Source of the DNA: an uncultured Rikenellaceae bacterium
Lineage (GTDB): Bacteria > Bacteroidota > Bacteroidia > Bacteroidales > Rikenellaceae
Direction: 5' to 3'
Assembly (NCBI GenBank): GCA_910588925.1
Contig: CAJURV010000033.1
Location: forward strand, 1 to 22,449
DNA: 22,449 nucleotides
Shown here: positions 1-22,449 of the stretch, in pieces
Layout of the letters: each line of letters opens with the position of its first letter
How positions within the stretch are numbered: the stretch's first letter is position 1
The notes under the pieces: generated by a model
Database searches by the model: none
Told to the model about the DNA's origin: nothing
Seen by the model: the letters and a program-made list of their open reading frames with translations, nothing else
Program-made: the position numbers and the translations under genes

Positions 1-57
1 TTCGATAAGCCGAGCGCAGAAGCAAATGAAATTTGATTATGCCGAGGCGAGAAAATG
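1..57 (+). repeat. Small hairpin element (~60 nt, REP/MITE-like), + orientation, truncated by window edge
   Basis: ttcgataagccgagcgcagaagcaaatgaaatttgattatgccgaggcgagaaaatg. Homologous copies occur at 15349-15414 (rc), 18361-18420 (rc), 18442-18497 (+) and 22329-22395 (+). Confidence 0.8.
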
Positions 58-88
58 TCTGCAATTAAGCGAACGAATATTCTTCAGA

Positions 89-138
89 CTGGCGAGACGG
101 TAAGATACTATAAAACACACTGAAGGTATGCGCATTAA
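89..138 (+). repeat. Repeat unit I (copy at window start), fused directly to element A
   Basis: ctggcgagacggtaagatactataaaacacactgaaggtatgcgcattaa. It is followed immediately by cattcGGCACGAGGG, which is the start of the ~300-nt element. Confidence 0.85.
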
Positions 139-146
139 ACAACACC

Positions 147-460
147 ATTCATTCGGCACGAGGGATGAGCGGGCCGCACCTCGCGGTGGGCATAAATTTC
201 CCCCAACGGAGGCCCGCGTAAGTTCCGGCAATCAGATACCTTTTCCGCTTATTTTACACCCGGCTATCTTCTCTGCCCGCCGCGAAGCGCGGTCTCCGCA
301 GGCTCCGGCCCTTGTGACGCCGGGCAATATACCGCCAAAAGTAACATCACTACGCGGTATAACTATCATAAGGAATCGTGTTCATTTCGTCCGGGAAAAA
401 GTTCAGCTAATGCGCATACCGTAAATATCCGAATAAATTCACCGTCTCGCAAACAACCAT
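147..460 (+). repeat. Conserved ~300-nt stem-rich element, copy A (candidate structured ncRNA or non-autonomous element)
   Basis: Shares five conserved blocks, in order, with 12036-12320: GGCACGAGGGATGAGCGGGCCG; CCCCCAACGGAGGCCCGC; CTCCGGCCCTTGTGACGCCGGGCAA; GGA(A/G)TCGTGT…TCCGG…AAAAGTTCAGCTAATGC(G/A)CATA(C/T)CGT; AAATTCACCG(T/C)C(T/C)CGCAAAC. The sequence between blocks differs by indels. GCGGGCC…GGCCCGC and CCGGC…GCCGG form stems that are conserved in both copies. Both copies lie immediately 3' of a minus-strand gene. Confidence 0.8.
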
Positions 461-542
461 CTCATGCACTGTCCGGCAAGATTCAACAAAAAAATAGCCG
501 GAAGAAATTCCCTCCCGACTATTAACTATCTTCTATCGGTAA

Positions 543-2135
543 CTATTTCTTAACTATAGGAGCCGCATCGTAATCGAACGACAAGGCATCGATCCACAGT
601 TTCGACCCGGTGGCACCGCAATATCTCTCGCCGTAAACGCTCGACGTGGCTACGAGCACTATATGCGTAGGCTTGATAGTGGTAGTGCGGTACTCGAGGT
701 TTATTACGAACTGCTGGTAGTCGGTAGTAGATGCGTCGGTCTTGAACTCGCCGTACGCTACTATGTCTCTGTCGGCCTCTTTGGGACGTGCCGTGGCTCC
801 GCGCCAGTTCTCCAGATAGATGTATATGTGGCACTTGTCCGTCTCGCCTACATGCTGGGAATCCTCCGGGAATTTGTTCTGATGATATACGTCGATAATA
901 CCCGGCTGATATATGTACCACCCGGAGAGCTTGGCGGGACGACCTGTGAACGGACGCCCGAACTTGGGACTGCTGCCGGGATCCTGGACATTGGTAATGA
1001 AATCTCCGGTAAACAGGTTACCTGCTGCGAGCGGCACCCCTATTGTCACCTTCTTGGTCTCCATATAGGCGGCATACCTGCCCTCCTTTACCTTGTCGGT
1101 GACAGGATAGGTGGCACCGTCGCTCACCATGGCTATACCATCGTTACCGGTAGCCCAATACGGCGCTCCACCTTCGGCGTACGGGAACCAGCAATCGTGA
1201 TTGTTCTTCCTCTTATTAAACCACTCCTCGAAGCTCATATTGGGTATATCCACCACGTCATCGGTGGTGAATGTCTGCTCCTGCCCCCTCTCGTCTCCGA
1301 GGAAAGGACGGCATACGTATTTGGTGCCGGGCTCCAGATCGGTCATCACGGCCGTCATGGTTCCTCCCTCCAACGACACATTGCCTATGTCGGTCTTGGA
1401 CCACACCTCGTCAACATCGCGCCGGTACTCGTAGCCCATCTCCTGATTGGAACCTACGGGCACATCCGCGGTAGCGGTAGCCGTCTTGGTCCACGCCACG
1501 AGGGTCTTGCCGTTGATAGTGAAATTGGCATGCTGGGCCGATACGCGCCACTGCTCCGTACGTCCGAACATGCTCACTTCGAAGACGGTACCGTCTCCCA
1601 AAAGGTCGTATTTACGCTCGTACGGGTCGGGAGTTATCACGGCATTGGCCGGCCCCAGCTCCATCTTGTCTATCCTGACAGACGTAAGAGGCTGCGACTT
1701 GGCCACAGTAACTATCGCCACACGGTTGACGGTATCTATGGAGGCGTTGCCTACCTGATTCTCAACGTTGACGATGTAGTTGACGTCCCATTTGGCGTCG
1801 ATAGTCCACTCGTAATCCTGCCATGTACGCAACGTACAACGGTAGGGACGGGACAGGTTGAGGTTCTCCGGCATTTCGGGCACCATCTCCGTGGAGTCGC
1901 TTATCTCGTAATATATCACCCTCACGTCCGTTATGTCGTGCTCGCCGTCCACAGTGAGGCTTACGGTTCGTTTCACGTTGTCGAACTCGCTTACGCCTAT
2001 CTGTCCCTCCACCTCGAACGCTTTGAAAGAGGGCTGCCTGTTGGGATAGGGTATGTCGTTGACGATACATCCGCCCAACGACAACATCGCCGCAACGATC
2101 GTCACAAGAGTAATGTATCCGTATGCCTGTCTCAT
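543..2135 (-). CDS. Surface lipoprotein with C-terminal PCMD-like domain (paralog 1 of 3)
   Basis: 530-aa ORF. The N-terminus MRQAYGYITLVTIVAAMLSLGGC has a signal peptide and lipobox Cys. The C-terminal ~200 aa (FGRPFTGRP...KPTHIVLVATSSVYG...GSKLWIDALSFD) is clearly homologous to the C-termini of the 700-aa and 723-aa ORFs upstream. An FN3-like strand motif (GTKYVCRPF...QTFTT) precedes it. The ATG overlaps the stop of the upstream gene (ATGA), so it is the last gene of the minus-strand operon. The name PCMD (PF13201) is from memory, not from a search. Confidence 0.8.
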   Translation of the reverse strand: MRQAYGYITLVTIVAAMLSLGGCIVNDIPYPNRQPSFKAFEVEGQIGVSEFDNVKRTVSLTVDGEHDITDVRVIYYEISDSTEMVPEMPENLNLSRPYRCTLRTWQDYEWTIDAKWDVNYIVNVENQVGNASIDTVNRVAIVTVAKSQPLTSVRIDKMELGPANAVITPDPYERKYDLLGDGTVFEVSMFGRTEQWRVSAQHANFTINGKTLVAWTKTATATADVPVGSNQEMGYEYRRDVDEVWSKTDIGNVSLEGGTMTAVMTDLEPGTKYVCRPFLGDERGQEQTFTTDDVVDIPNMSFEEWFNKRKNNHDCWFPYAEGGAPYWATGNDGIAMVSDGATYPVTDKVKEGRYAAYMETKKVTIGVPLAAGNLFTGDFITNVQDPGSSPKFGRPFTGRPAKLSGWYIYQPGIIDVYHQNKFPEDSQHVGETDKCHIYIYLENWRGATARPKEADRDIVAYGEFKTDASTTDYQQFVINLEYRTTTIKPTHIVLVATSSVYGERYCGATGSKLWIDALSFDYDAAPIVKK

Positions 2136-3298
2136 TGCTTTTCCATATTGGTTCTTATCGCCCTCTCGAAATCGTCCTCGGTGGCCTGACGGGCAGATTT
2201 GCGGAACTTGTAGTTGACCGGATTCAAACCTCGCATGGAGTTGATATAGAATGCCATACCGAGATTTATGGAGAAGAGGTCTATCTTGAAGTTGGCCGAA
2301 GTTCGCGAATGTTTACCGGTCTCCACCTGATTGGTTATCTGGTTTATGGTGTTGTATTTCAACCCTAAAACACCCACAGACACCTCCACGCCCACATTAT
2401 CCGTCACAAACGCCACTATACCCGGTGCTAACCCGAGCTGCAGGCTCCGTATCTTCTGGTAGGTACCCTTGACCTCCTCCTTAGAGCTGTTGACGAGCTT
2501 ACCCTGACCGCCGCCGTAGGTAAGACGCGTCTCGTTGAACAGACCTATACGCCTCTGCGTGCCGAGATTGATATAGTTACGTAAGAATAACGAAACATCG
2601 TACTGATGTTGTATATAGGTAAGGTCGTTAATGCCGAAACTAAGGTCGTCGTTGATCTTCAGATTGACGCTCCCAACGTCGGCGGATGTGCGCGAATAGA
2701 CCAAACGCGCGCCTAACGCAGTGTTGTCGGCCACGAAATAACCGATGAACGGACTCACCTTGAACATATAGGCGTCGAGGTTTATATCCTCCACTATCAA
2801 GAACTTATAGTTATCCTCGGTGTAATCCTGAAAAGATATGTTGCCGCCGACGAGCCACTGCCCCTTGGGTACGAACACGATCTGGTCTATCCCTCGGTCG
2901 AACGGATGGCTTCGTCCGCGCATCCAGTTGTTGGCACGCGCCGACTCGCGTTCGGCATAACGCTTGGCACGGTGTTGTTCGTTGCGCTCCTGCAACGGCG
3001 AGGAGATCACGTTACGAATGGTATCTATGCCATACATTCGCTCCTCTATTGCCTTGAGCCTCTGCTCCATCATGCGCGTAAGACTGTCGAGCGACGCCGG
3101 CATCACCGGCACGTAGACCGTGTCTCTGACAGCGACGACACCGGGCTCTTTAGCGCCCTTTACTACGACCGGCACTGAAACCATAGCGGTATCCGAAGCC
3201 ATAATCGATGCCTCCGCCGCCCGACAGATAGCGGGCGACAGAAGCAATATGGCGGCCGTAAGGCCCGTAAGGCCTTTTAGTGATTGCATAAATGACAT
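2132..3298 (-). CDS. Secreted beta-rich protein, putative outer-membrane beta-barrel, unknown function
   Basis: 388 aa. The N-terminal signal peptide MSFMQSLKGLTGLTAAILLLSPAICRAAEA has no canonical lipobox. A charged coiled segment (RLKAIEERMYGIDTIRNV...RAKRYAERESARANN) follows. The C-terminal 250 aa show alternating hydrophobic/polar strand-like segments (YMFKVSPFIGYFVADNTALGARLVYSRT; GIVAFVTDNVGVEVSVGVLGLKY; FKIDLFSINLGMAFYI). It is translationally coupled to both flanking lipoprotein genes (5-nt gap upstream, 4-nt overlap downstream). Confidence 0.55.
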   Translation of the reverse strand: MSFMQSLKGLTGLTAAILLLSPAICRAAEASIMASDTAMVSVPVVVKGAKEPGVVAVRDTVYVPVMPASLDSLTRMMEQRLKAIEERMYGIDTIRNVISSPLQERNEQHRAKRYAERESARANNWMRGRSHPFDRGIDQIVFVPKGQWLVGGNISFQDYTEDNYKFLIVEDINLDAYMFKVSPFIGYFVADNTALGARLVYSRTSADVGSVNLKINDDLSFGINDLTYIQHQYDVSLFLRNYINLGTQRRIGLFNETRLTYGGGQGKLVNSSKEEVKGTYQKIRSLQLGLAPGIVAFVTDNVGVEVSVGVLGLKYNTINQITNQVETGKHSRTSANFKIDLFSINLGMAFYINSMRGLNPVNYKFRKSARQATEDDFERAIRTNMEKQ

Positions 3299-3303
3299 TT
3301 TCG

Positions 3304-5406
3304 TTAATCGAAGAGCAACTCGAACTCGTCGATGTAGAGTGTGCTCCCCTCGCCGCCTATGAAGTCGGCGCCGTACACGCTCGATGTGGCTACGAACACT
3401 ATGTGCGTAGGCTTGATAGTGTTACCCTCGCCGTCTTTCTCAAGGGTGTATTTTATGTCGAAACCACCCTCGGTATATTCAGTGACGTTATCGGCCGTCT
3501 TGAACTCGCCGTAACCCACCACTACAGGGTTCGACGGACGTTCGGAGGTGCCGTCGGGCCACTTCTCGAGACTGATATACACGTGCATTCGGTCAGTCTC
3601 GCCTATGTGCGCATCACCCCTGTTAATGGTAGTAGGCGTATATTTGTAGAAGAAACGCAACCCCGAAGGACGACCGGTATAGGGACGACCGAAATGCGGA
3701 CTATCCTTAGGACTGGATAGGTTGGTCTCAAAATATCCGGTGAAGAGGTTTCCGGCCGCAAAAGTCTTTACGACTACGGCATTGACCCACAGCGACTGCA
3801 TACGTACTCCCCGGCCCTTATATGCTTCCGGCTCGTCTACAGGCGCGGTATTGGAATTGGTCACGATGGTCACTCCGGAGTTACCGGTATCCCAATACTG
3901 ATCCACTCCGTCACCCCACGGATTCCATGTCTTACCGCTCTGGCTCCACGAATCCATATTGAGGTTGGGAATAAGCACGATGTTCTCGGTAGTGAAGCTG
4001 ACCTCGTTGCCCTCTATATCGGCGGAGATCGGACGCACCCTGTATCTGGTATCCGGCTCCAACCCGCGTACGGTAGCGGTAAAGTTCTTACCGTCTATGG
4101 TTATGTCGCTCTCGGGCAAAACGGTCCACGTCTCGTCTGCATCCTTGCGATACTCGAACGTGAGCCCCTCGGGCTGCATACCGGACGTCCACTCGGCCTC
4201 CACGAGAGCGTATTTGGCGAACGCCTCCACCCTCCTGAGGGCAGTGTTGGCATTGGACGAACGTACATTTAGACACACCGTCTGCTCTACTAACTGGCAA
4301 TGGCTGTCGAGCATCATAAGAGTGATATTGTGTTCGCCCGTCTTCATCCCGGCAGTCATACCGCTGAAGTCGATGAAGCCGGAAGAGGTGCCGATACCTC
4401 CCCATCTGAGACCTATGGCATTGAGCGCCGCTACCGTGGCCTCGCCGGCGGTGGTGAGGTTTATGAACTCGGGAAGCCCCTGCGCCACCAGCGACTTATC
4501 GTAGTGAGTGACGTAGAGCAGATCGATACCGGCCTCGGCCTCCACATCTACGCGTGCCGGTACGCTCTCGCCGAACTCAATGAGCGTGAAGCCGTCCATG
4601 TCGAGGTCCGAAGACGAGAACCGCCCCATAGGGCAACGCCCCGGAGTTATCACTATATCGTGGTCGATATCGTCGGTGTTCGGGTCGACGGATATGGACG
4701 AGTGTATGCCGCCGTCGGTTATCTCGCCGCTCTCCGACACCTTGAATGTGAGTATGTAATGCTCTCTGGCCTTTACTCCGGTGATGGTCTTGCGCATCTT
4801 GTAAACAGTCCCCTGCTTGTTGACGAGATTCAATTCCCATGTCAACGAGCCCGGATCCTTGAAATAGCCGGAACGTATCTCCTCCTCCGAGAAAGTAAGC
4901 GAAGCCTTATTGCGGTTATTCTTAACGACAGCCTTATAATAGCTGAACGCCTCGGTGACGCTATGGTCGAAACGCACGCTCACCTTTACGTTGGCTATGC
5001 GGCAAACGAGATTAACCGTCGTAACCTTACCGGTCCTTATCTCGAACGTCTCGCGCCCTACCAGATACGGACTCTCCCAATCGTCGACATCCTTGCCGTT
5101 GGTGGCCACCGCCGTGTAGGTGCCGTTATCCAGCTCTATGACGTCGGGCATATCGTTGCTGTCTTCGAACGACATCACCGCATCGCCCTTCTCATCGAGG
5201 ATCTCCACACGATAAGTGTCCGGATCGGCGGCGTAAGAGACACGTTCCACTACGGATACATCCGAAGTGATACCCTTTATATACAACCGGCCTTTGTTAC
5301 CCACCGTATGCACCGTCGGATCATTGGTACACGAGGCGCACCACACGCACACCAGCGCGGTGATCAGAAGCGCCACACGGCGTCTTATATTGTCGAACGA
5401 TCTCAT
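3304..5406 (-). CDS. Large surface lipoprotein: DUF4493-like N-domain + FN3-like + PCMD-like C-domain (paralog 2)
   Basis: 700 aa. Signal peptide with lipobox (LVCVWCASC). Its N-terminal domain is homologous to the N-termini of the 416-aa and 723-aa ORFs (…NGTYTAVATNGKD…SPYLVGRETFEIRTGKVTTVNLVCRIANVKVSV). An FN3-like motif (TRYRVRPISADIEGNEVSFTT) is followed by a PCMD-like C-terminus (FGRPYTGRP…KPTHIVFVATSSVYG…GSTLYIDEFELLFD). Confidence 0.8.
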   Translation of the reverse strand: MRSFDNIRRRVALLITALVCVWCASCTNDPTVHTVGNKGRLYIKGITSDVSVVERVSYAADPDTYRVEILDEKGDAVMSFEDSNDMPDVIELDNGTYTAVATNGKDVDDWESPYLVGRETFEIRTGKVTTVNLVCRIANVKVSVRFDHSVTEAFSYYKAVVKNNRNKASLTFSEEEIRSGYFKDPGSLTWELNLVNKQGTVYKMRKTITGVKAREHYILTFKVSESGEITDGGIHSSISVDPNTDDIDHDIVITPGRCPMGRFSSSDLDMDGFTLIEFGESVPARVDVEAEAGIDLLYVTHYDKSLVAQGLPEFINLTTAGEATVAALNAIGLRWGGIGTSSGFIDFSGMTAGMKTGEHNITLMMLDSHCQLVEQTVCLNVRSSNANTALRRVEAFAKYALVEAEWTSGMQPEGLTFEYRKDADETWTVLPESDITIDGKNFTATVRGLEPDTRYRVRPISADIEGNEVSFTTENIVLIPNLNMDSWSQSGKTWNPWGDGVDQYWDTGNSGVTIVTNSNTAPVDEPEAYKGRGVRMQSLWVNAVVVKTFAAGNLFTGYFETNLSSPKDSPHFGRPYTGRPSGLRFFYKYTPTTINRGDAHIGETDRMHVYISLEKWPDGTSERPSNPVVVGYGEFKTADNVTEYTEGGFDIKYTLEKDGEGNTIKPTHIVFVATSSVYGADFIGGEGSTLYIDEFELLFD

Positions 5407-5490
5407 TATGATACTCTATTCGTTAATAACCCGAAGCCTTGGCTGACACGTACATGCGCCGCACCGCAGACTCCGAAAAGCCACGCGAGC

Positions 5491-6741
5491 TTAGTCCACC
5501 CTATTGATGGTAAGCGTAGCATTAGCCTCTTCGCCCTTGGCATCCACCAGTCTGATGTGGAATTTATGAACGTTTACGTCGAGCATACTCATGAACGCCC
5601 CAACCGAGAACGATGCGCTGGTAGCTCCAGCGATGGGATCTTCGCCTATAAGACCGAGACCCACGAAACCCTCCTTGAGGTTATCGTCGAGATTAGCTAT
5701 GTCGAAGCTGACGGGAATATTGAAGCTACCGAGTATATCTTCTGTCAGGTACGGCGAATCTATCTCCACGAACAGGTTGGCTATACCCTCCGGAGCGGCG
5801 AAATTAACCACTACCGATGCGCTCGAAGCCTGTGCCGTATTGAACACTAACGGGTTTGATATATTGAAACCTTTACCTTTTATGGTGGGCGCACTACCAT
5901 GCACATCGTCGTCCCACGGATTGTCGATATCGCCGAAATCGCTGCCGTCACCGTCGTCGCCACCCTCCTCGGGCACCGAAACGATATGGTCTTTGTCCGT
6001 CATCGAACCGTCTATCTTGATATTGAAATCGGCCTCGCCCACGCCCATGGCGCTGACATGGAAACGATGCAGCTGGTTGGCCTCGGTCTCGTCTATCATT
6101 ATAGTGTAGGTAAGGAGGCTACCTGTCTTCTTACTGAAACCCTTGGCGGTGACGCTGAGCGGACCCACCGAGAAGAAACCGTACCTCTCCGCACCGTCCG
6201 GCGTGAACACCAATGCGCTCTTTTCAGCACCGGCGTTAGCTTTGGCTATGGTGAGGGTACCGCCGTCGAGCTGCGATGCGAAGCTCTCGTCGAAATCGAC
6301 ATGCACCGCCACGTTATGCAGCTTGCAGAGCAGGTCTACTTCGTTGAGCTGACCGTCGTAAACGCCTATGCGCTCCTCGCCCTTGAAATGAGGACTGTCG
6401 AAACCGGCCAGCTTGACATTGCCGCTCTCGGCCGTTATGGTATAGCTGCCTTTGGCAATCTCCACAACCGGGGGCATATCCGCGTAACGCTCCCATGCGT
6501 AGAGAGCGGCACCGGTGGCGTTATCGGTGAGCGTCACCCTGAAATTATCTATGTCGGCCAATGCGGCGATGGCGTTCTCCTCCTCGGTGGCATAAGTTAC
6601 TATATTGACCCCCTCCGAAGAGAGACCTATCCTAAGGCTAAGACCGTGATCCCCGTCGGGATGCGACATCTCGTCGGTACAAGAGTATATGGATGCTACC
6701 CCTGCCATCACGGCGAATGCGTATGTAAAAATCTTTTTCAT
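5491..6741 (-). CDS. Lipoprotein with DUF4493-like N-domain, an acidic linker and no PCMD domain
   Basis: 416 aa. N-terminus MKKIFTYAFAVMAGVASIYSC. The N-domain motif (GSYTITAESGNVKLAGFDSPHFKGEERIGVYDGQLNEVDLLCKLHNVAV) aligns with the N-domains of the 700-aa and 723-aa paralogs. An acidic low-complexity linker is present (EEGGDDGDGSDFGDIDNPWDDD). Same strand and operon. Confidence 0.75.
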   Translation of the reverse strand: MKKIFTYAFAVMAGVASIYSCTDEMSHPDGDHGLSLRIGLSSEGVNIVTYATEEENAIAALADIDNFRVTLTDNATGAALYAWERYADMPPVVEIAKGSYTITAESGNVKLAGFDSPHFKGEERIGVYDGQLNEVDLLCKLHNVAVHVDFDESFASQLDGGTLTIAKANAGAEKSALVFTPDGAERYGFFSVGPLSVTAKGFSKKTGSLLTYTIMIDETEANQLHRFHVSAMGVGEADFNIKIDGSMTDKDHIVSVPEEGGDDGDGSDFGDIDNPWDDDVHGSAPTIKGKGFNISNPLVFNTAQASSASVVVNFAAPEGIANLFVEIDSPYLTEDILGSFNIPVSFDIANLDDNLKEGFVGLGLIGEDPIAGATSASFSVGAFMSMLDVNVHKFHIRLVDAKGEEANATLTINRVD

Positions 6742-6803
6742 AGTCGTTATATTTTAACGAAATATTTCATGAGGCTCTTGACGGTATCTGTCGAGAAAGC
6801 CCA

Positions 6804-8975
6804 TTAATCCTTTATCTCCGTATATATGAGTTCCACATTATCGACAGTGAGTACATTGCCGATGTATTTGCTGTCTTTGTAGCCCTGAAATGCACCCGCA
6901 GAACCTTTCACTGGATTCACGGACGGGCTGGCAGAAGAGGACGACACGAAAGCTATCTTTATGTGCGTGGTTTTCAAGCGCCTATTATCATAATCGAACT
7001 TAAGTGTCACAGTTTTAAAGTCACCGGCAGGAGTCTTTGCCACATCGGTATCCACCTGCGCACGTCCCAACTCGTTGACCGTACCGTCGGCGGCCCTGTG
7101 CTCCACTATGGCGTATGCGTCGAAGCTCTCGCCGTTTATCTGTGCGAATTTATACGCGAACTTCATTCCCTCGGGACGCGACGGGAACTGACGACCCATG
7201 TTTTCGGTACGACCGGCCAAATCGTAATCGCCTATGAACAACATGCCCGGGGTTATATTTTTCTTTATGCCGTCGGCACCAAATGGGAATGTCGACCCTC
7301 TACCCCAGTTGACTGTGCTTATCTCAGCCGCAAGACCGCTGACACCCTGTGCCGAGCGCGTGCCGGAATATTGGCAATAATAATTCGCCGTACCGGATCT
7401 GTCGCTGGTCGTCAACGCATTGCGCGTATCCCAATATTTGCTTGACGGGTCGTTATAATCGTAAGGGAATACTTCGAATATCTCTATGTTCATACCCGAA
7501 TTTTTGCCGTAGCACATCTGCTCGCTCCACCTCTCGAAGCCGGCATCGGGCACCTGCGCCGCCGTCTCCGTGGTAATGTCGATAGGTTCGCCGAAAGTGT
7601 GACCGTTATAAGCCATTCTCACCCTATAAGAGGTGTTGGGCGCGAAACCCCACGATTTAAGATCGACTCTGTCGCCATCCTCGCTTACAGTACGGCTCTC
7701 GGACAGATCTTCCCATCTGCCGTTTCGGTATATCTGCGTGGAGAACTTGGCAGGATTGGCATCGGCGACGGTGGCCCCGGTCTCTATGTGGGTGGCCCAT
7801 GCGGCGCCCTCGAACGGAAGCCATTCGAACGTAGCCCCGTTGGTTTGAGCCGTGTACACGTCGCTATCTACGCTCTGCCCCAAACCGTCGGTAACCCTCA
7901 GAGAGAAAGCGTGTTCGCCCGCTTCGAGCAAGCCGAGTGTACCGCTCAGATCGACCGTGCCGGAGATATTGTCGGTCATGTCGTCCCATTTCAGAGAGTC
8001 GCGCCGAACTATATTTTTGGTCTGCGTATCTATAGTGAGCAGGTCGAATTCGGCAGGCCATCCGCGTCCGAGCAACGTGGGAGAGTTAACCTTGACTATG
8101 CACTCGCGTATCTGCCCCGGAGCGAATATACCGATGCGGGCATCGTGCGAGAAGCCGTCGGTGTAGGTCACCCTCTTGTCGGCGCCGAAACCTGTGGCCG
8201 TATAGACGGGCGCGGGCTTGGGCGTCATTAACTTGGGTATCTCGAAGACAAGCTCCTTGTCGTCGGTGGAGAGATCTTTGGTTATATCGAGCGAAAAAGA
8301 GCCGTTCTCGCTACGCAAAAAGAGCGTTATATGATCGCCCGGAGCCACATCCTTAATGGTGGGGGGAATATAGACCTTGTCCTCGCCGTCGGCATTGGTG
8401 TAAGAGATGCGGAAACGCACGTCGGCAGGGGGAGCGAATGCCGAACGCTCCTCGTCCGAAGCGAAAGTAAGACGCTGTTCGGAGGTGTAGAGCAAAACGC
8501 TGTAGTCGCTATGTGCAGACTTGAAATCGTCCTCGGCGACCACGGATATGCACACGTTACGGAGCTTTGCCGTGACGGTGACGGGCGTGACCTGTCCGGC
8601 CTTTATCTCCACCGGAGTCTCGCCGTAATAATAGGGTTTGGCAAAGCCTACTTTGGTAGAATCGCCGTAGAAAGCGACCACTTTATGGTTACCGCTACGC
8701 ACCTTGCCGTTACCGATAAGGTCGGAATAACGATTCCATTTCTTAATGAGCGTCTCGCCGGAATATACCAGAAGTCTGAAATTGCCGAGAGTGGTGCCCC
8801 ACGGGTCTATCGCCGCATTAAGATCGCTCACCTCCCCTGAAGAATAAGAGACCAGAGACAATCCTATCTCGCCGTCGAGACCCTCTTTCTCTTGACCGCC
8901 GTTCTCGAACTGACTGCATCCTGCAAAGACCAAGGCCAGAAACGACAGCGATATCAAAGTAAATTTTTTATCCAT
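6804..8975 (-). CDS. Large surface lipoprotein, first gene of operon (paralog 3): DUF4493-like N-domain + FN3-like + divergent PCMD-like C-domain
   Basis: 723 aa. N-terminus MDKKFTLISLSFLALVFAGCSQFENGG has a canonical lipobox followed by a polar/acidic stretch, typical of surface-exposed Bacteroidetes lipoproteins. The N-domain is homologous to those of the 416-aa and 700-aa ORFs. An FN3-like motif (TSYRVRMAYNGHTFGEPIDITT) is present. The C-terminus (RQFPSRPEGMKFAYKF…KTTHIKIAFVSSSSASP…GNVLTVDNVELIY) is a diverged PCMD-like domain. Confidence 0.75.
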   Translation of the reverse strand: MDKKFTLISLSFLALVFAGCSQFENGGQEKEGLDGEIGLSLVSYSSGEVSDLNAAIDPWGTTLGNFRLLVYSGETLIKKWNRYSDLIGNGKVRSGNHKVVAFYGDSTKVGFAKPYYYGETPVEIKAGQVTPVTVTAKLRNVCISVVAEDDFKSAHSDYSVLLYTSEQRLTFASDEERSAFAPPADVRFRISYTNADGEDKVYIPPTIKDVAPGDHITLFLRSENGSFSLDITKDLSTDDKELVFEIPKLMTPKPAPVYTATGFGADKRVTYTDGFSHDARIGIFAPGQIRECIVKVNSPTLLGRGWPAEFDLLTIDTQTKNIVRRDSLKWDDMTDNISGTVDLSGTLGLLEAGEHAFSLRVTDGLGQSVDSDVYTAQTNGATFEWLPFEGAAWATHIETGATVADANPAKFSTQIYRNGRWEDLSESRTVSEDGDRVDLKSWGFAPNTSYRVRMAYNGHTFGEPIDITTETAAQVPDAGFERWSEQMCYGKNSGMNIEIFEVFPYDYNDPSSKYWDTRNALTTSDRSGTANYYCQYSGTRSAQGVSGLAAEISTVNWGRGSTFPFGADGIKKNITPGMLFIGDYDLAGRTENMGRQFPSRPEGMKFAYKFAQINGESFDAYAIVEHRAADGTVNELGRAQVDTDVAKTPAGDFKTVTLKFDYDNRRLKTTHIKIAFVSSSSASPSVNPVKGSAGAFQGYKDSKYIGNVLTVDNVELIYTEIKD

Positions 8976-9314
8976 ATCACAACCCTTTCATACATTCGTG
9001 CGCCGTATCGAGCAAAGCGACGCATAAACTCTTTTTCAAGGAGCGAATGCTCTTTAGGTTATCTCATTCAGGCAGACGTGTACACACTGACTGCCAACTA
9101 CTTCGACACACCGCTATCACAACGGCGACACAGGTCGAAGCGATTTTCCACTAATAATGGAATTTGACAAATGTATAAACTTTTCCTTTCCGCACAAAAT
9201 TTTCAGCCTTTTTTCGACATCCGTACCCCGCCCCGGAAACATAACCGCAGAAGAATACCGACGAAAGAACGACCATTTTATTCGAATGAAAATGCAACTT
9301 GGGAGAAAATTTAT

Positions 9315-9322
9315 TACCTTTG
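9315..9322 (+). promoter_or_regulatory. Candidate Bacteroidetes sigma-A -7 element (TAccTTTG) upstream of aspA
   Basis: tacctttg matches the TAnnTTTG consensus about 85 nt upstream of the aspA ATG. I found no clean -33 TTTG. Approximate coordinates. Confidence 0.35.
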
Positions 9323-9407
9323 TAGGTGTTTACTTTTTAGTCCCGATGATCGGGATACCGCCACTAATGGCGATTACTCGGGAATCGATCATTAAATTAT
9401 TATAGTT

Positions 9408-10847
9408 ATGGCAATAACAGACCAGAAATTATCGGGTCAGACGAGAGTCGAACACGACCTGCTCGGCGACAAGAACATTCCCGTCGAATACTATTTCGGC
9501 GTACAGACCATGCGTGCCATGGAGAACTTCCACATCAGCCGCGTAAGGCTCAACATGTACCCCGTTTTCATCAAAGCGCTGGCTATGGTGAAACAGGCTG
9601 CAGCGGAAGCTAACTGCGAGCTCGGCATACTCAAGCCCGAAATACGCGACGCCATCGTGGCCGCTTGTAAAGAGGTGCGCGAAGGCAAGTTCGACGACCA
9701 TTTCGTAGTAGACATGGTACAAGGCGGCGCCGGCACATCTACCAACATGAATGCCAACGAGGTGATCGCCAACCGTGCCCTCGAGCTGATGGGCCACAAG
9801 AAAGGCGAATACAAATACTGCCATCCCAACAACCACGTCAACCTGTCGCAGTCTACGAATGACGCCTATCCCACATCGGTGCGCGTGGCTCTTCTCAACC
9901 GCACCCGCGACCTTGTCGACGCACTCAAGGTATTGGTAGAGGCATTCCGTGCCAAAGGCGAAGAGTTCGCCGATGTCATCAAGATGGGCCGCACTCAGAT
10001 GCAGGACGCAGTGCCCATGACCCTCGGACAGGAGTTCGGGGCATACGCTGCCACCCTGTCTGAAGAGATAGAACGCCTCGAGAACAACGTACGTCTGTTC
10101 CTCGAAGTAAACATGGGTGCCACTGCCATCGGTACCGGTATCAACTCCGATCCCGACTACACCCCCACCTGTATCAAATATCTATGCGAGATCACCGGCA
10201 TGCCTATGGTAGCCGCCGGCAACATGATCGAAGCGACCAACGATACCGGCGCGTTCATCATGTACTCATCGGCTGTCAAACGTCTGGCCGTCAAGCTATC
10301 TAAGATAAGCAACGACCTTCGCTTGCTCTCGTCAGGTCCTCGCACCGGTTTCAACGAGATCAACCTGCCTCCCATGCAACCCGGTTCTACCATCATGCCC
10401 GGCAAGGTCAACCCCGTCATACCCGAGGTAGTGAGCCAGATAGCATTCAAGGTGATAGGCAACGACCTCACGGTAACGATGGCGGTAGAGGCCGCACAGC
10501 TCGAGCTTAACGCTATGGAGCCCATCATTGTGCAGGCACTCTTCGAAAACATCGAAATGCTTATCAACGGCATGAACACACTCCGCGAAAGATGTATCGT
10601 AGGCATCACCGCCAACAAAGAGCGTTGCCGCCAAATGGTTTACAACAGCATAGGTTTGGTTACGGCTCTCAACCCCTACCTCGGTTACGAAGTATCTACC
10701 GAGCTGGCGAAAGAGGCCCTCGAAAACAATAAAGGCGTGTACGACCTGGTTCTCGAAAAAGGGCTCATGTCGAAAGAAGAACTCGACAACGTACTCCGCC
10801 CCGAGAACATGGTAAAACCCCGCAAGTTCATCGGCAAGAACGTTTAA
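9408..10847 (+). CDS. aspA: Aspartate ammonia-lyase (aspartase)
   Basis: 479 aa. This is a fumarase/aspartase-family protein with the GSTIMPGKVNP signature. It aligns along its whole length with E. coli AspA as I recall it (DLRLLSSGPRTGFNEINLP, FKVIGNDLTVTMA, GITANKERC, YNSIGLVTALNP). It is clearly closer to aspartase than to FumC. Confidence 0.9.
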   Translation: MAITDQKLSGQTRVEHDLLGDKNIPVEYYFGVQTMRAMENFHISRVRLNMYPVFIKALAMVKQAAAEANCELGILKPEIRDAIVAACKEVREGKFDDHFVVDMVQGGAGTSTNMNANEVIANRALELMGHKKGEYKYCHPNNHVNLSQSTNDAYPTSVRVALLNRTRDLVDALKVLVEAFRAKGEEFADVIKMGRTQMQDAVPMTLGQEFGAYAATLSEEIERLENNVRLFLEVNMGATAIGTGINSDPDYTPTCIKYLCEITGMPMVAAGNMIEATNDTGAFIMYSSAVKRLAVKLSKISNDLRLLSSGPRTGFNEINLPPMQPGSTIMPGKVNPVIPEVVSQIAFKVIGNDLTVTMAVEAAQLELNAMEPIIVQALFENIEMLINGMNTLRERCIVGITANKERCRQMVYNSIGLVTALNPYLGYEVSTELAKEALENNKGVYDLVLEKGLMSKEELDNVLRPENMVKPRKFIGKNV

Positions 10848-10863
10848 CATCTTTATACATATA

Positions 10864-10915
10864 AATATCGGAGGCTGCATCCTTAAAGAAGATGCAGCCT
10901 CCGATATTTATATGT
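10864..10915. terminator. Intrinsic terminator after aspA
   Basis: Perfect ~17-bp stem aatATCGGAGGCTGCATC / GATGCAGCCTCCGATatt with a 9-nt loop, followed by ttatatgtat, starting 17 nt after the aspA stop. Approximate coordinates. Confidence 0.75.
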
Positions 10916-11137
10916 ATATGGTTGTACCTCCCGGCAGCCACTTGGTGAAGGTGATTTGTCGAGTGGCAAAGTACCAGAAACAATGGACTTTCAGAAGTAC
11001 ACGATATGCAGTAAAGCAAAAAAAATAAAGATGAACACTTTAGTACATCATGCTACTAATTATATACATAATGCGACTCATGAAAATCTAATTATGTTAT
11101 AATTTCGAGACAAAAGGTTCGGCATTTACGCTACCGA

Positions 11138-11188
11138 CTGGCGAGACGATAAAAACACCTCACAACTTCCCAAAGCTATGCGCATTGA
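11138..11188 (+). repeat. Repeat unit I (copy a): CTGGCGAGACG…(C)TATGCGCATTGA
   Basis: A ~50-nt unit beginning CTGGCGAGACG(A/G)TAA and ending with the palindromic core ATGCGCAT plus a T(T/G)A flank. Copies occur at 89-138, 11138-11188, 11271-11320 and 22091-22140. Confidence 0.85.
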
Positions 11189-11270
11189 CTGAAACGCTCT
11201 CGCTCCGTATCAGGAGCGCAACACAAGACTTGCGCTTCTTTAGAAGTGCAAAGTATAGTACACAATTCCG

Positions 11271-11320
11271 CTGGCGAGACGATAAGATACTACAAAATAC
11301 ACTGAAAGTATGCGCATTAA
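11271..11320 (+). repeat. Repeat unit I (copy b)
   Basis: ctggcgagacgataagatactacaaaatacactgaaagtatgcgcattaa is about 85% identical to the copies at 89-138 and 22091-22140. Confidence 0.85.
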
Positions 11321-11549
11321 CAAATACATCCATGCGGCACGGGGTGCCGCTCCGCAATAACCTCCACGAATTAACAGAACAGAGGTTGGGAAACTCCCCG
11401 GCGAAACAAAAAAGACATCGGAGCTTAACGACATGCGCATTAACCGCAAGTCGCAGGCATGCTAGCCCGTGTACACAACTAAAGACCGCAGGGCGCCGAA
11501 GTTTTTTAGACCTCAAAAATCGTCGATCGCGGTCGTGTGCCTCGGAGCG
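11321..11549 (+). repeat. Repeat unit II (hairpin-rich ~230-nt module), unoccupied version
   Basis: Colinear with 22141-22449 at roughly 80% identity. Shared segments include catgcGGCACgggGTGCCgctccgc (7-bp hairpin), acatgcgcattaaccgcaagtcgcaggcatgc, gaccgcagggcgccgaa and tttttagacctcaaaaatcgtcgatcgcgg. This copy lacks the 67-nt insert present in the 22141-22449 copy. Confidence 0.8.
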
Positions 11550-12035
11550 TACTCGATGTACGTGAGGATGGCTCACGAACGGGATCGGCGATTTTTGTGG
11601 CTAAAAAGCGACGGAAACAGCCCCACGTTAACCGAACCTCGCGCACACAAACCGACAATTCATGCGTTCAGAGATCGCGTACTTCCTAAACTTCACTAAA
11701 ACTTCCTACACGTACGACCCGAACCTATAAAATCCCTAACGCGTCCCCGAAGGGGATGCACCTGCACGAGCAATACAAAAACGTCCCCAACAAAAACAAA
11801 CGGTACTAAAGCGGAAACGATATGAACTTCCAACTACACTAAACACAACTGCGAAAGACAAGGCACAGAAAGCAACCTAACAACGACCGACCAAAACGCC
11901 GTAAGGCGTACACGCCCGAGCGAAGTGAGGGGCATAAATACGAACAAGCAGATTCAAACACGCCGTAAGGCGTACTAATGTTAGCAAAAAGCCCGAGCGA
12001 AGCGAGAGCAATCAAACACAACTTCCGCCGTTAAA

Positions 12036-12320
12036 TCCCGAGGCACGAGGGATGAGCGGGCCGGAGCCTCCCCCAACGGAGGCCCGCTTATACGGTTGGT
12101 TATTTATAGTATTTATCGCCTTTTTATATAAAATCACTCTCTCGAATGTCACACTCGAGCGGTCCCCCGCATGCTCCGGCCCTTGTGACGCCGGGCAAGG
12201 TATCGCTAAAATCCATGTAAACCACATAATAATAGGAGTCGTGTCAATTCCATCCGGCGAAAAGTTCAGCTAATGCACATATCGTCAAGATAGAGAAAAT
12301 TCACCGCCCCGCAAACCGTC
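12036..12320 (+). repeat. Conserved ~300-nt stem-rich element, copy B
   Basis: See copy A. Same block order and orientation. A different AT-rich insertion lies between blocks 2 and 3. The element ends about 35 nt before the pgi terminator hairpin. Confidence 0.8.
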
Positions 12321-12352
12321 TGACGAAGACACGAAAGCCCTCATTCTCACCC

Positions 12353-12385
12353 AATAATAAAAAAGGGGGTACCTGCCCCCTATCC
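12353..12385 (-). terminator. Intrinsic terminator of the gpsA-pgi operon
   Basis: On the minus strand, GGGGGcaggtaCCCCC is followed by TTTTTTATTATT, immediately after the pgi stop codon. Confidence 0.75.
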
Positions 12386-12389
12386 TTAA

Positions 12390-13748
12390 CTACCTCCCGG
12401 CTATCCGTTTCTTGAGCTTCTCGCCCTCCTCCTCATAACCGGGCTTATTTAGAAGTGCGAACATATTCTTCTTATACTCCTCCACACCCGGCTGATCGAA
12501 CGGATTGACCTCGATAGCATAACCGCTGATGCCCACCGCTTTTTCGAACATATATATAAGCATACCTATGGTCTCGGCACTTATAGAATCCATCTCCACG
12601 GTTATGTTAGGCACTCCGCCGTCCACATGCGCGAGCATGGTACCCAACTCCGCCATACGGTTAACTTCGCTAAGACGTTTGCCTGCCAGGAAATTGAGCC
12701 CGTCGAGATTGGCCCTGTCGCTTTTTATGACGACGCGCCCCGCAGGTTTACCAACGCTTATGACCGTCTCGAACATTATACGTTCGCCCTGCTGTATGTA
12801 TTGCCCCATGGAGTGCAGGTCGGTGGTGAATACCGCGCTGTGGGGCATGATACCCTTGCCCTCCTTACCCTCGCTCTCACCGTAAAGTTGCTTCCACCAC
12901 TCGGCCATATACTGCAACTTGGGCTCGAACGCCACCAACAGCTCCACCTTCTTGCCCAACTTGGTATAGAGGGCATAACGGGCCGCCGCGTATTGCATTG
13001 CAGGATTATCCTCGAAAGGCACGTCTACAGCCGTAGCCTTCTCCATAGCCGCCGCACCTTTGACCAAACGGGCTATATCTATGCCCGCCACAGCGAGGGG
13101 AAGAAGCCCTACCGGAGTCAGAACGGAGAAACGTCCGCCCACATTGTCGGGAATAACGTAACTTTTATACCCCTCCTTGTCGCAAAGCGTACGCAACGCC
13201 CCGCGCGAACTGTCGGTCACAGCCATTATGCGCGAAGCGGCCTCCTTGCGTCCGTACCTCTTCTCAAGCTCCTCGCGCAACAGACGGAAAGCTATGGCCG
13301 GCTCGGTAGTAGTCCCCGACTTGGATATGACTATCAACGAAAACGACCGCTCCTTAATGAATGCGAGCAACTCGGCCATATAATCTTCGCTGATGTTATG
13401 TCCTGCGAAAAGCACCAACGGCTGACCCTCACTACTATCGAAGGCCGCAAACGTTGGGGTCAAAGCCTCCATTACGGCCTTGGCGCCGAGATAAGAGCCG
13501 CCTATGCCTATCACCACTACCACCTCCGAACAAGCACGCAAGGTATCGGCACACTCCATAATATCGGCGATCTGCTTCTTGCCTATCGACGAGGGAAGTG
13601 TCACCCAGCCGAGAAAATCGCTTCCCCTGCCGTCGCCTTTATGAACGGTACGATTGCATCGCTCCATAAGAGGAGCCAAAGCCGCTATGTCTTTTTTGGA
13701 CACGAATTGCGTGATTCTGTCTAACGATATTCTGACCTTTGTTATCAT
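12390..13748 (-). CDS. pgi: Glucose-6-phosphate isomerase
   Basis: 452 aa. It has the N-terminal architecture typical of Bacteroidetes Pgi (…[15 protein letters not shown]…) with a SIS domain and a PGI family fold. Length and motifs are typical. Confidence 0.85.
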
Positions 13749-13813
13749 AAGTTATGTTTTATTTATCGGATCGAGCCTGAAACCCAGTGCAAATATCGGG
13801 CCTACCCGACCAA

Positions 13814-14821
13814 TCACCTCAACTGCCCGGTGAGCGTCTTTATCTCCGCCGCCGCCGACCTCTTCATATACAGTATGCGATAGACGGTGTCGGCTATGGG
13901 CATGACCACCTTGCGCGACCTGTTGATCTGCTCTATGCAATACGATGCGTAATACCCCTCGGCCACCATGTTCATCTCTATCTGCGCGCTACGCACCGAA
14001 TAGCCTTTGCCTATCATCATACCGAAACTGCGGTTACGGCTGAACTGCGAATAGGAGGTCACCAACAGGTCGCCCAAATAGGCGGAGGTATTGGTATCGC
14101 GCTCCGACGGATAGGTGCTCTCGAGAAAATGGTTCATCTCTTTGGCCGCGTTGGCTATGAGCACGCTCTGGAAATTGTCGCCGTAACCCAGCCCGTGACA
14201 AATACCTACGGCTATGGCATATATGTTTTTAAGCACGGCGGCATACTCGGTGCCGTATATATCAGTGGCCGTGTTGGTATTTATGTATGGAGTGGAGAAC
14301 TTGCCGGCCAGCATGCGTGCGTTGTCCTCGCTCTTGCACACGAGATTGAGATACGACAGACGCTCGAGAGCCACCTCCTCGGCATGACAAGGCCCGGTGA
14401 TGATGCCTATACGGTCGAACGGCAGCCCGTAATGTTCATTGACATACTCGGCAACGGTGACATAACTGTCCGGAATTATACCCTTGATGGCCGAAAGCAC
14501 GAACTTATCCTCCAGCGACACGGTCAGGGGCTCGAGGGTCTTACCGAGGAATGCCGAGGGAGTGGCCAACACCACTATATCGGCCCACGAGACAATCTCG
14601 TTAACATCGCCCGATATATGCAACTTGCCGGTATCGAAATGTACACCGCTAAGATATTTGGGATTGTTGCCGTGCTCGAGTATATGACCGGCGACCTCGC
14701 CGTTACGTATATGCCAGCCCACGACAGGCTCGTTCTCCAACAACATCTTGACGAGCGCGGTAGCCCAACTTCCGTAACCTATCACCGCCACACGTGCGGA
14801 TTCGTCTATTCTGAAACTCAT
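13814..14821 (-). CDS. gpsA: NAD(P)H-dependent glycerol-3-phosphate dehydrogenase
   Basis: The N-terminal Rossmann motif VAVIGYGSWATAL and overall similarity to the GpsA family. The supplied track begins at a TTG at 14845 (MCAKKIIVM-). The first ATG, at 14821 (MSFRIDESARVAVIGYGSW), gives the canonical N-terminus. The gene lies 65 nt upstream of pgi on the same strand, so it is probably co-transcribed. Confidence 0.85.
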   Translation of the reverse strand: MSFRIDESARVAVIGYGSWATALVKMLLENEPVVGWHIRNGEVAGHILEHGNNPKYLSGVHFDTGKLHISGDVNEIVSWADIVVLATPSAFLGKTLEPLTVSLEDKFVLSAIKGIIPDSYVTVAEYVNEHYGLPFDRIGIITGPCHAEEVALERLSYLNLVCKSEDNARMLAGKFSTPYINTNTATDIYGTEYAAVLKNIYAIAVGICHGLGYGDNFQSVLIANAAKEMNHFLESTYPSERDTNTSAYLGDLLVTSYSQFSRNRSFGMMIGKGYSVRSAQIEMNMVAEGYYASYCIEQINRSRKVVMPIADTVYRILYMKRSAAAEIKTLTGQLR

Positions 14822-15142
14822 TACAATAATCTTTTTTGCACACAATGCTCTCGAACACAGGGATTATTAGCCCATGCTATCGGAAACACCGGATACATAC
14901 AACACGGACCGCGGGAAAGATCTTGCGAAAATATCGCAGGCCCCTCTACGCTAAACTATTCTCCCTACAAAACAGAAAGCCCCAAGGTCCGAATTGGTTT
15001 TAAAGATAGGTATTTTATTCCAAGCATGCAAATCGCCAGCTCCGGACGTTGCCTTTCCGACACTTTCGTATGAATAACCGCCTTATTTTCACAGACATCT
15101 CAACCACCGTAGACAAAGCCAGAGCACGATCGCTTTTGCGCT

Positions 15143-15307
15143 CGGCTTATTCGTATCTTTGGCTGTGCCTTAGATACTCCGCCTCGACAAACCCAAACAA
15201 GTTTGCTTTTGTATTCGGCTTATTCGTATCTTTGACTTCGTCTTAGATACTGCGCCTCAACAAACCCAAACAAGTTTGTTTTTGTATTCGGCTTATTCGT
15301 ATCTTTG
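15143..15307 (+). repeat. 2.3 tandem copies of a 73-bp repeat, each carrying TTTG…TATCTTTG promoter-like motifs
   Basis: The unit cggcttattcgTATCTTTG-(n)-cttagatact-cgcctc-acaaacccaaacaaGTTTGyttttgtatt occurs at 15143-15215, 15216-15288 and 15289-15307 (partial). Each unit carries a TAnnTTTG -7 motif about 21 nt downstream of a TTTG, which is the Bacteroidetes sigma-A architecture. It lies ~130 nt upstream of the hydrolase ATG. The first 13 nt (tgcgctcggctta) are shared with the small hairpin element family. Confidence 0.7.
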
Positions 15308-15348
15308 CACCTGCATGCAACGGAAAAACGTTCGCTTCGATGCAGATG

Positions 15349-15414
15349 TTTTCTCGCCCCGGCAATCGAAACTTCGTTTCATTGCGCTCGGCTCATCGAA
15401 AACGTCAGCTTTAT
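15349..15414 (-). repeat. Small hairpin element copy (reverse orientation) in the hydrolase 5' region
   Basis: gttttctcgccccggcaatcgaaacttcgtttcattgcgctcggctcatcgaaaacg is the reverse complement of the 22329-22395 copy at about 90% identity. The internal hairpin GAAAC-UUCG-GUUUC has a UUCG tetraloop. Confidence 0.75.
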
Positions 15415-15437
15415 TTCGCAGTCGCATCAAAACAGAT

Positions 15438-16757
15438 ATGAACCGTATTTTAGCCATTCTTTTACCGCTCGTGGCGATATGTTCCGCCCGGGCCGCCGAC
15501 CCCGCCGATCCGGCCGCTCTGCGCAAAGCGACCGAACGTAAAATAGAGAACTACCTTATGCAAGGCGTCGCAGGACGGTATTTCCCCGGAGGGCAGTTGG
15601 TGATAGGGAACAAAAGCGGCGTCATATACTCTACGAGCGTAGGTTCGTTCGACTACAGCGGAGGGCGCAAAGTAACCGACACCGACCTGTACGACCTTGC
15701 CTCGGTAACCAAAGTGATGTCCACGACCTTGGCCGTCATGACCCTTTACGGAGAGGGGCGCATAAAGCTCTCCGACAGGTTGGGGAGCCTGGTTCCGCGA
15801 TATAGCGGCAGCGCCGTAGCCGACATAACCGTACGCGACATGCTACGCCACACCTCCGGCATGAAACCGGTGATATACGTATGCGAACTGACATGCAGGC
15901 CTATAGCCGACTCCGTAAAGCTATTGAGCGCCAAACGCGACTCTCTGCACACCGTGGCCGTAGACGCCTCCACATACGTGGTAGACACATTCGTTTACGA
16001 CAACCGATACGTAAGCGCCACCCCCGACAGTACCACCCTGTTCGACCTCTCGCCGAGGTTATGGGTGCGTCGGTCCCTGCTCTCGGCCATCGACTCTGCC
16101 GTAGTAGCCTCCTATCAACCTGAACGACGCGGACGTTACCGATACAGCTGCCTCAACTTCTATCTGCTGCAACAAGCCATAGAGGAGCTTAGCGGAGAGA
16201 CGCTCGACAAATTCGCAGGTTCGATATATCGACGCATGGGGCTCACCCGCATAGGCTACAAACCGTTGGAGTGGAGCGACATAGGCCAGATAGCCCCCAC
16301 CGAATACGACCTGCTCATGCGACACGACACCGTACGCGGCTATGTACACGACGAGATGAGCGCCTCGCTCGGCGGGGTATGCGGCAATGCGGGACTATTC
16401 GCCGACGGACTCGACGTAGCCTCGCTATGTCAGATGTTCCTGTCCGGCGGCAGATGGAACGGCATGCAGATAATAAAACCGGAGGTGTTGCGTCTGTTCA
16501 CCTCGGAACAGATGTCTCCCTCGAGCCGTGTCACCCGCGGACTCGGTTTCGACAAGCTGAAAACGGAGCCTTACAGCACAGCCTCTTACGGCCACACGGG
16601 CTTCACTGGCACCTATTTCTGGTGCGACCCGTCCATAGATCTTTATGCGGTATTGCTAACCAACGGCGTCTACCCGTCGCGAATAGACAAAACCATAGGC
16701 GGCAGTTATCGCAAACGGATATGGGAACTGGCCAAAGAGTTGAGGAAAATACAATAA
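15438..16757 (+). CDS. Serine hydrolase (class C beta-lactamase/esterase family), exported
   Basis: The start is reassigned to the ATG at 15438 (MNRILAILLPLVAICSARA signal peptide). The 5' extension in the track runs through the tandem repeats and is spurious. The protein carries the S-x-x-K active-site motif (ASVTK) and C-terminal HTGFTGT, both typical of the beta-lactamase/transpeptidase fold. Confidence 0.8.
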   Translation: MNRILAILLPLVAICSARAADPADPAALRKATERKIENYLMQGVAGRYFPGGQLVIGNKSGVIYSTSVGSFDYSGGRKVTDTDLYDLASVTKVMSTTLAVMTLYGEGRIKLSDRLGSLVPRYSGSAVADITVRDMLRHTSGMKPVIYVCELTCRPIADSVKLLSAKRDSLHTVAVDASTYVVDTFVYDNRYVSATPDSTTLFDLSPRLWVRRSLLSAIDSAVVASYQPERRGRYRYSCLNFYLLQQAIEELSGETLDKFAGSIYRRMGLTRIGYKPLEWSDIGQIAPTEYDLLMRHDTVRGYVHDEMSASLGGVCGNAGLFADGLDVASLCQMFLSGGRWNGMQIIKPEVLRLFTSEQMSPSSRVTRGLGFDKLKTEPYSTASYGHTGFTGTYFWCDPSIDLYAVLLTNGVYPSRIDKTIGGSYRKRIWELAKELRKIQ

Positions 16758-16823
16758 ATAACCGCAATGCGCGTTTTATCTGCAAACACCCGGCCGACGA
16801 GTCGGGATTAAAATTTATCGCCT

Positions 16824-17003
16824 ATGATAGAACTCTCCTCAGGTAAAGAAAATGACGAATCCATAGCGGTGTATGCCGGCGAAGACGAACTGATCGAACA
16901 ACTGGTGTACAAAGGCGACCGTCAGCTCGCCATGATAGACGGGCTGTTGCACGACCTTTTCTCCGACGACGGATTCATGCTTTCGGACGACATGTCCGCA
17001 TAA
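16824..17003 (+). CDS. Hypothetical small acidic protein (59 aa); below the ORF-track size cutoff
   Basis: ATG at 16824 and TAA at 17001. The product is MIELSSGKENDESIAVYAGEDELIEQLVYKGDRQLAMIDGLLHDLFSDDGFMLSDDMSA. It is on the same strand as both neighbours, and its codon usage matches them. The competing antisense ORF 16839-17057 has no better support. This is a weak call. Confidence 0.3.
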   Translation: MIELSSGKENDESIAVYAGEDELIEQLVYKGDRQLAMIDGLLHDLFSDDGFMLSDDMSA

Positions 17004-17097
17004 TGCGGCATTAAAGACCGCCTCGGATAAGCGCAATGCTTTTCCGGGGCGGATCATTGTCGTTTACGGCCAACATCTATCCAACCCCGACTTACAA

Positions 17098-17940
17098 GTG
17101 ACAGATTTCATCTCCGACATATCGCGCTTCGCATTCTTGCAGAACGCACTTACGGCATCGTTGTTATGCGGCATAGTGTGCGGCATAACCGGCAGTTATA
17201 TCGTAGCCCGCAGGCTGGTATTCCTTAGCGGAGGCATCACCCACGCCTCTTTCGGCGGCATAGGGATGGCCTGCTATCTCGGATTCGACCCGCTTTTGGG
17301 GGCATTGCTCTTCTCCGTGGCCTCGGCTTTAGGGCTCGAGCGTTTCATTGCGACAGGTAAAGTACGCGAAGACTCAGCCATAGGCGTACTGTGGGCATTG
17401 GGGATGGCGGCCGGTATAATATTCATATTCCTGACACCCGGATACACCCCAAACCTAATGAGCTTTCTTTTCGGGTCGATACTCACCATAACTACGCCTC
17501 TGCTGTGGTGGAGCGCGCTGTTGGCGGCCTCTCTGCTGATCCTGTTCGGGCTGTGGGGTAGAAACATAATGTACGTGGCATTCGACGCAGGATTCTCCGA
17601 GACACAGAAGATGCCGGTACGTGCCGTAAACGCCGTAATGCTGGCCGTGGTGGCCGCCGCCGTAGTTATCACCATACGTTTGGTAGGTGTGATGCTACTG
17701 GTATCGCTCTTCACCATACCGCCGCTCGTTTCGGCCTCTGTTGCCCGACGTTTCAGCCGCATAACCGCCGGTGCTGTCGCAGTGGCGGTGGCAGGACTCG
17801 TTTCCGGGCTTTTCATCAGCTACCACACCCAGCTTCCGCCGGGGGCCTCGTCGGTAATCGTACTCATCGTTCTATACCTCATCGCAAGGCTACTGAAAAC
17901 AGCTTACACAAAGAGACGTTTACTACGGGCCAAAGCGTAA
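17098..17940 (+). CDS. Metal (Zn/Mn) ABC transporter permease, ZnuB/MntB (ABC-3) family
   Basis: 280 aa with 7-8 predicted TM helices and the N-terminal motif FLQNALTASLLCGIVCGITGSYIVARRLVFLSGGITHASFGG, typical of ABC-3 permeases. The apparent start codon is GTG. No ATPase or substrate-binding partner gene is adjacent. Confidence 0.75.
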   Translation: MTDFISDISRFAFLQNALTASLLCGIVCGITGSYIVARRLVFLSGGITHASFGGIGMACYLGFDPLLGALLFSVASALGLERFIATGKVREDSAIGVLWALGMAAGIIFIFLTPGYTPNLMSFLFGSILTITTPLLWWSALLAASLLILFGLWGRNIMYVAFDAGFSETQKMPVRAVNAVMLAVVAAAVVITIRLVGVMLLVSLFTIPPLVSASVARRFSRITAGAVAVAVAGLVSGLFISYHTQLPPGASSVIVLIVLYLIARLLKTAYTKRRLLRAKA

Positions 17941-18018
17941 ATCGTCCCGTCCGGTCAACGCTACAAATGCATATGAAGGGCAGTTGACACCAAATATGGC
18001 GATATAAAATACGCCGGA

Positions 18019-18050
18019 TTTGCAACGAAACGAAAAATAGACTATCTTTG
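18019..18050 (+). promoter_or_regulatory. Bacteroidetes sigma-A-type promoter (TTTG-20nt-TATCTTTG) upstream of tRNA-Leu
   Basis: TTTG at ~18019-18022 and TAtcTTTG at ~18043-18050 with a 20-nt spacer, about 70 nt upstream of the tRNA 5' end. Confidence 0.5.
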
Positions 18051-18118
18051 CATAAGATAAATTGCCGTGGCAATAGGAAACGCCGTCGCTATCGGCTCGA
18101 TTATCTGACTTTAATACT

Positions 18119-18200
18119 GCGGATGTGGTGTAATTGGTAGCCACGCCAGACTTAGGATCTGGTGGCGCAAGCCGTGGGGGTTCGAGTCCCTTCATCCGCA
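18119..18200 (+). tRNA. tRNA-Leu (anticodon TAG)
   Basis: Perfect 7-bp acceptor stem GCGGATG/CATCCGC with discriminator A. Anticodon stem-loop CCAGA-CTTAGGA-TCTGG. A long (13-nt) variable arm marks it as type II. The T-loop is TTCGAGT. CCA is not encoded. Confidence 0.85.
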
Positions 18201-18210
18201 CAAAACGAAC

Positions 18211-18248
18211 CGAGGTGTCATTTGCTTTATGACACCTCGGTTTTTTAT
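18211..18248 (+). terminator. Intrinsic terminator after tRNA-Leu
   Basis: CGAGGTGTCAT-ttgcttt-ATGACACCTCG followed by GTTTTTTAT. Confidence 0.8.
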
Positions 18249-18360
18249 ATTCGATAGATCGCACAATATCACACGCGTTTTTCGCTTCGGGCAATCGAAA
18301 CCCATTTTAGTTGTACAAACCTCTCGTCACATATAATTTTAAACGTTGAATTTCATTCTA

Positions 18361-18420
18361 CATTTTCTCGCCTCGGCATAACCAAATTTCATTTGCTTCT
18401 GCTCTCGGCTTACCGAAAAC
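18361..18420 (-). repeat. Small hairpin element copy (reverse orientation)
   Basis: cattttctcgcctcggcataaccaaatttcatttgcttctgctctcggcttaccgaaaac is the reverse complement of positions 1-57 at about 93% identity. Confidence 0.8.
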
Positions 18421-18441
18421 GTTCGTTTTTATGCAGAAGTT

Positions 18442-18497
18442 TTCGATAGACCGGGCGCAATGAAATTAAGTGTCGATTGTATTCGGTTTATCGAAAA
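18442..18497 (+). repeat. Small hairpin element copy (+ orientation), diverged; forms an inverted pair with 18361-18420
   Basis: ttcgatagaccgggcgcaatgaaattaagtgtcgattgtattcggtttatcgaaaa. The two copies face each other across a ~20-nt spacer (gttcgtttttatgcagaagtt). Confidence 0.6.
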
Positions 18498-18601
18498 TAT
18501 TCATGTTATTGATGTCATACTCATTATGTGTACACGCATGCAATCATTCGTAAACATGGATGTAATATCTATGTTTACGAATGATTCTTATGCGGTGAGA
18601 G

Positions 18602-18856
18602 TCATTTGCGGAGGCGATTACGCACGTCTACCAGTATGCGCAGACCTGACAGTATGTTGCTCCACATGTGTGAGGATAACAATCTTTCTTTGGCCTCTTC
18701 TATGATTGTCGATGGAGACATTCGATATTTGAGCTCCTCGACATCCTGAGAGAGGTAAGTCTCGTTGACCAGACGCATGACACGTATTTTCTTACGCGCC
18801 CTCTGCAGATCGGCCATGGACTTTATGCGGCTATATTTCGTCTCATGCTTATTCAT
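18602..18856 (-). CDS. Small soluble basic protein, third gene of the YtxH/holin-like triad
   Basis: The product is MNKHETKYSRIKSMADLQRARKKIRVMRLVNETY… If the start is the ATG at 18856 it is 84 aa. Starts at 18865 or 18901 are also possible. The ATG is embedded in the stop region of the upstream gene (GATGAATAAG; ATG and TAA share nucleotides in different frames), which implies translational coupling. No TM segment. Confidence 0.5.
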   Translation of the reverse strand: MNKHETKYSRIKSMADLQRARKKIRVMRLVNETYLSQDVEELKYRMSPSTIIEEAKERLLSSHMWSNILSGLRILVDVRNRLRK

Positions 18857-19208
18857 CGTCGTCATCGTCTTTGTCGTTGAAGAACATGGGTACGAATACA
18901 CGCACCATTTTATTTCTGAAAGGGGCGGGATGTCTGAATATGCAGACCCCTGCGATCAGGTAGACAAAACCGAGGATCACTGCCGCCCACACCCATGAGC
19001 CTATCAGCATGTCGATCAGATATACGAACACGCCGGTAAAGAGCATGAAAGCGAGGTTTACAAGGAACAGACACAACATGAGTGCGACCGCTCCTCCGGC
19101 GACCGACGACAACCCGTCGACAGCCGCTAATTTAGCGGAGTCGACGCGTAGCCGTACATATTGTTTCAGATCCTCCGAGATTCTGTCGGTCAGTCTTTCG
19201 TCAGCCAT
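18849..19208 (-). CDS. Holin-like small membrane protein (phage-holin-3-like / Holin-X family) with poly-Asp tail
   Basis: 119 aa. Two TM helices (AGGAVALMLCLFLVNLAFMLFTGVFVYL; WVWAAVILGFVYLIAGVCIF) and a C-terminal KDDDDDE tail. This is the arrangement found in Bacteroidetes genes annotated 'phage holin family protein', and those genes follow a YtxH gene. Confidence 0.6.
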   Translation of the reverse strand: MADERLTDRISEDLKQYVRLRVDSAKLAAVDGLSSVAGGAVALMLCLFLVNLAFMLFTGVFVYLIDMLIGSWVWAAVILGFVYLIAGVCIFRHPAPFRNKMVRVFVPMFFNDKDDDDDE

Positions 19209-19214
19209 AAGACA

Positions 19215-19589
19215 CTACTTTTTATTGTCCGTTTTCTTTTCGTCGCTCTTGTCGTTTTTGTCGCTCTTGTTCTTGTCTTTCGACAATACTTCGCGTACGG
19301 CATCGAGCTCTTCGTCGGCCATCTCACGGCCTGCCGATATGGCTTCCGAAAGACGTTCGCGGCCTTTGCGATACGATTCGGAAACTTTGTCGCGGCCCTG
19401 TTCGTAAGCCTCTTTGGCTTTCTGTTTGCCGGTCGTGTACAAGTCGTTCATTTTATCTTTGCCTTCGGCAACGGCCTTGCCTATCTTCTGACGGGTTACT
19501 TCGCCTTTGTCGGGCGCAAACAAAACTGCTACTACGGCACCTACCGTGGCGCCACCCAAAAATGCCATAAAATTACCTTTAGTGCTCAT
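19215..19589 (-). CDS. YtxH-domain protein (DUF948-like), N-terminal TM anchor + K/E-rich helical domain
   Basis: 124 aa. MSTKGNFMAFLGGATVGAVVAVLFAP is followed by an extended charged helix (KGEVTRQKIGKAVAEGKDKMNDLYTTGKQKAKEAYEQGRDKVSESYRKGRERLSEAI…) and a Lys/Asp-rich tail. Confidence 0.7.
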   Translation of the reverse strand: MSTKGNFMAFLGGATVGAVVAVLFAPDKGEVTRQKIGKAVAEGKDKMNDLYTTGKQKAKEAYEQGRDKVSESYRKGRERLSEAISAGREMADEELDAVREVLSKDKNKSDKNDKSDEKKTDNKK

Positions 19590-19881
19590 AACAATAAATT
19601 TTTAAATAGTTGATAAAATAAGTATATATCCCACACTTGCAAATTTGATACCAAAAGAGAATGTCTGTAGCGATAATTATGATTAAGCTCGTGATATATG
19701 CCAACCGCAGACCGCGTTTTTGCTGTTGATAGCTCGGCATGGCTGTAGCGTTAGTCGGAAAGAGGATAGGGTAGCGGAACATTTATCTGATCGGAATGTC
19801 TCTGCGTTTGCTGTGTATATGTTGTAATACGGTTTCGTACTAAAATTCCCACGAAGTCGGGGCATATTTCCAAAATATAGT

Positions 19882-19889
19882 TATATTTG
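19882..19889 (+). promoter_or_regulatory. Candidate -7 promoter element (TATATTTG) for the nfeD-flotillin operon
   Basis: TAnnTTTG match ~25 nt upstream of the NfeD ATG. The -33 element is imperfect (TTTC). Confidence 0.4.
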
Positions 19890-19914
19890 TAAATAACTAA
19901 ACCGTATTGATCTT

Positions 19915-20469
19915 ATGGAATGGTTCTCTTCTATGGATAGTCTCGAAAAGGTGTTATGGATAATAGCATTGACGAGCAGTCTTGTATTCATTGTACAGAC
20001 CGTCATGACTTTCATGGGCATGGATGGCGACGGCGATCCGAGCGGTTGCGATGTCGGCGTCTCGGAGGATATGCCTCTCGAGTTGTTCACTTTCCGTAAT
20101 TTCGTCAATTTCTTTCTCGGCTTCTCGTGGACGGCCATAGCGCTTTACGGACGCACGGGGTTGGTTGTCACCGTAGTGTCGGGCGTCATAGCCGGTGTCC
20201 TTTTGGTTGCCGCCGTCATGTATATGTTCTACCTGATGAGCCGTATGGAACAGTCGGGCAATATAGATCTGCAAAAAAGCGCGGTGGGATGTCGTGGCAC
20301 TGTCTATATCGCCATTCCCGAGGGCGGACGCGGCAAAGTGCAGATAACCATACAGGGGGCGGTCCGCGAATACGATGCCGTCACGGATGGCGAATCTCTC
20401 GTAAGCGGCACGCCAGTAAAGGTTGTGGGCGTTGTCGACGACTCGTTGCTCAAAGTAGGGCGTCTGTAG
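19915..20469 (+). CDS. NfeD-family membrane protein (OB-fold, flotillin-associated)
   Basis: 184 aa. Three TM helices are followed by a C-terminal beta-rich segment (GTVYIAIPEGGRGKVQITIQGAVREYDAVTDGESLVSGTPVKVVGVVDDSLLKV), typical of the NfeD OB-fold. It sits immediately upstream of an SPFH/flotillin gene. Confidence 0.75.
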   Translation: MEWFSSMDSLEKVLWIIALTSSLVFIVQTVMTFMGMDGDGDPSGCDVGVSEDMPLELFTFRNFVNFFLGFSWTAIALYGRTGLVVTVVSGVIAGVLLVAAVMYMFYLMSRMEQSGNIDLQKSAVGCRGTVYIAIPEGGRGKVQITIQGAVREYDAVTDGESLVSGTPVKVVGVVDDSLLKVGRL

Positions 20470-20502
20470 CTATATGTTTGAAAATCAAATTATCAAAATA
20501 TA

Positions 20503-21918
20503 ATGGAAGATATCAGTTTCACACTACCCATTATCGTGTTCGTCGCTGTTTTGTTCGTCACCTTCGCGGCGATATTGTCACGATACAAACGTTGTCCCTC
20601 CGACAAGATACTCGTCGTGTACGGTAAGACCGGGCGCAACAAGTCTGGAGGCAAAAGTTCCGCACGATGCATACACGGCGGTGCGGCATTCATATGGCCC
20701 GTATTCCAGAGCTATGCTTTTCTCGATCTGACTCCCATAGCCATAGAGTGCAACCTTACCAACGCTCTAAGTAAACAGAATATACGCGTGGACGTGCCCT
20801 GTAGATTTACCGTCGGCATATCCACCGACGCCGACAGCATGACCAATGCGGCGGAACGTCTTTTGGGATTGCGTCTCGAGAACATAAAGGATTTGGCTCA
20901 GGATATATTGTTCGGACAGCTTCGTCTTGTTATCGCCACCATGGATATAGAGGAGATAAATGCCGACCGCGACAAGTTCCTTGCTAATGTGAGCGTCAAT
21001 GTAGACGCCGAGTTGCGTAAGATAGGCCTTAAGCTTATCAACGTGAACGTAACGGATATACGCGATGAGTCAGGCTATATAGAGGCGTTGGGTAAGGAGG
21101 CTGCCGCCAAGGCCATAAACGATGCCAAAAAGAGTGTTGCCGAGCAGAATCGTTTCGGTGAGATCGGTAAGGCCGAGGCCGACAGAGACAAGGATATACG
21201 TATAGCCGAAACGGTACGCGACACCCGCATACGCACCTCGGAGGCTAACGCTAACGCCGTAGAGGGCGAGAATACCGCAAAGATAACCATTGCCAATTCC
21301 GATGCGGAACGTCGTCAGAAGGAGGCCGAAGCCTCGCGTAAGGCTACGGCGGCGGAGAAAGTTCAGGCGGCCAAAGCTCTCGAGGAGGCCTATATGGCGG
21401 AGAAAGAGGCTGAAATGGCACGTGCGGAACGAGAGAAAGCCACTCGCATGGCCAACATAGTGGTTCCGGCACAGATAGAGAAAGAGAAGGTCATAATAGA
21501 CGCCGAAGCCGATGCCGAACGTTTCCGAAGATTGGCGCAGGGCGAGGCCGACGCCATATTCGCCAAGAAAGAGGCCGAGGCACGCGGTAATTTCGAGATA
21601 CTGACCAAGCAGGCCGAAGGTTACGACCGTTTGGTGAAAGCGGCGGCCGGCGATCCCGAAAAGGCGGTTATGTTGCTCGTGACTGACAAACTTCCGGAGC
21701 TGGTGCGTACTCAAGTGGAGGCTGTCAAGAATATCAAGATAGACAAAGTCACCGTATGGGACGGAGGTGCCGGCAAAGACGGCAAAACCTCTACCGCCGG
21801 TTTCATCTCCGGCATGATGAATTCGGTGCCGCCACTCAACGACCTGTTCAAAATGGCCGGCATGAACTTGCCCGCCTACCTCAAGGGGACAGAGGATGCC
21901 GAACAGGTTGAGGAGTAA
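20503..21918 (+). CDS. Flotillin-family (SPFH/band-7) membrane scaffold protein
   Basis: 471 aa. An N-terminal TM anchor (LPIIVFVAVLFVTFAAIL) is followed by an SPFH domain and then a long Ala/Glu-rich coiled coil (EAEASRKATAAEKVQAAKALEEAYMAEKEAEMARAEREKATRMANIVVPAQIEKEKVIIDAEADAERFRRLAQGEADAIFAKKEAEARGNFEILTKQAEGYDRL), typical of the flotillin domain. Confidence 0.85.
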   Translation: MEDISFTLPIIVFVAVLFVTFAAILSRYKRCPSDKILVVYGKTGRNKSGGKSSARCIHGGAAFIWPVFQSYAFLDLTPIAIECNLTNALSKQNIRVDVPCRFTVGISTDADSMTNAAERLLGLRLENIKDLAQDILFGQLRLVIATMDIEEINADRDKFLANVSVNVDAELRKIGLKLINVNVTDIRDESGYIEALGKEAAAKAINDAKKSVAEQNRFGEIGKAEADRDKDIRIAETVRDTRIRTSEANANAVEGENTAKITIANSDAERRQKEAEASRKATAAEKVQAAKALEEAYMAEKEAEMARAEREKATRMANIVVPAQIEKEKVIIDAEADAERFRRLAQGEADAIFAKKEAEARGNFEILTKQAEGYDRLVKAAAGDPEKAVMLLVTDKLPELVRTQVEAVKNIKIDKVTVWDGGAGKDGKTSTAGFISGMMNSVPPLNDLFKMAGMNLPAYLKGTEDAEQVEE

Positions 21919-21945
21919 CTCCGAAGTATTATATACTTAAATAAG

Positions 21946-21982
21946 ATGTGGACGATATATGATTATCGCCCACATTTTTTTA
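21946..21982 (+). terminator. Intrinsic terminator after the flotillin gene
   Basis: ATGTGGaCGAT-atatgatt-ATCGCCCACAT (11-bp stem with one mismatch) followed by TTTTTTTAG, ~28 nt after the stop. Confidence 0.7.
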
Positions 21983-22090
21983 GTGATTTTATTCTAGTGC
22001 CGTAATAAGTTGGGATTTTCTTGTCGGTATTTCATATAGACTATTCAGGGGGGACGTTGTTTTGTTGTTCGACAAAGACTATGTTTTCGG

Positions 22091-22140
22091 TTGGCGAGAC
22101 GGAAAGATACTATAAAACACACTAAAGGTATGCGCATTAG
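22091..22140 (+). repeat. Repeat unit I (copy c)
   Basis: ttggcgagacggaaagatactataaaacacactaaaggtatgcgcattag. Confidence 0.85.
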
Positions 22141-22449
22141 CAAAAGCCATACATGCGGCACGTGGTGCCGCTCCGCGATAACCGCTACGAATTAACCCGA
22201 CAGAGGTCGGGGAAGCCGCTTGCGAGCAAATACCATCACTTCACACCCAAAGACATGCGCATTAACCGCAAGTCGCAGGCATGCTTGCCCTAGCACACAA
22301 CCGCAGCCCGCAGGGCGCCGAACTTTTTCGGTAAGCCGAGCGCAATGAAACGAAGTTTCGATTGCCGAGGCGAGAAAAAGTGCGCGAAGCGAAGCTTTTT
22401 AGACCTCAAAAATCGTCGATCGCGGGCGTGCGCCTCCGGAGCTAATGTG
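22141..22449 (+). repeat. Repeat unit II, occupied version (carries nested small element), truncated by window end
   Basis: Colinear with 11321-11549. This copy contains an extra 67 nt at 22329-22395. Confidence 0.8.
22329..22395 (+). mobile_element. Nested insertion of the small hairpin element inside repeat unit II, flanked by a TTTTT duplication
   Basis: Unoccupied site at ~11495: gcgccgaaGTTTTTTagacctc. Occupied site: gcgccgaaCTTTTT-[cggtaagccgagcgcaatgaaacgaagtttcgattgccgaggcgagaaaaagtgcgcgaagcgaagc]-TTTTTagacctc. The empty-site/filled-site pair and the repeated TTTTT are consistent with a target-site duplication. Confidence 0.55.

Follow-up and report, generated by a model that had tools for sequence, protein, structure and literature searches.

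The palindrome ATGCGCAT, which recurs along the 22,449 nucleotides of uncultured Rikenellaceae DNA analysed here (the window), is not free-standing: it is the invariant box of a unit of about 48 bases that lies within an interspersed non-coding repeat of 1.1–1.5 kb. This element family is confined to one Rikenellaceae lineage, is very abundant there, and is apparently undescribed so far, a full-text literature search for the motif and for repeats and non-coding RNAs of Rikenellaceae or Alistipes having found nothing relevant. Compensatory changes, wobble pairs and a constant skew towards A+C suggest that the + strand functions in single-stranded form, probably as RNA. The box itself is tentatively read, at rather less than even confidence, as a cis-acting pairing or binding site in the element RNA, a reading narrowly preferred to that of a transposase site in DNA.

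Recurrence of the palindrome in the window

ATGCGCAT occurs seven times, at 128, 410, 11178, 11310, 11433, 22130 and 22255, whereas 100 dinucleotide shuffles averaged 0.61 and never exceeded 3; together with one degenerate copy, this bears out the original observation that a palindromic motif recurs here. The orientations first given also hold: with its flank, as YATGCGCATTRR, the palindrome lies on the + strand at 127, 11177, 11309, 11432, 22129 and 22254 and on the − strand at 407, and the degenerate copy, TATGTGCATTAG, lies on the − strand at 12270. All eight sites, the seven exact and the one degenerate, fall inside three copies (R1–R3) of one non-coding element and share a conserved context of about 28 nt, CCYRAAGRN-ATGCGCATT-ARCYGMAA. 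The sites whose number had been set against the odds of a random 10-mer are real, but their independence was overstated: they belong to three paralogous copies with a conserved context, so that the 10-mer statistic tallies the copies of a repeat instead of separate events. Nor is palindromy strong evidence by itself, since about 4 perfect 8-nt palindromes are expected per 1.1 kb by chance.

Matches with two mismatches, at 15880 and 19579, are at chance level. Outside the elements, ATGCGCAT appears roughly five times in about 190 kb of related DNA, which is about the chance rate, so that the enrichment beyond the window that had been proposed as a check is found inside the element family and nowhere else; a chance or free-standing site was rejected on the same ground, the enrichment existing solely as part of the repeat family. 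The looser version reported near 17000, GCATAATGCGGCATT, proved unrelated and was rejected as an instance of the motif, being the end of a conserved 59-aa gene; a relative carrying no repeat elements (L024) has the same sequence. Lack of enrichment or variable positions had been named as outcomes that would count against the motif; it is enriched, though within the family only, and its positions are fixed.

Architecture of the element

The unit of about 48 nt consists of a U box, GGCGAGAC, a free spacer and a P box, YATGCGCATTARC, the palindrome being the invariant core of the P box at the 3' side (consensus CCYRAAGRN-ATGCGCATT-ARC). The site first noted at 89–138 is unit I of R1. The parts of the three copies are as follows.

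R1, 89–455, + strand: internally deleted copy with homology to R2 and R3, laid out as unit I, a junction at GGCACG, 3' domains E1/E2 and an inverted unit
R1 unit I, 90–138, + strand: U box TGGCGAGACG at 90–99, 28-nt spacer, P box TATGCGCATTAA at 127–138, palindrome at 128–135
R1 inverted unit (3' arm), 407–452, − strand: palindrome at 410–417, U box CCGTCTCGCAA at 442–452
R2, 11139–12314, + strand: full-length copy
R2 unit 0, 11139–11188, + strand: U box at 11139–11148, P box TATGCGCATTGA, palindrome at 11178–11185
R2 module W, after unit 0: hairpins at 11200–11250, common to L046, L048, L050, L051 and L053
R2 unit I, 11272–11320, + strand: U box at 11272–11281, palindrome at 11310–11317
R2 module X, 11321–11399, + strand: hairpins H1 (GCGGCAC-GGG-GTGCCGC) and H2 (AGAG loop)
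R2 unit II, 11400–11443, + strand: degenerate U box GGCGAAAC at 11400–11407, type-b spacer, palindrome at 11433–11440
R2 central long hairpin, 11497–11618, + strand: A-tract before and U-tract after, like a bidirectional terminator; holds the 22-mer AGACCTCAAAAATCGTCGATCG
R2 middle region, 11619–12040, + strand: A+C 0.66, C/G 1.45
R2 3' domains, 12042–12215, + strand: E1 GAGCGGGCC...GGCCCGC and E2 CCGCAKGCTCCGGCCCTTGTGACGCCGGGC
R2 inverted unit, decayed, 12270–12314, − strand: P box TATGTGCATTAG, palindrome position 12273–12280, U box CCGCCCCGCAA at 12304–12314
R3, 22092–22449, + strand: copy cut by the end of the window
R3 unit I: U box at 22092–22101, palindrome at 22130–22137, followed by module X
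R3 unit II: TGCGAGC at 22221–22227, palindrome at 22255–22262
R3 M-a insertion: 71 nt at about 22319–22389, with the central hairpin from 22390

R2 sits between convergent genes for a lyase of the aspartase/fumarase class and for glucose-6-phosphate isomerase (PGI). The deletion in R1 joins GGCACG of hairpin H1 to GGCACG of E1, and in strains L032 and L033 the copy at this locus is full-length. R3 is found complete in L029 (9417–10846). M-a is a separate small hairpin repeat.

Two to four direct copies of the unit, 125–185 nt apart, lie in the 5' third of the element. The P box follows the U box at 33–38 nt across unrelated spacers, and the U-to-P spacing counted in 58 distinct units is 32–37 nt. 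In R1, R2 (decayed), L050, L061b and L062b/c, the whole unit is also inverted once at the 3' end; about half of the full copies lack this arm (R3, including its full copy in L029, L013, L051, L053, L056 and L061d). A correlation of the arm with a convergent downstream gene was considered and rejected, the pattern being inconsistent. In an alignment of 22 copies, the first two P boxes (P1 and P2) are nearly invariant, while the spacers are of unrelated types, a and b; the box is kept across both types, across units 0, I and II, and in the inverted arm, which has a third unrelated spacer. Measured against the 22-mer that the family conserves best, AGACCTCAAAAATCGTCGATCG, the boxes have fixed positions in 20 copies: P1 precedes it by 192–271 nt, and P2 by 75 nt (once 74) where that interval is free of insertions. 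The statement that the motif always lies at a module boundary thus stands insofar as its positions are fixed and it brackets the more variable segments, but the actual indels and strain polymorphisms break elsewhere. The 5' edge of the element is sharp, (G/T)GT|TGGCGAGACG, beside unrelated flanks in more than 20 copies, with a weak (G/T)GT preference in the left flank. For finding and counting further copies, GGCGAGAC followed by 25–30 nt and ATGCGCATTA serves as a handle.

Abundance and conservation of the family

About 40 further copies were found in strains of the same species, in a sister species (about 84% DNA identity) and in metagenomes. They share an architecture conserved over about 1.05 kb, in which the parts follow one set order for about 1 kb (U-P-W-U-P-X-U-P-Y-hairpin-middle-E1-E2) and family-wide conservation stops at the end of E1/E2 (R2 12215). 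About 73 kb of the same species contain 11 copies, approximately one per 7–9 kb, and the metagenome-assembled genome (MAG) of the sister species holds 10, nearly all at contig ends; in relatives with a PGI 82–92% identical, about 38 kb of syntenic DNA contained no element. As a rule, bacteria have compact genomes with short interspersed repeats (REP, BOX, Correia, MITEs), whereas in this gut-type Rikenellaceae lineage 1.1–1.5 kb recur about every 7–9 kb, a density that, if genome-wide, would make these non-coding elements about a tenth of the genome. The elements break up short-read assemblies, with many contigs ending within them, and together with the adjoining small M-a repeats they mark sites of strain-to-strain rearrangement. 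R1, R2 and R3 are present in every strain examined (six or more), and relatives without them are rearranged at those points, so that an empty site is unreadable there. The indels and strain polymorphisms seen comprise the deletion in R1, a duplication of 58 nt within module X, the insertion of M-a (71 nt) and patches of conversion.

Blocks of 20–40 nt are identical between species whose genes share only 83.7% identity, and about 600 nt of internal sequence are conserved above the level of neighbouring genes. R2, R3 and L013, a copy from the sister species, were retrieved independently of AGACCTCAAAAATCGTCGATCG and have the same 30-mer around it; in the 16 metagenome loci, the 22-mer cannot vary, having been the search key of the scan.

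No counterpart turned up among known families and proteins. At gathering thresholds, Rfam identified only a tRNA-Leu in the whole window, and a permissive search of Rfam 15 (E up to 5–10) with R2, R3 (in L029) and L061c returned noise only. Plasmid and phage collections yielded no relatives of the element, and a viral origin was rejected, the four matches in viral collections being due to chance. The open reading frames of the element have no Pfam match. A hidden or decayed protein gene was likewise rejected: the 144-codon frame through R2, which stays open because the strand is poor in T, retrieves just 11 out of 5.8 billion predicted proteins, each of them another copy of the element.

Strand-specific structure

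Several features of the element distinguish its two strands. A+C amounts to 0.63–0.70 of the element + strand in 13 of 13 copies, regardless of contig orientation, and the middle is C-rich and G-poor (C/G 1.45–1.71). The central hairpin is more stable by 8–17 kcal/mol as + strand RNA in all 18 copies compared; in R2, it is predicted at −67 kcal/mol as + strand RNA and −47 kcal/mol as − strand RNA. Across 29 copies, 91.5% of the cells in hairpins H1–H3 are paired, and the + strand is rich in wobble pairs, one pair of H2 being GU in 18, AU in 9 and GC in 1. In module X, both sides have changed in 5 of 19 pairs, compared with 1.2 in shuffles, and none of 500 shuffles reaches that number; in the 3' half, some sequence has both sides changed with pairing kept at 6 of 54 predicted pairs (for example, ATCCC/GGGAT to ATTCC/GGAAT), the copies in both counts being related and the changes not independent events. 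Also among the aligned copies, the CGCC/GGCG stem reads TGCC/GGCA in R3 (two copies of the hairpin, in different alignment columns), and the GTAA loop becomes GCAA in other copies. The middle-region hairpins of R2 are CCCC-GAA-GGGG, CGCC-GTAA-GGCG (twice) and GAGC-GAA-GCGAG. In the 5' half, where stems are almost invariant, RNAalifold reported compensatory changes in 0 of 54 pairs. The wobble and loop features (C-GAA-G, GCGAAGC, C-GTAA-G) suit single-stranded DNA intermediates as well as RNA.

The U/P unit alone forms no hairpin. The palindrome is self-complementary, so that direct copies can pair with each other. When X domains are folded in isolation, the minimum-energy structure contains a helix between P1 and P2 in 8 of 8 cases, and the RNAalifold consensus includes it too; any repeated palindrome, however, is automatically predicted to pair in this way, and the helix becomes unstable once 355 nt are folded. 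Covariation gives P1:P2 no support: of the three natural variants, one is compatible with a wobble and two break the pair, and the candidate was set aside because the variants are too few and none is compensated. At R1, the arm pairs with unit I in folds of either strand, through 13 bp (GGTATGCGCATTA) and 10 bp (GCGAGACGGT), and the ends pair when the whole copy is folded (z = −4.6). In the decayed 3' arm of R2, two changes per helix, as read from the sequence, would be wobbles on the − strand and not on the + strand.

As for transcription, the element at L061c starts 41 nt past a stop codon with no terminator between and must therefore be co-transcribed there; overall, the elements start 40–700 nt past the stop codon, and not at the terminator. 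No conserved promoter could be defined upstream of the U box. Co-orientation with the upstream gene, found in 23 of 24 elements, was discarded as a rule, as it is largely automatic in convergent spacers and the informative tandem cases stand at 4 versus 2. An orientation by replication strand, as for IS200/IS605, was also rejected, the L061 copies lying on both strands within 20 kb.

A proposed cis-acting box in the element RNA

These observations suggest that the element acts as a single-stranded nucleic acid of + polarity, most likely RNA. Transcription would proceed by read-through from the gene whose 3' end adjoins the element, or start just downstream of that gene. The resulting RNA would have a structured 5' part, a very stable central hairpin resembling a terminator, and a C-rich, G-poor and largely unstructured stretch with small capped hairpins. 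Within it, the P boxes may serve as cis-acting contact sites: P1 and P2 would form an 8-bp helix closing module X, and the P and U boxes would pair with the inverted unit at the far end, as in the 13 + 10 bp predicted for R1. Equally, the same boxes may be a repeated binding motif of an RNA-binding protein. A broader and considerably more speculative proposal, judged unlikely, is that each element serves as a gene or module for one member of a new family of large RNAs (about 0.4–1.1 kb) present in very high copy, the family being either a 3'-UTR or terminator cassette exploited by the host or an RNA-based selfish element, in which the self-complementary AUGCGCAU boxes clamp modules or join molecules. 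If RNA is the functional form, this would be a new large, multi-copy structured RNA without a relative in Rfam.

Alternative explanations

The most serious competitor, somewhat less probable than the RNA reading, treats the U and P boxes as terminal and subterminal sites of a trans-acting transposase or recombinase, the element being a large non-autonomous mobile element with several direct sites on the left and one inverted on the right (Tn7, Mu, IS21 or IR/DR-like). Transposon ends are classically built in this manner, from a bipartite unit of constrained spacing that has a terminal copy in inverted orientation: in the inverted arms of about 48 bp, both boxes are conserved and their spacing is held, the spacer sequence is not, and the palindromic core suits a dimeric binder. 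The sharp 5' edge beside unrelated flanks and the high-copy, intergenic and lineage-restricted distribution, with absence from syntenic sites of relatives, agree with mobility, and hairpins with G.T pairs and GNA triloops would fit a single-strand (HUH-type) mechanism. However, no target-site duplication is present at R1, R2, L061b or L050 (the R2 flanks offer only a 5/6 match, ACCGAC/ACCGTC, which overlaps U-like sequence and is no direct repeat), no open reading frame lies between the arms, and no transposase, recombinase or Y1/HUH gene or autonomous partner was found in any locus, over about 190 kb of related DNA. The arm missing from about half of the full copies, the direct sites spaced far more widely than in known multi-site ends, and the lack of presence/absence polymorphism at R1–R3 also count against it, and the polymorphisms that are known end off the boxes. 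A passive passenger needs no internal conservation, yet about 600 nt are conserved, and a double-stranded binding site has no use for the constant A+C skew. The original idea of a recognition site for an enzyme that propagates the repeats survives in that the box is a cis signature of a repeat family, with a paired U box and inverted arms; the transposase, the target duplication, the Y1 (HUH) gene and the strain-polymorphic termini at the palindrome that were sought for it did not appear at the loci and strains examined. If the element is nevertheless mobile DNA, it would be an unusually large and internally constrained non-autonomous one. The other early suggestion, an operator for a dimeric regulator, is unlikely because the sites lie downstream of genes, mostly between convergent ones. 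It is quite improbable, too, that the box has no function of its own, as one conserved stretch of an internally duplicated unit kept alike by descent or gene conversion, with a coincidental palindrome. The P box is matched in invariance by other blocks of the element, the expected number of chance palindromes is considerable, 6-nt palindromes and the like occur in the element too (GCATGC, CGATCG, GTAC), copies at R3 show patchy conversion across strains, and orthologues are no closer to one another than paralogues. Against this, the box outlives the replacement of its surroundings (both spacer types, all three direct units and the inverted arm), the U box holds its distance to the P box, and a given conserved 10–12-mer contains a perfect 8-nt palindrome with a chance of only about 1–2%.

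Two further readings have very little to recommend them. A BoxA-like loading site for Nus factors, shielding a long untranslated, C-rich transcript from Rho, is barely credible. The stretch TGCGCATTAAC resembles the rrn BoxA, TGCTCTTTAAC, agreeing with the E. coli BoxA at 9 of 11 positions in a comparison made for this analysis, and the C-rich, G-poor middle of the element would be a good Rho substrate. The mismatches fall at positions 4 and 6, where the P box has G4, and A6 instead of U6; a strong intrinsic terminator comes after the box; and the likeness is one picked out of many motifs. BoxA is used by CRISPR arrays and other long non-coding transcripts, also in Bacteroidetes, where the motif equals the E. 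coli consensus (PMC7665894); a transversion at position 2, 5 or 6 eliminates both antitermination and the binding of NusB-NusE (PMC3177189). When held to BoxA membership (UGCUCUUUAACAA, with G2, C5 and U6 essential), the P box fails at U6, and the candidate was rejected. A promoter on the opposite strand is just as remote: the reverse complement of the P-box flank, GCGCA-TAnCTTTG-GG, yields a Bacteroidetes −7 box, TAnnTTTG, from which each unit would fire outward or leftward. The perfect TAnnTTTG occurs as TAGCTTTG in unit 0 of R2 and as TACCTTTG in several copies of the sister-species MAG, but this part varies, most copies having TACCTTCA, TATCTTCA or TTTCTTTG, and the invariant part is instead the palindrome, which would fall at about −10 to −20. 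There is no TTG at −33, and in R3 such a promoter would fire only into the terminator of the upstream gene. With the − strand TAnnTTTG in a minority of copies and the −33 TTG missing, a Bacteroidetes sigma-A promoter was rejected.

Comparison with known systems

The family resembles large structured RNAs discovered by comparative genomics, such as GOLLD, ROOL, the HEARO/IscB omega-RNA and OLE, which likewise have hundreds of nucleotides of conserved non-coding sequence and capped hairpins and are sometimes multi-copy; the element differs in having no Rfam 15 match (three copies searched), a far higher copy density and modest covariation support. An ORF-less group II intron of class C was rejected, with no match to Intron_gpII or group-II-D1D4 in three copies (E up to 5–10). 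The element begins with UGGCGAG, compared with GUGYG in group II introns, and its sole D5-like hairpin has 6 bp and a 5-nt loop without a bulge. Insertion of the IIC type after terminators was rejected as well, given the absence of ribozyme domains and the start positions described above.

Among mobile DNA, MITEs, Correia elements and the ends of Tn7, Mu, IS21 and IR/DR Tc1-like elements share the inverted arms that some copies have, the bipartite terminal and subterminal site, several direct sites at one end, the lack of coding capacity and internal-deletion derivatives. From these, the element departs in having no target-site duplication and no autonomous partner found, in being 3–10 times longer than typical MITEs, in its strong internal conservation and in the arm missing from about half of the copies. 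The PATEs of IS200/IS605 and REPIN/RAYT systems (Y1 HUH) resemble the element in their intergenic location at high copy, in strand-specific hairpins that contain G.T pairs and in leaving no target duplication, but they lack terminal inverted repeats, measure 100–400 nt, and have subterminal hairpins and a defined cleavage tetranucleotide, whereas the ends of the element are inverted repeats. At the loci examined, there was no TnpA, RAYT or TnpB gene and no omega-RNA-like match.

HIP1, GCGATCGC, of cyanobacteria is similarly an 8-bp G+C-rich palindrome over-represented within one lineage, yet it is spread through genes and spacers alike, unlike ATGCGCAT, which outside the element family occurs at chance frequency. 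BIMEs/REPs of E. coli and the pneumococcal BOX (A-Bn-C) are, like the element, mosaic non-coding sequences placed after genes, with stable stem-loops and complementary end modules. They become part of 3' UTRs on transcription, and BIMEs influence both the stability of mRNA and termination. Their size, 40–300 bp, contrasts with the 1,100–1,500 bp of the element and its roughly 600 nt of conserved sequence outside hairpins. REPs are themselves imperfect palindromes with a GTAG head for the REP-associated tyrosine transposase (RAYT), neither of which the element shows; a REP/BIME with RAYT was rejected, as the unit has no hairpin and no GTAG and forms direct repeats 125–185 nt apart, not alternating clusters.

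Neisserial intergenic mosaic elements (NIMEs) consist of RS modules split by dRS3 repeats of 20 bp, which have inverted ends and at which filamentous prophages integrate by means of a Piv/IS110-type recombinase. The element has neither a recombinase nor a prophage linked to it, and NIME modules of 50–150 bp are freely shuffled, whereas the order in the element is fixed over about 1 kb. What the two have in common is an intergenic array of modules bounded by a short dyad-symmetric signature, at high copy, specific to a lineage and prone to recombination.

Palindrome sites and the element that carries them

The palindrome ATGCGCAT occurs at seven sites in the window (128, 410, 11178, 11310, 11433, 22130 and 22255), compared with a mean of 0.61 and a maximum of 3 in dinucleotide-preserving shuffles. 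The site orientations of the original prediction were confirmed using the flank YATGCGCATTRR, and its degenerate minus-strand copy, TATGTGCATTAG at 12270, was recovered. The looser version proposed near 17000 is the terminal stretch of a conserved gene encoding 59 aa and also occurs in a relative without any repeats, so it is not a member of the palindrome set. All eight sites are confined to three gene-free stretches, which hold copies of one element:

1-542: R1
10848-12389: R2, 1.5 kb, with convergent genes for an aspartase/fumarase-class lyase and glucose-6-phosphate isomerase (PGI) on either side
21919 to window end: R3, cut by the window end

Self-comparison revealed that R1, R2 and R3 are paralogous, and about 40 copies can be aligned over ~1.05 kb in a single architecture. 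The 5' part holds one to three units, with a module (W, X or Y) behind each of them; within a unit, the U box TGGCGAGACG precedes by 33-38 nt the P box ATGCGCATTARC, of which the palindrome is the core. A ~110-nt central hairpin between A and U tracts follows, then ~450 nt rich in A+C, in which small capped hairpins occur, and finally the 3' domains E1 and E2. An inverted U/P unit lies 60-100 nt beyond E1/E2 in R1, R2 and the copies L050, L061b and L062b/c (L numbers denote loci or contigs from other strains, relatives, sister species or metagenomes), and pairing over 13 + 10 bp is possible between the ends of R1.

In 192 kb of related DNA, ATGCGCATT was found in 76 distinct contexts, with a conserved context of ~28 nt, and U-to-P distances cluster at 33 and 36-37 nt. 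The P box of unit II (P2) stands 75 nt (74 once) before the most conserved 22-mer in copies without an intervening insertion, and that of unit I (P1) 192-271 nt before it. The U-P spacer can be replaced wholesale with the boxes kept: the two types before P2, a and b, show no relation to each other, and yet other spacers occur in inverted arms. Module X and its P box are tandemly duplicated in L012 (104-341) and L061 (14943-15272), giving at least three successive palindromes at 125-183-nt intervals.

Neither an ORF nor a Pfam domain or Rfam family was linked to the element, and no relatives of it were found among plasmid, phage or viral sequences. An open frame of 144 codons crosses R2 (11131-11562), in which all three palindromes share the frame and each reads Cys-Ala-Leu-Thr; gene callers at times annotate such frames as hypothetical proteins of 150-170 aa. 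It was rejected as a gene, the frame not being conserved between copies, and it is open because the strand is T-poor.

Distribution of the element

Searching one genome for each prokaryotic species with the pattern TGGCGAGACG-N20-35-TATGCGCATT returned 10 copies, all in one Rikenellaceae MAG. Nearly all lie 100-300 nt or less from contig ends, which marks the sequence as an assembly-breaking repeat; numerous contigs of the window's own species likewise end within R2, just past PGI. A metagenome scan with the 22-mer, AGACCTCAAAAATCGTCGATCG, yielded 16 additional loci, and more copies came from other strains, through contigs encoding window proteins or element-derived pseudo-ORFs. The window carries three copies in 22.4 kb, L061 four in 20.5 kb and L062 four in 16.9 kb, with none in the 13.5 kb that extend the window (L035, L029). 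This totals 11 copies in ~73 kb, or 6 in ~48 kb if DNA chosen through the element is left out; by extrapolation rather than counting, a genome would hold hundreds.

Neither the element nor ATGCGCAT was found in ~38 kb of syntenic DNA from relatives whose PGI is 92%, 85% and 82% identical. The MAG represents a sister species (genes 83.7% identical over 3.6 kb) with the element at the same locus, adjoining rsmG (GidB). This orthologous copy shows 78.6% identity over 548 nt, no closer than paralogues (up to 81%). Blocks of 20-40 nt are nevertheless identical in all copies of both species, which points to block-wise constraint, gene conversion or both.

Strand-specific constraint and transcription

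In the 29 copies analysed, pairing in the three hairpins of module X reaches 91.5%. Two-sided changes, counted among related copies and so not as independent events, affect 5 pairs in module X against 1.2 in shuffles (0/500 as high), 6 of 54 predicted pairs in the 3' half, each of them altered on both sides in some sequence with pairing retained, and 0 of 54 in the 5' half overall, because the stems there hardly vary. In the 3' half, ATCCC/GGGAT aligns with ATTCC/GGAAT, a CGCC/GGCG stem is TGCC/GGCA in R3 (the two copies of that hairpin standing at different alignment columns), and a GUAA loop becomes GCAA, also GNRA, in aligned copies. Wobble pairs are frequent on the element's own, plus strand: one pair of hairpin H2 in module X is GU 18 times, AU 9 times and GC once, and H1 shows the series C-G, U.G, U-A. 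The central hairpin averages -62.3 kcal/mol as plus-strand RNA and -48.7 as minus-strand RNA, the plus strand being more stable in 18/18 copies. In the middle region, the plus strand has an A+C content of 0.63-0.70 and a C/G ratio of 1.45-1.71 in 13/13 copies, whichever the contig orientation. Strand-specific features are meaningless for a double-stranded protein site, and they point to a plus strand that functions as RNA; possibly it acts as single-stranded DNA instead, since several loops belong to the C-GAA-G / GCGAAGC type.

The 5' end of the element faces a gene's 3' end in 23 of the 24 copies first examined, a count weakened because this arrangement is automatic in convergent spacers. 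In the informative tandem-gene contexts, four copies are co-oriented (R3, L061c, L062b, L062c) and two are not (L061b and the remnant L062a), so an orientation bias toward the upstream gene is suggestive only. In L061c (L061 14871-14912), a radical-SAM gene ends at a stop codon 41 nt before the U box, and the interval contains no recognisable terminator; at least that copy must therefore be transcribed, and its central hairpin may be the terminator of that gene.

Comparison between strains

The proposal that the palindrome marks the termini of mobile copies was contradicted by strain comparisons. R3 (L029 9417-10846 versus L032 9417-10746; window 22150-22449) is ~99-100% identical between strains save for three differences. 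A mosaic patch of dense substitutions, from past H1 to ~60 nt beyond P2 with P2 intact within, looks like gene conversion from a paralogous copy; a 71-nt module, M-a, occurs in some strains between GCAGGGCGC and CGARNCTTTTTAGACC, 65 nt beyond P2, and is missing from others; and the tip of the central hairpin is replaced. The window's R1 arose by internal deletion from a full-length copy, which strains L032 and L033 still keep (L032 4835-6100). The deletion joins two GGCACG motifs (window 155-176 versus 12042-12063) and removed ~700 nt, from module X past GGCACG through unit II, module Y and the central hairpin to the A+C-rich middle inclusive. Module X comes in a long and a short form, which differ in that the hairpin segment is tandemly duplicated (58 nt). 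Complete copies have no target duplications beside them, and R1-R3 are present in all strains examined. Since the strain polymorphisms do not end at the box, it is a conserved anchor bracketing variable segments, not a demonstrated breakpoint.

M-a is a second, separate hairpin repeat of ~58-77 nt with the core YCGRTAAGCCGAGCGCA...GAAAC-GAA-GTTTC...TGCCGAGGCGAGAAAA. Its copies are:

1-58: window
15349-15405, minus strand: window
18360-18417, minus strand: window
18433-18479: window
22319-22389: window
9790-10220: L035

Two tandem copies of 77 nt lie immediately upstream of the window start. At R3, the window and L029-31 have the 71 nt, whereas L032-34 lack them; CGAACTTTTT / CGAAGCTTTTT flank the insertion, and the empty site reads CGAGACTTTTT. 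Another element copy (L044/L055) shares this insertion and its position. Relative to L032, L033 and L034, ~18 kb of the window (~58 to ~18360) are inverted, and in those strains the PCMD gene (window 543-2135) adjoins holin-like/YtxH genes (window ~18.5-19.6 kb). The breakpoints coincide with two M-a copies of 58 nt (1-58 and 18360-18417), inverted repeats that are 95% complementary.

Possible roles of the palindrome

Tentatively, the palindrome is regarded as an element that acts in cis at the RNA level, through pairing, protein binding or both. Direct-repeat copies of a self-complementary 8-mer could pair with each other in RNA, and the inverted unit could pair with unit I. When isolated domains are folded, a P1:P2 helix closing module X is found at minimum energy in 8/8, with extra pairing of GGU 5' of P1 and ACC 3' of P2 in 5/8, and it recurs in the RNAalifold consensus; it is not robust in 355-nt folds, and the three natural P1/P2 variants comprise one wobble-compatible, two mismatched and no compensated cases. 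Recognition at the DNA level, as at a transposon end, accounts equally well for the bipartite unit, its spacing and the inverted copy, but it leaves unexplained why the interior is conserved, why base composition is skewed, why some arms are missing and why neither target duplications nor an enzyme were found, and is judged somewhat unlikely.

Palindromy is weak evidence by itself, because chance alone would give ~4 perfect palindromes of 8 nt in every 1.1 kb. That this one has no function of its own is improbable in our view. Mismatches at BoxA positions 4 and 6 make a BoxA-like site very hard to credit, as does lack of conservation for a minus-strand -7 promoter box.

Genes of the window

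The remaining window is ordinary Bacteroidales chromosome, with a DUF4493/PCMD lipoprotein cluster and genes for glycerol-3-phosphate dehydrogenase, a beta-lactamase-fold protein, an ABC-3 permease, tRNA-Leu and an SPFH protein. Five consecutive minus-strand genes (543-8975) comprise four lipoprotein-like paralogues (DUF4493 and/or PCMD), up to 91% identical in DNA over stretches (629-684 versus 3369-3424), and one beta-barrel-like gene. Three tandem 73-nt repeats (15116-15307) lie 5' of the beta-lactamase-fold gene, with an M-a copy in between; each contains TTCGTATCTTTG, a perfect Bacteroidetes -7 promoter box (TAnnTTTG). Immediately after the lyase stop codon, a 35-bp inverted repeat (10847-10925; 91% complementary, 9-nt loop) forms a terminator-like, unusually long hairpin, the source of spurious microRNA-family matches in a permissive Rfam search.

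Comparison with known systems

Full-text literature searches returned no description of the element, and by defining features it could be assigned to none of the families considered. There is a small but real chance that it represents a large RNA, new and multi-copy, or an RNA-based element. In kind, it is an interspersed intergenic mosaic repeat, as are BIME/REP, BOX, Correia and the neisserial NIMEs with their dRS3 signature. What sets it apart from these is its size of 1.1-1.5 kb, fixed module order and very high density, together with ~600 nt of conserved non-hairpin sequence, a central bidirectional-terminator-like hairpin and strand-specific constraints.

What the first reader, a model, noticed from the sequence alone, without database searches (positions are those of the whole stretch)
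147..460. Conserved ~300-nt stem-rich element, twice in the window, each time directly 3' of a minus-strand gene. Candidate novel structured RNA or non-autonomous element
Copies at 147-460 and 12036-12320 share five ordered sequence blocks at >90% identity. They differ by large indels in between.
- Helix 1 (GCGGGCC…GGCCCGC) and helix 2 (CCGGC…GCCGG) are retained in both copies even though their loops differ.
- In copy B an inner CCTCC…GGAGG helix is visible.

This pattern, conserved stems around variable loops and insert positions, is what a functional RNA looks like. It is also what terminal domains of a non-autonomous transposon look like.

Both copies sit just beyond the 3' end of a gene on the opposite strand: the PCMD lipoprotein gene ending at 543, and pgi ending at 12390. 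Read on the minus strand they would be 3'-UTR elements of those genes.

The element start GGCACG(A/G)GG is also the start of unit II (catgcGGCACGGGGtgcc), so the two cargo modules share a junction with unit I.
Basis: partly seen in the sequence, partly recalled or inferred. Interest (0 to 1): 0.75.

Follow-up and report, generated by a model that had tools for sequence, protein, structure and literature searches.

The report
Modular intergenic repeat family in Rikenellaceae
The two look-alike 300-base stretches are copies of a non-coding, modular repeat that is scattered through the intergenic regions of an uncultured gut Rikenellaceae bacterium and keeps being reshuffled by recombination; there is no solid evidence that it is a folded functional RNA.

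Summary
147-460 and 12036-12320 share ordered blocks at 81-100% identity, and a shared 22-mer occurs twice where none is expected.

The coordinates capture only part of the object. The family unit is about 364 nt, as shown by the tandem array in L026. The long form is a non-coding composite of about 1 kb (window 11271-12316). It is bounded by inverted copies of a two-box module, TGGCGAGACGGT…GGTATGCGCATTA ("unit I"). Blocks 4-5 of the finding are the reverse complement of unit I.

- Copy A fits an internal-deletion derivative: other strains carry the 993-nt form at the same locus.
- Copy B is a crossover product of a tandem pair that other strains still have.
- The "variable" spacer is a swapped alternative module.
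- The family sits at non-orthologous sites in two species. It is absent from syntenic sites in relatives, and from the plasmid, phage and viral collections searched.

Support for a structured RNA is weak. There is no Rfam match. Folding z-scores run from -1.4 to +0.5. The 17 close copies show no compensatory pairs. Helix 2 is broken in most copies. Orientation to neighbouring genes is mixed. Both flanking genes have their own terminators.

One diverged homologue does keep the two core hairpins through compensatory changes.

Verdict: selfish or mobile mosaic repeat, mobilising enzyme unknown.

The parts
89..145 (+). Unit I, the left inverted terminal module of copy A. It has two boxes: TGGCGAGACGGT (90-101) and GGTATGCGCATTA (125-137).
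   Evidence: Three copies at 86-88% identity (family D1). It aligns with the reverse complement of blocks 4-5. ATGCGCAT occurs 7 times in the window against 0.6 expected, and every occurrence lies in repeat modules.
155..217 (+). Copy A core: block 1, helix 1 (169-175 with 211-217) carrying the 'long-loop' insert, and block 2.
   Evidence: CM R1 hit at 139-219, 53.6 bits.
218..288 (+). Copy A spacer, alpha-like variant. This is one of two alternative modules in the family.
   Evidence: The family alignment shows two discrete spacer classes. The module is swapped between orthologous copies L040 and L044.
289..340 (+).
   Evidence: (D10). Helix 2 is not conserved in the family. Block 3 is the crossover point in copy B and the L040/window homology switch point.
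397..456 (-). Blocks 4-5 of copy A. This is an inverted copy of the unit I module, forming the right terminal inverted module.
   Evidence: alignment and two-box scan (450->408 on the minus strand).
493..523 (-). Terminator-like hairpin plus T-run of the PCMD gene. It lies between the stop codon (543) and copy A.
11131..11190 (+). Degenerate extra unit I module, upstream of the long composite.
   Evidence: (D14).
11271..11327 (+). Unit I, the left terminal module of the full-length composite at the pgi locus.
11322..11580 (+). Unit II. It starts with the hairpin GCGGCACGGGGTGCCGC. It also contains a third unit-I-like box pair (about 11396-11445) and a long imperfect palindrome (about 11497-11615).
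   Evidence: (D4, D5, D9).
11586..11990 (+). A/C-rich interior of the composite, with small hairpins (GCCGTAAGGC twice; GTCCCCGAAGGGGAT). It is 85% identical to the interior of the third composite beyond the window end.
   Evidence: AT skew reaches +0.70. The metagenome copies L022, L024, L025 and L027 also carry part of it.
11991..12041 (+). 5' part of the family unit that the finding's coordinates miss. It comprises hairpin M1 (GCCCGAGCGAAGCGAGAGC, 11991-12009), AATCAAACACAAC and TTCCGCCGTTAAATCCCGA. The last of these includes the 5' arm of hairpin P1 (ATCCC, pairing with GGGAT).
   Evidence: Tandem array of period 364 in L026. Family alignment. CM R1 structure.
12042..12320 (+). Copy B: blocks 1-2 (short-loop type), beta spacer, block 3, and blocks 4-5.
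   Evidence: It is a recombinant of the tandem pair L012a plus L012b, with the crossover in GCGGTCCCCCGCA.
12262..12316 (-). Blocks 4-5 of copy B. This is the inverted unit I module and forms the right end of the composite of about 1,046 nt (11271-12316).
12364..12381 (-). Terminator-like hairpin plus T-run of pgi. It lies between the stop codon (12390) and copy B.
22091..22449 (+). Unit I (22091-22147) plus unit II of a third composite. The composite runs off the window, and its element copy C lies at about 22960-23165 in extended coordinates.

Best explanation
The element is one module set of a lineage-restricted, non-coding, modular intergenic repeat family. In kind it is selfish DNA of the MITE / REP-BIME / BOX type.

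**Forms of the family**
- The basic unit is about 364 nt. It runs: hairpin M1; a linker; a conserved double-hairpin core of about 65 nt (P1 ATCCC/GGGAT, then helix 1 with a C-rich loop); a spacer that exists as alternative modules (alpha or beta); block 3; and an inverted copy of the two-box 'unit I' module.
- A longer form of about 1 kb is bounded by unit I in inverted orientation at both ends.

**Shown**
- Copies sit at different, non-orthologous intergenic sites, mostly between convergent genes.
- They occur singly or in tandem arrays.
- They are continually remodelled by homologous recombination:
  - unequal crossover between tandem units produced copy B;
  - gene conversion swaps the spacer module.

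**Fits the data, but not a single demonstrated step**
- Copy A looks like a deletion between the short direct repeats GGCACGRGG.

**Inferred**
- The family spreads, or once spread, by trans-mobilisation.
- The enzyme is unidentified. It would recognise either the inverted terminal two-box modules (a DDE-type route) or the folded hairpin core as single-stranded DNA (an HUH or integrase-type route).
- The strong sequence conservation of the core reflects that recognition, helped by gene-conversion homogenisation, rather than an RNA function for the host.
For: **Multicopy and dispersed**
- There are 3 copies within 33 kb of this genome.
- A fourth, diverged copy lies downstream of the PagL gene (L039:15560-15730).
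- There are 9 further metagenome contigs with unrelated flanking housekeeping-type ORFs (read by eye from translations; no family search was run on them).
- A tandem array of 2.7 units, period 364, 94% matches, occurs in L026.
- Many assemblies break inside the element.

**Not coding**
- Local ORFs have no Pfam match.
- The ORF starting at the block-1 ATG varies from 9 to 78 aa, changes frame between copies, and loses its start codon in L026a and L026b.

**Inverted terminal modules**
- Unit I aligns with the reverse complement of blocks 4-5. The two boxes are conserved at a fixed spacing.

**Lineage-specific gain**
- Five species-level relatives sampled at pgi loci show no BLAST or nhmmer match.
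- The syntenic Band_7-Epimerase spacer is 228 nt in a relative against 1,431 nt here, with no module in the relative.
- The L037 species has about 345 nt containing two diverged units where the relative L052 has a 40-nt hairpin.

**Recombination shown directly**
- Copy B matches L012a on the 5' side (96%) and L012b on the 3' side (98%). The two matches overlap in block 3.
- L040, L041, L044 and L047 carry a 993-nt composite at the PCMD locus. The window has the 368-nt form there, with the same flanks.
- L040 and L044 are about 99% identical across the composite, apart from a spacer of about 70 nt that is swapped (35% identity) and a 65-nt indel.

**No match elsewhere**
- No match in the plasmid, phage or viral collections.
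- No exact match to two conserved ~21-22-nt words in the species-representative genomes.
Against: - No target-site duplication is visible at the ends of copy A, the pgi composite, the L040 composite or the L037 insertion.
- No transposase or recombinase gene lies next to any copy in the loci examined.
- In tandem arrays each unit carries only one unit-I-like module, in inverted orientation. Arrays are therefore not simple TIR-bounded MITEs.
- The most conserved part, the core, is internal rather than terminal. It is nearly invariant among copies whose neighbouring spacers differ by about 15% within a class. That points to a sequence-level constraint that mobility alone need not explain.
- A diverged homologue keeps both core hairpins by compensatory change. 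That is equally what a functional RNA would show.
- No actual transposition event was observed. Every polymorphism seen is explained by recombination.
Confidence: 0.6

Rival explanations
1. A family of small or medium non-coding RNA genes, or RNA domains. The conserved double-hairpin core (P1 plus helix 1, with the C-rich CCUCCCCCAAC loop) would be the functional part, for example a C-rich seed loop that pairs with G-rich targets. The spacers would be tolerated variable regions, and tandem arrays would be gene duplications.
For: - The core is nearly invariant in about 20 copies, while the flanking spacers diverge.
- The L037 homologue in another species keeps P1 (UCCC/GGGA becomes GGCU/AGCC, 3 pairs changed on both sides) and helix 1 (G-C becomes A-U). 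It also retains the loop pattern GARGYAYGA.
- On the CM alignment, 4 both-sided changes are seen against 0.3 expected, with 0 of 500 shuffles reaching that count.
- The one-sided changes are C->U, giving G-U pairs on the + strand.
Against: - All four compensatory changes come from one sequence, and that sequence was aligned by a structure-aware model.
- There are 0 compensatory pairs among the 17 close copies.
- Folding z-scores are -1.4 to +0.5 for the core and -1.2 to +0.2 for whole elements.
- No Rfam match.
- No conserved Bacteroidetes-type promoter (TAnnTTTG) and no terminator is positioned consistently.
- Copies are truncated at different 3' positions (winC, L024, L025, L026c, L030, L031b).
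- Helix 1 and helix 2 are broken without compensation in decayed copies.
- Orientation relative to flanking genes is mixed.
- Hairpin conservation is equally expected for single-stranded DNA recognition sites.
Confidence: 0.15
2. Host-domesticated architectural or regulatory DNA, analogous to the proposed functions of BIMEs. The hairpins and the palindromic ATGCGCAT box would serve as binding sites for a nucleoid, gyrase-type or transcription-factor protein, or as back-up terminators or insulators between convergent genes.
For: - Seven of about 12 loci place the element's 3' end facing the 3' end of a convergent gene.
- The palindromic box TATGCGCATTA recurs 7 times in the window against 0.6 expected.
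- On the minus strand, M1 followed by T-runs resembles a terminator in several copies.
Against: - Related species with the same gene pairs manage without it.
- The copies are polymorphic among strains: deleted, duplicated or module-swapped.
- The flanking genes already have their own terminators.
- Placement between convergent genes is also the neutral expectation for any tolerated insertion.
Confidence: 0.1
3. A cis-acting 3'-UTR element of pgi and of the PCMD lipoprotein gene, read on the minus strand.
For: Both in-window copies lie 37-48 nt beyond the terminator hairpins of minus-strand genes.
Against: - The terminator-like hairpins with T-runs lie between the stop codons and the elements.
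- pgi genes of relatives (92-82% aa identity) lack the element.
- Other copies sit next to unrelated genes, or upstream of co-directional genes.
- Strains differ in copy structure at the same gene.
Confidence: 0.03
4. A repeated small-peptide or type I toxin-antitoxin-like locus, compared from memory with the E. coli LDR repeats. The beta-spacer copies encode MSGPEPPPTEARLYGWLFIVFIAFLY…, a short hydrophobic peptide.
For: - The units are tandem and a few hundred nt long.
- The ORFs in winB, L024, L021 and L027 look hydrophobic.
Against: - ORF length runs from 9 to 78 aa.
- There is a premature stop in L012a, and the start codon is lost in L026a and L026b.
- The alpha and long-loop variants shift the reading frame, so block 3 is read in different frames.
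- Substitutions show no third-position bias, as read directly from the sequences.
- The hydrophobic look follows from the T-rich composition of the spacer.
Confidence: 0.02

Closest known systems
BIMEs / REP elements of Enterobacteria and Pseudomonas (REPINs, mobilised by RAYT HUH transposases)
   Same: - Non-coding and confined to intergenic regions.
- Built from short GC-rich hairpins plus other motifs, combined as mosaics.
- Often found between convergent genes.
- Copies occur in clusters.
- No target-site duplication.
- Family-specific to a narrow lineage.
   Different: - The units here are much longer: about 364 nt, rising to 1 kb for the composite, against 20-40 nt REPs.
- No GTAG or CGTC tag was recognised.
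- No RAYT gene was seen.
- Copy number per genome is unknown.
BOX elements of Streptococcus pneumoniae (modular boxA-boxB(n)-boxC)
   Same: - A modular architecture with ordered, conserved modules.
- Variable module content and copy number between loci.
- Non-coding, with potential for stem-loops.
   Different: - No sequence relation.
- The modules here include alternative (alpha or beta) spacers and inverted terminal two-box modules.
- The units are larger.
MITEs such as Correia/NEMIS (Neisseria) or bcr1 (Bacillus cereus group)
   Same: - Terminal inverted modules: unit I against blocks 4-5, starting 5'-TG.
- A short form that fits an internal-deletion derivative of a longer form.
- Dispersed, polymorphic among strains, and non-coding.
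   Different: - No target-site duplication was detectable.
- The inverted modules are long (about 55 nt), bipartite and only 60-70% identical.
- Tandem arrays carry only one terminal module per unit.
- No parent IS is known.
IS200/IS605-family non-autonomous elements (PATEs) and TnpB/IscB omega-RNAs
   Same: - Hairpin-rich, with no target-site duplication.
- Conserved hairpins that could be read as folded single strands.
   Different: - No tnpA, tnpB or iscB ORF is adjacent to any copy.
- No Rfam family, HEARO included, matches even at E<=10.
- No conserved flanking tetranucleotide.
- Inverted terminal modules are present here, and IS200/IS605 elements lack them.
Integron attC arrays (CALINs)
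   Same: - Tandem units.
- A conserved hairpin whose structure is kept while the stem sequence changes (L037).
- A GTTAAAT motif resembling the attC core GTTRRRY lies just upstream of P1.
   Different: - The GTTRRRY-like motif is not conserved (GTCCCAT, GTTACAT and GTTGAAT in other copies).
- There are no cassette ORFs.
- No matching inverse core site, and no integrase, was found nearby.

Membership tests
Curated structured RNA family (Rfam) | Match to a covariance model at or near the gathering score | tested here: not met
   The only window hit at gathering score is tRNA-Leu. At E<=10, nothing relevant turns up in 1-560 or 10850-12400. The only hits are chance miRNA-like matches to the palindrome at 10850-10923.
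Novel structured RNA | Secondary structure supported by compensatory base changes across copies | tested here: inconclusive
   - Among the 17 close copies, 0 of 19 RNAalifold pairs are compensatory.
- Adding the L037 homologue gives 4 pairs changed on both sides (0 of 500 shuffles reach this). All four come from one CM-aligned sequence.
Novel structured RNA | Folding energy clearly below that of shuffled sequence | tested here: not met
   z-scores are -1.23 and -1.24 (copy A, + and - strands), -0.46 and +0.23 (copy B) and -1.39 to +0.53 (68-nt core). With DNA parameters they are -0.3 to -1.3.
Novel structured RNA | Own promoter and terminator, or a constant orientation relative to a regulated gene | tested here: not met
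   - No conserved TAnnTTTG -7 box lies in or before the element on either strand.
- No consistent terminator.
- About 7 loci are convergent with a neighbouring gene and about 4-5 are co-directional.
Novel structured RNA | A stable transcript of defined size | not testable with these tools
   No expression data are available.
MITE (non-autonomous DDE transposon) | Terminal inverted repeats | tested here: met
   Unit I (89-145; 11271-11327) aligns with the reverse complement of blocks 4-5 (397-456; 12262-12316). The conserved boxes are T(G/T)GCGAGACGGT and GGTATGCGCATTA.
MITE (non-autonomous DDE transposon) | Target-site duplication flanking the element | tested here: not met
   The flanks share no direct repeat. 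Copy A: …CTTCAGAC| and |AACAACCATC. pgi composite: …AATTCCGC| and |CGTCTGACGA. L040 composite and L037 insertion likewise.
MITE (non-autonomous DDE transposon) | Multiple dispersed copies, with presence/absence polymorphism at orthologous sites | tested here: met
   - At least 14 loci.
- Absent at the syntenic sites L049 and L052.
- Long versus short form at the PCMD locus.
MITE (non-autonomous DDE transposon) | A cognate autonomous IS with the same ends | not testable with these tools
   - No transposase ORF turned up in the loci examined.
- No match in plasmids, phages or viral contigs.
REP/BIME (RAYT-associated) | Short GC-rich imperfect palindromes combined into mosaics | tested here: met
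   M1 (GCCCGAGCGAAGCGAGGGC), GCCGTAAGGC, GCGGCACGGGGTGCCGC, P1 and helix 1 occur in ordered mosaics.
REP/BIME (RAYT-associated) | A RAYT (Y1 HUH) gene flanked by the repeats, and more than 100 copies per genome | not testable with these tools
   Only about 43 kb of this genome could be read. No Y1 transposase lies in it.
TnpB/IscB omega-RNA or IS200/IS605 end | Location at the 3' end of, or overlapping, a tnpB or iscB gene | tested here: not met
   No such ORF is next to any copy. HEARO and the other Rfam models give no match.
3'-UTR cis element of pgi / PCMD gene | Lies inside the transcript (before the terminator) and travels with the gene in relatives | tested here: not met
   Terminator-like sites at 493-523 and 12364-12381 precede the elements. 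The pgi loci L032-L038 have no BLAST or nhmmer match downstream of pgi; the only family copy there (L037/L038) lies elsewhere, between ABC-3 and a small ORF.

The most novel reading that the evidence does not exclude
The conserved double-hairpin core of about 65 nt is a functional folded nucleic-acid module. It comprises P1, with the loop GARGYAYGA, and helix 1, with the C-rich loop CCUCCCCC…GGAGG.

It could work in one of two ways:
- as the recognition structure of a so far undescribed trans-acting mobilisation system for non-coding elements of about 0.4-1 kb in Rikenellaceae; or
- as a new multicopy sRNA with a C-rich seed loop that has hitch-hiked on a mobile repeat.

The compensatory changes in the L037 homologue, and the near-invariance of the core while neighbouring spacers diverge, are what keep this reading open.
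Probability: 0.15. Interest if true: 0.6.

Novelty: new member of a known kind. Interest (0 to 1): 0.3.

Why it matters
If the main reading holds, this is a further example of lineage-specific mosaic repeats, in a family (Rikenellaceae) where a single literature search found none described.

Its practical importance is modest.
- It explains why MAG contigs of this species break at these sites.
- It shows that the repeats are hotspots for deletion, duplication and gene conversion. An unrelated ~76-nt repeat family marks the breakpoints of an 18-kb inversion among strains.
- It warns against reading 'conserved blocks around variable inserts' as RNA structure when the copies are young paralogues.

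It would matter more if the conserved hairpin core proved to be the handle of an unknown mobilisation enzyme, or a real sRNA.

Tried and rejected
- **Rfam.** Gathering and E<=10 modes gave nothing relevant.
- **Exact-pattern scans.** Species-representative genomes, two patterns: 0 hits. Metagenomes with the block-3 22-mer: 0 hits. The block-1 21-mer gave 11 loci, of which L023 and L029 are chance matches in high-GC DNA. Viral contigs: 0 hits. Plasmid and phage BLAST in distant mode: no match.
- **Coding hypothesis.** No Pfam match for ORFs 128-424, 11160-11576 and 11185-11565. The ORF starting at block 1 is not conserved in length, frame or start codon.
- **Long-range helix.** CACGAGGG (block 1) could pair with CCCTTGTG (block 3). 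It is paired in 92.6% of cells, but shows no both-sided change and does not beat the shuffles. Partition functions predict it in only about 5 of 14 copies.
- **Bacteroidetes-type promoter scan (TAnnTTTG).** No conserved site lies in the element.
- **Target-site duplications and a conserved flanking tetranucleotide.** None found.
- **attC-like reading of GTTAAAT.** The motif is not conserved among copies.
- **Literature.** No paper was found on Rikenellaceae MITEs or on the sequencing runs.
- **Precise empty-site boundaries for the third composite.** The intergenic sequence of the syntenic relative L049 is too diverged to align.
Full report
**Observation**

The two stretches are true repeats. 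Aligning 100-560 with 11990-12400 gives ordered identical or near-identical blocks separated by unalignable stretches. The repeat finder reports the same blocks: D8 at 81% and D10 at 89%. A 22-mer from block 3 occurs exactly twice, against none in 100 shuffles. Helix 1 and helix 2 are present in both copies, and the inner CCTCC/GGAGG helix in copy B, at the coordinates listed under 'parts'. The neighbouring minus-strand genes are a PCMD-domain protein (543-2135) and pgi (12390-13748). The organism is an uncultured Rikenellaceae bacterium, going by the names that sources give to the closest pgi and flotillin homologues. Independent ENA, NCBI and Logan assemblies reproduce the window at 99.96% identity, so it is not an assembly artefact.

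**What the object really is**

Extending the window with L001 and L011 and comparing it with itself shows three things.
- The element is embedded in a larger repeat landscape.
- A composite at 11266-12087(+12158-12211) recurs at 22086-23006(+23076-23128) with 80-92% identity.
- A third element copy (C) therefore lies just past the right end of the window. It is truncated after block 3, and its helix 2 is broken.

A block-1 21-mer retrieved nine real metagenome contigs (L021, L022, L024-L028, L030, L031), each carrying one to three copies next to unrelated housekeeping-type ORFs (read by eye from the translations; no family search was run on them). L026 holds a tandem array of 2.7 units with period 364 and 94% matches. 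That array defines the family unit:
- hairpin M1 (GCCCGAGCGAAGCGAGGGC);
- AATCAAACACAAC;
- TTCCGCCGTTAAATCCCGA;
- blocks 1-2;
- a spacer;
- block 3;
- blocks 4-5.

The finding's copy B therefore starts about 45 nt too late. In copy A the 5' part is replaced by 'unit I'.

The 18-copy alignment shows that the 'variable' parts are not free-running. The loop of helix 1 comes in a short form and a long form. The spacer between blocks 2 and 3 comes in two discrete classes, alpha and beta, each conserved within its class. The 3' part is truncated at a different position in winC, L024, L025, L026c, L030 and L031b.

**Inverted terminal modules**

Blocks 4-5 are the reverse complement of unit I (89-145, 11271-11327, 22091-22147; a degenerate copy at 11131-11190). 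Two boxes, T(G/T)GCGAGACGGT and GGTATGCGCATTA, are conserved about 20-25 nt apart. ATGCGCAT occurs 7 times in the window against 0.6 expected, always inside these modules. So copy A with its unit I (89-456, 368 nt) and the long composite (11271-12316, about 1,046 nt) are both bounded by inverted copies of one module. No direct duplication flanks any of them.

**Recombination, shown directly**

1. At the pgi locus, strains L012, L014, L015, L042, L043 and L048 carry two tandem units. The first is the short-loop, beta-spacer type, and the second is the long-loop, alpha-spacer type. The window-type strains (L011, L013, L039, L045, L046) carry a single unit. Its 5' part matches the first tandem unit (96%) and its 3' part matches the second (98%). 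The two matches overlap in GCGGTCCCCCGCA of block 3. Copy B is therefore an unequal-crossover product.
2. At the PCMD locus, L040, L041, L044 and L047 (92-96% identical in the operon) carry a full 993-nt composite (L040:6925-7917) between the same flanks. The window has the 368-nt form there. The short form equals the long form with the segment between two GGCACGRGG direct repeats removed; compare 11336 and 12042 in the window. Copy A also differs from L040 in loop and spacer type, so gene conversion is needed as well.
3. L040 and L044 are about 99% identical across the PCMD gene and the composite, with two exceptions. One is a sharply bounded spacer of about 70 nt between blocks 3 and 2: 35% identity, beta in L040 and alpha in L044. 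The other is a 65-nt M1-type repeat.

**Distribution**

BLAST and nhmmer find no match in the pgi loci of five related lineages (L032-L038; pgi 92-82% aa identity). In a relative with conserved synteny (184-aa gene, Band_7, Epimerase, PagL; locus L049), the Band_7-Epimerase spacer is 228 nt and holds no module. Here it is 1,431 nt.

A covariance model of the 68-nt core (R1) then found a diverged homologue in one relative: L037:6620-6684, 37.8 bits. A second, long-loop unit lies about 150 nt upstream of it. Together they occupy about 345 nt between orf55 and ABC-3. The relative L052 has only a 40-nt hairpin between the same alignable flanks. Contigs of the L037 species also break at this spot. 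The family therefore exists in at least two species-level lineages, at non-orthologous sites, and is missing from syntenic sites in their relatives. Nothing similar exists in the plasmid, phage or viral collections.

**Tests of the RNA reading**

- There is no Rfam match.
- Whole-element z-scores are -1.23 and -1.24 for copy A and -0.46 and +0.23 for copy B. The 68-nt core gives -1.39 to +0.53 as RNA and -0.27 to -1.29 as DNA.
- RNAalifold on the 17 copies keeps helix 1, a short inner helix and two weak long-range helices. It finds zero compensatory pairs, with a covariation term of +0.19.
  - helix 1: 98.8% paired, but invariant;
  - inner helix: 97.6% paired, with only one-sided C->U changes;
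  - helix 2: 58.8% paired, with its fourth pair G-C in 3 of 17 copies.
- A candidate block 1 / block 3 helix does not beat the controls and is predicted in only some copies.
- No conserved Bacteroidetes-type promoter is present.
- Both minus-strand genes have terminator-like hairpins before the element.
- Orientation to neighbouring genes is mixed.
- The ORF that starts in block 1 is not conserved.

There is one positive signal. In L037, hairpin P1 (UCCC…GGGA becomes GGCU…AGCC) and the closing pair of helix 1 (G-C becomes A-U) are kept through both-sided changes, while the P1 loop keeps the pattern GARGYAYGA. On the CM alignment this gives 4 both-sided changes against 0.3 expected, with 0 of 500 shuffles reaching that count. 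All four come from one sequence aligned by a structure-aware method. Hairpin maintenance is also expected for single-stranded DNA recognition sites.

**Conclusion**

The best-supported account is a lineage-restricted, non-coding, modular repeat family of the selfish-DNA kind.
- Shown: it is multicopy and dispersed; it is gained or lost between close relatives; it ends in inverted modules; it forms tandem arrays; recombination remodels it.
- Inferred: it is mobilised in trans by an unidentified enzyme that reads either the terminal two-box modules or the folded core.

The near-invariance of the core and the L037 compensations leave a real but minority chance that the core is a functional folded RNA. 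Such an RNA would not be a 3'-UTR element of pgi or the PCMD gene.

There is no statistically robust covariation among the copies, and many copies are truncated at differing positions. Transcript data are lacking.

Noticed in passing
window 1-75 (continuing about 82 nt to the left in L001), 15325-15405, 18360-18479, 22319-22389: A separate MITE-like repeat of about 76 nt (TTTTCGATAAGCCGAGCGCA…TGCCGAGGCGAGAAAACG, with inverted CGTTTTC-type ends). It occurs in both orientations and as a tandem pair at the left end of the window. At 22329-22389 it is a clean insertion into unit II relative to 11497-11506, with CGAAG(C)TTTTT-like sequence on both sides.
   Followed up: partly
window about 76-18419 versus L040, L041, L044 and L047: Strains of the L040 type have the PCMD operon plus its composite joined directly to window 18420 onward. 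The 18.3-kb segment carrying the PCMD operon, fumarase-type lyase, pgi, gpsA, bla-like gene, ABC-3 and tRNA-Leu is therefore inverted relative to the window. The breakpoints coincide with the 95%-complementary inverted 76-nt repeats at 1-58 and 18360-18417. The L040 junction (ATATTCGTTCG|TTTTTATGCAG) lacks the 76-nt repeat.
   Followed up: partly
window 15116-15307; also about 3.2-3.3 kb left of the window start (L001:15343-15484): Three tandem 73-nt repeats, each carrying a perfect Bacteroidetes-type promoter (TTTG…N19…TATCTTTG), sit upstream of the beta-lactamase-like gene. The same repeat is found upstream of a G3P-acyltransferase gene. It is homologous, in inverted orientation, to the left half of the 76-nt repeat. 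This looks like a propagated 'mobile promoter'. The called length of the bla-like gene varies among strains (267, 439 or 480 aa).
   Followed up: no
window 11250-12050: There is a strong strand asymmetry in the composite interior. AT skew reaches +0.70 and GC skew falls to -0.45, giving an A/C-rich plus strand punctuated by short GC hairpins (GCCGTAAGGC twice; GTCCCCGAAGGGGAT). The asymmetry is conserved in the second composite. It is unexplained.
   Followed up: no
window 11497-11615: A long imperfect palindrome lies inside unit II: CGAAGTTTTTTAGACCTCAAAAATCGTCGATCGCGG … GATCGGCGATTTTTGTGGCTAAAAAGCGACGG. Its interior is replaced in the third composite. It may be another nested foldback element.
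   Followed up: no
window 10847-10925: A 35-bp near-perfect inverted repeat lies directly after the fumarase-type lyase gene. It is a large bidirectional terminator-like hairpin, and it accounts for all the spurious miRNA-family hits in the Rfam E-value search.
   Followed up: no
L039:15560-15730 (window species, downstream of the PagL gene): A decayed fourth family copy. Its M1 stem has flipped (GCCC/GGGC becomes GGCC/GGCC). Helix 1 is broken without compensation (GGCCCGC becomes GGGGCG).
   Followed up: partly
window 543-8975: A cluster of four paralogous DUF4493 / PCMD-domain lipoprotein-like genes plus an OMP beta-barrel-like gene. Gene content varies between strains: the second gene is 356, 384-388 or 385 aa.
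   Followed up: no
L001-L020 and L054-L063 contig ends: Many short-read contigs from independent samples end inside or right next to the element. Examples are L007, L008, L010 and L016, and every Logan contig of the L037 species about 170 nt after orf55. This is indirect evidence that the family is multicopy in both species.
   Followed up: partly

Follow-up and report, generated by a model that had tools for sequence, protein, structure and literature searches.

The window (the whole stretch of 22,449 nucleotides that was analyzed) carries a cluster of five ORFs, all on the minus strand and running from 8975 to 543 (Table 1). The source is a gut Rikenellaceae/Alistipes-like bacterium. An earlier note on this DNA had described five same-strand genes, one junction overlapping by ATGA and another leaving 5 nt free, and both junctions were read at the given coordinates: the overlap of the 388- and 530-aa genes at 2132-2135 reads aagcaATGAgac, and the gap between the 700- and 388-aa genes at 3299-3303 reads gatTAAcgaaaATGtca. 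With Met4 as the start of the 388-aa protein, the start seen in homologue P0001, the latter widens to 14 nt. The remaining intergenic gaps are 84 and 62 nt. The candidate promoter, ~190 nt 5' of the 723-aa gene, is the sole match to TAnnTTTG on the minus strand between 543 and 9407; the pattern follows the Bacteroides promoter consensus reportedly given by Bayley et al. in 2000. A strong terminator hairpin begins 20 nt past the stop codon of gene 5. With one promoter-like site, one strong terminator and coupled junctions, the five genes are one operon.

Table 1. Features of the gene cluster, with positions in the window.
Feature	Position	Strand	Basis or detail
Candidate Bacteroides-type promoter	9168..9198	-	TTTG (9198-9195), 19 nt, TAcaTTTG (9175-9168); pattern match only
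Gene 1, 723-aa lipoprotein	6804..8975	-	Pfam; module homology by hhalign
Gene 2, 416-aa lipoprotein	5491..6741	-	Pfam DUF4493
Gene 3, 700-aa lipoprotein	3304..5406	-	Pfam DUF4493 and PCMD; PDB matches
Gene 4, 388-aa outer-membrane protein	2132..3298	-	AlphaFold2 model, Foldseek
Gene 5, 530-aa lipoprotein	543..2135	-	Pfam PCMD; start codon within barrel-gene stop (ATGA)
Intrinsic-terminator-like hairpin	493..523	-	14-bp stem, then TTTTTGTT

As the earlier note had stated, no SusC/SusD pair, glycoside hydrolase or regulator was found within the window; no other CAZyme and no sugar transporter was found there either. Domain searches of the cluster detected no T9SS C-terminal domain and no usher, and a gene for a DUF4493-only (stalk-type) subunit is absent from it. 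The gene arrangement is found again in hundreds of Bacteroidales species, and no paper describing it was found in the literature. The 388-aa gene, which encodes a beta-barrel, proved to be consistently syntenic with PCMD genes. It is carried by at least 593 GTDB species, and in a sample of 80 Bacteroidales loci, each from a different GTDB species, the preceding gene encoded DUF4493 plus PCMD in 71 of the 74 loci that could be evaluated, and the following gene PCMD only in 72 of 73. The median gap between the barrel gene and the following PCMD gene was 9 nt, and the two overlapped in 20 loci. The Pfam context precomputed for B. helcogenes and B. cellulosilyticus was concordant. Among the loci examined, the distribution is confined to Bacteroidales.

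Modular lipoproteins and the DUF4493 module

A lipobox Cys is present in all four lipoproteins (..VFAGC20, ..IYSC21, ..CASC26, and ..LGGC23 in the 723-, 416-, 700-, and 530-aa proteins) and in nearly all homologues. The residues that follow it in homologues are usually acidic, like the Bacteroidetes surface-export signal, which consists of acidic residues after the lipoprotein Cys (PMC5080379). Within the window a two-acidic-residue signal is clear only in the 416-aa protein (C-TDEM), the remaining lipoproteins having just one Asp or Glu each.

The domain names given in the earlier note were correct. DUF4493 (PF14900; E 9e-46, 4e-32, and 1.5e-35 in the 700-, 416-, and 723-aa proteins) and PCMD (PF13201; E 6e-46, more exactly 5.7e-46, in the 530-aa protein, 5e-40 in the 700-aa protein, and 1.8e-10 in the 723-aa protein) both far exceed the Pfam cut-offs. 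The N-terminal domain noted in the 416-, 700-, and 723-aa proteins is indeed common to them; it is the whole DUF4493 of ~225 aa, not a unit of ~120 aa. The shared C-terminal domain is PCMD, and the motifs noted (YRVRP..TT, FGRP.TGRP, KPTHI..VATSS, GS.L.ID) were found in the 530- and 700-aa proteins and are degenerate in the 723-aa protein. The FN3-like module is a genuine common unit of ~95 aa by hhalign, but its matches to FN3-type models all fall short of threshold (Pur_ac_phosph_N, E 1.5e-4 and 5e-3; FN3 chains, E 0.06-0.2).

In the 723- and 700-aa proteins the order is DUF4493, a middle domain (~130 aa), the FN3-like module and PCMD, the last being degenerate in the former and well conserved in the latter, for which PDB matches (4het, 4jrl, 3hbz) were obtained. 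The 416-aa protein has an acidic disordered linker (~258-285) between DUF4493 and the middle domain and lacks PCMD, as had been noted; its C-terminal ~130 aa are not unique, however, since they share homology with the first half of the DUF4493-PCMD interval in 700-/723-type proteins (hhalign probability 94-99%). In the 530-aa protein a unique N-region of ~190 aa, for which no Pfam match was found, precedes the FN3-like module and a well-conserved PCMD. The sequence C-IVNDIPYP stands directly at its lipid-anchor Cys, and C-x-I-x-NDIPYP occurs in essentially all 80 unique proteins from the equivalent cluster position. BLASTP identities were 29% over 246 aa (416 vs 700), 22% over 406 aa (416 vs 723), 24% over 563 aa (700 vs 723), and 38% over 336 aa (530 vs 700).

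A pilin-like fold, one of the checks proposed in the earlier note, was recovered for DUF4493. With each of two independent methods the model (medium confidence, mean pLDDT 71.5, from a 25-sequence alignment) matched structures of type V pilins across both lobes. Alignments to pilins covered 160-189 residues at 3-4.6 A, while most non-pilin matches covered 73-130; Foldseek returned the same pilin set (E 2e-7 to 1e-4, probability 1.00). Z and TM scores are moderate (TM 0.35-0.49 on target). DUF4493 profiles found no pilins among PDB sequences, and weak matches to Mfa_like_1 or DUF3869 were seen in only 3 of 64 members; the relationship is structural only, with no sequence-level link found. The loop after strand 1 carries [TS][RK][AS] in 210 of 298 unique DUF4493 proteins (3.4% expected), a median of 30 residues past the lipobox Cys; FimA and Mfa1 are cleaved at Arg46 and Arg49 (PMC8512630). 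Such a pilin-like Arg/Lys site across the wider family points to strand complementation and to maturation that depends on a protease. In the window it is restricted to the 700-aa protein, where Arg55 (VVERVSY) is retained 29 residues past the Cys and E-R-[VT] is kept within the clade. In the 416-aa protein T-Y-A replaces the family T-R-A motif, and the loop of the 723-aa protein, LVSYSSGEVSDLNAAIDPWGTTL, has no Arg/Lys.

Type V pili (P. gingivalis FimA-E and Mfa1-5; the 'cell adhesion' proteins of the Bacteroides FimA superfamily, with structures from JCSG) likewise consist of lipoprotein precursors encoded in operons of several paralogous subunits, have the conserved Arg/Lys in the loop that follows strand 1, and would share the two-lobed beta-sandwich with the DUF4493 model; their accessory or tip subunits take an adhesive role, as is proposed here. 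By sequence, however, the window proteins fall outside the FimA, Mfa2, and Mfa_like families. DUF4493, at ~225 aa, is shorter than the pilin chains that it matched (about 225-500 aa), and the pilin-like module is fused here to middle, FN3-like, and PCMD domains in a cluster that always includes the gene for a dedicated small outer-membrane barrel.

DUF4493 proteins might be cleaved at the Arg/Lys and exchange strands to build a filament, with the PCMD proteins providing the tip adhesins and the barrel a basal anchor. A true polymerizing pilus of this kind is consistent with the modeled fold, with the family-wide motif, and with the several paralogous lipoprotein genes per operon, a feature also of fim and mfa (PMC8512630). 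It would also fit the Bacteroides-type clusters, in which the first gene (~260 aa) encodes DUF4493 only, with a strongly conserved C-terminus (..DIxVPSEW(I/V/L)), and the product of the last (~230 aa) is without the final strands of DUF4493; the two look like a donor/acceptor pair. The window variant differs. Its three pilin-like modules all continue into further domains and therefore offer no free C-terminal donor strand, and because the stalk-type subunit is absent and two of the three modules lack the Arg, a polymerized structure at this locus is doubtful. We know of no Arg-specific protease for these organisms, and a dedicated barrel protein is, to our knowledge, absent from canonical type V pili; both points count against a filament. 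We regard this explanation as unlikely.

The outer-membrane barrel and the PCMD domain

The 388-aa product had been described as a beta-rich secreted protein. A Sec signal peptide (..AICRA|AEA) and a beta-rich fold are present, but the protein is an outer-membrane beta-barrel: the signal peptide is followed by a disordered stretch, a long helix (68-125), the barrel (148-352), and a helical tail of ~37 aa. Public gene calls start it at Met33 (356 aa); the longer ORF is the better call, since the Met33 start removes the signal peptide. Foldseek searches with the AlphaFold2 model (pLDDT 74) returned OmpA, OprG, OmpW, NspA, and TtoA. We read the barrel as eight long strands, from DSSP strings rather than coordinates; 10-/12-strand barrels (Pla, FapF, autotransporters) also appeared at similar E-values. 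With eight strands the barrel would be too narrow for translocation of folded proteins. The generic OMP_b-brl family (PF13505) scored 20.4 bits, under its cut-off of 28.7, and was matched at all by only 16 of 57 homologues. Searches gave 321 homologues and, at E<=1e-30, 283 clusters; the homologues typically end in ..GMTFY(L/F). Conservation in the regions that we assign to extracellular hairpin tips almost equals that of the membrane strands. The ~200-residue barrel with long strands is shared with OmpA, OmpX, OmpW, and NspA. It is set apart from them by the position of its gene, almost always between two PCMD lipoprotein genes, by a conserved pre-barrel motif (FDRGI..VFVPKGQW), and by the ~100-aa N-terminal disordered-plus-long-helix segment and the C-terminal tail, both extras of the window clade.

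The only literature found on PCMD is a structural-genomics paper on BT2081, in which no activity was measured; it describes a jelly-roll with a structural Ca site and a conserved deep pocket, putatively carbohydrate-binding, that extends ~19 A inward and has many aliphatic and aromatic residues along its walls (PMC2954218). Since this pocket is deep and partly hydrophobic, unlike a glycan cleft, the ligand need not be a carbohydrate. BT2081-type lipoproteins (3HBZ, 4HET, 4JRL, 3S30) have the same pair of Ig/FN3-like and jelly-roll domains (profile E 1e-37 to 1e-39) and the same N-terminal lipid attachment. Their Ca-site and aromatic pocket residues are retained in the 530- and 700-aa proteins; in the 723-aa PCMD the pocket is degenerate and the Ca-site Asp/Glu remain. 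Stand-alone BT2081-type proteins are ~360 aa and have been reported in SusC-containing polysaccharide utilization loci (PMC2954218), whereas PCMD here ends multi-domain proteins of 530-723 aa in an operon without SusC/D.

The pocket also bears on a possible role in uptake, in which the PCMD heads would pass a small, partly hydrophobic molecule to an OmpW/OprG-type channel, by a logic akin to BtuG-BtuB or SusD-SusC. The best TM-score of the barrel model was to OmpW (0.64), with OprG among the top matches, and the barrel gene is translationally coupled to that of the downstream PCMD lipoprotein with its invariant anchor motif. On the other hand, the barrel did not match Pfam OmpW, its one hit being the weak one to the generic OMP_b-brl model; neither the window nor the annotated loci show a linked gene for an inner-membrane transporter, a TonB-dependent receptor, or catabolism; and uptake would not account for the pilin-like stalk modules, of which each cluster has three to five. 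We hold uptake to be quite improbable.

PCMD is not a known catalytic family, which bears on the earlier note's question of a catalytic C-domain. That it is a glycoside hydrolase of a non-canonical surface polysaccharide-degrading system, as the depositors' names of the four PDB entries, the GH16 catalytic modules among the structural neighbors of BT2081 and the stand-alone PCMD genes in utilization loci (PMC2954218) might suggest, is very improbable: no activity is known for PCMD, BT2081 lacks the GH16 catalytic Glu pair, at the position of its proposed nucleophile Asp259 (PMC2954218) both the 530- and the 700-aa protein have His and the family has His, Ser, or Ala, the three PCMDs of the window have Glu, Ala, and Gly in place of Asp338, although this Asp is conserved in 69 of 80 and 68 of 76 barrel-flanking PCMDs, and the window has none of the expected partners (SusC/D, other CAZymes, sugar transporter, sugar-sensing regulator).

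A proposed surface array

The explanation we favor, with a probability of about 0.55, is a barrel-associated array of ligand-binding heads on pilin-like stalks, a variant derived from type V pili and not an enzyme pathway. A surface system of this general kind had been suggested in the earlier note, and the fold matches and the Arg/Lys motif support it. Of the two observations that the note had named as refuting, a catalytic C-domain and a generic porin lacking synteny elsewhere, neither was made. The operon would give rise to an outer-membrane surface complex. DUF4493 of the 723-, 416-, and 700-aa proteins would adopt the two-lobed Bacteroidales type V pilin fold and form membrane-proximal stalks, which in the 723- and 700-aa proteins lead through the middle domain and the FN3-like spacer to a C-terminal jelly-roll head and in the 416-aa protein stop, headless, after the middle domain. 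The 530-aa protein would present the same spacer and head on its different N-terminal region, with the invariant motif at the lipid anchor. The small OmpA/OmpX-like barrel may serve as membrane dock for the 700- and 530-aa lipoproteins, which we infer to be its partners because their genes always flank the barrel gene. These two carry the well-conserved PCMD pockets.

The heads would be ligand-binding, with a glycan as the most probable ligand. The SusE/SusF-like SGBP-B proteins of Bacteroides are likewise built from a lipid anchor, tandem Ig-like spacers, and a distal binding domain, and that of the mixed-linkage glucan locus (6e57) was among the Foldseek matches (E 9e-5). They differ in having a SusC/D partner and in their binding domain, which is not PCMD; the PCMD profile matched no characterized SGBP or other experimentally characterized glycan-binding protein in the PDB. 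Since only the 700-aa protein retains the Arg and a stalk-type subunit is absent, lipid-anchored monomers or a short hetero-oligomer would be expected, not a long filament. The complex may thus act as a cell-surface adhesin or lectin array, comparable to type V pilus tip adhesins or to the surface glycan-binding proteins of Bacteroides.

Operon structure and domain content

The five minus-strand genes listed in the table probably encode a barrel-associated surface array of pilin-fold stalks with ligand-binding PCMD heads; we put the probability of this reading at roughly 0.55. The pilin-fold (DUF4493) stalk modules would be held at the membrane by lipid and followed by Ig-like spacers. The ligand of the distal PCMD heads would most likely be a glycan, and in its mode of action the array may resemble type V tip adhesins or surface glycan-binding proteins of the SusE/F type.

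ORF calls bore out the coordinates given in the earlier note for five consecutive genes, and both tight junctions described there were found in the sequence: an ATGA overlap in which the 388-aa gene ends and the 530-aa gene begins, and a 5-nt gap between the 700- and 388-aa genes (TAA cgaaa ATG). The remaining two intergenic gaps are 84 and 62 nt. Because of these junctions, a promoter-like site and a terminal hairpin, the five genes look like one transcription unit. The promoter-like site, a match to the Bacteroides promoter consensus, is the single TAnnTTTG match on the minus strand between 543 and 9407. An invertible (phase-variable) promoter was rejected, as the upstream region holds short, imperfect inverted repeats only and shows no sign of inversion. 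The neighbors are housekeeping genes (class II lyase, pgi, glycerol-3-phosphate dehydrogenase, beta-lactamase-family protein, ABC-3 permease, SPFH protein), and the nearest genomes are Rikenellaceae/Alistipes metagenome-assembled genomes.

Two repeat-rich stretches were observed outside the operon. The lyase-pgi interval has an unusually high AT skew; none of its ORFs is convincing, and Rfam gave no match. Besides two inverted repeats, it carries several short direct repeats, e.g., ATGCGCATTRAC three times at ~125-nt spacing. Each copy of a tandem repeat that overlaps the annotated start of the beta-lactamase-family ORF holds TATCTTTG, a promoter -7-like motif.

Coordinates of features in the window and in homologous loci
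Feature	Sequence	Position	Strand	Basis or remark
Gene 1, 723 aa	Window	6804-8975	minus	ORF
Gene 2, 416 aa	Window	5491-6741	minus	ORF
Gene 3, 700 aa	Window	3304-5406	minus	ORF
Gene 4, 388 aa (barrel)	Window	2132-3298	minus	ORF
Gene 5, 530 aa	Window	543-2135	minus	ORF
Promoter-like TTTG-19 nt-TAcaTTTG	Window	9198-9168	minus	Pattern match, ~190 nt upstream of first gene
Terminator-like 14-bp hairpin, then T-run	Window	523-493	minus	20 nt past last stop
Barrel gene start, ahead of Met33	Window	3202-3298
Barrel N-terminal helix-containing extension	Window	2924-3100
Barrel C-terminal helical tail	Window	2132-2245
Lyase-pgi interval, ~1.5 kb	Window	10850-12390
Perfect 28-bp inverted repeat	Window	10854-10881 / 10891-10918		Directly past lyase stop
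38-nt inverted repeat, 79%	Window	11504-11607		Lyase-pgi interval
Tandem repeat, 73 nt x 2.3 copies, 92% identity	Window	15142-15307
Beta-lactamase-family ORF	Window	15276-16757		Annotated TTG start
tRNA-Leu (anticodon TAG)	Window	18119-18201	plus
Layout B first and last gene	L001	5976-6758 and 14701-15387		Equivalents in layout B loci
Region with second barrel paralogue	L083 (Bacteroidaceae MAG)	14954-18067		Barrel paralogue at 15723-16550
Cluster split into many short ORFs	L059 (Bacteroides finegoldii JCM 13345)	3890-13177		Complete genome

Pfam confirmed both domain names given in the earlier note. DUF4493 (PF14900, cut-off 27 bits) was matched in the 723-aa (E 1.5e-35, 123.5 bits), 416-aa (E 3.6e-32, 112.5 bits), and 700-aa (E 9e-46, 157 bits) proteins and not in the 530-aa protein; PCMD (PF13201, cut-off 28 bits) was matched in the 723-aa (E 1.8e-10, 41.4 bits), 700-aa (E 5e-40, 138.1 bits), and 530-aa (E 5.7e-46, 157.6 bits) proteins and not in the 416-aa protein. 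BLASTP and profile-profile comparison gave the order Lipo-DUF4493-M-FN3like-PCMD for the 723- and 700-aa proteins (M, a ~130-aa middle module), Lipo-DUF4493-acidic linker-M for the 416-aa protein, and Lipo-(unique ~190 aa)-FN3like-PCMD for the 530-aa protein. The N-terminal module of the 416-, 700-, and 723-aa proteins is indeed shared, but it spans ~225 aa rather than the ~120 aa first proposed. The N-region of the 530-aa protein, the M domains and the C-domain of the 416-aa protein had no Pfam match.

A lipobox Cys, conserved in homologues, was read from the sequence of all four lipoproteins (positions 20, 21, 26, and 23). In Bacteroidetes, the surface-export signal is a polar residue and then two or more acidic ones (PMC5080379), and the TDEM that follows the Cys of the 416-aa protein fits it. 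The post-Cys stretch of the 723-, 700-, and 530-aa proteins has just one acidic residue, and the signals in homologues are mostly clear (C-QQED, C-QEED, or C-SSSE type). As previously noted, the window ORFs include no SusC/SusD pair, glycoside hydrolase, or regulator; no SusC/SusD pair was found in annotated homologous loci either. No NCBIfam match to a type IX C-terminal sorting domain (TIGR04183 and related) was obtained at E<=0.1. T9SS cargo, a SusC/D system, an usher/chaperone system, and a DUF3575-type barrel were rejected, as there were no domain matches.

Conservation of the cluster in Bacteroidales

When each GTDB species was represented by a single genome, the barrel gene was detected in at least 593 species. 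Gene layouts were mapped with DUF4493, PCMD, and barrel profiles on the best 80 loci, all of which are from Bacteroidales bar two records named only 'bacterium' (Alistipes/Rikenellaceae, Bacteroides, Phocaeicola, Parabacteroides, Mediterranea, Odoribacter, Muribaculaceae, Barnesiella). Of the loci that could be evaluated, 71 of 74 have a DUF4493+PCMD gene ahead of the barrel gene and 72 of 73 have a PCMD-only gene after it, exceptions being mostly ORF-calling artefacts or fragmented assembly. The gap between the barrel and the following PCMD gene has a median of 9 nt, with an overlap in 20 loci. This strict synteny therefore speaks against a generic porin without conserved gene neighbors in other genomes, an outcome which the earlier note had set against its surface-system proposal.

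Three layouts were distinguished (D, DUF4493; P, PCMD). Layout A, that of the window, reads D+P ~720, D ~416, D+P ~700, barrel, P ~520 aa; layout B reads D ~260, D ~435, D+P ~600, barrel, P ~550, D+P ~720, D ~230 aa; layout C is as layout A with two barrel genes in tandem. Precomputed annotations of B. helcogenes and B. cellulosilyticus are consistent with these layouts. Upstream of the cluster, a divergent gene of AraC type was counted in 15/34, 3/8, and 2/14 loci by layout (a rough undercount); it is missing from the window and is thus outside the core. As it occurs in a minority of loci, a conserved regulator of the cluster was rejected.

Three further observations were made at individual loci. 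Stand-alone PCMD genes (~370-395 aa) resembling BT2081, the PCMD protein of PDB 3HBZ, are often found just upstream of the cluster on the opposite strand (loci with upstream stand-alone PCMD or AraC genes: L020, L042, L050, L055, L062, L064, L074, L088). The fragmented cluster of B. finegoldii is either pseudogenised or hit by sequencing errors. The second barrel paralogue of L083 has only short DUF4493 genes on either side and no PCMD, so the tie of the barrel to DUF4493 may be more basic than its tie to PCMD.

Pilin-like modules, barrel, and PCMD heads

By sequence, DUF4493 had no matching PDB chain. The 416-aa protein was modelled with AlphaFold2 from a 25-sequence alignment (mean pLDDT 71.5, ~80 inside domains). 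The pilin-like fold that had been suggested as a check was recovered by two methods: 156-189 residues of the modelled DUF4493 aligned with type V pilin structures at 3-5 Å, most other structural matches of the model covering 73-130 residues, roughly one sandwich; and Foldseek, an independent method, returned the same pilin set (E 2e-7 to 1e-4, probability 1.00). The model thus has the two-domain (N- and C-terminal) pilin fold. A 64-sequence DUF4493 profile against PDB sequences gave no pilin and noise only (titin, Lap, FimD usher; E >= 1e-3), the window proteins matched DUF4493 alone when FimA-clan families were considered (P_gingi_FimA, Mfa2, Mfa_like_1, and others), and Pfam scans of the 64 members gave weak matches to Mfa_like_1 in two and to DUF3869 in one. 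A sequence-level link was dropped after the profile noise and these weak matches, which leaves predicted fold and motifs as the only basis for a putative DUF4493-pilin relationship. Like pilins, DUF4493-family proteins appear to be made as lipoproteins (SPII lipobox), but they fall outside the FimA-clan sequence families.

The pilins FimA and Mfa1 are lipoprotein precursors cut at Arg46 and Arg49, which frees the strand-exchange groove, while the anchors FimB and Mfa2 are without a cleavage site and remain lipidated (PMC8512630). In the DUF4493 family, a G-x-L-x-L strand lies ~10-15 residues past the lipidated Cys and is followed by an ~18-residue loop. This loop contains [TS]-[RK]-[AS] in 210 of 298 unique members, against 3.4% expected from the motif rate elsewhere in the domain, the 298 sequences being phylogenetically non-independent. 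The motif was seen in every DUF4493 paralogue class, with its Arg/Lys at a median of 30 residues past the Cys.

Basic sites past the lipobox, for which the earlier note had proposed a search, are present in one of the window's three pilin-like proteins. The 700-aa protein retains Arg55 (VVE-R55-VSY), 29 residues past Cys26, and E-R-[VT] is conserved within its clade. The 416-aa protein has T-Y-A at the motif site, the Tyr being kept in close orthologues and S-R-A found in distant ones; the loop of the 723-aa protein is without any basic residue. Further domains follow every pilin-like module in the window, which has no DUF4493-only gene. A truly polymerising type V-like pilus, to which the predicted fold and the family-wide motif might point, is unlikely: canonical polymerisation needs a stalk subunit whose C-terminal donor strand is free, and as this locus has none, it is unsupported here. 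Short DUF4493-only genes occur in other cluster types only. The first gene of layout B (~260 aa, DUF4493 only) has a highly conserved C-terminus, ..DI(E/I)VPS(E/D)W(I/V/L)-COOH, and the last (~230 aa) stops short of the final two DUF4493 strands; as read from sequence, their products are a possible donor/acceptor pair for strand complementation.

The lipid-anchored array that we favor includes the 388-aa barrel, for which a Sec-type signal peptide is predicted. Public gene calls (L009-L011) start it at Met33 (356 aa), so that the signal peptide is lost; the homologue P0001 starts at Met4. The AlphaFold2 model (57-sequence alignment, mean pLDDT 74) has a disordered stretch and a long helix (68-125) ahead of the beta-barrel (148-352), with two short helices at the C-terminus. 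From the DSSP string, rather than coordinates, we infer eight long strands. The family is unclassified in Pfam (OMP_b-brl, PF13505, was sub-threshold at 20.4 vs 28.7 bits), though its predicted fold is that of a small outer-membrane barrel. An exhaustive profile search gave 283 homologue clusters (50% identity) at E<=1e-30 and 748 at E<=1e-10. Only the barrel (~50% identity across genera) and a pre-barrel motif, FDRGI..VFVPKGQW, are conserved. The window clade adds ~100 aa with a 58-residue helix at the N-terminus and a ~37-aa helical tail past the usual ..FY(L/F) strand; nearly all remaining members terminate at the last strand, and N-terminal extensions across the family range from none to ~340 aa. 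Assigned extracellular hairpin tips are conserved at 0.58-0.64 vs 0.64-0.86 for membrane strands, and tip conservation near strand level is the pattern that partner-constrained loops would give.

Foldseek matched the barrel to OmpA, OprG, OmpW, NspA, and TtoA, and more weakly to Pla and FapF. With OmpW among these matches, an OmpW-like uptake system, capped by the lipoproteins and serving a partly hydrophobic small molecule, may be considered; we judge it improbable. A translocon like FapF (N-terminal coiled coil plus barrel) was rejected as the main idea because most listed homologues are 230-295 aa without the long helix and the barrel reads as 8-stranded.

Coupling of the surface array to the barrel is suggested by the PCMD-only protein encoded 3' of it. 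Directly past its lipobox Cys this protein carries C-x-I-x-N-D-I-P-Y-P (C-IVNDIPYP in the window's 530-aa protein), a segment which sits at the membrane surface. The strict pattern was found in 57 of 80 unique sequences and nearly all others are one-residue variants, so that essentially all 80 have it. Mainly because of this invariant anchor segment and the translational coupling of the two genes, we infer that the 530-type lipoprotein docks on the barrel.

The structure of BT2081 comprises an Ig-like domain and a galactose-binding-like jelly-roll, the latter with Glu122/Asp351 as structural Ca site and with a conserved pocket that is deep (~1160 Å3) and lined with aromatic, aliphatic, and polar residues; its authors proposed carbohydrate binding or possibly exo-hydrolysis, with no activity demonstrated (PMC2954218). 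The window proteins were aligned to 3HBZ and 255 cluster PCMDs were surveyed. The barrel-flanking 700- and 530-aa PCMDs keep the Ca site and the equivalents of Trp145, Phe202, Phe206, Tyr261, and Phe340. The 723-aa PCMD has the Ca-site residues and a degenerate pocket, as do outer (723-type) PCMDs in general for the pocket. A PCMD glycosidase system, in line with the proposed exo-hydrolysis and with the glycoside hydrolase label of the PDB entries, is very improbable: in place of Asp259, put forward as nucleophile, the 530- and 700-aa proteins have His (family members have His, Ser, or Ala there), the equivalents of Asp338 in the window's three PCMD proteins are Glu, Ala, and Gly, and no glycoside hydrolase Pfam match was found in the window proteins. 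With no catalytic carboxylate pair, no such family match and no reported activity, the C-domain is not the known catalytic hydrolase once weighed as a counter-reading.

In the PDB, a profile of 71 PCMD sequences had matches at E<=1 to 4JRL, 3HBZ, 4HET, and 3S30 only (E ~1e-38); no characterised enzyme or binding protein there is detectably related to PCMD. BT1761 is the levan-binding SGBP. It has been called a 'paralog' (PMC2954218); a tie through it between PCMD and a characterised glycan binder was dropped, the profile having matched those four entries alone.

Significance of the proposed barrel-associated array

Type V pili are well known, and in gut Bacteroidales they and surface lipoproteins serve adhesion, biofilm formation, and nutrient capture. 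To our knowledge, the holding and organisation of pilins and surface lipoproteins at the outer membrane are poorly understood. Both Pfam families are already known as 'unknown function' entries. A full-text search (DUF4493, PF14900) found no mention of DUF4493, and no functional studies of DUF4493, PCMD, or BT2081 were found in the literature, PCMD being represented by one 2010 structural-genomics paper (PMC2954218). The searchable literature appears to contain no description of the strictly conserved DUF4493/PCMD/barrel cluster, of its dedicated barrel, or of the pilin-like character of DUF4493 with its maturation-like motif.

A more tentative and rather doubtful extension is that DUF4493 clusters form an unrecognised, barrel-associated branch of type V pili that is spread over hundreds of Bacteroidales species of the gut. 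Their subunits would be matured at an R|A site like that of pilins, would assemble by strand complementation on an 8-stranded outer-membrane protein of their own, and would display PCMD lectin heads, the window being a reduced, lipid-anchored variant. If so, type-V-like systems would gain, in the barrel, their first known dedicated outer-membrane component.

The cluster joins two Pfam families of 'unknown function' and an unclassified barrel family in one testable machine. If confirmed, the surface array would assign a role in the cell to PCMD and DUF4493, and would provide a compact genetic model of 5-7 genes for the docking of pilin-like lipoproteins at the Bacteroidales surface.

Follow-up and report, generated by a model that had tools for sequence, protein, structure and literature searches.

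In the 22,449-nt stretch of Rikenellaceae DNA that we analysed (the window), aspA (9408-10847, + strand; Pfam domains Lyase_1 and FumaraseC_C) and pgi (12390-13748, - strand; Pfam domain PGI) converge on a gene-free spacer. The repeat-built, non-coding part of this spacer extends from 11138 to 12318 and carries the modules I, II, C/A tract and B in that order. We found that the stretch is one copy (copy 2 of the window) of a modular, protein-free interspersed repeat of ~1.1 kb with inverted ends, which occurs about once per 10 kb in the sampled sequence of this uncultured gut bacterium. The stretch comprises a single full copy at 11263-12318, preceded by a 68-nt mini end module at 11138-11205. 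A first-pass annotation had described 11040-12389 as a gene-free island of repeat modules, which is true of 11138-12318; 10848-11137 and 12319-12389 contain the aspA and pgi terminator hairpins and locus-specific sequence and lie outside the element. A scan for sigma-70 promoters and terminators recovered the pgi terminator, with all remaining sites at chance level, and matches of microRNA models from Rfam to the aspA terminator hairpin were taken as chance.

The element is bounded by an end module of ~50 nt in which GTTTKNGGTTGGCGAGACGRT is followed by ~25 variable nucleotides and ATGCGCATTA, present in one to three direct copies at the left end and inverted at the right end. The terminal inverted repeat is 21-23 nt long with GTTTKNGGTTGGCGAGACGRT as its consensus, and ATGCGCATTA forms the subterminal motif. 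The two termini in L066 (5774-5796 and 6820-6842) are 23 nt long and 83% complementary, and in window copy 1 positions 88-104 pair with 440-454. Between aspA and pgi, unit I forms the left end module (11263-11327, +), in which the terminal inverted repeat (…CCGCTGGCGAGACGATAAG) precedes the subterminal motif ATGCGCATTA at 11310-11319, and a third, degenerate direct end module lies inside unit II (11400-11442, +; GGCGAAACA, ~25 nt, ATGCGCATTA). The right end module, an inverted unit I that is degenerate here (12271-12318, -), consists of TAATGCACAT (12271-12280), ~22 nt and the degenerate right terminal inverted repeat CACCGCCCCGCAAAC (12302-12316). The two unit I copies of the first-pass annotation are real, with GGCGAGACGA at 11140 and 11273 and ATGCGCATT(G/A) at 11178 and 11310, but it had missed the degenerate direct copy at 11400-11442 and the inverted copy at 12271-12316. 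Both short motifs are enriched in the window above all 100 shuffles (ATGCGCATTA, 8 occurrences versus 2.1 expected; GGCACGRGG, 3 versus 0.4), and the ATGCGCAT core is an 8-bp palindrome whose eight window matches all fall inside elements.

The mini end module I' (11138-11205, +) is composed of CTGGCGAGACGA, ~25 nt and ATGCGCATTG, is closed by a short inverted remnant, GCTCTCGC (11196-11203), and resembles the A1C1-type minimal form of BOX elements. The spacer that separates it from unit I (11206-11262, +) starts with a small hairpin, GCTCC-GTATCA-GGAGC, and belongs to a longer left-end variant of the family: it is conserved in L053 and L054, unrelated contexts in which the same I'-spacer-I arrangement lies downstream of pdxA and of a peptidase C69 gene, respectively.

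Downstream of unit I, an optional hairpin module (11328-11399, +) contains GCGGCAC-GGG-GTGCCGC (11334-11350) with the GGCACGGGG motif, followed by CTCCGCAATAAC; it has been deleted from variant L067 and is duplicated or extended in L011 and L065. Conservation within the element is highest in the unit II core (11443-11640, +). It includes an imperfect hairpin of 133 nt (11491-11623), the stems of which hardly vary among 20 dispersed copies, in contrast to a hypervariable apical loop (11553-11557). Unit II had been recognised as a repeat before, and 11322-11600 indeed matches 22143-22449 at 80-94%. The C/A-rich, G-poor tract (11601-12035, +) is likewise genuine, but it is part of the repeat, with 80-90% identity among copies, and not a spacer. 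Over ~11600-11950 its GC skew is -0.24 to -0.45 and its AT skew reaches +0.70. Within the tract we identified a CGTAC/GTACG stem (11678-11682 with 11712-11716), a hairpin GCGTCCCC-GAA-GGGGATGC (11741-11759), two GNRA-loop hairpins ACGCC-GTAA-GGCGT (11896-11909 and 11960-11973) and two hairpins GCCCGAGCGAAG(T/C)GAG… (11914-11933 and 11991-12009), the last two pairs constituting an optional 64-nt internal duplication. The body of element B (12036-12270, +) comprises two hairpins, ATCCC-GAGGCACGA-GGGAT (12035-12053, with GGCACGAGG in the loop) and GCGGGCC…GGCCCGC (12056-12087), an A/T-rich segment for which copies have one of two alternative versions, and a conserved block, GCGGTCCCCCGCAKGCTCCGGCCC. 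Element B, also delimited earlier and confirmed by the match of 12036-12345 to 155-454, occurs alone as well, and as tandem arrays (in L056, 2.7 copies at a period of 364 nt).

The same module order recurs in the window at 88-454 and from 22083 to the window end, as had been noted. Copy 1 (88-454, +) is a short form of 367 bp in which unit I (88-138) is fused at GGCACGAGG (155-163) to B and the right end (TAATGCGCAT at 408-417, CACCGTCTCGCAAAC at 440-454), with the deletion junction at GGCACGRGG. Strains L001, L003 and L036 carry a full 1-kb form at this locus, a module-level polymorphism between strains. In L067, a deletion with its junction at ATGCGCATTA joins unit I straight to the internal end-module copy. 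Variants of the family arise through such deletions between short direct motifs, through tandem B arrays and through exchange between copies: in L001, parts of the copy resemble paralogous copies (95% and 91%) more closely than the orthologous copy (88% and 77%). While aspA and pgi are ~99% identical between strains, the element is 70-95% identical.

Across the material searched, we collected 73 instances in 34 flank-defined genomic contexts. These adjoin unrelated housekeeping genes, including those for QueG, CorC, PdxA, peptidase C69, RecQ, PNP and PEPCK. Full copies measure 1.0-1.3 kb, and only deletion forms such as copy 1 and the 68-nt mini module are small. In the same species, L065 holds three long copies and one fragment in 20 kb and L066 holds four copies in 17 kb, with both orientations represented in these two stretches. 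The density in the sampled stretches of this species is about one copy per 8-14 kb, and extrapolation from these loci, which were picked for containing a copy, gives a copy number on the order of 100 or more. The proposal that this was a composite, multi-copy element and not ordinary spacer DNA is borne out by the 34 distinct contexts and both orientations, and the alternative of a local duplication confined to the window is contradicted by dispersal far beyond it.

Coding capacity is absent by several measures. Neither of the two antisense ORFs on the island has a Pfam match, variable columns between copies lack a 3-nt periodicity, and the lengths of 45 of the 46 short indels that distinguish copies are not divisible by three, in agreement with the earlier statement that no credible ORF exists here. 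Gene callers nevertheless place ORFs of 119-202 aa on many copies; these vary in length and frame from copy to copy and lack Pfam domains, and the only database relatives of the island's ORF are 15 calls on other copies of the same repeat.

The family appears to be specific to its lineage. In ~68 kb from taxa with 82-92% identical PGI we found no copies, only a B-like hairpin motif in L073 and L074, with synteny at the exact sites broken. A more distant Rikenellaceae metagenome-assembled genome (L011) carries a copy 74-83% identical; it was the one real relative in a scan of a genome collection with the unit I pattern, which otherwise returned 19 chance matches. In a metagenome scan, 6 of 24 loci were chance matches in unrelated high-GC DNA. 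BLAST searches of phage and plasmid collections and scans of viral contigs produced no relative of the element, two viral-contig matches being set aside as chance. A literature search for the motifs and for repeat families of Alistipes and Bacteroidales retrieved nothing specific, and a search through PGI homologues yielded no clean empty aspA-pgi site in relatives because synteny with aspA is not kept there.

On balance, the island, a copy of a lineage-specific, high-copy, protein-free composite repeat reminiscent of BOX elements and NIMEs, is probably a non-autonomous mobile element, similar to MITEs but larger (~1.0-1.3 kb). Three origins had been proposed (a MITE- or PATE-like element, an array of sRNA genes, or a recombination or integration site), and the MITE-like option fits best, based on the 21-23-nt terminal inverted repeats with their subterminal motif, the lack of coding capacity and the absence from sister taxa. 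Like MITEs, the element exists in many dispersed copies at unrelated sites, although at 1.0-1.3 kb full copies exceed the usual MITE size of less than ~0.5 kb. No direct repeat of 2-12 nt flanks the two-ended copies (window copy 1, L066_b, L067 and L053); as the copies are old, a target-site duplication may have decayed. Within the species no whole-element filled/empty pair was found, all strains carrying copies at the three window loci; presence/absence polymorphism between strains is seen only at the level of modules. Among the called genes of ~140 kb of the species there is no transposase, integrase or HUH gene, and neither these called genes nor L011 include the cognate transposase with matching ends that the first-pass annotation had suggested seeking. 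Since no target-site duplication, whole-element empty site or cognate transposase was found, we only infer mobility and its mechanism.

The architecture of the element recalls that of BOX elements in Streptococcus pneumoniae and of BOX-type elements in S. suis, which are boxA-boxBn-boxC composites and, like our element, seem to have spread mainly in the past, with few recent insertions (PMC3049150). In both cases terminal modules of ~50 nt enclose internal modules of fixed order and variable number, minimal forms consist of end modules only, and the repeats are non-coding, intergenic, dispersed and strongly folded if transcribed (PMC3049150). The comparison concerns a class of architecture and not a homology family: the hosts belong to different phyla and base composition is not the same, so a sequence relationship is not expected. 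BOX elements measure 67-637 bp, compared to ~370 bp for our short form and 1.0-1.3 kb for full copies; target-site duplications have been reported for BOX and none was seen here; and the 133-nt near-invariant hairpin is accompanied by a 300-400-nt C/A-rich tract with no counterpart in BOX.

Other systems share part of this design. Bacterial MITEs, including a minisatellite MITE of Porphyromonas gingivalis (PMC4596501) and Tn3-derived TIMEs (PMC4133298), also have terminal inverted repeats and are non-coding and dispersed, with internal tandem repeats in some families and mosaic derivatives; they differ in that the ends match those of a parent IS or transposon that has been identified and in making target-site duplications, and most are shorter than 500 bp. 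REP/BIME and REPIN-RAYT systems resemble the element as lineage-specific, vertically persistent, high-copy extragenic mosaics that form hairpins at gene ends. REPs have been described as 20-40-nt palindromes with a conserved tetranucleotide, tied to the RAYT gene that they flank (PMC2817692), whereas our unit is ~1 kb long and ends in bipartite terminal inverted repeats, and the examined loci contain no RAYT or Y1 gene. The comparison extends to repeats of Neisseria. NIMEs are RS blocks flanked by dRS3 inverted repeats, and prophages integrate at the dRS3 sites; Correia elements measure 100-155 bp and have a TA target duplication. Both are likened to our element as block mosaics split by a short recurring motif, situated at gene ends in hundreds of copies per genome and acting as rearrangement substrates, but nothing is integrated in our element and the sequences are unrelated.

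If the element did move as a non-autonomous MITE-like unit, a trans-acting enzyme encoded elsewhere would have recognised the repeated end modules and spread it to ~100 or more copies. IS21-, Tn7- and Mu-type transposases bind ends laid out in this way, with multiple direct sites on one side and a single inverted site opposite. The conserved hairpin core would act as a cis-acting site read as a folded + strand, although gene conversion or a host-level function could explain the near-invariance of the unit II core in place of a transposition signal. Copies of the family differ by ~15%, so activity may be ancient, and those at the three window loci would be old and fixed. Present evolution would proceed by deletion between short direct motifs (ATGCGCATTA and GGCACGRGG), tandem B duplication and gene conversion between copies, which would leave the island far more variable between strains than the flanking genes.

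An alternative that we consider unlikely, with a modest chance of being correct, is that the modules are cis-acting RNAs with a host function: portable gene-end cassettes, read in the + sense within the 3' region of the preceding gene, whose hairpins would stabilise or process mRNA and whose C-rich, G-poor tract would load Rho and end read-through, the family having spread through supplying such cassettes. All copies indeed lie at gene ends, with none in a divergent (promoter-promoter) spacer among the loci so far. In co-directional spacers copies are sense to the genes in four of five cases, but this 4:1 bias is not significant and copy L065_a is antisense to both neighbours. Relative to upstream genes, orientation seemed biased (10 of 11), but convergent spacers largely force this outcome and we discarded it; the informative cases are the same four of five. 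Strand asymmetry points in the same direction, as the + strand has C in excess of G (skew to -0.45) and far more A than T over ~300 nt. Folding of the element as the + strand is possible: the unit II core folds better in this sense (alifold -75 versus -65 for the - strand), GUAA (GNRA-type) loops occur exclusively on it, the stems are invariant beneath a hypervariable apical loop, and the predicted core helices contain 63 G·U cells compared to 2 A·C cells, an excess that comes from a handful of independent sites. Covariation falls short of significance: 3 of 59 pairs are compensatory and, in a test of two helices, 130 of 500 shuffles reached the observed score. Searches with Rfam 15, including group II introns, HEARO/omega RNAs, ROOL and GOLLD, gave no gathering-threshold match in the window or in other copies totalling 63 kb and at most chance-level matches to E=10 over 10850-12450, and the Bacteroidetes promoter pattern TTTG-N17-23-TAnnTTTG is absent from the element. 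The same three results (no Rfam family, no Bacteroidetes-type promoter, weak covariation) leave the proposed sRNA gene array without support. Also arguing against a host function, aspA and pgi have strong terminator hairpins of their own outside the element, and the sister taxa manage in its absence. We also set aside interpretations as a group II intron, bridge RNA, omega RNA or retron, as no model matched, the conserved part is internal and no protein gene is adjacent.

A more speculative idea, to which we give a small chance, is that the family represents a new class of kilobase, protein-free selfish element that spreads through its near-invariant 133-nt + strand hairpin, as RNA or single-stranded DNA, by means of an enzyme that is encoded elsewhere by a single-copy gene and so far connected with no repeat family, makes no target-site duplication and occupies ~5-10% of the genome in a common Rikenellaceae lineage of the gut. 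Less probable still is a REPIN-like or IS200/IS605-PATE-like element of the single-strand (HUH/Y1) type, in which a single-copy domesticated tyrosine transposase would recognise the folded + strand DNA hairpin and copy the element without target duplication. The lack of a target-site duplication and a highly conserved imperfect hairpin with strand-specific tolerance of G·T would fit such an origin, as would a lineage-restricted family with apparent vertical persistence and gene-conversion-like homogenisation; such a pattern is described for REPIN-RAYT systems (bioRxiv 10.1101/2022.05.22.493013). However, clear terminal inverted repeats and a bipartite end module delimit the element, its conserved hairpin (11491-11623) is internal and not subterminal, no conserved tetra- or pentanucleotide target stands beside the left ends, its size is 20-30 times that of a REP, and the examined loci have no Y1 or HUH gene. 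To our knowledge, the ends of IS200/IS605 elements and REPs lack terminal inverted repeats and a bipartite end module. The PATE half of the original MITE/PATE proposal accordingly fails on its terminal inverted repeats, its internal hairpin and the want of a common tetranucleotide 5' of the left ends, with only the missing duplication in agreement.

We think it very improbable that the copies are arrays of recombination or integration sites (NIME/dRS3-like or Xer-site-like), in which palindromic ATGCGCATTA would be the crossover site for a recombinase or integrating element and the modules what accumulates between sites. The confinement of the ATGCGCAT palindrome to elements, deletions that join precisely at a recurring motif (ATGCGCATTA for L067, GGCACGRGG for copy 1) and the stacking of modules in variable number are compatible with this, but slippage or homologous recombination equally explains deletions between 9-10-nt direct repeats. 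None of the 73 instances contains a foreign phage, island or gene cassette between sites, no recombinase gene lies nearby, and no dif-like second arm accompanies the motif; a dif/Xer-like interpretation of GGTATGCGCATTA was dropped because this second arm is absent. What survives of the original recombination-site proposal is a role as substrate for homologous or short-repeat recombination, with no evidence of integration. Finally, decay from a protein-coding family, such as pseudogenised transposases or phage remnants, is effectively refuted by the lack of codon periodicity and the frame-breaking indels, the called ORFs notwithstanding.

If the sampled density of about one 1-kb copy per 8-14 kb held genome-wide, it would be a non-coding repeat load unusual for bacteria, with a copy number comparable to that of Correia or BOX elements and each copy several times longer. 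The repeat makes short-read assemblies of the organism shatter at the ~10-kb scale, and most aspA-bearing short-read contigs break inside the element. The aspA protein is indexed in 374 collection blocks, indicating that the organism is widely sampled. The repeat also makes gene-end spacers the fastest-changing parts of the genome, and rearrangements could use its dispersed copies as substrates. Both the bipartite end module and the invariant hairpin offer a way to look for the enzyme behind the spread of the family and to ask whether elements like this serve Bacteroidales as portable cassettes at gene ends (terminators or stabilisers).

Copy 3 (22083-22449, +, to the window end) opens with GTTTTCGGTTGGCGAGACGGAAAG as its terminal inverted repeat, goes on into unit II, and in L031 extends to ~1.04 kb without a right end. 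A member of a second, small repeat family (22319-22389, +) is inserted at the base of its unit II hairpin and is flanked by a ~10-nt duplication, CGAACTTTTT (22319-22328) and CGAAGCTTTTT (22390-22400). Strains L032 and L036 have an empty site at this position, as does copy 2. Separately, we observed an 18-kb inversion between strains, the junctions of which lie exactly at a smaller companion repeat family.

The 1,542-bp spacer in which aspA (9408-10847, + strand) and pgi (12390-13748, - strand) converge contains the modules that the first-pass annotation had placed there, namely two occurrences of unit I, unit II, a C/A-rich tract and element B. The terminator hairpins of aspA (10847-10925) and pgi (12364-12381) lie outside the repeat, and the same module order is found again, as had been proposed, in copy 1 (88-454) and in copy 3, which starts at 22083 and runs off the window. 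Alignment of the copies showed that one unit spans ~1.0-1.3 kb, from unit I through the end of B and including the C/A tract, and that it is delimited by a ~50-nt end module, in which a terminal inverted repeat (consensus GTTTKNGGTTGGCGAGACGRT) is followed by ~25 variable bases and ATGCGCATTA. The spacer copy (copy 2) has three direct versions of this module, namely I' at 11138, I at 11263 and a degenerate one at 11400, and a single inverted version at its right end (12271-12316); a 68-nt mini element is made up of I' and a short inverted remnant. The core of unit II is the best-conserved portion of the element and contains a 133-nt imperfect hairpin (11491-11623), the stems of which are almost invariant across 20 copies that are 15-30% divergent elsewhere, while its apical loop differs in nearly every copy. 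The C/A tract reaches a GC skew of -0.45 and an AT skew of +0.70, and further small hairpins occur in it and in B, including two whose + strand loops read GUAA. Two short motifs are present far above chance: ATGCGCATTA, with 8 occurrences in the window versus 2.1 expected, all 8 within elements, and GGCACGRGG, with 3 versus 0.4 expected.

A metagenome search with a 19-nt probe taken from the beginning of B recovered 18 real contigs, with copies beside unrelated genes including QueG, CorC, PdxA, peptidase C69, RecQ and PNP. Spurious ORFs called on the repeat led to two further stretches from the same species, one of 20 kb with three long copies and a fragment (L065) and one of 17 kb with four copies (L066), with both orientations represented. 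Clustered by their flanks, 73 instances fall into 34 contexts next to unrelated genes; this dispersal refutes a local duplication. The central claim of the first-pass annotation, that this is a composite multi-copy element, is borne out. Density in same-species stretches, leaving out the copies that led to each, is ~1 copy per 8-14 kb, which by extrapolation from these sampled stretches suggests a genome-wide copy number of the order of 100 or above. As expected of a high-copy repeat, most aspA-bearing short-read contigs break off within the element.

Copies vary between strains far more than their neighbors, with identities of 70-95% for the element versus ~99% for aspA and pgi. At the copy 1 locus, some strains have a full 1-kb form where the window strain has a 367-bp form, whose junction falls at the GGCACGRGG motif shared by the starts of unit II and B. 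One locus (L067) carries a deletion between two direct ATGCGCATTA motifs, three others (L056, L053 and L064) carry tandem B arrays with a period of 364 nt, and a 64-nt block of the C/A tract occurs once or twice per copy. Segments of one strain's copy are 95% and 91% identical to paralogous copies versus 88% and 77% to the orthologous copy, indicating that copies exchange sequence.

The earlier reading that the spacer holds no credible ORF was upheld. The two ORFs called there are mutually antisense and lack a Pfam match. Across 12 dispersed copies we found no three-base periodicity in variable columns, and 45 of 46 short indels were not multiples of three. Apart from 15 other gene calls, all made on copies of the same repeat, the + strand ORF has no database relatives. 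The large element is non-coding.

We consider a non-autonomous transposable element with a BOX-type composite architecture to be the best explanation, with moderate confidence. The ends of IS21, Tn7 and Mu carry multiple transposase-binding sites, and the several direct end modules at one end with one inverted at the other may recall such multi-site ends. The large element has the architecture of a BOX-type composite repeat as defined in PMC3049150: its terminal modules are fixed and inverted, its internal modules vary as a set but keep their order, minimal forms exist, it lacks coding capacity, and its many dispersed copies are confined to a lineage. Within the known class of modular non-autonomous bacterial repeats, it represents a new variant of unusual size. 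We saw no target-site duplication at copies with both ends and no whole-element empty site within the species, and ~140 kb of sequence from this species contained neither a transposase nor an integrase or HUH gene; we therefore do not classify the element as a proven MITE.

The element might instead act in cis as RNA at the ends of genes, as a stabilizer or through a Rho-loading C-rich tract, and this reading has some support: copies lie at gene ends, divergent spacers contain none of them, folding of the core is better as the + strand, and predicted + strand helices tolerate G·U and not A·C (63 versus 2 cells). However, covariation is not significant, few independent sites underlie the G·U excess, copies show only a weak orientation bias (4 of 5 informative cases), and no promoter was found in the element. 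A single-strand, HUH/REPIN-like mechanism would account for both the hairpin and the lack of a target-site duplication, but is at odds with the clear terminal inverted repeats. An array of recombination sites explains the deletion junctions, but no instance has anything integrated between the sites. The reading as a pseudogene family was rejected.

The large element was not found in ~68 kb from taxa with PGI 82-92% identical, where the neighboring gene block is kept. One of these sister taxa (PGI 82% identical) has only a B-like hairpin motif (4440-4760 in stretch L073, ~587-615 in stretch L074); because such motifs occur in a taxon without the large element, the B module may predate the composite and have a wider distribution. 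The two motifs, GGGCCG…CCCCCCGCGGAGGCCCG followed by CCCCCGCAGGTTCGGCCC, are inserted between ABC-3 and the small gene that follows; in the window this interval measures only 68 nt. At a contig end, a more distant Rikenellaceae MAG carries a copy of 74-83% identity. Searches of phage, plasmid and viral-contig collections returned no similar sequence, and no Rfam family matched any copy.

A second, small repeat family of ~57-70 nt (TTCGGTAAGCCGAGCGCA…TGCCGAGGCGAGAAAA) occurs in the window at 1-58, 15349-15405 (- strand), 18360-18417 (- strand), 18433-18479 and 22319-22389, and as tandem triplets in another locus (L031, 13833-14032). The copy at 22319-22389 has inserted into copy 3 of the large element, accompanied by a ~10-nt duplication (CGAASTTTTT); strains L032 and L036 lack it at this site, giving a clean filled/empty pair. 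Relative to L001, L032, L033, L036 and L039, the window strain differs by an ~18.3-kb inversion (~51 to 18420) that contains the PCMD/DUF4493 operon, aspA, pgi, gpsA, a beta-lactamase-family gene, ABC-3 and tRNA-Leu; its junctions coincide in the window strain with the inverted small-repeat copies at 1-58 and 18360-18417, which are 95% complementary. Upstream of the beta-lactamase-family gene are three tandem 73-nt units (15116-15307), two of which each contain a perfect match to the Bacteroidetes promoter pattern TTTG-N-TAnnTTTG (15202-15234 and 15275-15307). As the spacer of these promoters is an arm of the small repeat, the repeat may donate or duplicate promoters.

Downstream of tRNA-Leu(TAG) (18119-18200) lies a strain-variable segment, in which L001 (19168-19950), L003 and L004 carry a gene with an SduA_C (Shedu-type defence) domain that the window strain lacks. 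In one metagenome contig (L010, 5115-6967), the gene that comes after aspA and the element is not pgi but encodes a pyruvate:ferredoxin oxidoreductase, and the B segment is of a different subtype, reflecting either rearrangement through the repeat or chimeric assembly. Within the five-gene PCMD/DUF4493 operon (543-8975), two neighboring PCMD/DUF4493 genes share a 56-nt repeat of 91% identity (629-684 and 3369-3424), probably as a result of their paralogy or of gene conversion.

Follow-up and report, generated by a model that had tools for sequence, protein, structure and literature searches.

The window, that is the whole stretch of DNA that was analysed (22,449 nt, 22.4 kb), contains three copies of a long modular repeat on the + strand, as found by self-BLAST and repeat search. 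Copy B (11131-12316) is the full long form and comprises three 5' units, a conserved core and a 3' module, and its terminal repeat on the 3' side is degenerate, as delimited by self-BLAST, repeat search, cross-genome alignment and a map of boxes. The outermost terminal-repeat unit, 5' unit 1 (11131-11263), carries box b1 (GGCGAGACG, 11140-11148) and box b2 (TATGCGCATTG, 11177-11187). Unit 2 (11264-11395; b1 at 11273-11281, b2 at 11309-11319) shares homology with the 5' ends of both copy A and copy C. Unit 3 (11396-11496) has a degenerate b1 (GGCGAAACA, 11399-11407) and a b2 at 11432-11442 and includes the start of the core, with conservation climbing to 0.9 from position 11440 on. The box spacing between the units is 132-133 nt. 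The core of about 600 nt consists of a terminator-like palindrome of 110 nt, followed by an A/C-rich tract that is closed by a 9-bp helix. Alignment, repeat search and RNAalifold revealed two conserved 3' core hairpins downstream of it, ATCCC-GAGGCACGA-GGGAT and GAGCGGGCC...GGCCCGC (12035-12087). The second hairpin is common to long and short forms, and the 22-mer GGCACGAGGGATGAGCGGGCCG within it does not differ between copies A and B. The variable 3' module (12088-12316) ends in an inverted terminal repeat with b2' (TAATGCACATA, 12271-12281) and a degenerate b1' (CACCGCCCCGCAAAC, 12303-12316).

Copy A (89-454) represents a short form with b1 at 91, b2 at 127, b2' at 408 and b1' at 443, in which the 5' terminal repeat runs straight into the 3' core hairpins, followed by the 3' terminal repeat. 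About 700 bp, including the entire tract, were deleted between GGCACG(A/G)GG microhomologies, and strains L002 and L006 have the long form at this site. Copy C (22086-22449), recognized by self-BLAST and alignment, is cut by the window end and continues in full, A/C-rich tract included, in L001 (11424-12735). Over positions 11272-12087 of copy B, identity is 83%-88% for copy C and likewise for copy A's long allele. A separate small hairpin element occurs in the window at 1-58, 15349-15405, 18360-18417 and, inside copy C, 22319-22389. In copy B its insertion point lies empty between 11496 and 11497; the same point is occupied in three other copies.

The terminal inverted repeats are imperfect and bipartite, with b1 (GGCGAGACG), a spacer of about 25 nt and b2 (TATGCGCATTA). 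The 5' end GGCGAGACGG...GGTATGCGCATTA is mirrored by the 3' end TAATGCGCATACC...CCGTCTCGC, and in copy B the 3' side is degenerate. One to three tandem box-bearing units of 130 nt are present at the 5' end of the element. Three forms were distinguished: an ends-only form of 137 bp, a short deletion form of about 370 bp and the predominant long form of 1.0-1.3 kb. In the minimal form (L031, 474-617) the 55-nt inverted ends match over their full length, and the hairpin has a fold z-score of -8.2. The composite repeat as such had already been recognized by the sequence-only reading, which missed that the tract is an internal, deletable module of an element bounded by inverted repeats and that it lies beside a terminator-like palindrome.

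The element belongs to a large family. The core had 37 matches, spread over at least 15 sites, in 315 kb of sequence from Rikenellaceae genome bins and mouse-gut contigs, and the family made up about 10%-25% of the loci fetched. A scan for the end pattern detected element ends on 27 metagenome contigs, and a protein database queried with a spurious ORF of the element returned 56 clusters of related spurious ORFs. The copies are thus numerous and dispersed, as is typical for a MITE (small non-autonomous transposable element), and short-read assemblies break within them. Distant BLAST searches against PLSDB plasmids and INPHARED phages gave no match. The 19-mer ACGAGGGATGAGCGGGCCG was not found in viral contigs, and among the matches listed for the genome collection there were only six chance ones in unrelated GC-rich genomes. 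In the literature on Bacteroidales, Muribaculaceae and Rikenellaceae we found no relevant description of such a family.

The sequence-only reading had pointed to the interval 11580-12030 as about 45% A and 10% T on the + strand. A strong skew is indeed present and exceptional within the window, although these percentages overstate it for the interval as a whole, for which we determined A 0.368, C 0.290, G 0.202, and T 0.140. Values of 0.40-0.45 for A and 0.07-0.12 for T were reached only in 100-nt windows within about 11750-11950. The A+C peak of the entire 22.4-kb window was the 450-nt window starting at 11601, with 0.673 compared to a mean of 0.517 (sd 0.039, about 4 sd). The maximal G+T content of any 450-nt window, which would indicate the same skew on the other strand, was 0.593 and far below this peak. 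The skew was steepest at 11620-11900, where the C/G ratio was 1.9-2.8 over about 280 nt, at or above the 95th-99th percentile of the window. The first 30 nt or so of the noted interval (11580-11612) are part of the palindromic hairpin and contain G and T. From composition, family alignment and predicted pairing, the T- and G-poor tract proper extends from about 11613 to 12022 on the + strand.

This composition is not local noise but a property of conserved sequence. All 37 homologous copies showed it (A 0.37-0.42, C 0.28-0.34, G 0.14-0.20, T 0.11-0.16), and the invariant alignment columns carried the strongest skew (A 0.46, T 0.09). The earlier claim had been made to depend on other copies of the composite repeat having a comparable tract, and the other long copies did contain it. 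We concluded that the skew is a family-wide trait borne by conserved positions, and that it reflects neither a local adaptation at this locus nor a mutational bias.

The palindrome upstream of the tract (11497-11612; repeat search and family alignment) is an imperfect long hairpin of about 110 nt with the order A-tract, GC-rich stem, T-tract (CTCAAAAATCGTCGATCG...CGATCGGCGATTTTTGTGG). Its arms of 38 nt are 79% complementary. The stem pairs were invariant in 13-14 of 14 copies, the conservation of the palindrome was 0.96, and the A5 and T5 flanks were kept in 12-14 of 14 copies. The apical loop (about 11553-11556) varied from copy to copy (CGAT, CCCC, CGGT, CAAC, or CAAT). A GC-rich stem-loop with a T-run is thus present on each strand, which is the layout of a bidirectional intrinsic terminator. 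For this comparison, and for that with rut regions below, we used the general properties of intrinsic terminators and of rut regions. Judged by its sequence, the palindrome looks like a bidirectional intrinsic terminator in the order of A-tract, GC-rich stem, and T-tract, and differs by its unusually long stem of about 35-50 bp with mismatches. Because such a stem is atypically long for an intrinsic terminator, a scan with a terminator consensus did not list it.

Within the tract, the noted ACGCC-GTAA-GGCGT hairpins were found at the expected places. The sequence ACGCCGTAAGGCGT occurs on the + strand at 11896-11909 (repeat search, RNAalifold, and loop survey) and at 11960-11973 (repeat search, loop survey, and unit alignment), with a spacing of 64 nt. 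All 17 distinct hairpin instances of the family had a GNRA loop, including the three variant loops GCAA, GGAA, and GUGA. The second hairpin lies in the second unit of an internal tandem duplication (11893-12033). This duplication had been described as a repeat of about 62 nt; a direct repeat exists, but not as a clean 62-mer, as the units measure 64 nt (11893-11956) and 77 nt (11957-12033), the second with an insertion of 13 nt. The units are identical at 51 of 61 aligned positions, and their GCCCGAGCGAAG(T/C)GAG boxes are 77 nt apart. The duplicated segment (11920-11980) is present in about 60% of the family members and missing from about 40%. A further hairpin, GCGTCCCC-GAA-GGGGATGC (11741-11759), is invariant in the sense that 7 of its 8 pairs never vary. 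RNAalifold and pair counts also supported a long-range helix of 9 bp between AGCG-CGGAA (11607-11616) and TTCCGCCGTT (12023-12032) that closes the tract, with 98.4% of cells paired and a single change from C-G to U-G. As it is near-invariant, this helix offers no covariation evidence. On the 3' side, core conservation ends at the 3' strand of this helix.

Two origins of the tract other than a unique non-coding sequence were considered. The suggestion that the tract arose by decay from an array of small hairpin elements rested on a loose likeness of GCCCGAGCGAAGCGAG to the reverse complement of CTCGCCTCGGC, and we now give it next to no credence. A profile built from five small-element copies found every true copy of the window (E values of 1e-13 to 1e-22) and scored 0.5 bits in the tract, while shuffled tracts reached up to 3.5 bits. 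BLAST with word size 7 showed no similarity between the tract and the small element. The tract is unique sequence that is 90%-96% conserved among copies rather than a degenerate array, and intact small hairpin elements enter the big element as discrete units. At the sensitivity available, the array reading was refuted.

A hidden or recently decayed protein-coding region has a probability close to nil as well. A T-poor strand has few stop codons, and gene callers predicted ORFs in many copies, in some of them of 120-230 aa. The aligned copies confirmed by their pattern of substitutions and indels that the DNA is not coding-like, as the sequence-only reading had stated. Variable sites lacked a 3-periodicity (75/67/65 by codon position), 64 of about 108 indels were 1 nt long, stop codons occurred in all frames, and no frame was open across all copies. 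The ORF "homologues" had no Pfam domains except for one seemingly incidental match, and no small ORF was conserved beyond what 95% identity yields by default. A protein-coding gene was rejected because a conserved frame and a codon-position substitution pattern are both absent.

For an RNA, the strand had been left between an unstructured C/A-rich + strand transcript with GNRA hairpins and a G/U-rich transcript of the opposite strand. The + strand version fits better. The fold z-score was -4.1 for the + strand and -1.7 for the - strand, the 17 of 17 loops are GNRA only on the + strand, and there the tract is predicted to be mostly unpaired, with low pairing probability. The + strand helices are nearly invariant, and covariation is for this reason essentially absent in the full-length alignment, which consisted of 14 non-redundant copies also after an enlarged harvest. 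Six pairs changed on both sides, mostly where two copies have non-homologous 3' sequence. Taken together, the GNRA loops, the fold z-score and the C>G segment predicted to be unpaired weakly favour a + strand RNA.

That the functional molecule is instead a structured G/U-rich - strand RNA, which enters from the 3' module and ends at the palindrome, appears highly improbable. The palindrome with T5 would terminate - strand transcripts too, a convergent gene at the element 3' end (10 of 15 copies) could read into the element, and more pairs were predicted for the - strand (101) than for the + strand (56). These pairs were no better than those of column-shuffled alignments, however, as 45 to 383 of 500 shuffles reached the observed values by any measure. 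The hairpin loops of the - strand would be UUAC, UUGC, UUCC, and UCAC, which to our knowledge belong to no known class of stable tetraloops, the fold z-score is unremarkable, and the 14 aligned copies show no conserved - strand promoter. On the basis of the shuffle controls, a large G/U-rich fold on this strand was rejected.

Signals for an own transcription unit were searched on either strand. No conserved site for the Bacteroidetes promoter (TTTG...TAnnTTTG, strict and relaxed) was found in the 14 aligned copies, a scan of the element for sigma-70 promoters and terminators gave nothing above shuffle expectation, and no U-tract terminator was seen at the element 3' end. With Rfam, only a tRNA passed the gathering score in the whole window. 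At E values up to 10, only spurious matches to miRNA models were obtained over 10700-12500, on an unrelated hairpin (10847-10925).

The tract also resembles rut (Rho-utilisation) regions in that C exceeds G and the + strand is predicted to lack structure over more than 250 nt. It is unlike them in being A-rich and not pyrimidine-rich, in a density of YC dimers that is only average (5-14 per 80 nt, background mean 10), and in a primary sequence conserved far beyond what a rut site needs.

The element was always intergenic and adjoined at least one gene 3' end. By a manual tally of gene calls, convergent genes flank 4 copies and tandem genes 10, and no copy has divergent neighbours. Among tandem neighbours, 5 copies point in the direction of the genes and 5 in the opposite one, which speaks against a strand-specific effect on read-through. 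Core conservation was 0.9-0.96 compared to 0.6-0.8 at the ends, and the core was the best conserved part even where the outer modules differ, e.g., in L021 (9055-9541). This difference is partly due to non-orthologous alignment of a mosaic periphery, in which unit numbers vary and alternative 3' modules occur. Copy B was 85%-87% identical between strains with flanks that are 99.9% identical, at the gidB site the resident copy was replaced by a paralogue, and a synteny break was located inside the element. The copies are thus often reshuffled by homologous recombination. Because paralogues replace copies, comparisons of selection at orthologous sites are confounded.

It is well supported that the tract is the conserved non-coding interior, or cargo, of a high-copy modular interspersed repeat of uncultured gut Rikenellaceae. 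The best explanation of the whole, to which we assign a probability of about one half, is that this repeat is MITE-like and that its cargo, if active, acts as a + strand RNA in stopping transcription. The copies would have been spread by a transposase that is supplied in trans and recognizes the b1/b2 ends, and the uniformity of the core may result from gene conversion between copies, from selection, or from both. Any activity of the tract would most likely be that of a + strand RNA, in which a long segment, unpaired and poor in G (C>G), immediately follows a bidirectional terminator hairpin. The element could then serve as a self-contained transcription stop that combines intrinsic termination with a segment for Rho loading, which would let it occupy gene ends and leave the neighbours undisturbed. 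Selection on the core and an RNA or insulator role, which is a working hypothesis, each have to face several findings. As to selection, the frequent conversion between copies could by itself have made the core uniform, and any A/C-rich ancestor would give rise to T-rich minority variants, which are, therefore, no proof of selection. For a rut site or insulator the sequence is more conserved than needed and the YC density too ordinary, and for an RNA a conserved promoter, a 3' U-tract terminator and covariation are wanting.

Two other readings share part of this evidence. In one of them, which we consider somewhat unlikely, the repeat is the same and the tract is functionless passenger DNA, its A/C richness a frozen accident of the founder that was kept uniform by recent spread and gene conversion. 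Replacement or conversion between copies is demonstrably frequent, the orientation relative to neighbours is random, neither a conserved promoter nor covariation was seen, and copy A lost the tract without obvious consequence, so that the tract is dispensable at that site. Several features are less easily accommodated: the core is best conserved even in copies with different outer modules, the hairpin loops change only inside the GNRA class, the stem of the big palindrome is fixed although its apical loop varies freely, and the skew is concentrated at invariant columns. Moreover, an accidental stretch of 400 nt that lies 4 sd off the local composition would need an explanation of its origin. 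The other reading sees the copies as a gene family for a trans-acting + strand non-coding RNA of 0.5-0.65 kb that starts near 11433 or 11613, whose A/C-rich body with its GNRA and GAA hairpins would, as a platform or sponge, bind either a protein or G/U-rich RNAs, with the element as mere vehicle. The preserved GNRA loops, the + strand fold z-score, the unpaired tract closed by a conserved helix whose 3' strand lies at the conservation limit, the high primary-sequence conservation, and a high copy number, which is also seen in sponge RNAs and in sRNA families like FopS, would all suit such an RNA. It is nevertheless improbable in our view, as a conserved promoter and a canonical 3' terminator were not found, Rfam gave no match even at E values up to 10, and the terminator-like palindrome sits upstream of the tract, so that transcription coming from the 5' units would end ahead of the tract. 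Nor was the proposed RNA-chaperone platform supported: we found no published C/A-binding protein of Bacteroidetes, and RbpB prefers G/U/A motifs, with GUAGGAUA as reported in-vitro motif and FopS sRNAs as main ligands.

A bolder reading takes the core of about 570 nt, palindrome plus helix-closed and GNRA-studded A/C-rich segment, as a functional RNA module, so far undescribed, which gut Rikenellaceae would carry in hundreds of copies on a MITE-like vehicle. It might be a dispersed insulator (intrinsic terminator plus Rho-loading segment) or an abundant sponge or platform RNA, the latter in a phylum without Hfq, ProQ, and CsrA. We regard this as quite unlikely. The conserved, skewed core beside its terminator-like palindrome is a candidate for a dispersed transcription-insulating or RNA-level function in the Bacteroidota, whose post-transcriptional machinery is still poorly understood. 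Whatever the core does, the family amounts to a large body of unannotated sequence, which gene callers mistranslate into "hypothetical proteins", as the clusters of spurious ORFs illustrate. Its copies drive rearrangements, namely synteny breaks in the element, copy replacement and deletions. If the family makes up about a tenth of these genomes, the breaking of contigs inside the element is part of the reason why Rikenellaceae bins assemble poorly. An inert core would still be a useful marker and a caution for the annotation of Rikenellaceae genomes.

Judged by sequence features, the repeat resembles a MITE or a mobile insertion cassette. It is bounded by terminal inverted repeats and has neither a transposase nor other coding capacity, as expected of a MITE; the minimal and short forms stay below the usual MITE size of under about 0.6-1 kb, and the long forms measure 1.0-1.3 kb. 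Target-site duplications, which MITEs usually have, were not found at about 10 two-ended copies and the minimal form. Neither an autonomous partner nor a transposase beside b1/b2 ends was detected in about 400 kb of related sequence (metagenome scan of 41 loci, 27 of them true, and strain contigs), and no clean polymorphism of filled and empty sites was seen. A DDE transposase fragment in L021 was rejected as partner, as it marks a truncation junction (scar). Because a target-site duplication, a partner and a clean insertion polymorphism were all missing, we infer mobility from the architecture alone.

In mobile insertion cassettes, inverted ends of IS type flank a cargo that does not encode a transposase and is normally protein-coding. 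The element is like them, and like long MITEs, in having inverted ends around a passenger segment and no transposase, and in that cargo-bearing (1.2-kb long) and cargo-free (137-bp, L031) forms coexist. It differs by its non-coding cargo, and neither a target-site duplication nor a parent IS with the same ends was found. The pneumococcal BOX elements consist of boxA, a variable boxB, and boxC, and like the Neisseria intergenic mosaic elements they measure 100-300 bp. A sequence relationship to our element is not expected. In their properties, both share with it the intergenic location, the modular build with variable unit number, potential transcript hairpins, and the role as recombination substrates, and both are without a long skewed core. 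The FopS/GibS sRNA family of Bacteroides thetaiotaomicron (PMC11697453) is likewise multi-copy, non-coding and from the Bacteroidales. Its members are short sRNAs that have a single-stranded segment with a function, are transcribed from promoters of their own, end at Rho-independent terminators and are represented in Rfam (PMC11697453), whereas the core studied here is about 600 nt long, with no Rfam match and no promoter found.

BrickBuilt, a MITE-like element of Porphyromonas gingivalis (Klein et al. 2015, PMC4596501), offers a further comparison. Its ends, GAGACCTTCGCA and TGAAAGGTCTC, differ from GGCGAGACG...TATGCGCATTA, so that the likeness is architectural only, and its interior is a 23-nt minisatellite instead of a unique, strand-skewed, and conserved core of about 600 nt. 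It is present in 19 copies per genome, whereas our element makes up about 10% or more of the sampled sequence, and its bidirectional promoters were shown experimentally (PMC4596501), whereas no promoter motif was found here. With both ends and interior being different sequences, membership in BrickBuilt was rejected. In their organization, the two are nevertheless much alike (PMC4596501): both are strictly intergenic elements of Bacteroidales, in which internal repeats stand between a leader and a tail and the inverted ends are small, and many copies are without one end. Both have inconsistent or absent target-site duplications and no transposase remnant, and in both the repeat numbers differ between strains and the sites are stable.

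The A/C-rich, T- and G-poor tract at ~11613-12022 is most likely conserved non-coding cargo of a high-copy, MITE-like repeat family with terminal inverted repeats. A repeat search and self-BLAST revealed three copies of one composite element in the window: copy A (~89-454), copy B (11131-12316), which harbors the tract, and copy C (22086 to the window end). The sequence-only reading had missed that the tract belongs to a repeat element. In copy A, the 5' module is joined straight to the 3' module between two GGCACG(A/G)GG microhomologies, and ~700 bp including the whole tract are missing. We obtained related-strain contigs via the exact sequences of flanking proteins. In these contigs copy C continues with an A/C-rich tract homologous to that of copy B (836 bp aligned to 11272-12087, 83.5% identical), and the copy-A site in strains L002, L003, and L006 holds the long form with the tract (88% identity).

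For wider sampling, a spurious 169-aa ORF called inside copy C was used as query. Its translation matched 56 clusters of likewise spurious ORFs, and contigs were fetched for eight of these; some related contigs stem from the mouse-gut metagenome PDYJ01. A search with nhmmer (query 11600-12040, 315 kb of related sequence) resulted in 37 matches at at least 15 distinct sites, all 37 with a similar composition (A 0.37-0.42, C 0.28-0.34, G 0.14-0.20, T 0.11-0.16). The family makes up 10-12% of the loci not selected for the element (window, L002, L006) and 18-25% of the remaining loci, and many short-read contigs end in the element interior. No similarity of the element to plasmids and phages was found. 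In public protein collections, the non-coding element appears in translated form as 56 or more clusters of "hypothetical proteins" (98-273 aa, P0001-P0056). This is an artefact of annotation, as long ORFs are called on a T-poor strand in which stop codons are scarce.

The skew of the tract is real but had been overstated. On the + strand, 11580-12030 contains A 0.368, C 0.290, G 0.202, and T 0.140, and the values of 45% A and ~10% T claimed for the whole region are confined to 100-nt windows at ~11750-11950. Nevertheless, no other 450-nt window in the 22.4 kb is as rich in A+C as the one starting at 11601 (0.673; mean 0.517, sd 0.039), and this has no counterpart on the opposite strand. The reported 62-nt direct repeat exists but is uneven, with units of 64 nt and 77 nt that match at 51 of 61 aligned positions, the second unit containing an insertion of 13 nt. 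The ACGCCGTAAGGCGT hairpins lie at 11896-11909 and 11960-11973 on the + strand. The tract is located in a 1.54-kb gap separating two convergent genes, an aspartate ammonia-lyase gene (9408-10847, + strand; exact match to MCX4359218.1) and a phosphoglucose isomerase family gene (12390-13748, - strand). Directly after the stop codon of the former, a very long AT-rich hairpin (10847-10925, 35-nt arms, 91% complementary) is probably the terminator of this gene; it is outside the repeat family and was the source of spurious miRNA-model matches in Rfam.

The 5' end of the element has box b1 (GGCGAGACG), followed ~25 nt on by box b2 (TATGCGCATTA), and both boxes are inverted at the 3' end (TAATGCGCATACC...CCGTCTCGCAAAC). 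Both boxes are part of a ~130-nt unit that is present at the 5' end in one to three tandem copies; copy B has three, the b1 of the third being degenerate. Scanning metagenomes for the end pattern yielded 27 loci truly carrying the element. In one of them, the minimal form (locus L031, 474-617), two 55-nt inverted ends match over their whole length with ~30 nt between them, and the sequence folds into a hairpin (z = -8.2). This architecture is MITE-like; long forms have a cargo between these same ends. The core of the long forms starts at ~11433 and comprises a 110-nt imperfect palindrome (11497-11612; A5, GC-rich stem, T5), a closing helix of 9 bp around the A/C-rich tract (11607-11616 with 12023-12032), an invariant hairpin (11741-11759) and the two GNRA hairpins inside the tract, and, after the tract, two conserved 3' hairpins (12035-12087) common to long and short forms. 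In an alignment of 14 non-redundant copies, the palindrome stem was invariant and its apical loop free to vary (CGAT, CCCC, CGGT, CAAC, CAAT). The internal duplication within the tract is missing from ~40% of copies. Architecture, range of forms, copy number, and recombination of the family are directly visible in these loci; for its mobility we infer a trans-acting transposase. No transposase partner was found in the metagenome loci and strain contigs, and no target-site duplication at the copies inspected, including the minimal form.

In the same alignment, column consensus was 0.9-0.96 in the core (11440-11915, 12010-12070) versus 0.6-0.8 at the ends. A still stronger skew (A 0.46, C 0.31, G 0.14, T 0.09) was seen at invariant columns of the tract, and the skew is a property of the conserved sequence. 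Minority variants in the tract were T-rich with C>T as the commonest change, so present mutation erodes the skew and does not create it. The constraint proposed for the tract is plausible as a family-wide one, the skew being kept in all 37 copies and strongest at invariant columns. Reading these patterns as selection calls for caution, since the mosaic periphery (variable unit numbers, alternative 3' modules) inflates the apparent divergence of the ends, and mutation towards T and G is expected from any A/C-rich ancestor.

As a serious rival explanation, the tract would be inert passenger DNA that gene conversion keeps uniform. Between strains with flanks of 99.9% identity, copy B shows only 85-87% identity; the copy next to gidB reaches 82% between genomes that share 97-99% of flanking third-codon positions, and one synteny break falls inside the element. 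Such frequent exchange between copies could homogenise the core without selection. The break was seen between L023 and L024 (~5081-5246 in each; genomes 94% identical), which have the gidB right flank in common and differ in the left flank (LGT versus two unknown genes); copies therefore act as recombination breakpoints. Many strain assemblies also break or differ in structure at window position 12144 in the 3' module (L004, L005, L008, L009, L011-L014), and segment 12144-12188 occurs twice, ~350 bp apart, in L004, L005, L008, and L009.

The view that the tract is not coding-like was confirmed. Variable columns showed no 3-periodicity (75/67/65), 64 of ~108 indels were 1 nt long, each frame had stops in most copies, and no small ORF in the tract was conserved beyond the default expectation at 95% identity. 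Rfam gave no relevant match, even at E <= 10. A decayed array of small hairpin elements, as had been suggested, is contradicted by the element profile, which scored 0.5 bits in the tract versus up to 3.5 bits in shuffled tracts and recovered all five true window copies with E of 1e-13 to 1e-22.

These copies of the small hairpin element (~71 nt, TTTTCGGTAAGCCGAGCGCA...TGCCGAGGCGAGAAAA), a repeat distinct from the composite one, are at 22319-22389, 1-58, 15349-15405, 18360-18417, and 18433-18479, with CGAA(C/G) on both flanks. Three independent copies of the big element carry it at one identical point (GGGCGC^CGAAG, window 11496/11497): window 22319-22389, L027 4518-4854, and L030 4963-5305. 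The insertion is missing from L026, a 98%-identical orthologue of L030, so the small element looks separately and recently mobile and site-specific. Its copies at 1-58 and 18360-18417 form an inverted pair (58 nt, 95% complementary) bounding an ~18.3-kb inversion polymorphism (L002, L003, L006 versus window, L001); the first three strains have the PCMD/DUF4493 gene cluster in reversed orientation, next to holin-like genes. This cluster (543-8975) comprises five paralogous genes with DUF4493 and/or PCMD domains and a beta-barrel-like protein, probably surface lipoproteins or fimbria-associated proteins, and has internal DNA repeats (e.g., 629-684 versus 3369-3424, 91% identity). Three tandem copies of a 73-nt unit (15116-15334, 76-78% identical) lie just upstream of, and extend into, the start of a beta-lactamase-family ORF (15276-16757) whose calls vary by strain (267, 439, 480 aa). 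In another genome (GCA_018263615.1; L021 1900-5000), an element copy is cut short where it meets the central part of an IS4/IS5-type DDE transposase. With a chloramphenicol acetyltransferase gene and PcfJ/PcfK genes alongside, this region looks similar to a conjugative transposon.

Two RNA readings had been offered for the tract. A large, structured G/U-rich RNA read from the - strand found no backing, as its 101 predicted pairs did not outperform column shuffles by any of the measures and the fold z-score was only -1.7. The + strand with GNRA hairpins is plausible: it folds better than its own shuffles (z = -4.1), which the - strand does not, and all 17 distinct small-hairpin instances have GNRA loops. 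Three variant loops (GCAA, GGAA, GUGA) are all still GNRA, although only 4 of 12 possible single substitutions would keep the loop in this class (p ~0.04), and the sole closing-helix variant is a U-G wobble on the + strand. Together with the C>G composition and low predicted pairing of the tract as + strand RNA (see below), this weak but consistent evidence suggests that the + strand may be the one that matters, if either does. The lack of a conserved Bacteroidetes-type promoter on either strand and of a U-tract terminator 3' of the 3' hairpins, together with the terminator-like palindrome upstream of the tract, argues against an autonomous RNA gene. An A/C-rich RNA that acts in trans is possible, though it would have neither a promoter nor a known binding partner; the idea of an RNA-chaperone platform gained no support, the reported RbpB motif being GUAGGAUA and its main ligands FopS sRNAs.

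Our best guess is that the core might act as a self-contained transcription stop. The palindrome would be a bidirectional intrinsic terminator, with backup on the + strand from a long, G-poor, unpaired stretch as a potential loading site for Rho; as + strand RNA, the tract has C/G of 1.9-2.8 over ~280 nt (at or above the 95th-99th percentile of the window) and a predicted pairing probability of 0.23-0.44. By the supplied gene calls, four copies lie between convergent genes, five between tandem genes that run in the direction of the element, and five between tandem genes that run against it; no copy is flanked by a divergent pair. Every copy of the element thus adjoins a gene 3' end on at least one side, where a transcription stop would explain its tolerance, and neither orientation relative to flanking transcription predominates. 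This random orientation, an average YC-dimer density, and a needlessly high sequence conservation count against the transcription stop. The abundance of the element and its conserved, skewed core are unusual; any function of the core is a prediction.

No prior description of this repeat family was found in the literature searched. The element shows neither of two classical MITE hallmarks, an identified partner and duplicated target sites, and its long forms exceed the usual MITE size; we therefore call it MITE-like and assign it to no named family. Among described elements, the nearest analogue is the BrickBuilt repeat of Porphyromonas gingivalis (PMC4596501), for which inconsistent target-site duplications and trapped internal sequence have been reported. 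Both are composite, intergenic, and MITE-like with small inverted ends and degenerate copies. Their ends and interiors have no sequence relation, and the interior of BrickBuilt is a 23-nt minisatellite, whereas that of the element described here is a unique skewed core of ~600 nt.

Follow-up and report, generated by a model that had tools for sequence, protein, structure and literature searches.

The 73-bp tandem repeat upstream of a serine hydrolase gene in the stretch of DNA analysed here (the window, 22,449 nt at its full length) is a three-box array of a dispersed palindromic unit of approximately 74 bp. It is one member of a promoter-carrying family, found upstream of more than 120 unrelated genes, and not a device of the hydrolase gene. 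We consider it very probable that the unit is a portable promoter module and that the last unit of an array drives the adjacent gene. Each unit would bring along a promoter for the primary sigma factor of Bacteroidota, in which an internal hairpin holds the -33 element on its 3' arm and the unit closes with the -7 element TATCTTTG at its 3' end. Units would stack head to tail, each junction falling directly after a -7 box, and the last one of the stack would become the promoter of the adjacent gene, here of a PBP4B-like hydrolase via a 130-nt leader. The upstream units would then be surplus copies, prone to losing their -7 box, and units would be gained, lost and exchanged by recombination between conserved parts, both within an array and between loci.

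A TRF run over the whole window gave a 73-bp tandem repeat at 15142-15307 (2.3 copies, 92% matches, no indels, score 283), which bears out the 2.3 head-to-tail copies of 73 bp that an earlier note had placed at 15143-15307. The array lies in a 615-bp divergent spacer between gpsA and the hydrolase gene. It consists of one 5'-truncated unit, which forms the left edge, and two full units, all of them ending in TATCTTTG:

13814-14821, minus strand: gpsA, glycerol-3-phosphate dehydrogenase, the divergent neighbour and anchor of the strain comparison
15112-15161, plus strand: 5'-truncated first unit, family model positions 25-74 (nhmmer, E 6.7e-10)
15154-15161, plus strand: -7 box 1, TATCTTTG, next base G; the sole TTTG is at 15 nt (15135-15138)
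15162-15234, plus strand: full unit A, 73 nt (TRF, nhmmer, pattern scan), the unit that is absent from the 2-box allele
15202-15205 and 15227-15234, plus strand: -33 TTTG of unit A and -7 box 2, TATCTTTG, next base A
15235-15307, plus strand: full unit B, 73 nt, closest to the gene (TRF, nhmmer, pattern scan)
15275-15278 and 15300-15307, plus strand: -33 TTTG of unit B and -7 box 3, TATCTTTG, next base C
15308-15437, plus strand: predicted 5' leader, 130 nt from the last -7 box to the ATG, holding a copy of a small hairpin element (15329-15409)
15438-16757, plus strand: hydrolase gene, 439 aa, beta-lactamase-fold serine hydrolase (domain and family searches, public gene calls)

All three -7 boxes are intact. 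A scan for TTTG-N19-21-TAnnTTTG matched the array only twice, at 15202-15234 and 15275-15307 (N21 in both), and the whole window four times, against 0.19 expected. For box 1 the scan of the array found no TTTG 19-21 nt upstream and a spacing of N15 only; the array therefore holds two complete promoter consensus matches and one additional -7 box. The claim of a complete promoter in each unit applies to boxes 2 and 3 and fails for box 1, which has no correctly spaced -33 element. Units A and B differ at 7 of 73 positions. The earlier note had confined these differences to the segment gctgtgcc/acttcgtc, the top of a hairpin; four are located there and three elsewhere. A scan for E. coli-type promoters and terminators detected no sigma-70 type promoter and no terminator within the array, therefore its hairpins are not canonical terminators. 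A tRNA-like reading of the 73-76 nt units was rejected, as ARAGORN gives only a tRNA-Leu in the window. Upstream of this tRNA-Leu (18119-18201) stands a canonical TTTG-N20-TATCTTTG with a following C (18019-18051), and a hairpin (18197-18253) comes after it. Its promoter is an ordinary single one and a useful comparison with the array.

The 20-mer core TCGGCTTATTCGTATCTTTG, the 3' end of the unit, was scanned in one genome per species (596 Gb) and occurs in more than 117 genome stretches, where approximately one would be expected by chance. Among the matches listed, 93 of 117 belong, by record title, to Alistipes, Rikenellaceae or Tidjanibacter and 7 of 117 to Muribaculaceae, with a few other Bacteroidales. 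The family is abundant in Rikenellaceae (Alistipes) and present in other Bacteroidales, too. Cultured carriers are A. putredinis DSM 17216, A. timonensis JC136, A. muris DSM 112343 and Heminiphilus faecis AM35. Conservation around the matches extends beyond the 20-mer and covers the whole unit of about 74 nt. With an HMM from 49 seed units, nhmmer found 267 units in 135 arrays within the window and 823 kb of retrieved DNA; this sample was gathered by the exact 20-mer including the -7 box and is no genome-wide census. The arrays comprise one unit (46 arrays), two (52), three (31) or four (6), always in direct head-to-tail orientation. In the literature searched, no description of this repeat family in Alistipes or Rikenellaceae was found, an absence that is no proof of novelty, and the bare motif TATCTTTG gave unrelated primer matches only. 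Rfam at its gathering thresholds matched the tRNA alone in the whole window, and at E <= 10 no family in the region 14950-15450. Apparently, the family has been undescribed so far.

From the units a common anatomy was derived. The unit reads as two hairpins and ends in the Bacteroidota -7 box TATCTTTG. Its first part, RCTTCGYC-nAAGATAC, is the 3' arm of hairpin 1, the 5' arm of which is the preceding -7 box. A linker (TYCGCCTCGG) follows, then hairpin 2 (e.g., CAAAA-TGCAAAT-AA-ATTTGC-TTTTG), whose 3' arm holds the -33 TTTG, and finally CnCTCGGCTTATTCG-TATCTTTG. In the other phase the consensus unit forms one long fold-back with 11-nt inverted ends, GCCGAAGATAC...GTATCTTTGGC, and it is therefore an imperfect palindrome. 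These ends pair with each other, that is, terminal inverted repeats as in MITEs are present, and in a tandem array of such palindromes each of the two hairpins marks one of the two centres of symmetry. Neither the two covarying hairpins nor the palindrome formed by the whole unit had been recognised in the earlier note. This is not the organisation of a CRISPR array: the entire 73-nt period is conserved, and its variable part consists of a few palindromic subtypes that are common to different loci. In the window the following hairpins were located:

15153-15177, plus strand: hairpin 1 copy 1, GTATCTTTGGC-TGT-GCCTTAGATAC, with box 1 as its 5' arm (sequence, family covariation)
15226-15250, plus strand: hairpin 1 copy 2, GTATCTTTGAC-TTC-GTCTTAGATAC, in which an inner G-C of copy 1 is A-T
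15187-15212, plus strand: hairpin 2 of unit A, ACAAA-CC-CAAAC-AA-GTTTG-CT-TTTGT, with the -33 TTTG in its 3' arm (sequence, folding, covariation)
15260-15285, plus strand: hairpin 2 of unit B (sequence, folding, covariation)

Between the two copies of hairpin 1, a G-to-A exchange on one arm is therefore matched by a C-to-T exchange on the other one. Across the family, pair 19:25 of this hairpin is GC 70 times and AU 49 times. In a MAFFT alignment of 150 distinct units, 89% of the cells are standard pairs and 17 of 23 pairs have changed on both sides. The covariation score of 0.275, a tally of sequences and not of independent events, was reached by none of 500 column shuffles (0.131), and a slid partner gave 0.05-0.09. 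The outer stem of hairpin 2 is paired in 97% and all seven of its pairs covary; the pairs of helix 1 are paired in 82%. The units of the window itself show this structure in a weak form (z -0.7 to -1.6).

One might read from this a structured RNA, with the units transcribed as cis-regulatory leaders or as small RNAs. Both hairpins covary strongly, the fold of the array beats its shuffles (z = -4.5), and in hairpin 2 the sense strand has 56 G-U against 15 A-C, an excess that hints at folding of the sense strand, although these counts, too, are not independent events. However, the antisense strand folds at least equally well (z = -5.7), and palindromic DNA elements give the same pairing pattern. 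The distance to the ATG suits a promoter and not a leader, no Rfam family matched even at E <= 10, and single units would stay untranscribed because they are located upstream of the predicted start. We therefore regard an RNA function as very unlikely. An even more improbable alternative is that the palindromes bind protein, with hairpin 1 as operator for a dimeric regulator. A dyad GTATCTT-N9/11-AAGATAC does overlap each internal -7 box, but at the terminal, presumably working boxes its second half-site is absent. Moreover, the palindrome arms covary rather than stay conserved, the sequence of hairpin 2 is highly variable among units, and the downstream genes have no common function.

The position of the arrays relative to genes fits a promoter. 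On the same strand, an ORF with ATG (at least 80 aa, at most 400 nt from the array end) follows 122 of 126 arrays. The distance from TATCTTTG to this ATG has a median of 26 nt (interquartile range 19-42), with a small cluster at 4-9 nt. On the divergent side such an ORF is found for 81 of 117 arrays, at a median of 157 nt. A sample of ten downstream genes shows no functional relation among them; they code for RsfS, YajC, MatE, Pta, dihydroorotate dehydrogenase (DHODH), Sua5, YchF, RuvB, a DUF3127 protein and an LMW phosphatase. The -7 consensus of Bacteroides is TANNTTTGY (PMC12632263). Across the family the base after the terminal box is a pyrimidine in 102 of 121 cases, whereas after an internal box it is a purine in 80 of 80; a -33 TTTG at proper spacing is present in 78 of 121 terminal units.

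The raw comparison of terminal with internal boxes was dropped, since the search 20-mer includes the -7 box and biases such counts. An unbiased comparison is possible among units without the exact 20-mer. Here, 26 of 31 terminal units but 42 of 92 internal ones have an undamaged box (Fisher p = 3e-4); contig ends account for three of the five terminal failures. Selection therefore preserves the promoter nearest to the gene, and the copies upstream of it decay. The promoter role of the last unit is well supported by motif, position and conservation, and the terminal box would be the one that fires. In the window a trailing pyrimidine is found at box 3 only (box 1 is followed by G, box 2 by A); because its next base is C, box 3 fits TANNTTTGY in full, and unit B is most likely the working promoter of the hydrolase gene. 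Its box is located 130 nt before the ATG, far beyond the 26 nt that is the median of the family, owing to a sister element, the small hairpin element, that intervenes.

The number of units varies between strains. Among 11 contigs encoding an identical GpsA, nine have three boxes and the 615-bp spacer, in two alleles that are 21 substitutions apart, some of which reshuffle characters between units. The remaining two (GCA_948579295.1 and GCA_949483275.1) have two boxes and 542 bp. This is an exact loss of unit A with flanks identical to those of the window allele; both are short-read metagenome-assembled genomes, for which assembly collapse is possible. A metagenome scan with the left junction added one contig with the second three-box allele (L134), too few for a population estimate. 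The expansion and contraction that had been claimed for the array thus has a counterpart among the strains. A second polymorphic locus was found in A. putredinis (type strain and five metagenome contigs), with one, two or three units behind a resident TATCTTTG, the shorter alleles being chimeras of the longer one. In five of the six contigs the internal boxes are dead (GTAATCTTTG) and a single terminal box is intact; in the sixth, L140, the array ends in TATATTTG, followed by a different downstream sequence. This end of a 3-unit array is seen in the last 120 nt of the reverse strand of L140 (IMG/VR 3300029845_000244), which differs downstream of it from L056 and L136-L139; another element may have inserted beside the box. 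The locus may border a prophage, since these contigs are all classed as viral.

This variation would fit a copy-number-tunable promoter array, in which all units fire and their gain or loss by slippage or recombination leads to heritable variation in hydrolase expression. In the window array two TTTG-N21-TATCTTTG matches are complete and the third -7 box is intact as well, its spacer is 542 or 615 bp depending on the strain, and the A. putredinis locus varies from one to three units. On the other hand, box 1 lacks a -33 element and the array type is not bound to the hydrolase gene. Throughout the family, a purine invariably follows the internal boxes where the consensus has a pyrimidine, more than half of the non-ascertained ones are broken, and in A. 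putredinis five of six contigs keep dead internal boxes beside one intact terminal box. As internal boxes precede a purine and about half of them are damaged, dosage tuning is therefore not the general function of the family, and we think it unlikely as an explanation. The tuning which the earlier note had proposed finds no support across the family but might operate at the window locus, where the upstream boxes may fire as well because all three are intact.

At orthologous loci of different species, the unit number and the subtype of hairpin 2 differ at the same junction, and species-specific subtypes of the unit exist. The nearest relative of a unit fell 32.5 times into a different array of its own genome, compared with 4.0 expected from the unit numbers in each pool (8x), and in the same array 17 times, compared with 0.7 expected. 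Mean identity is 0.748 within arrays, 0.757 between arrays of one genome and 0.709 between genomes. Thus, units are both duplicated locally and exchanged between loci. Local duplication as the sole origin of the arrays was rejected for the family, adjacent units being no more alike than units from other loci. Simple local duplication does fit the two full units in the window, which have 90% identity and belong to one subtype. Identical 75-nt terminal units are found before different genes in A. putredinis, at L029(-) and L056.

In 85 of 135 arrays the left end of the first unit falls at model positions 1-5. Of the 83 arrays of this kind that have sufficient sequence on the upstream side, 56 directly follow a box that matches TATCTTTG at 6 or more of 8 positions (background 1%), and about 8 start cleanly without a preceding box. 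These left edges are compatible with insertion at -7 boxes and also with decayed upstream units. Units both follow and end in TATCTTTG, which may reflect a specific target duplicated over 8 bp or no more than the repeat itself.

An active non-autonomous mobile element, MITE- or REP-like, would explain part of these observations: an enzyme recognising single-strand hairpins would insert units after a -7 box, and every insertion would supply a replacement promoter. The whole unit is palindromic with 11-nt inverted ends, its 3' boundary is sharp, and the 5' boundary falls as just described. The lack of greater similarity between neighbours, the species-specific subtypes, the identical units before different A. 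putredinis genes and the G-U excess of hairpin 2, which suggests that one strand folds, point in the same direction. However, a target-site duplication cannot be discerned, viral contigs yielded no empty site for the A. putredinis locus, no transposase candidate was identified, and many upstream boxes that look resident may be units of the family in decay. The alleles can be accounted for without any enzyme, by unequal crossover and gene conversion involving the conserved segments. We consider an active element possible but doubtful. The inverted ends, sharp boundaries and within-genome spread favour a dedicated enzyme, but the missing target duplication, empty site and transposase candidate call for caution; we infer that recombination, and not such an enzyme, moves the units.

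A more far-reaching variant of this idea, which we consider rather unlikely, is that the unit is a self-propagating promoter cassette homing to the -7 box of primary-sigma promoters. In single-stranded DNA the 5' end of the unit (..AAGATAC) would pair with the box (GTATCTT..), possibly with an HUH-type enzyme involved. Insertion would be harmless to the gene because a fresh promoter is carried at the 3' end of the cassette, and the promoters of Alistipes genomes would thus be replaced time and again.

Several known systems resemble the family. REP elements are 20-40 nt long, have a GTAG head and form clusters of alternating orientation, mostly at the 3' ends of genes, and REP/BIME are associated with a RAYT gene; pneumococcal BOX elements contain a boxB module of variable tandem copy number. 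With REP/BIME and BOX the family shares extragenic palindromic units that occur alone or clustered. It differs from REP in its direct orientation, its position at gene 5' ends and the promoter which it carries; nor does it belong to REP/BIME by its unit of 74 nt, which has no GTAG head and is always arranged in direct head-to-tail arrays. Putative mobile promoters (PMPs) are stretches of 50-100 nt, with an identity of 80% or more, that precede non-homologous genes of the same genome (PMC3488235, Matus-Garcia et al. 2012). The identical 75-nt units before different A. putredinis genes and the diversity of downstream genes agree with this description. But PMPs are an operational class without defined anatomy (PMC3488235), whereas the family described here has a defined palindromic unit, tandem stacks and junctions at -7 boxes and, unlike PMPs, spans many species and several families.

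The closest working parallel seems to be promoter-bearing MITEs, that is, the Correia elements and, within Bacteroidales, BrickBuilt. Correia repeat-enclosed elements of Neisseria are likewise small, non-coding, promoter-bearing and located directly upstream of genes, with inverted ends (PMC10969869). They carry working promoters, and their hairpin-forming ends can appear in transcripts (PMC10969869). They are about 100-200 bp long, with a -35/-10 promoter of the sigma-70 type, and occur as single insertions (PMC10969869), in contrast to the 74-bp unit with -33/-7 elements and head-to-tail stacks; there is no sequence relation between both, and any target duplication or mobility of the family would be putative. 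BrickBuilt of Porphyromonas gingivalis, a MITE/minisatellite, shares the intergenic location in Bacteroidales, tandem repeats, inverted ends and a promoter (PMC4596501). It has a 23-nt unit within one MITE with leader and tail, is species-specific with 19 copies and shows bidirectional promoter activity (PMC4596501), whereas here the whole 74-nt palindromic unit is repeated, in one direction and across genera. The family thus differs from PMPs, Correia elements and BrickBuilt in its unit, its Bacteroidota-type promoter, its stacking at -7-box junctions and its spread across genera.

If the preferred reading of a portable promoter module is true, a sizeable share of genes in Alistipes and other Rikenellaceae would be under one interchangeable promoter, swapped and stacked over short evolutionary times. 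This would make promoter propagation testable in a major gut genus, offer a ready portable promoter for Alistipes genetics and provide many natural copy-number alleles for measuring the effect of stacked promoters. It would also account for breaks of short-read assemblies upstream of genes and be a caution to annotators with respect to ORFs called through arrays. The interest rests mainly on the repeat family and less on the hydrolase, and the variation of the window array should not be taken as a resistance-related switch. Several short-read contigs with the hydrolase gene (L002-L006) end within the array or the small element, which would be expected if both repeats occur in many copies per genome and interrupt assemblies.

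The hydrolase matches PF00144 (E = 1e-34, domain from residue 40) and carries the motif SVTK; its N-terminal signal contains Cys15. Its best NCBIfam match is PBP4B, below the cutoff of that family, and no named beta-lactamase family matched above cutoff. The ATG at 15438 (439 aa) is the commonest public call (11 of 15 full-length calls); it is used in six of six places of a hydrolase look-up and in five gpsA-anchored loci, with a 480-aa call in four. The ORFs 15276-16757 (493 aa) and 15049-15246 (65 aa), which run through the array, had been considered artefacts. The public ATG and the start of the Pfam domain agree with this judgement, as does the occurrence of the same repeat upstream of unrelated genes elsewhere. 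In one strain (L007:1064-1867) the hydrolase is called at just 267 aa behind an identical upstream array, which may be a frameshift or a pseudogene.

The small hairpin element occurs five times in the window:

1-75, minus strand: small hairpin element, sister family of the unit
15329-15409, plus strand: second copy, within the predicted leader
18360-18425, plus strand: third copy
18433-18500, minus strand: fourth copy
22319-22400, minus strand: fifth copy

It has the linker and central hairpin of the 74-nt unit (model positions 18-63), with GAAAACGTTCG taking the position of the -7 box. The element is common in the window and rare in the other loci (L067 and L081 only). The sequence TGCGCTCGGCT, common to array and small element, has five sites against 0.57 expected. 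That the array was seeded by this element, as had been supposed, was rejected in this form: the small element aligns to the centre of the unit model and forms a sister family that is seldom met outside this species, and the left edge of the array is just a truncated unit. The end of the small element may resemble the repeat core of the Bacteroides Mpi invertase, ARACGTWCGT.

Another set of repeats is dispersed between genes, with lengths of 75-360 nt and identities of 75-92%; it partly adjoins copies of the small hairpin element and had no Rfam match in the window:

89-163, 11271-11344 and 22092-22165: first group
11266-11548 and 22086-22442: second group
289-454 and 12159-12316: third group

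Furthermore, there are two near-perfect palindromes. One, at 10847-10925, has 35-nt arms (91% complementary) and directly follows a Lyase_1/fumarase-type gene; the other, at 18542-18586, has 20-nt arms (95% complementary) and is located in the region after the tRNA. Finally, a 56-nt direct repeat (629-684 and 3369-3424, 91% identical) lies inside two neighbouring PCMD-domain genes and reflects paralogy or gene conversion in this DUF4493/PCMD gene cluster.

What the first reader, a model, noticed from the sequence alone, without database searches (positions are those of the whole stretch)
22329..22395. A ~60-nt hairpin element (at least 6 copies here) caught in the act: one copy is inserted inside another repeat with a TTTTT duplication
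Copies of TTCGATAAGCCGAGCGCA-(hairpin GCAATGAAAC-GAAG-GTTTCGATTGC)-CCGAGGCGAGAAAA are at 1-57 (+), 15349-15414 (-), 18361-18420 (-), 18442-18497 (+) and 22329-22395 (+). Fragments are at 18271-18300 and 15131-15155.

The 22329-22395 copy interrupts unit II exactly where the paralogous unit II at ~11495 is uninterrupted. It is bracketed by TTTTT on both sides. That empty-site/filled-site pair is the classical signature of transposition.

The internal hairpin has a UUCG/GAAG tetraloop and would be very stable in RNA. The element could therefore also act post-insertion as an mRNA stabiliser or terminator, as REP elements do.

Copies cluster in 5' and 3' UTR positions of the hydrolase gene and the tRNA.
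Basis: seen in the sequence. Interest (0 to 1): 0.7.

Follow-up and report, generated by a model that had tools for sequence, protein, structure and literature searches.

The report
Mobile hairpin repeat of gut Bacteroidales
A 72-base hairpin-forming repeat unit was recently inserted here; it belongs to an apparently undescribed repeat family found across gut Bacteroidales (mainly Alistipes), which inserts next to a GAAC motif, builds head-to-tail arrays and sits at both joints of an 18-kb inversion between strains.

Summary
The window has four full units of one repeat family (A 1-74+, D 15330-15403-, B 18345-18420-, C 22324-22395+). It also has a palindromic variant (E), three degenerate 73-nt units and one fragment.

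Copy C is a real insertion. Four assemblies of a sister lineage (98.4% identical) have the uninterrupted site at the same locus, and every paralogous unit is uninterrupted. The net gain is 71 nt.

Copies A and B are also absent from the sister lineage. They lie, inverted to each other, at the two joints of an 18.3-kb inversion.

The unit is N-TTTTCGATAAGCCGAG-[variable hairpin]-GCCGAGGCGAGAAAA-N' plus a 12-20 nt tail ending in GAAC. Base pairing is supported by compensatory changes.

The three new copies each lie just 3' of (G/C)AAC, and 89-91% of first units have AAC there. This fits the head-to-tail arrays. The flanking "TTTTT duplication" is not a classical target-site duplication.

No match was found in Rfam or the searchable literature. 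The enzyme and any RNA role are untested. I favour a trans-acting enzyme that works on folded single-stranded DNA.

The parts
22324..22395 (+). Unit C. A 72-nt full unit: T-TTTTCGGTAAGCCGAG-C-GCAATGAAACGAAGTTTCGATTGC-CGAGGCGAGAAAA-A, plus the tail GTGCGCGAAGCGAAGC. It is a recent insertion into non-coding unit U3.
   Evidence: filled against empty site, net +71 nt. (46.7 bits). (DNA fold z = -2.5, including the outer stem ACTTTTTC/GAAAAAGT).
22320..22323 (+). Target motif GAAC immediately 5' of unit C. A related stretch is already present in the empty sites: GAGAC in the orthologues and GAAG or GAAGG in the paralogues.
   Evidence: The same AAC motif precedes 89-91% of 98 first units.
1..74 (+). 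Unit A, cut by the window edge (its first 4 nt are missing). In other assemblies of this lineage it is the innermost unit of a head-to-tail array of 2 to at least 6 units. It lies at the left joint of the 18.3-kb inversion.
   Evidence: (I1).
18345..18420 (-). Unit B, 95% identical to A and inverted relative to it. It is inserted directly 3' of unit E as a tandem insertion, at the right joint of the inversion. It is absent from the sister lineage.
   Evidence: (I1).
18421..18498 (-). Unit E, a palindromic variant in which the 3' arm is replaced by the inverted 5' arm, plus the tail CTTCTGCATAAAAACGAAC. It is present in both lineages. It forms a near-perfect 58-nt hairpin.
   Evidence: (z = -5.6).
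15330..15403 (-). Unit D. It has the same hairpin subtype as C (93% over the core). It is present in both lineages and ends about 35 nt upstream of the ATG of the beta-lactamase-like gene, antisense to it.
   Evidence: I2; 96% in L120.
15108..15306 (-). Three degenerate 73-nt tandem units of the same family. Copy number varies between strains.
   Evidence: D3, D6; 18.7, 17.1 and 11.2 bits.
18266..18314 (-). Fragment F, a 3' half of a C/D-type unit (GTTTCGATTGCCCGAAGCGAAAAACG). It is conserved in the sister lineage.
   Evidence: The profile hit is only weak (E = 3.8).
11489..11522 (+). Paralogous empty site in unit U2: CAGGGCGCCGAAGTTTTTTAGACCTCAAAAATCG.

Best explanation
The feature is one unit of a non-autonomous, structured, mobile repeat family that is widespread in Bacteroidales, above all Alistipes and Rikenellaceae.

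Anatomy. A unit is 72-87 nt. It consists of N-TTTTCGATAAGCCGAG-n-GCAGAG-[variable stem-loop]-CTATGC-CGAGGCGAGAAAA-N', followed by a 12-20 nt tail that ends in (G/C)AAC. The core folds into one long imperfect hairpin. The outer stem is ACN-TTTTC paired with GAAAA-N'-GT. The inner stem is GCAGAG/CTATGC, with a conserved G.A mismatch and a bulged G. The top of the hairpin is variable.

Shown:
(1) Unit C was gained recently at a site that is empty in sister strains and in paralogues.
(2) Units A and B were also gained in this lineage. They sit inverted to each other at the two joints of an 18.3-kb inversion.
(3) All three new units lie immediately 3' of (G/C)AAC.
(4) The family forms head-to-tail arrays whose copy number changes between near-identical strains.
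(5) The stems are kept by compensatory changes.

Inferred:
- Whole units are inserted at junction-like sites, GAAC|(G)TTTT. Each unit ends in GAAC, so an existing unit offers a new target, and that would explain the direct arrays.
- The inserting agent is a trans-acting enzyme that recognises the folded single strand. My first candidate is a Y1 HUH transposase of the IS200/IS605 or RAYT kind, which inserts 3' of a fixed short motif. A tyrosine recombinase acting on a folded site is the second candidate.
- The inversion arose either by homologous recombination between two new inverted copies or by a replicative, inversion-type transposition.

Any effect on transcripts would be secondary and is untested.
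For: Insertion of C. Filled and empty sites are compared. There are 4 orthologous empty assemblies, at least 8 filled ones, and all paralogues are empty.

Family and distribution. Searches give the consensus. One search finds 171 profile hits: 86 singles, 32 doublets and 7 triplets, all in direct orientation, with periods of 72-79 or 84-87 nt.

Structure.
- In one search the base 5' of TTTT covaries with the base 3' of AAAA: GC 56, CG 16, AT 5, TA 3.
- In one search there are 78 distinct hairpin tops among 120 units, and pairing is kept.
- In one search, 88.8% of cells are paired against 83.1 +/- 0.4 in shuffles (0 of 500 reach the observed value). There are 64 double-change cells against 20.4, and slid controls give 34-52%.
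- In one search the consensus core folded as DNA gives -14.9 kcal/mol, z = -3.5.

Target. The three dated events are C GCCGAAC|TTTTTAG, S1 ACCAAC|GTTTGAAG and S2 ACGAAC|GAATATCC. The left flank of 98 first units reads G 60%, A 90%, A 91%, C 89%.

Inversion. Searches show gene order in several independent assemblies of each type. Searches show that sites S1 and S2 are uninterrupted in the sister lineage and that each is split by a unit in the window lineage.

Arrays are dynamic. The array at A has 2, 3, at least 4 and at least 6 units in different assemblies.

No coding partner in cis. No protein family recurs next to the element.

Strand. The top strand folds better in 60 units and the bottom strand in 21. 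The downstream gene is co-oriented in 53 of 76 cases. Both fit a single-strand-specific process.
Against: No candidate enzyme was identified. No ORF with an HUH...Y motif occurs in any locus held, and I could not inspect whole genomes.

Only three dated insertions define the target rule. Two of them, A and B, are entangled with the inversion.

The short homology at every joint (6-8 nt) is equally what microhomology-mediated template switching would leave.

Array size changes can arise by slippage without any transposition.

The conserved columns AGCCGAG and GCCGRGGCGAGAAAA were imposed by my search pattern, so divergent relatives and the true extent of conservation are not sampled.

The orientation statistics rest on crude ORF calls.

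Order-wide sequence conservation of the unpaired arms could instead reflect a selected RNA or protein-binding function.
Confidence: 0.72

Rival explanations
1. Passive spread without a dedicated enzyme. The hairpin stalls replication. The nascent strand switches template to another unit through the short homology ...GAAC/TTTT... and switches back, copying one unit into a look-alike site. Arrays grow and shrink by slippage or unequal crossing-over.
For: Every dated joint carries 6-8 nt of homology to the unit junction. Array copy number varies between near-identical strains. No transposase was found nearby. The new copies resemble copies a few kb away: A and B are 96% identical to the array between the epimerase and PagL genes, and C is 93% identical to D.
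Against: AAC precedes 89-91% of 98 first units in many species, which is tighter than microhomology alone needs. The unpaired arms are conserved in sequence across families of Bacteroidales. That points to recognition by a protein.
Confidence: 0.2
2. Classical MITE. A cut-and-paste element with terminal inverted repeats, moved by a DDE transposase, which duplicates a 5-bp T-rich target.
For: An inverted repeat ACGTTTTC...GAAAACGT exists. CTTTTT flanks copy C.
Against: The right-hand repeat is internal, because a 12-20 nt tail follows it. The left T-run belongs to the element in nearly all copies. The flanking repeats of the three dated events are 6, 8 and 6 nt and always cover the same motif. 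The two 'TIR' halves covary by complementarity, which points to pairing rather than to two identical protein-binding ends. A test for duplication of arbitrary flank sequence on singletons gave no signal (1.80 against 1.70 +/- 0.10). No parent insertion sequence is seen.
Confidence: 0.06
3. Primarily a functional transcript element, such as a 3'-end stabiliser, a processing or termination signal, or a binding site for a conserved RNA-binding protein. Selection would keep it, and its mobility would be incidental.
For: Order-wide conservation of the unpaired arms. Compensatory changes. The top strand tolerates G.T pairs. Copies are preferentially co-oriented with flanking genes: (+,+) 35 against (-,-) 10.
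Against: No U-tract follows the hairpin, and the terminator scan finds nothing at copy C. Distances to neighbouring genes are broad, with interquartile ranges of about 35-290 and 44-365 nt. No gene family is associated. Copies come and go between strains that are 98.4% identical. There is no Rfam family. This reading is compatible with, not exclusive of, the mobile-element reading.
Confidence: 0.15
4. The 71 nt is ancestral and was precisely deleted elsewhere. This is the refutation condition the reader named.
For: Deletion between the CTTTTT direct repeats is mechanistically possible.
Against: It would require the same precise loss in the orthologous site of the sister lineage and in every paralogous unit of every strain. 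The filled state is confined to one tight clade, at least 99.6% identical. The indel equals one whole family unit.
Confidence: 0.03
5. An attC-like folded recombination site used by an integron-type or other tyrosine recombinase. On this reading the arrays are 'cassette-less' site clusters.
For: The feature is a roughly 60-nt imperfect hairpin with conserved ends, a conserved extrahelical G and a variable top. The junction AAC|GTT recalls the inverse-core and core sites of attC, RYYYAAC and GTTRRRY (own knowledge).
Against: There are no cassettes between units (spacers are 12-20 nt). No integrase is nearby. GTTTTCG does not fit GTTRRRY. No attC model was available to test this.
Confidence: 0.04

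Closest known systems
REP / BIME elements and their RAYT (TnpA-REP) transposases; REPINs
   Same: Both are small, extragenic, high-copy imperfect hairpins with a conserved foot (here GCAG, against GTAG or GCTG). Both have lineage-variable stems kept by compensatory change. Neither codes for a protein. Both are often clustered, show a strand bias, and are presumed to be moved in trans by an enzyme acting on single-stranded DNA. RAYT subclass 2.6 is mostly found in Bacteroidetes (PMC6006769).
   Different: The unit here is 72-87 nt with two long conserved unpaired arms and a tail, against 20-40 nt for REPs. Units cluster head-to-tail, not as inverted pairs. The same sequence is conserved across families of an order instead of differing by species. 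The published REPs associated with subclass 2.6 are 24-35 nt hairpins with a GCTG or GCTAG foot, and none resembles this unit. No flanked RAYT gene was found.
IS200/IS605-family elements and their non-autonomous derivatives (PATEs)
   Same: Insertion occurs immediately 3' of a fixed short motif, without a true target duplication. Recognition depends on a hairpin. There is an orientation bias.
   Different: Those elements have a hairpin near each end, and their right-end cleavage motif differs from the target. Here there is one hairpin, and the unit's own 3' end equals the target motif. No TnpA or TnpB is nearby.
BOX elements of Streptococcus pneumoniae and other modular repeats (RUP, Correia, ERIC)
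   Same: They are modular, structured intergenic repeats in which a central module can be repeated in tandem. They are polymorphic between strains and can affect neighbouring genes.
   Different: The sequences, hosts and module logic are unrelated. BOX has boxA-boxB(n)-boxC. Correia and RUP have terminal inverted repeats and fixed duplications.
Integron attC sites
   Same: A folded single-strand site of about 60 nt with conserved ends, extrahelical bases and a variable top. An AAC...GTT motif lies at the recombination junction.
   Different: There are no gene cassettes and no integrase. The core sequence does not fit GTTRRRY.

Membership tests
REP/REPIN-RAYT system | Short (20-40 nt) imperfect palindrome with a conserved 5' tetranucleotide foot (GTAG or a related sequence) | tested here: inconclusive
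   The hairpin has a conserved GCAG(AG) foot. However, the conserved unit is 72-87 nt with long unpaired arms.
REP/REPIN-RAYT system | Copies organised as inverted pairs (REPIN) or alternating orientation (BIME) | tested here: not met
   All 39 arrays in 105 loci are head-to-tail. The window arrays (E-B, and the 73-nt units with D) are also direct.
REP/REPIN-RAYT system | A cognate single-copy RAYT gene flanked by the repeats | not testable with these tools
   No ORF with an HUH...Y motif occurs in any locus held, but whole genomes could not be inspected. Published Bacteroidetes RAYT-associated REPs do not resemble the unit.
MITE (DDE-type) | Terminal inverted repeats at the very ends | tested here: not met
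   The inverted repeat ACGTTTTC/GAAAACGT is followed by a 12-20 nt tail that belongs to the unit.
MITE (DDE-type) | Target-site duplication of fixed length and arbitrary sequence | tested here: not met
   The flanking repeats of the three dated events are 6, 8 and 6 nt and all cover AAC|(G)TTT. There is no signal of arbitrary-flank duplication in singletons.
IS200/IS605-derived element (PATE) | Insertion 3' of a specific tetra- or pentanucleotide without duplication | tested here: met
   All three dated insertions lie 3' of (G/C)AAC. AAC precedes 89-91% of 98 first units.
IS200/IS605-derived element (PATE) | Subterminal hairpins at both ends, and a related autonomous insertion sequence with tnpA | tested here: inconclusive
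   There is one main hairpin per unit. The tail has only weak pairing. No tnpA or tnpB lies near any copy.
Integron attC | R''/R' core sites (RYYYAAC...GTTRRRY), gene cassettes and an intI gene | tested here: not met
   The junction is GAAC|GTTTTCG. Spacers of 12-20 nt hold no ORF. No integrase is nearby. No attC model was available.
Intrinsic terminator | G+C-rich hairpin followed directly by a U-tract | tested here: not met
   The hairpin is followed by CCGAGGCGAGAAAA. The scan finds no terminator at copy C.
Any Rfam family | Score at or above the family's gathering threshold | tested here: not met
   The only hit is tRNA-Leu. With permissive thresholds, only chance miRNA-model hits on hairpins appear.

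The most novel reading that the evidence does not exclude
This could be an ancient, order-wide family of folded single-strand elements kept in Bacteroidales chromosomes by a host-encoded enzyme that has not yet been linked to it. It would use a rule not described for REP or MITE elements: insertion of whole units at a site that mimics the unit's own junction, GAAC|GTTTT. That rule would produce head-to-tail arrays. The family would be active enough in human-gut Alistipes to create strain-level insertions and an 18-kb inversion. If so, it would be a new class of bacterial 'replicator', and a ready-made strain marker and driver of rearrangement in a major gut genus.
Probability: 0.3. Interest if true: 0.75.

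Novelty: new variant of a known kind. Interest (0 to 1): 0.62.

Why it matters
Small non-coding mobile repeats are well studied in Proteobacteria (REP/REPIN, Correia) and in pneumococci (BOX, RUP). In gut Bacteroidales they are hardly described.

This family offers three things:
- A case with clean empty and filled sites, which are rare for REP-like elements.
- A testable insertion rule (3' of GAAC) that would explain why the units pile up head to tail.
- A direct link to a large chromosomal inversion between co-circulating strains.

In practice, these units break metagenome assemblies: several contigs here end inside the arrays. They create strain-level structural variation next to housekeeping genes. 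They could also serve as strain markers. Finding the enzyme would extend knowledge of single-strand DNA transposition, or domesticated transposases, to a major gut lineage.

Tried and rejected
- RNAalifold on the MAFFT alignment of all 120 units found only three invariant pairs, because the variable loop was misaligned. I replaced it with anchor-based counts and with a gapless alignment of the 48-nt core class.
- Rfam at gathering and at permissive thresholds gave nothing beyond the tRNA.
- I looked for a gene that recurs next to the element by clustering 1298 ORFs from 105 loci. The largest cluster covers only 6 loci, and the top clusters are housekeeping proteins.
- A six-frame motif scan for HUH...Y transposases in all loci held gave 0 hits.
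- I looked for a published cognate. The Bertels 2017 supplement is not held. Table S1 of Quentin 2018 lists the REPs linked to subclass 2.6, and none is similar. Full-text searches for the sequence and for Alistipes or Bacteroidales repeats gave nothing specific.
- A scan of viral contigs gave 6 hits, of which 3 are real, in 2.9 million contigs, so phages are not the vehicle.
- A test for true target-site duplication on singletons was not significant. A first script for this failed because of overlapping regex matches.
- I considered and rejected a CRISPR array (no unique spacers, and the unit structure differs), type III toxin-antitoxin RNA repeats (no toxin gene), and a gene-specific leader or riboswitch (no gene association).
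- I did not use the metagenome scan or the protein-homology searches. Without a trustworthy Bacteroidales RAYT query, and with no taxonomy in the output, they could not settle the enzyme question.

Full report
1. WHAT IS IN THE WINDOW

The window is a Bacteroidales chromosome segment. Its map is:
- a DUF4493/PCMD surface-protein cluster on the minus strand (543-8975);
- a fumarase-like lyase (9408-10847);
- phosphoglucose isomerase and glycerol-3-phosphate dehydrogenase on the minus strand (12390-14845);
- a beta-lactamase-family gene (15439-16757);
- an ABC-3 permease (17098-17940);
- tRNA-Leu (18119-18201);
- a small holin-like operon on the minus strand;
- an SPFH gene (20503-21918).

Three long non-coding stretches are 80-88% identical paralogues. 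They are 58-540, about 10930-12390, and 21918 to the window end. I call them U1, U2 and U3.

A profile of the family finds four full units, A, B, C and D. It also finds three degenerate 73-nt tandem units at 15108-15306. Weaker matches mark a palindromic variant (E) and a fragment (F).

2. COPY C IS AN INSERTION

I looked up the SPFH protein in public assemblies and retrieved ten contigs from the same species.
- Six are 99.6-99.96% identical to the window and carry copy C.
- Four (L002, L003, L006, L009) are 98.4-98.6% identical over 18420-22328. Their alignment to the window stops exactly at 22328.

Reading the sequence shows an uninterrupted site in those four, GCGCCGAGACTTTTTAGACCTC. The window has GCGCCGAAC-TTTTT-[67 nt]-TTTTT-AGACCTC. 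Between fixed anchors the site is 34 nt when empty and 105 nt when filled, a net gain of 71 nt. Every other copy of the U unit, in every strain, is empty. The gained stretch corresponds to one whole family unit, 22324-22395 (72 nt).

3. THE FAMILY

I scanned one genome per prokaryotic species for AGCCGAG-N18-40-GCCGRGGCGAGAAAA. Three are chance hits in G+C-rich non-Bacteroidetes. The other 105 come from Alistipes, Rikenellaceae and other Bacteroidales MAGs from gut and rumen.

The consensus unit is (GAAC)-N-TTTTCGATAAGCCGAG-n-GCAGAG-[variable stem-loop]-CTATGCCGAGGCGAGAAAA-N', plus a 12-20 nt tail ending in GAAC.

The profile finds 171 copies in these loci: 86 single, 32 double and 7 triple. 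All arrays are head to tail, with periods of 72-79 or 84-87 nt.

No protein family recurs next to the units. The neighbours are ordinary housekeeping genes. The units are essentially absent from viral contigs. There is no Rfam match, and I found nothing on this family in the searchable literature.

4. STRUCTURE

The core folds into one long imperfect hairpin. Folded as DNA, the consensus gives -14.9 kcal/mol with z = -3.5, and copy C gives z = -2.5. It has three parts.
(a) An outer stem, ACN-TTTTC paired with GAAAA-N'-GT.
(b) An inner stem, GCAGAG/CTATGC, with a conserved G.A mismatch and a bulged G.
(c) A variable top.

The base just 5' of the T-run covaries with the base just 3' of the A-run: GC 56, CG 16, AT 5, TA 3. 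When the 5' base is not the default G, it pairs with its partner in 28 of 33 units, counting wobble pairs. In copy C this pair is T-A.

Among 120 units there are 78 different hairpin tops that keep pairing. Examples are CCGAA/TTCGG, GCAAA/TTTGC, GAATG/CATTC, CGTGC/GCACG and CCAAG/CTTGG.

On a gapless alignment of 65 units:
- 88.8% of cells pair, against 83.1 +/- 0.4 in shuffles (0 of 500 reach the observed value);
- 64 cells carry a change on both sides, against 20.4 in shuffles;
- 10 of 18 pairs show compensatory change;
- sliding the partners gives 34-52% pairing.

Two caveats apply. The invariant columns AGCCGAG and GCCGRGGCGAGAAAA were imposed by the search pattern. The structure was also derived from the consensus, which favours it over the slid versions.

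The top strand folds better than the bottom strand in 60 units, against 21 the other way, because of G.T pairs. Units tend to be co-oriented with their neighbouring genes: 53 of 76 for the downstream gene, by a crude ORF call. Both observations point to a strand-specific single-stranded form, either DNA or RNA.

5. TWO MORE NEW COPIES, AND AN INVERSION

Look-ups with the ABC-3 and PCMD proteins show that the 18.3-kb segment from U1 to tRNA-Leu is inverted between the two strain types. Each arrangement is seen in several independent assemblies.

In the sister lineage both breakpoints are uninterrupted:
- S1...ACCAAC|GTTTGAAG... (L120 12615-12640, read in element orientation);
- S2...ACGAAC|GAATATCC..., which is the end of unit E joined to the U unit (L002 near 7925).

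In the window lineage each new joint carries a unit:
- S2-left, then B, then S1-right, at window 18345-18420;
- S1-left, then the A array, then S2-right, at window 1-74 and L128 12036-12225.

A and B are 95% identical and inverted to each other (I1). Simple recombination between A and B in a window-type ancestor would leave copies at both joints, so it could not produce the empty sites. The window arrangement is therefore the derived state. It needs either two insertions followed by recombination between them, or one insertion plus a replicative inversion. I cannot tell which.

With C, that makes three units gained in about 40 kb since the two lineages diverged by 1.6%. In the same region D, E and the array between the epimerase and PagL genes are shared.

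Array sizes also change. The array at A has 2, 3, at least 4 and at least 6 units in different assemblies. The downstream array has 2 units or 1.

6. THE INSERTION RULE

In element orientation the three dated events are:
- GCCGAAC|[unit]|TTTTTAG;
- ACCAAC|[unit]|GTTTGAAG;
- ACGAAC|[unit]|GAATATCC.

The stretch repeated on both sides is 6, 8 and 6 nt long (CTTTTT, CAACGTTT, CGAACG). It sits at a different register each time, but it always covers AAC|(G)TTT. That is not how a fixed staggered cut behaves.

It fits insertion of a unit of the form N-TTTT...(G/C)AAC immediately 3' of a (G/C)AAC motif. It fits equally a crossover or a template switch inside a short look-alike of the unit junction.

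Across species, the flank of 98 first units reads G 60%, A 90%, A 91%, C 89% before N. A test for duplication of arbitrary flank sequence gave nothing. There was only a weak link for the base before AAC.

Each unit ends in GAAC, so an existing unit is itself a target. B did land directly 3' of E. This explains the head-to-tail arrays.

7. MECHANISM

Shown: recent gain of whole units, target preference, a conserved and covarying hairpin, direct arrays, an inversion bounded by new copies, and no coding capacity or linked gene.

Inferred: a trans-acting enzyme recognises the folded single strand and inserts units 3' of GAAC. The closest working analogy is the Y1 HUH transposases of IS200/IS605 and the REP-associated RAYTs. 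A RAYT subclass typical of Bacteroidetes exists (PMC6006769). However, its published repeats are short hairpins with a GCTG foot, unlike this unit, and I found no such gene in the DNA I could read.

The main rival is enzyme-free template switching at microhomology. An RNA-level role (stabiliser, processing site, protein-binding site) is compatible with the data and is untested. A plain intrinsic terminator is unlikely, because no U-tract follows the hairpin.

8. COMPARISON WITH KNOWN ELEMENTS, NOVELTY AND VERDICT

The element works like a REP/BIME or IS200-type non-autonomous repeat. It fails defining features of REPINs (inverted pairs, a short unit) and of MITEs (terminal inverted repeats, a fixed arbitrary duplication). 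Its link to a RAYT or TnpA could not be tested. I therefore rate it a new variant of a known kind.

The "caught in the act" claim is confirmed and extended. The TSD reading and the hairpin-stability claim are not supported.

Interest is moderate to high: an undescribed, order-wide, currently active repeat family in a major gut genus, with a testable insertion rule and a documented role in a large inversion.

Noticed in passing
window 58-540, ~10930-12390, 21918-22449 (continues about 900 nt beyond the window, see L001 11417-12846): Three paralogous non-coding 'U' units, 80-88% identical and up to about 1.4 kb long, each with several ATGCGCAT palindromes. They contain no Pfam-matching ORF and have no Rfam match. 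An internal segment is swapped between strains (L001 11935-12010 against L002 11860-11910). One unit abuts each inversion-related joint. Their nature is unknown.
   Followed up: partly
L120 11088-12483 (sister-lineage strain; corresponds to window position 18201/18202): The sister lineage carries an islet of about 1.38 kb with an SduA_C (Shedu-like defence) gene, inserted at the 3' end of tRNA-Leu. It is bounded by a 17-nt direct repeat of the tRNA end (gagtcccttcatccgca). The window lacks it.
   Followed up: partly
window 15116-15307: A 73-nt tandem repeat (three copies here, a different number in other strains) turns out to be a degenerate array of the same element family. Its plus strand carries TATCTTTG, which resembles the Bacteroidetes -7 promoter box (own knowledge). 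The array lies 130-320 nt upstream of the beta-lactamase-like gene.
   Followed up: partly
window 10847-10925: A long palindrome (35-nt arms, 91% complementary, 9-nt loop) lies directly after the stop codon of the fumarase-like gene. It is A+T-rich and hits only miRNA hairpin models by chance.
   Followed up: no
window 22378-22395: The tail of copy C contains two overlapping GCGAAGC heptamers. This sequence is known as an unusually stable DNA mini-hairpin (own knowledge). Several other units have one in the tail, for example CGTCTGCGAAGCGAAC.
   Followed up: no
window 18440-18497: Unit E has replaced its 3' arm with an inverted copy of its 5' arm. The result is a near-perfect 58-nt hairpin (RNA z = -5.6). 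This suggests repair or copying templated by the hairpin itself.
   Followed up: partly
window 2132-3298 and L128-L137: The OMP-like gene inside the DUF4493/PCMD cluster differs in length (388, 387, 385, 384 or 356 aa) among strains, several of which encode an identical neighbouring PCMD protein. This looks like a variable surface-protein cassette.
   Followed up: no
window 1; contigs SRR10593866_733, L130, L132, L136: Several public contigs start or end inside the A array, and the window itself starts 4 nt into unit A. These arrays therefore break short-read metagenome assemblies.
   Followed up: partly
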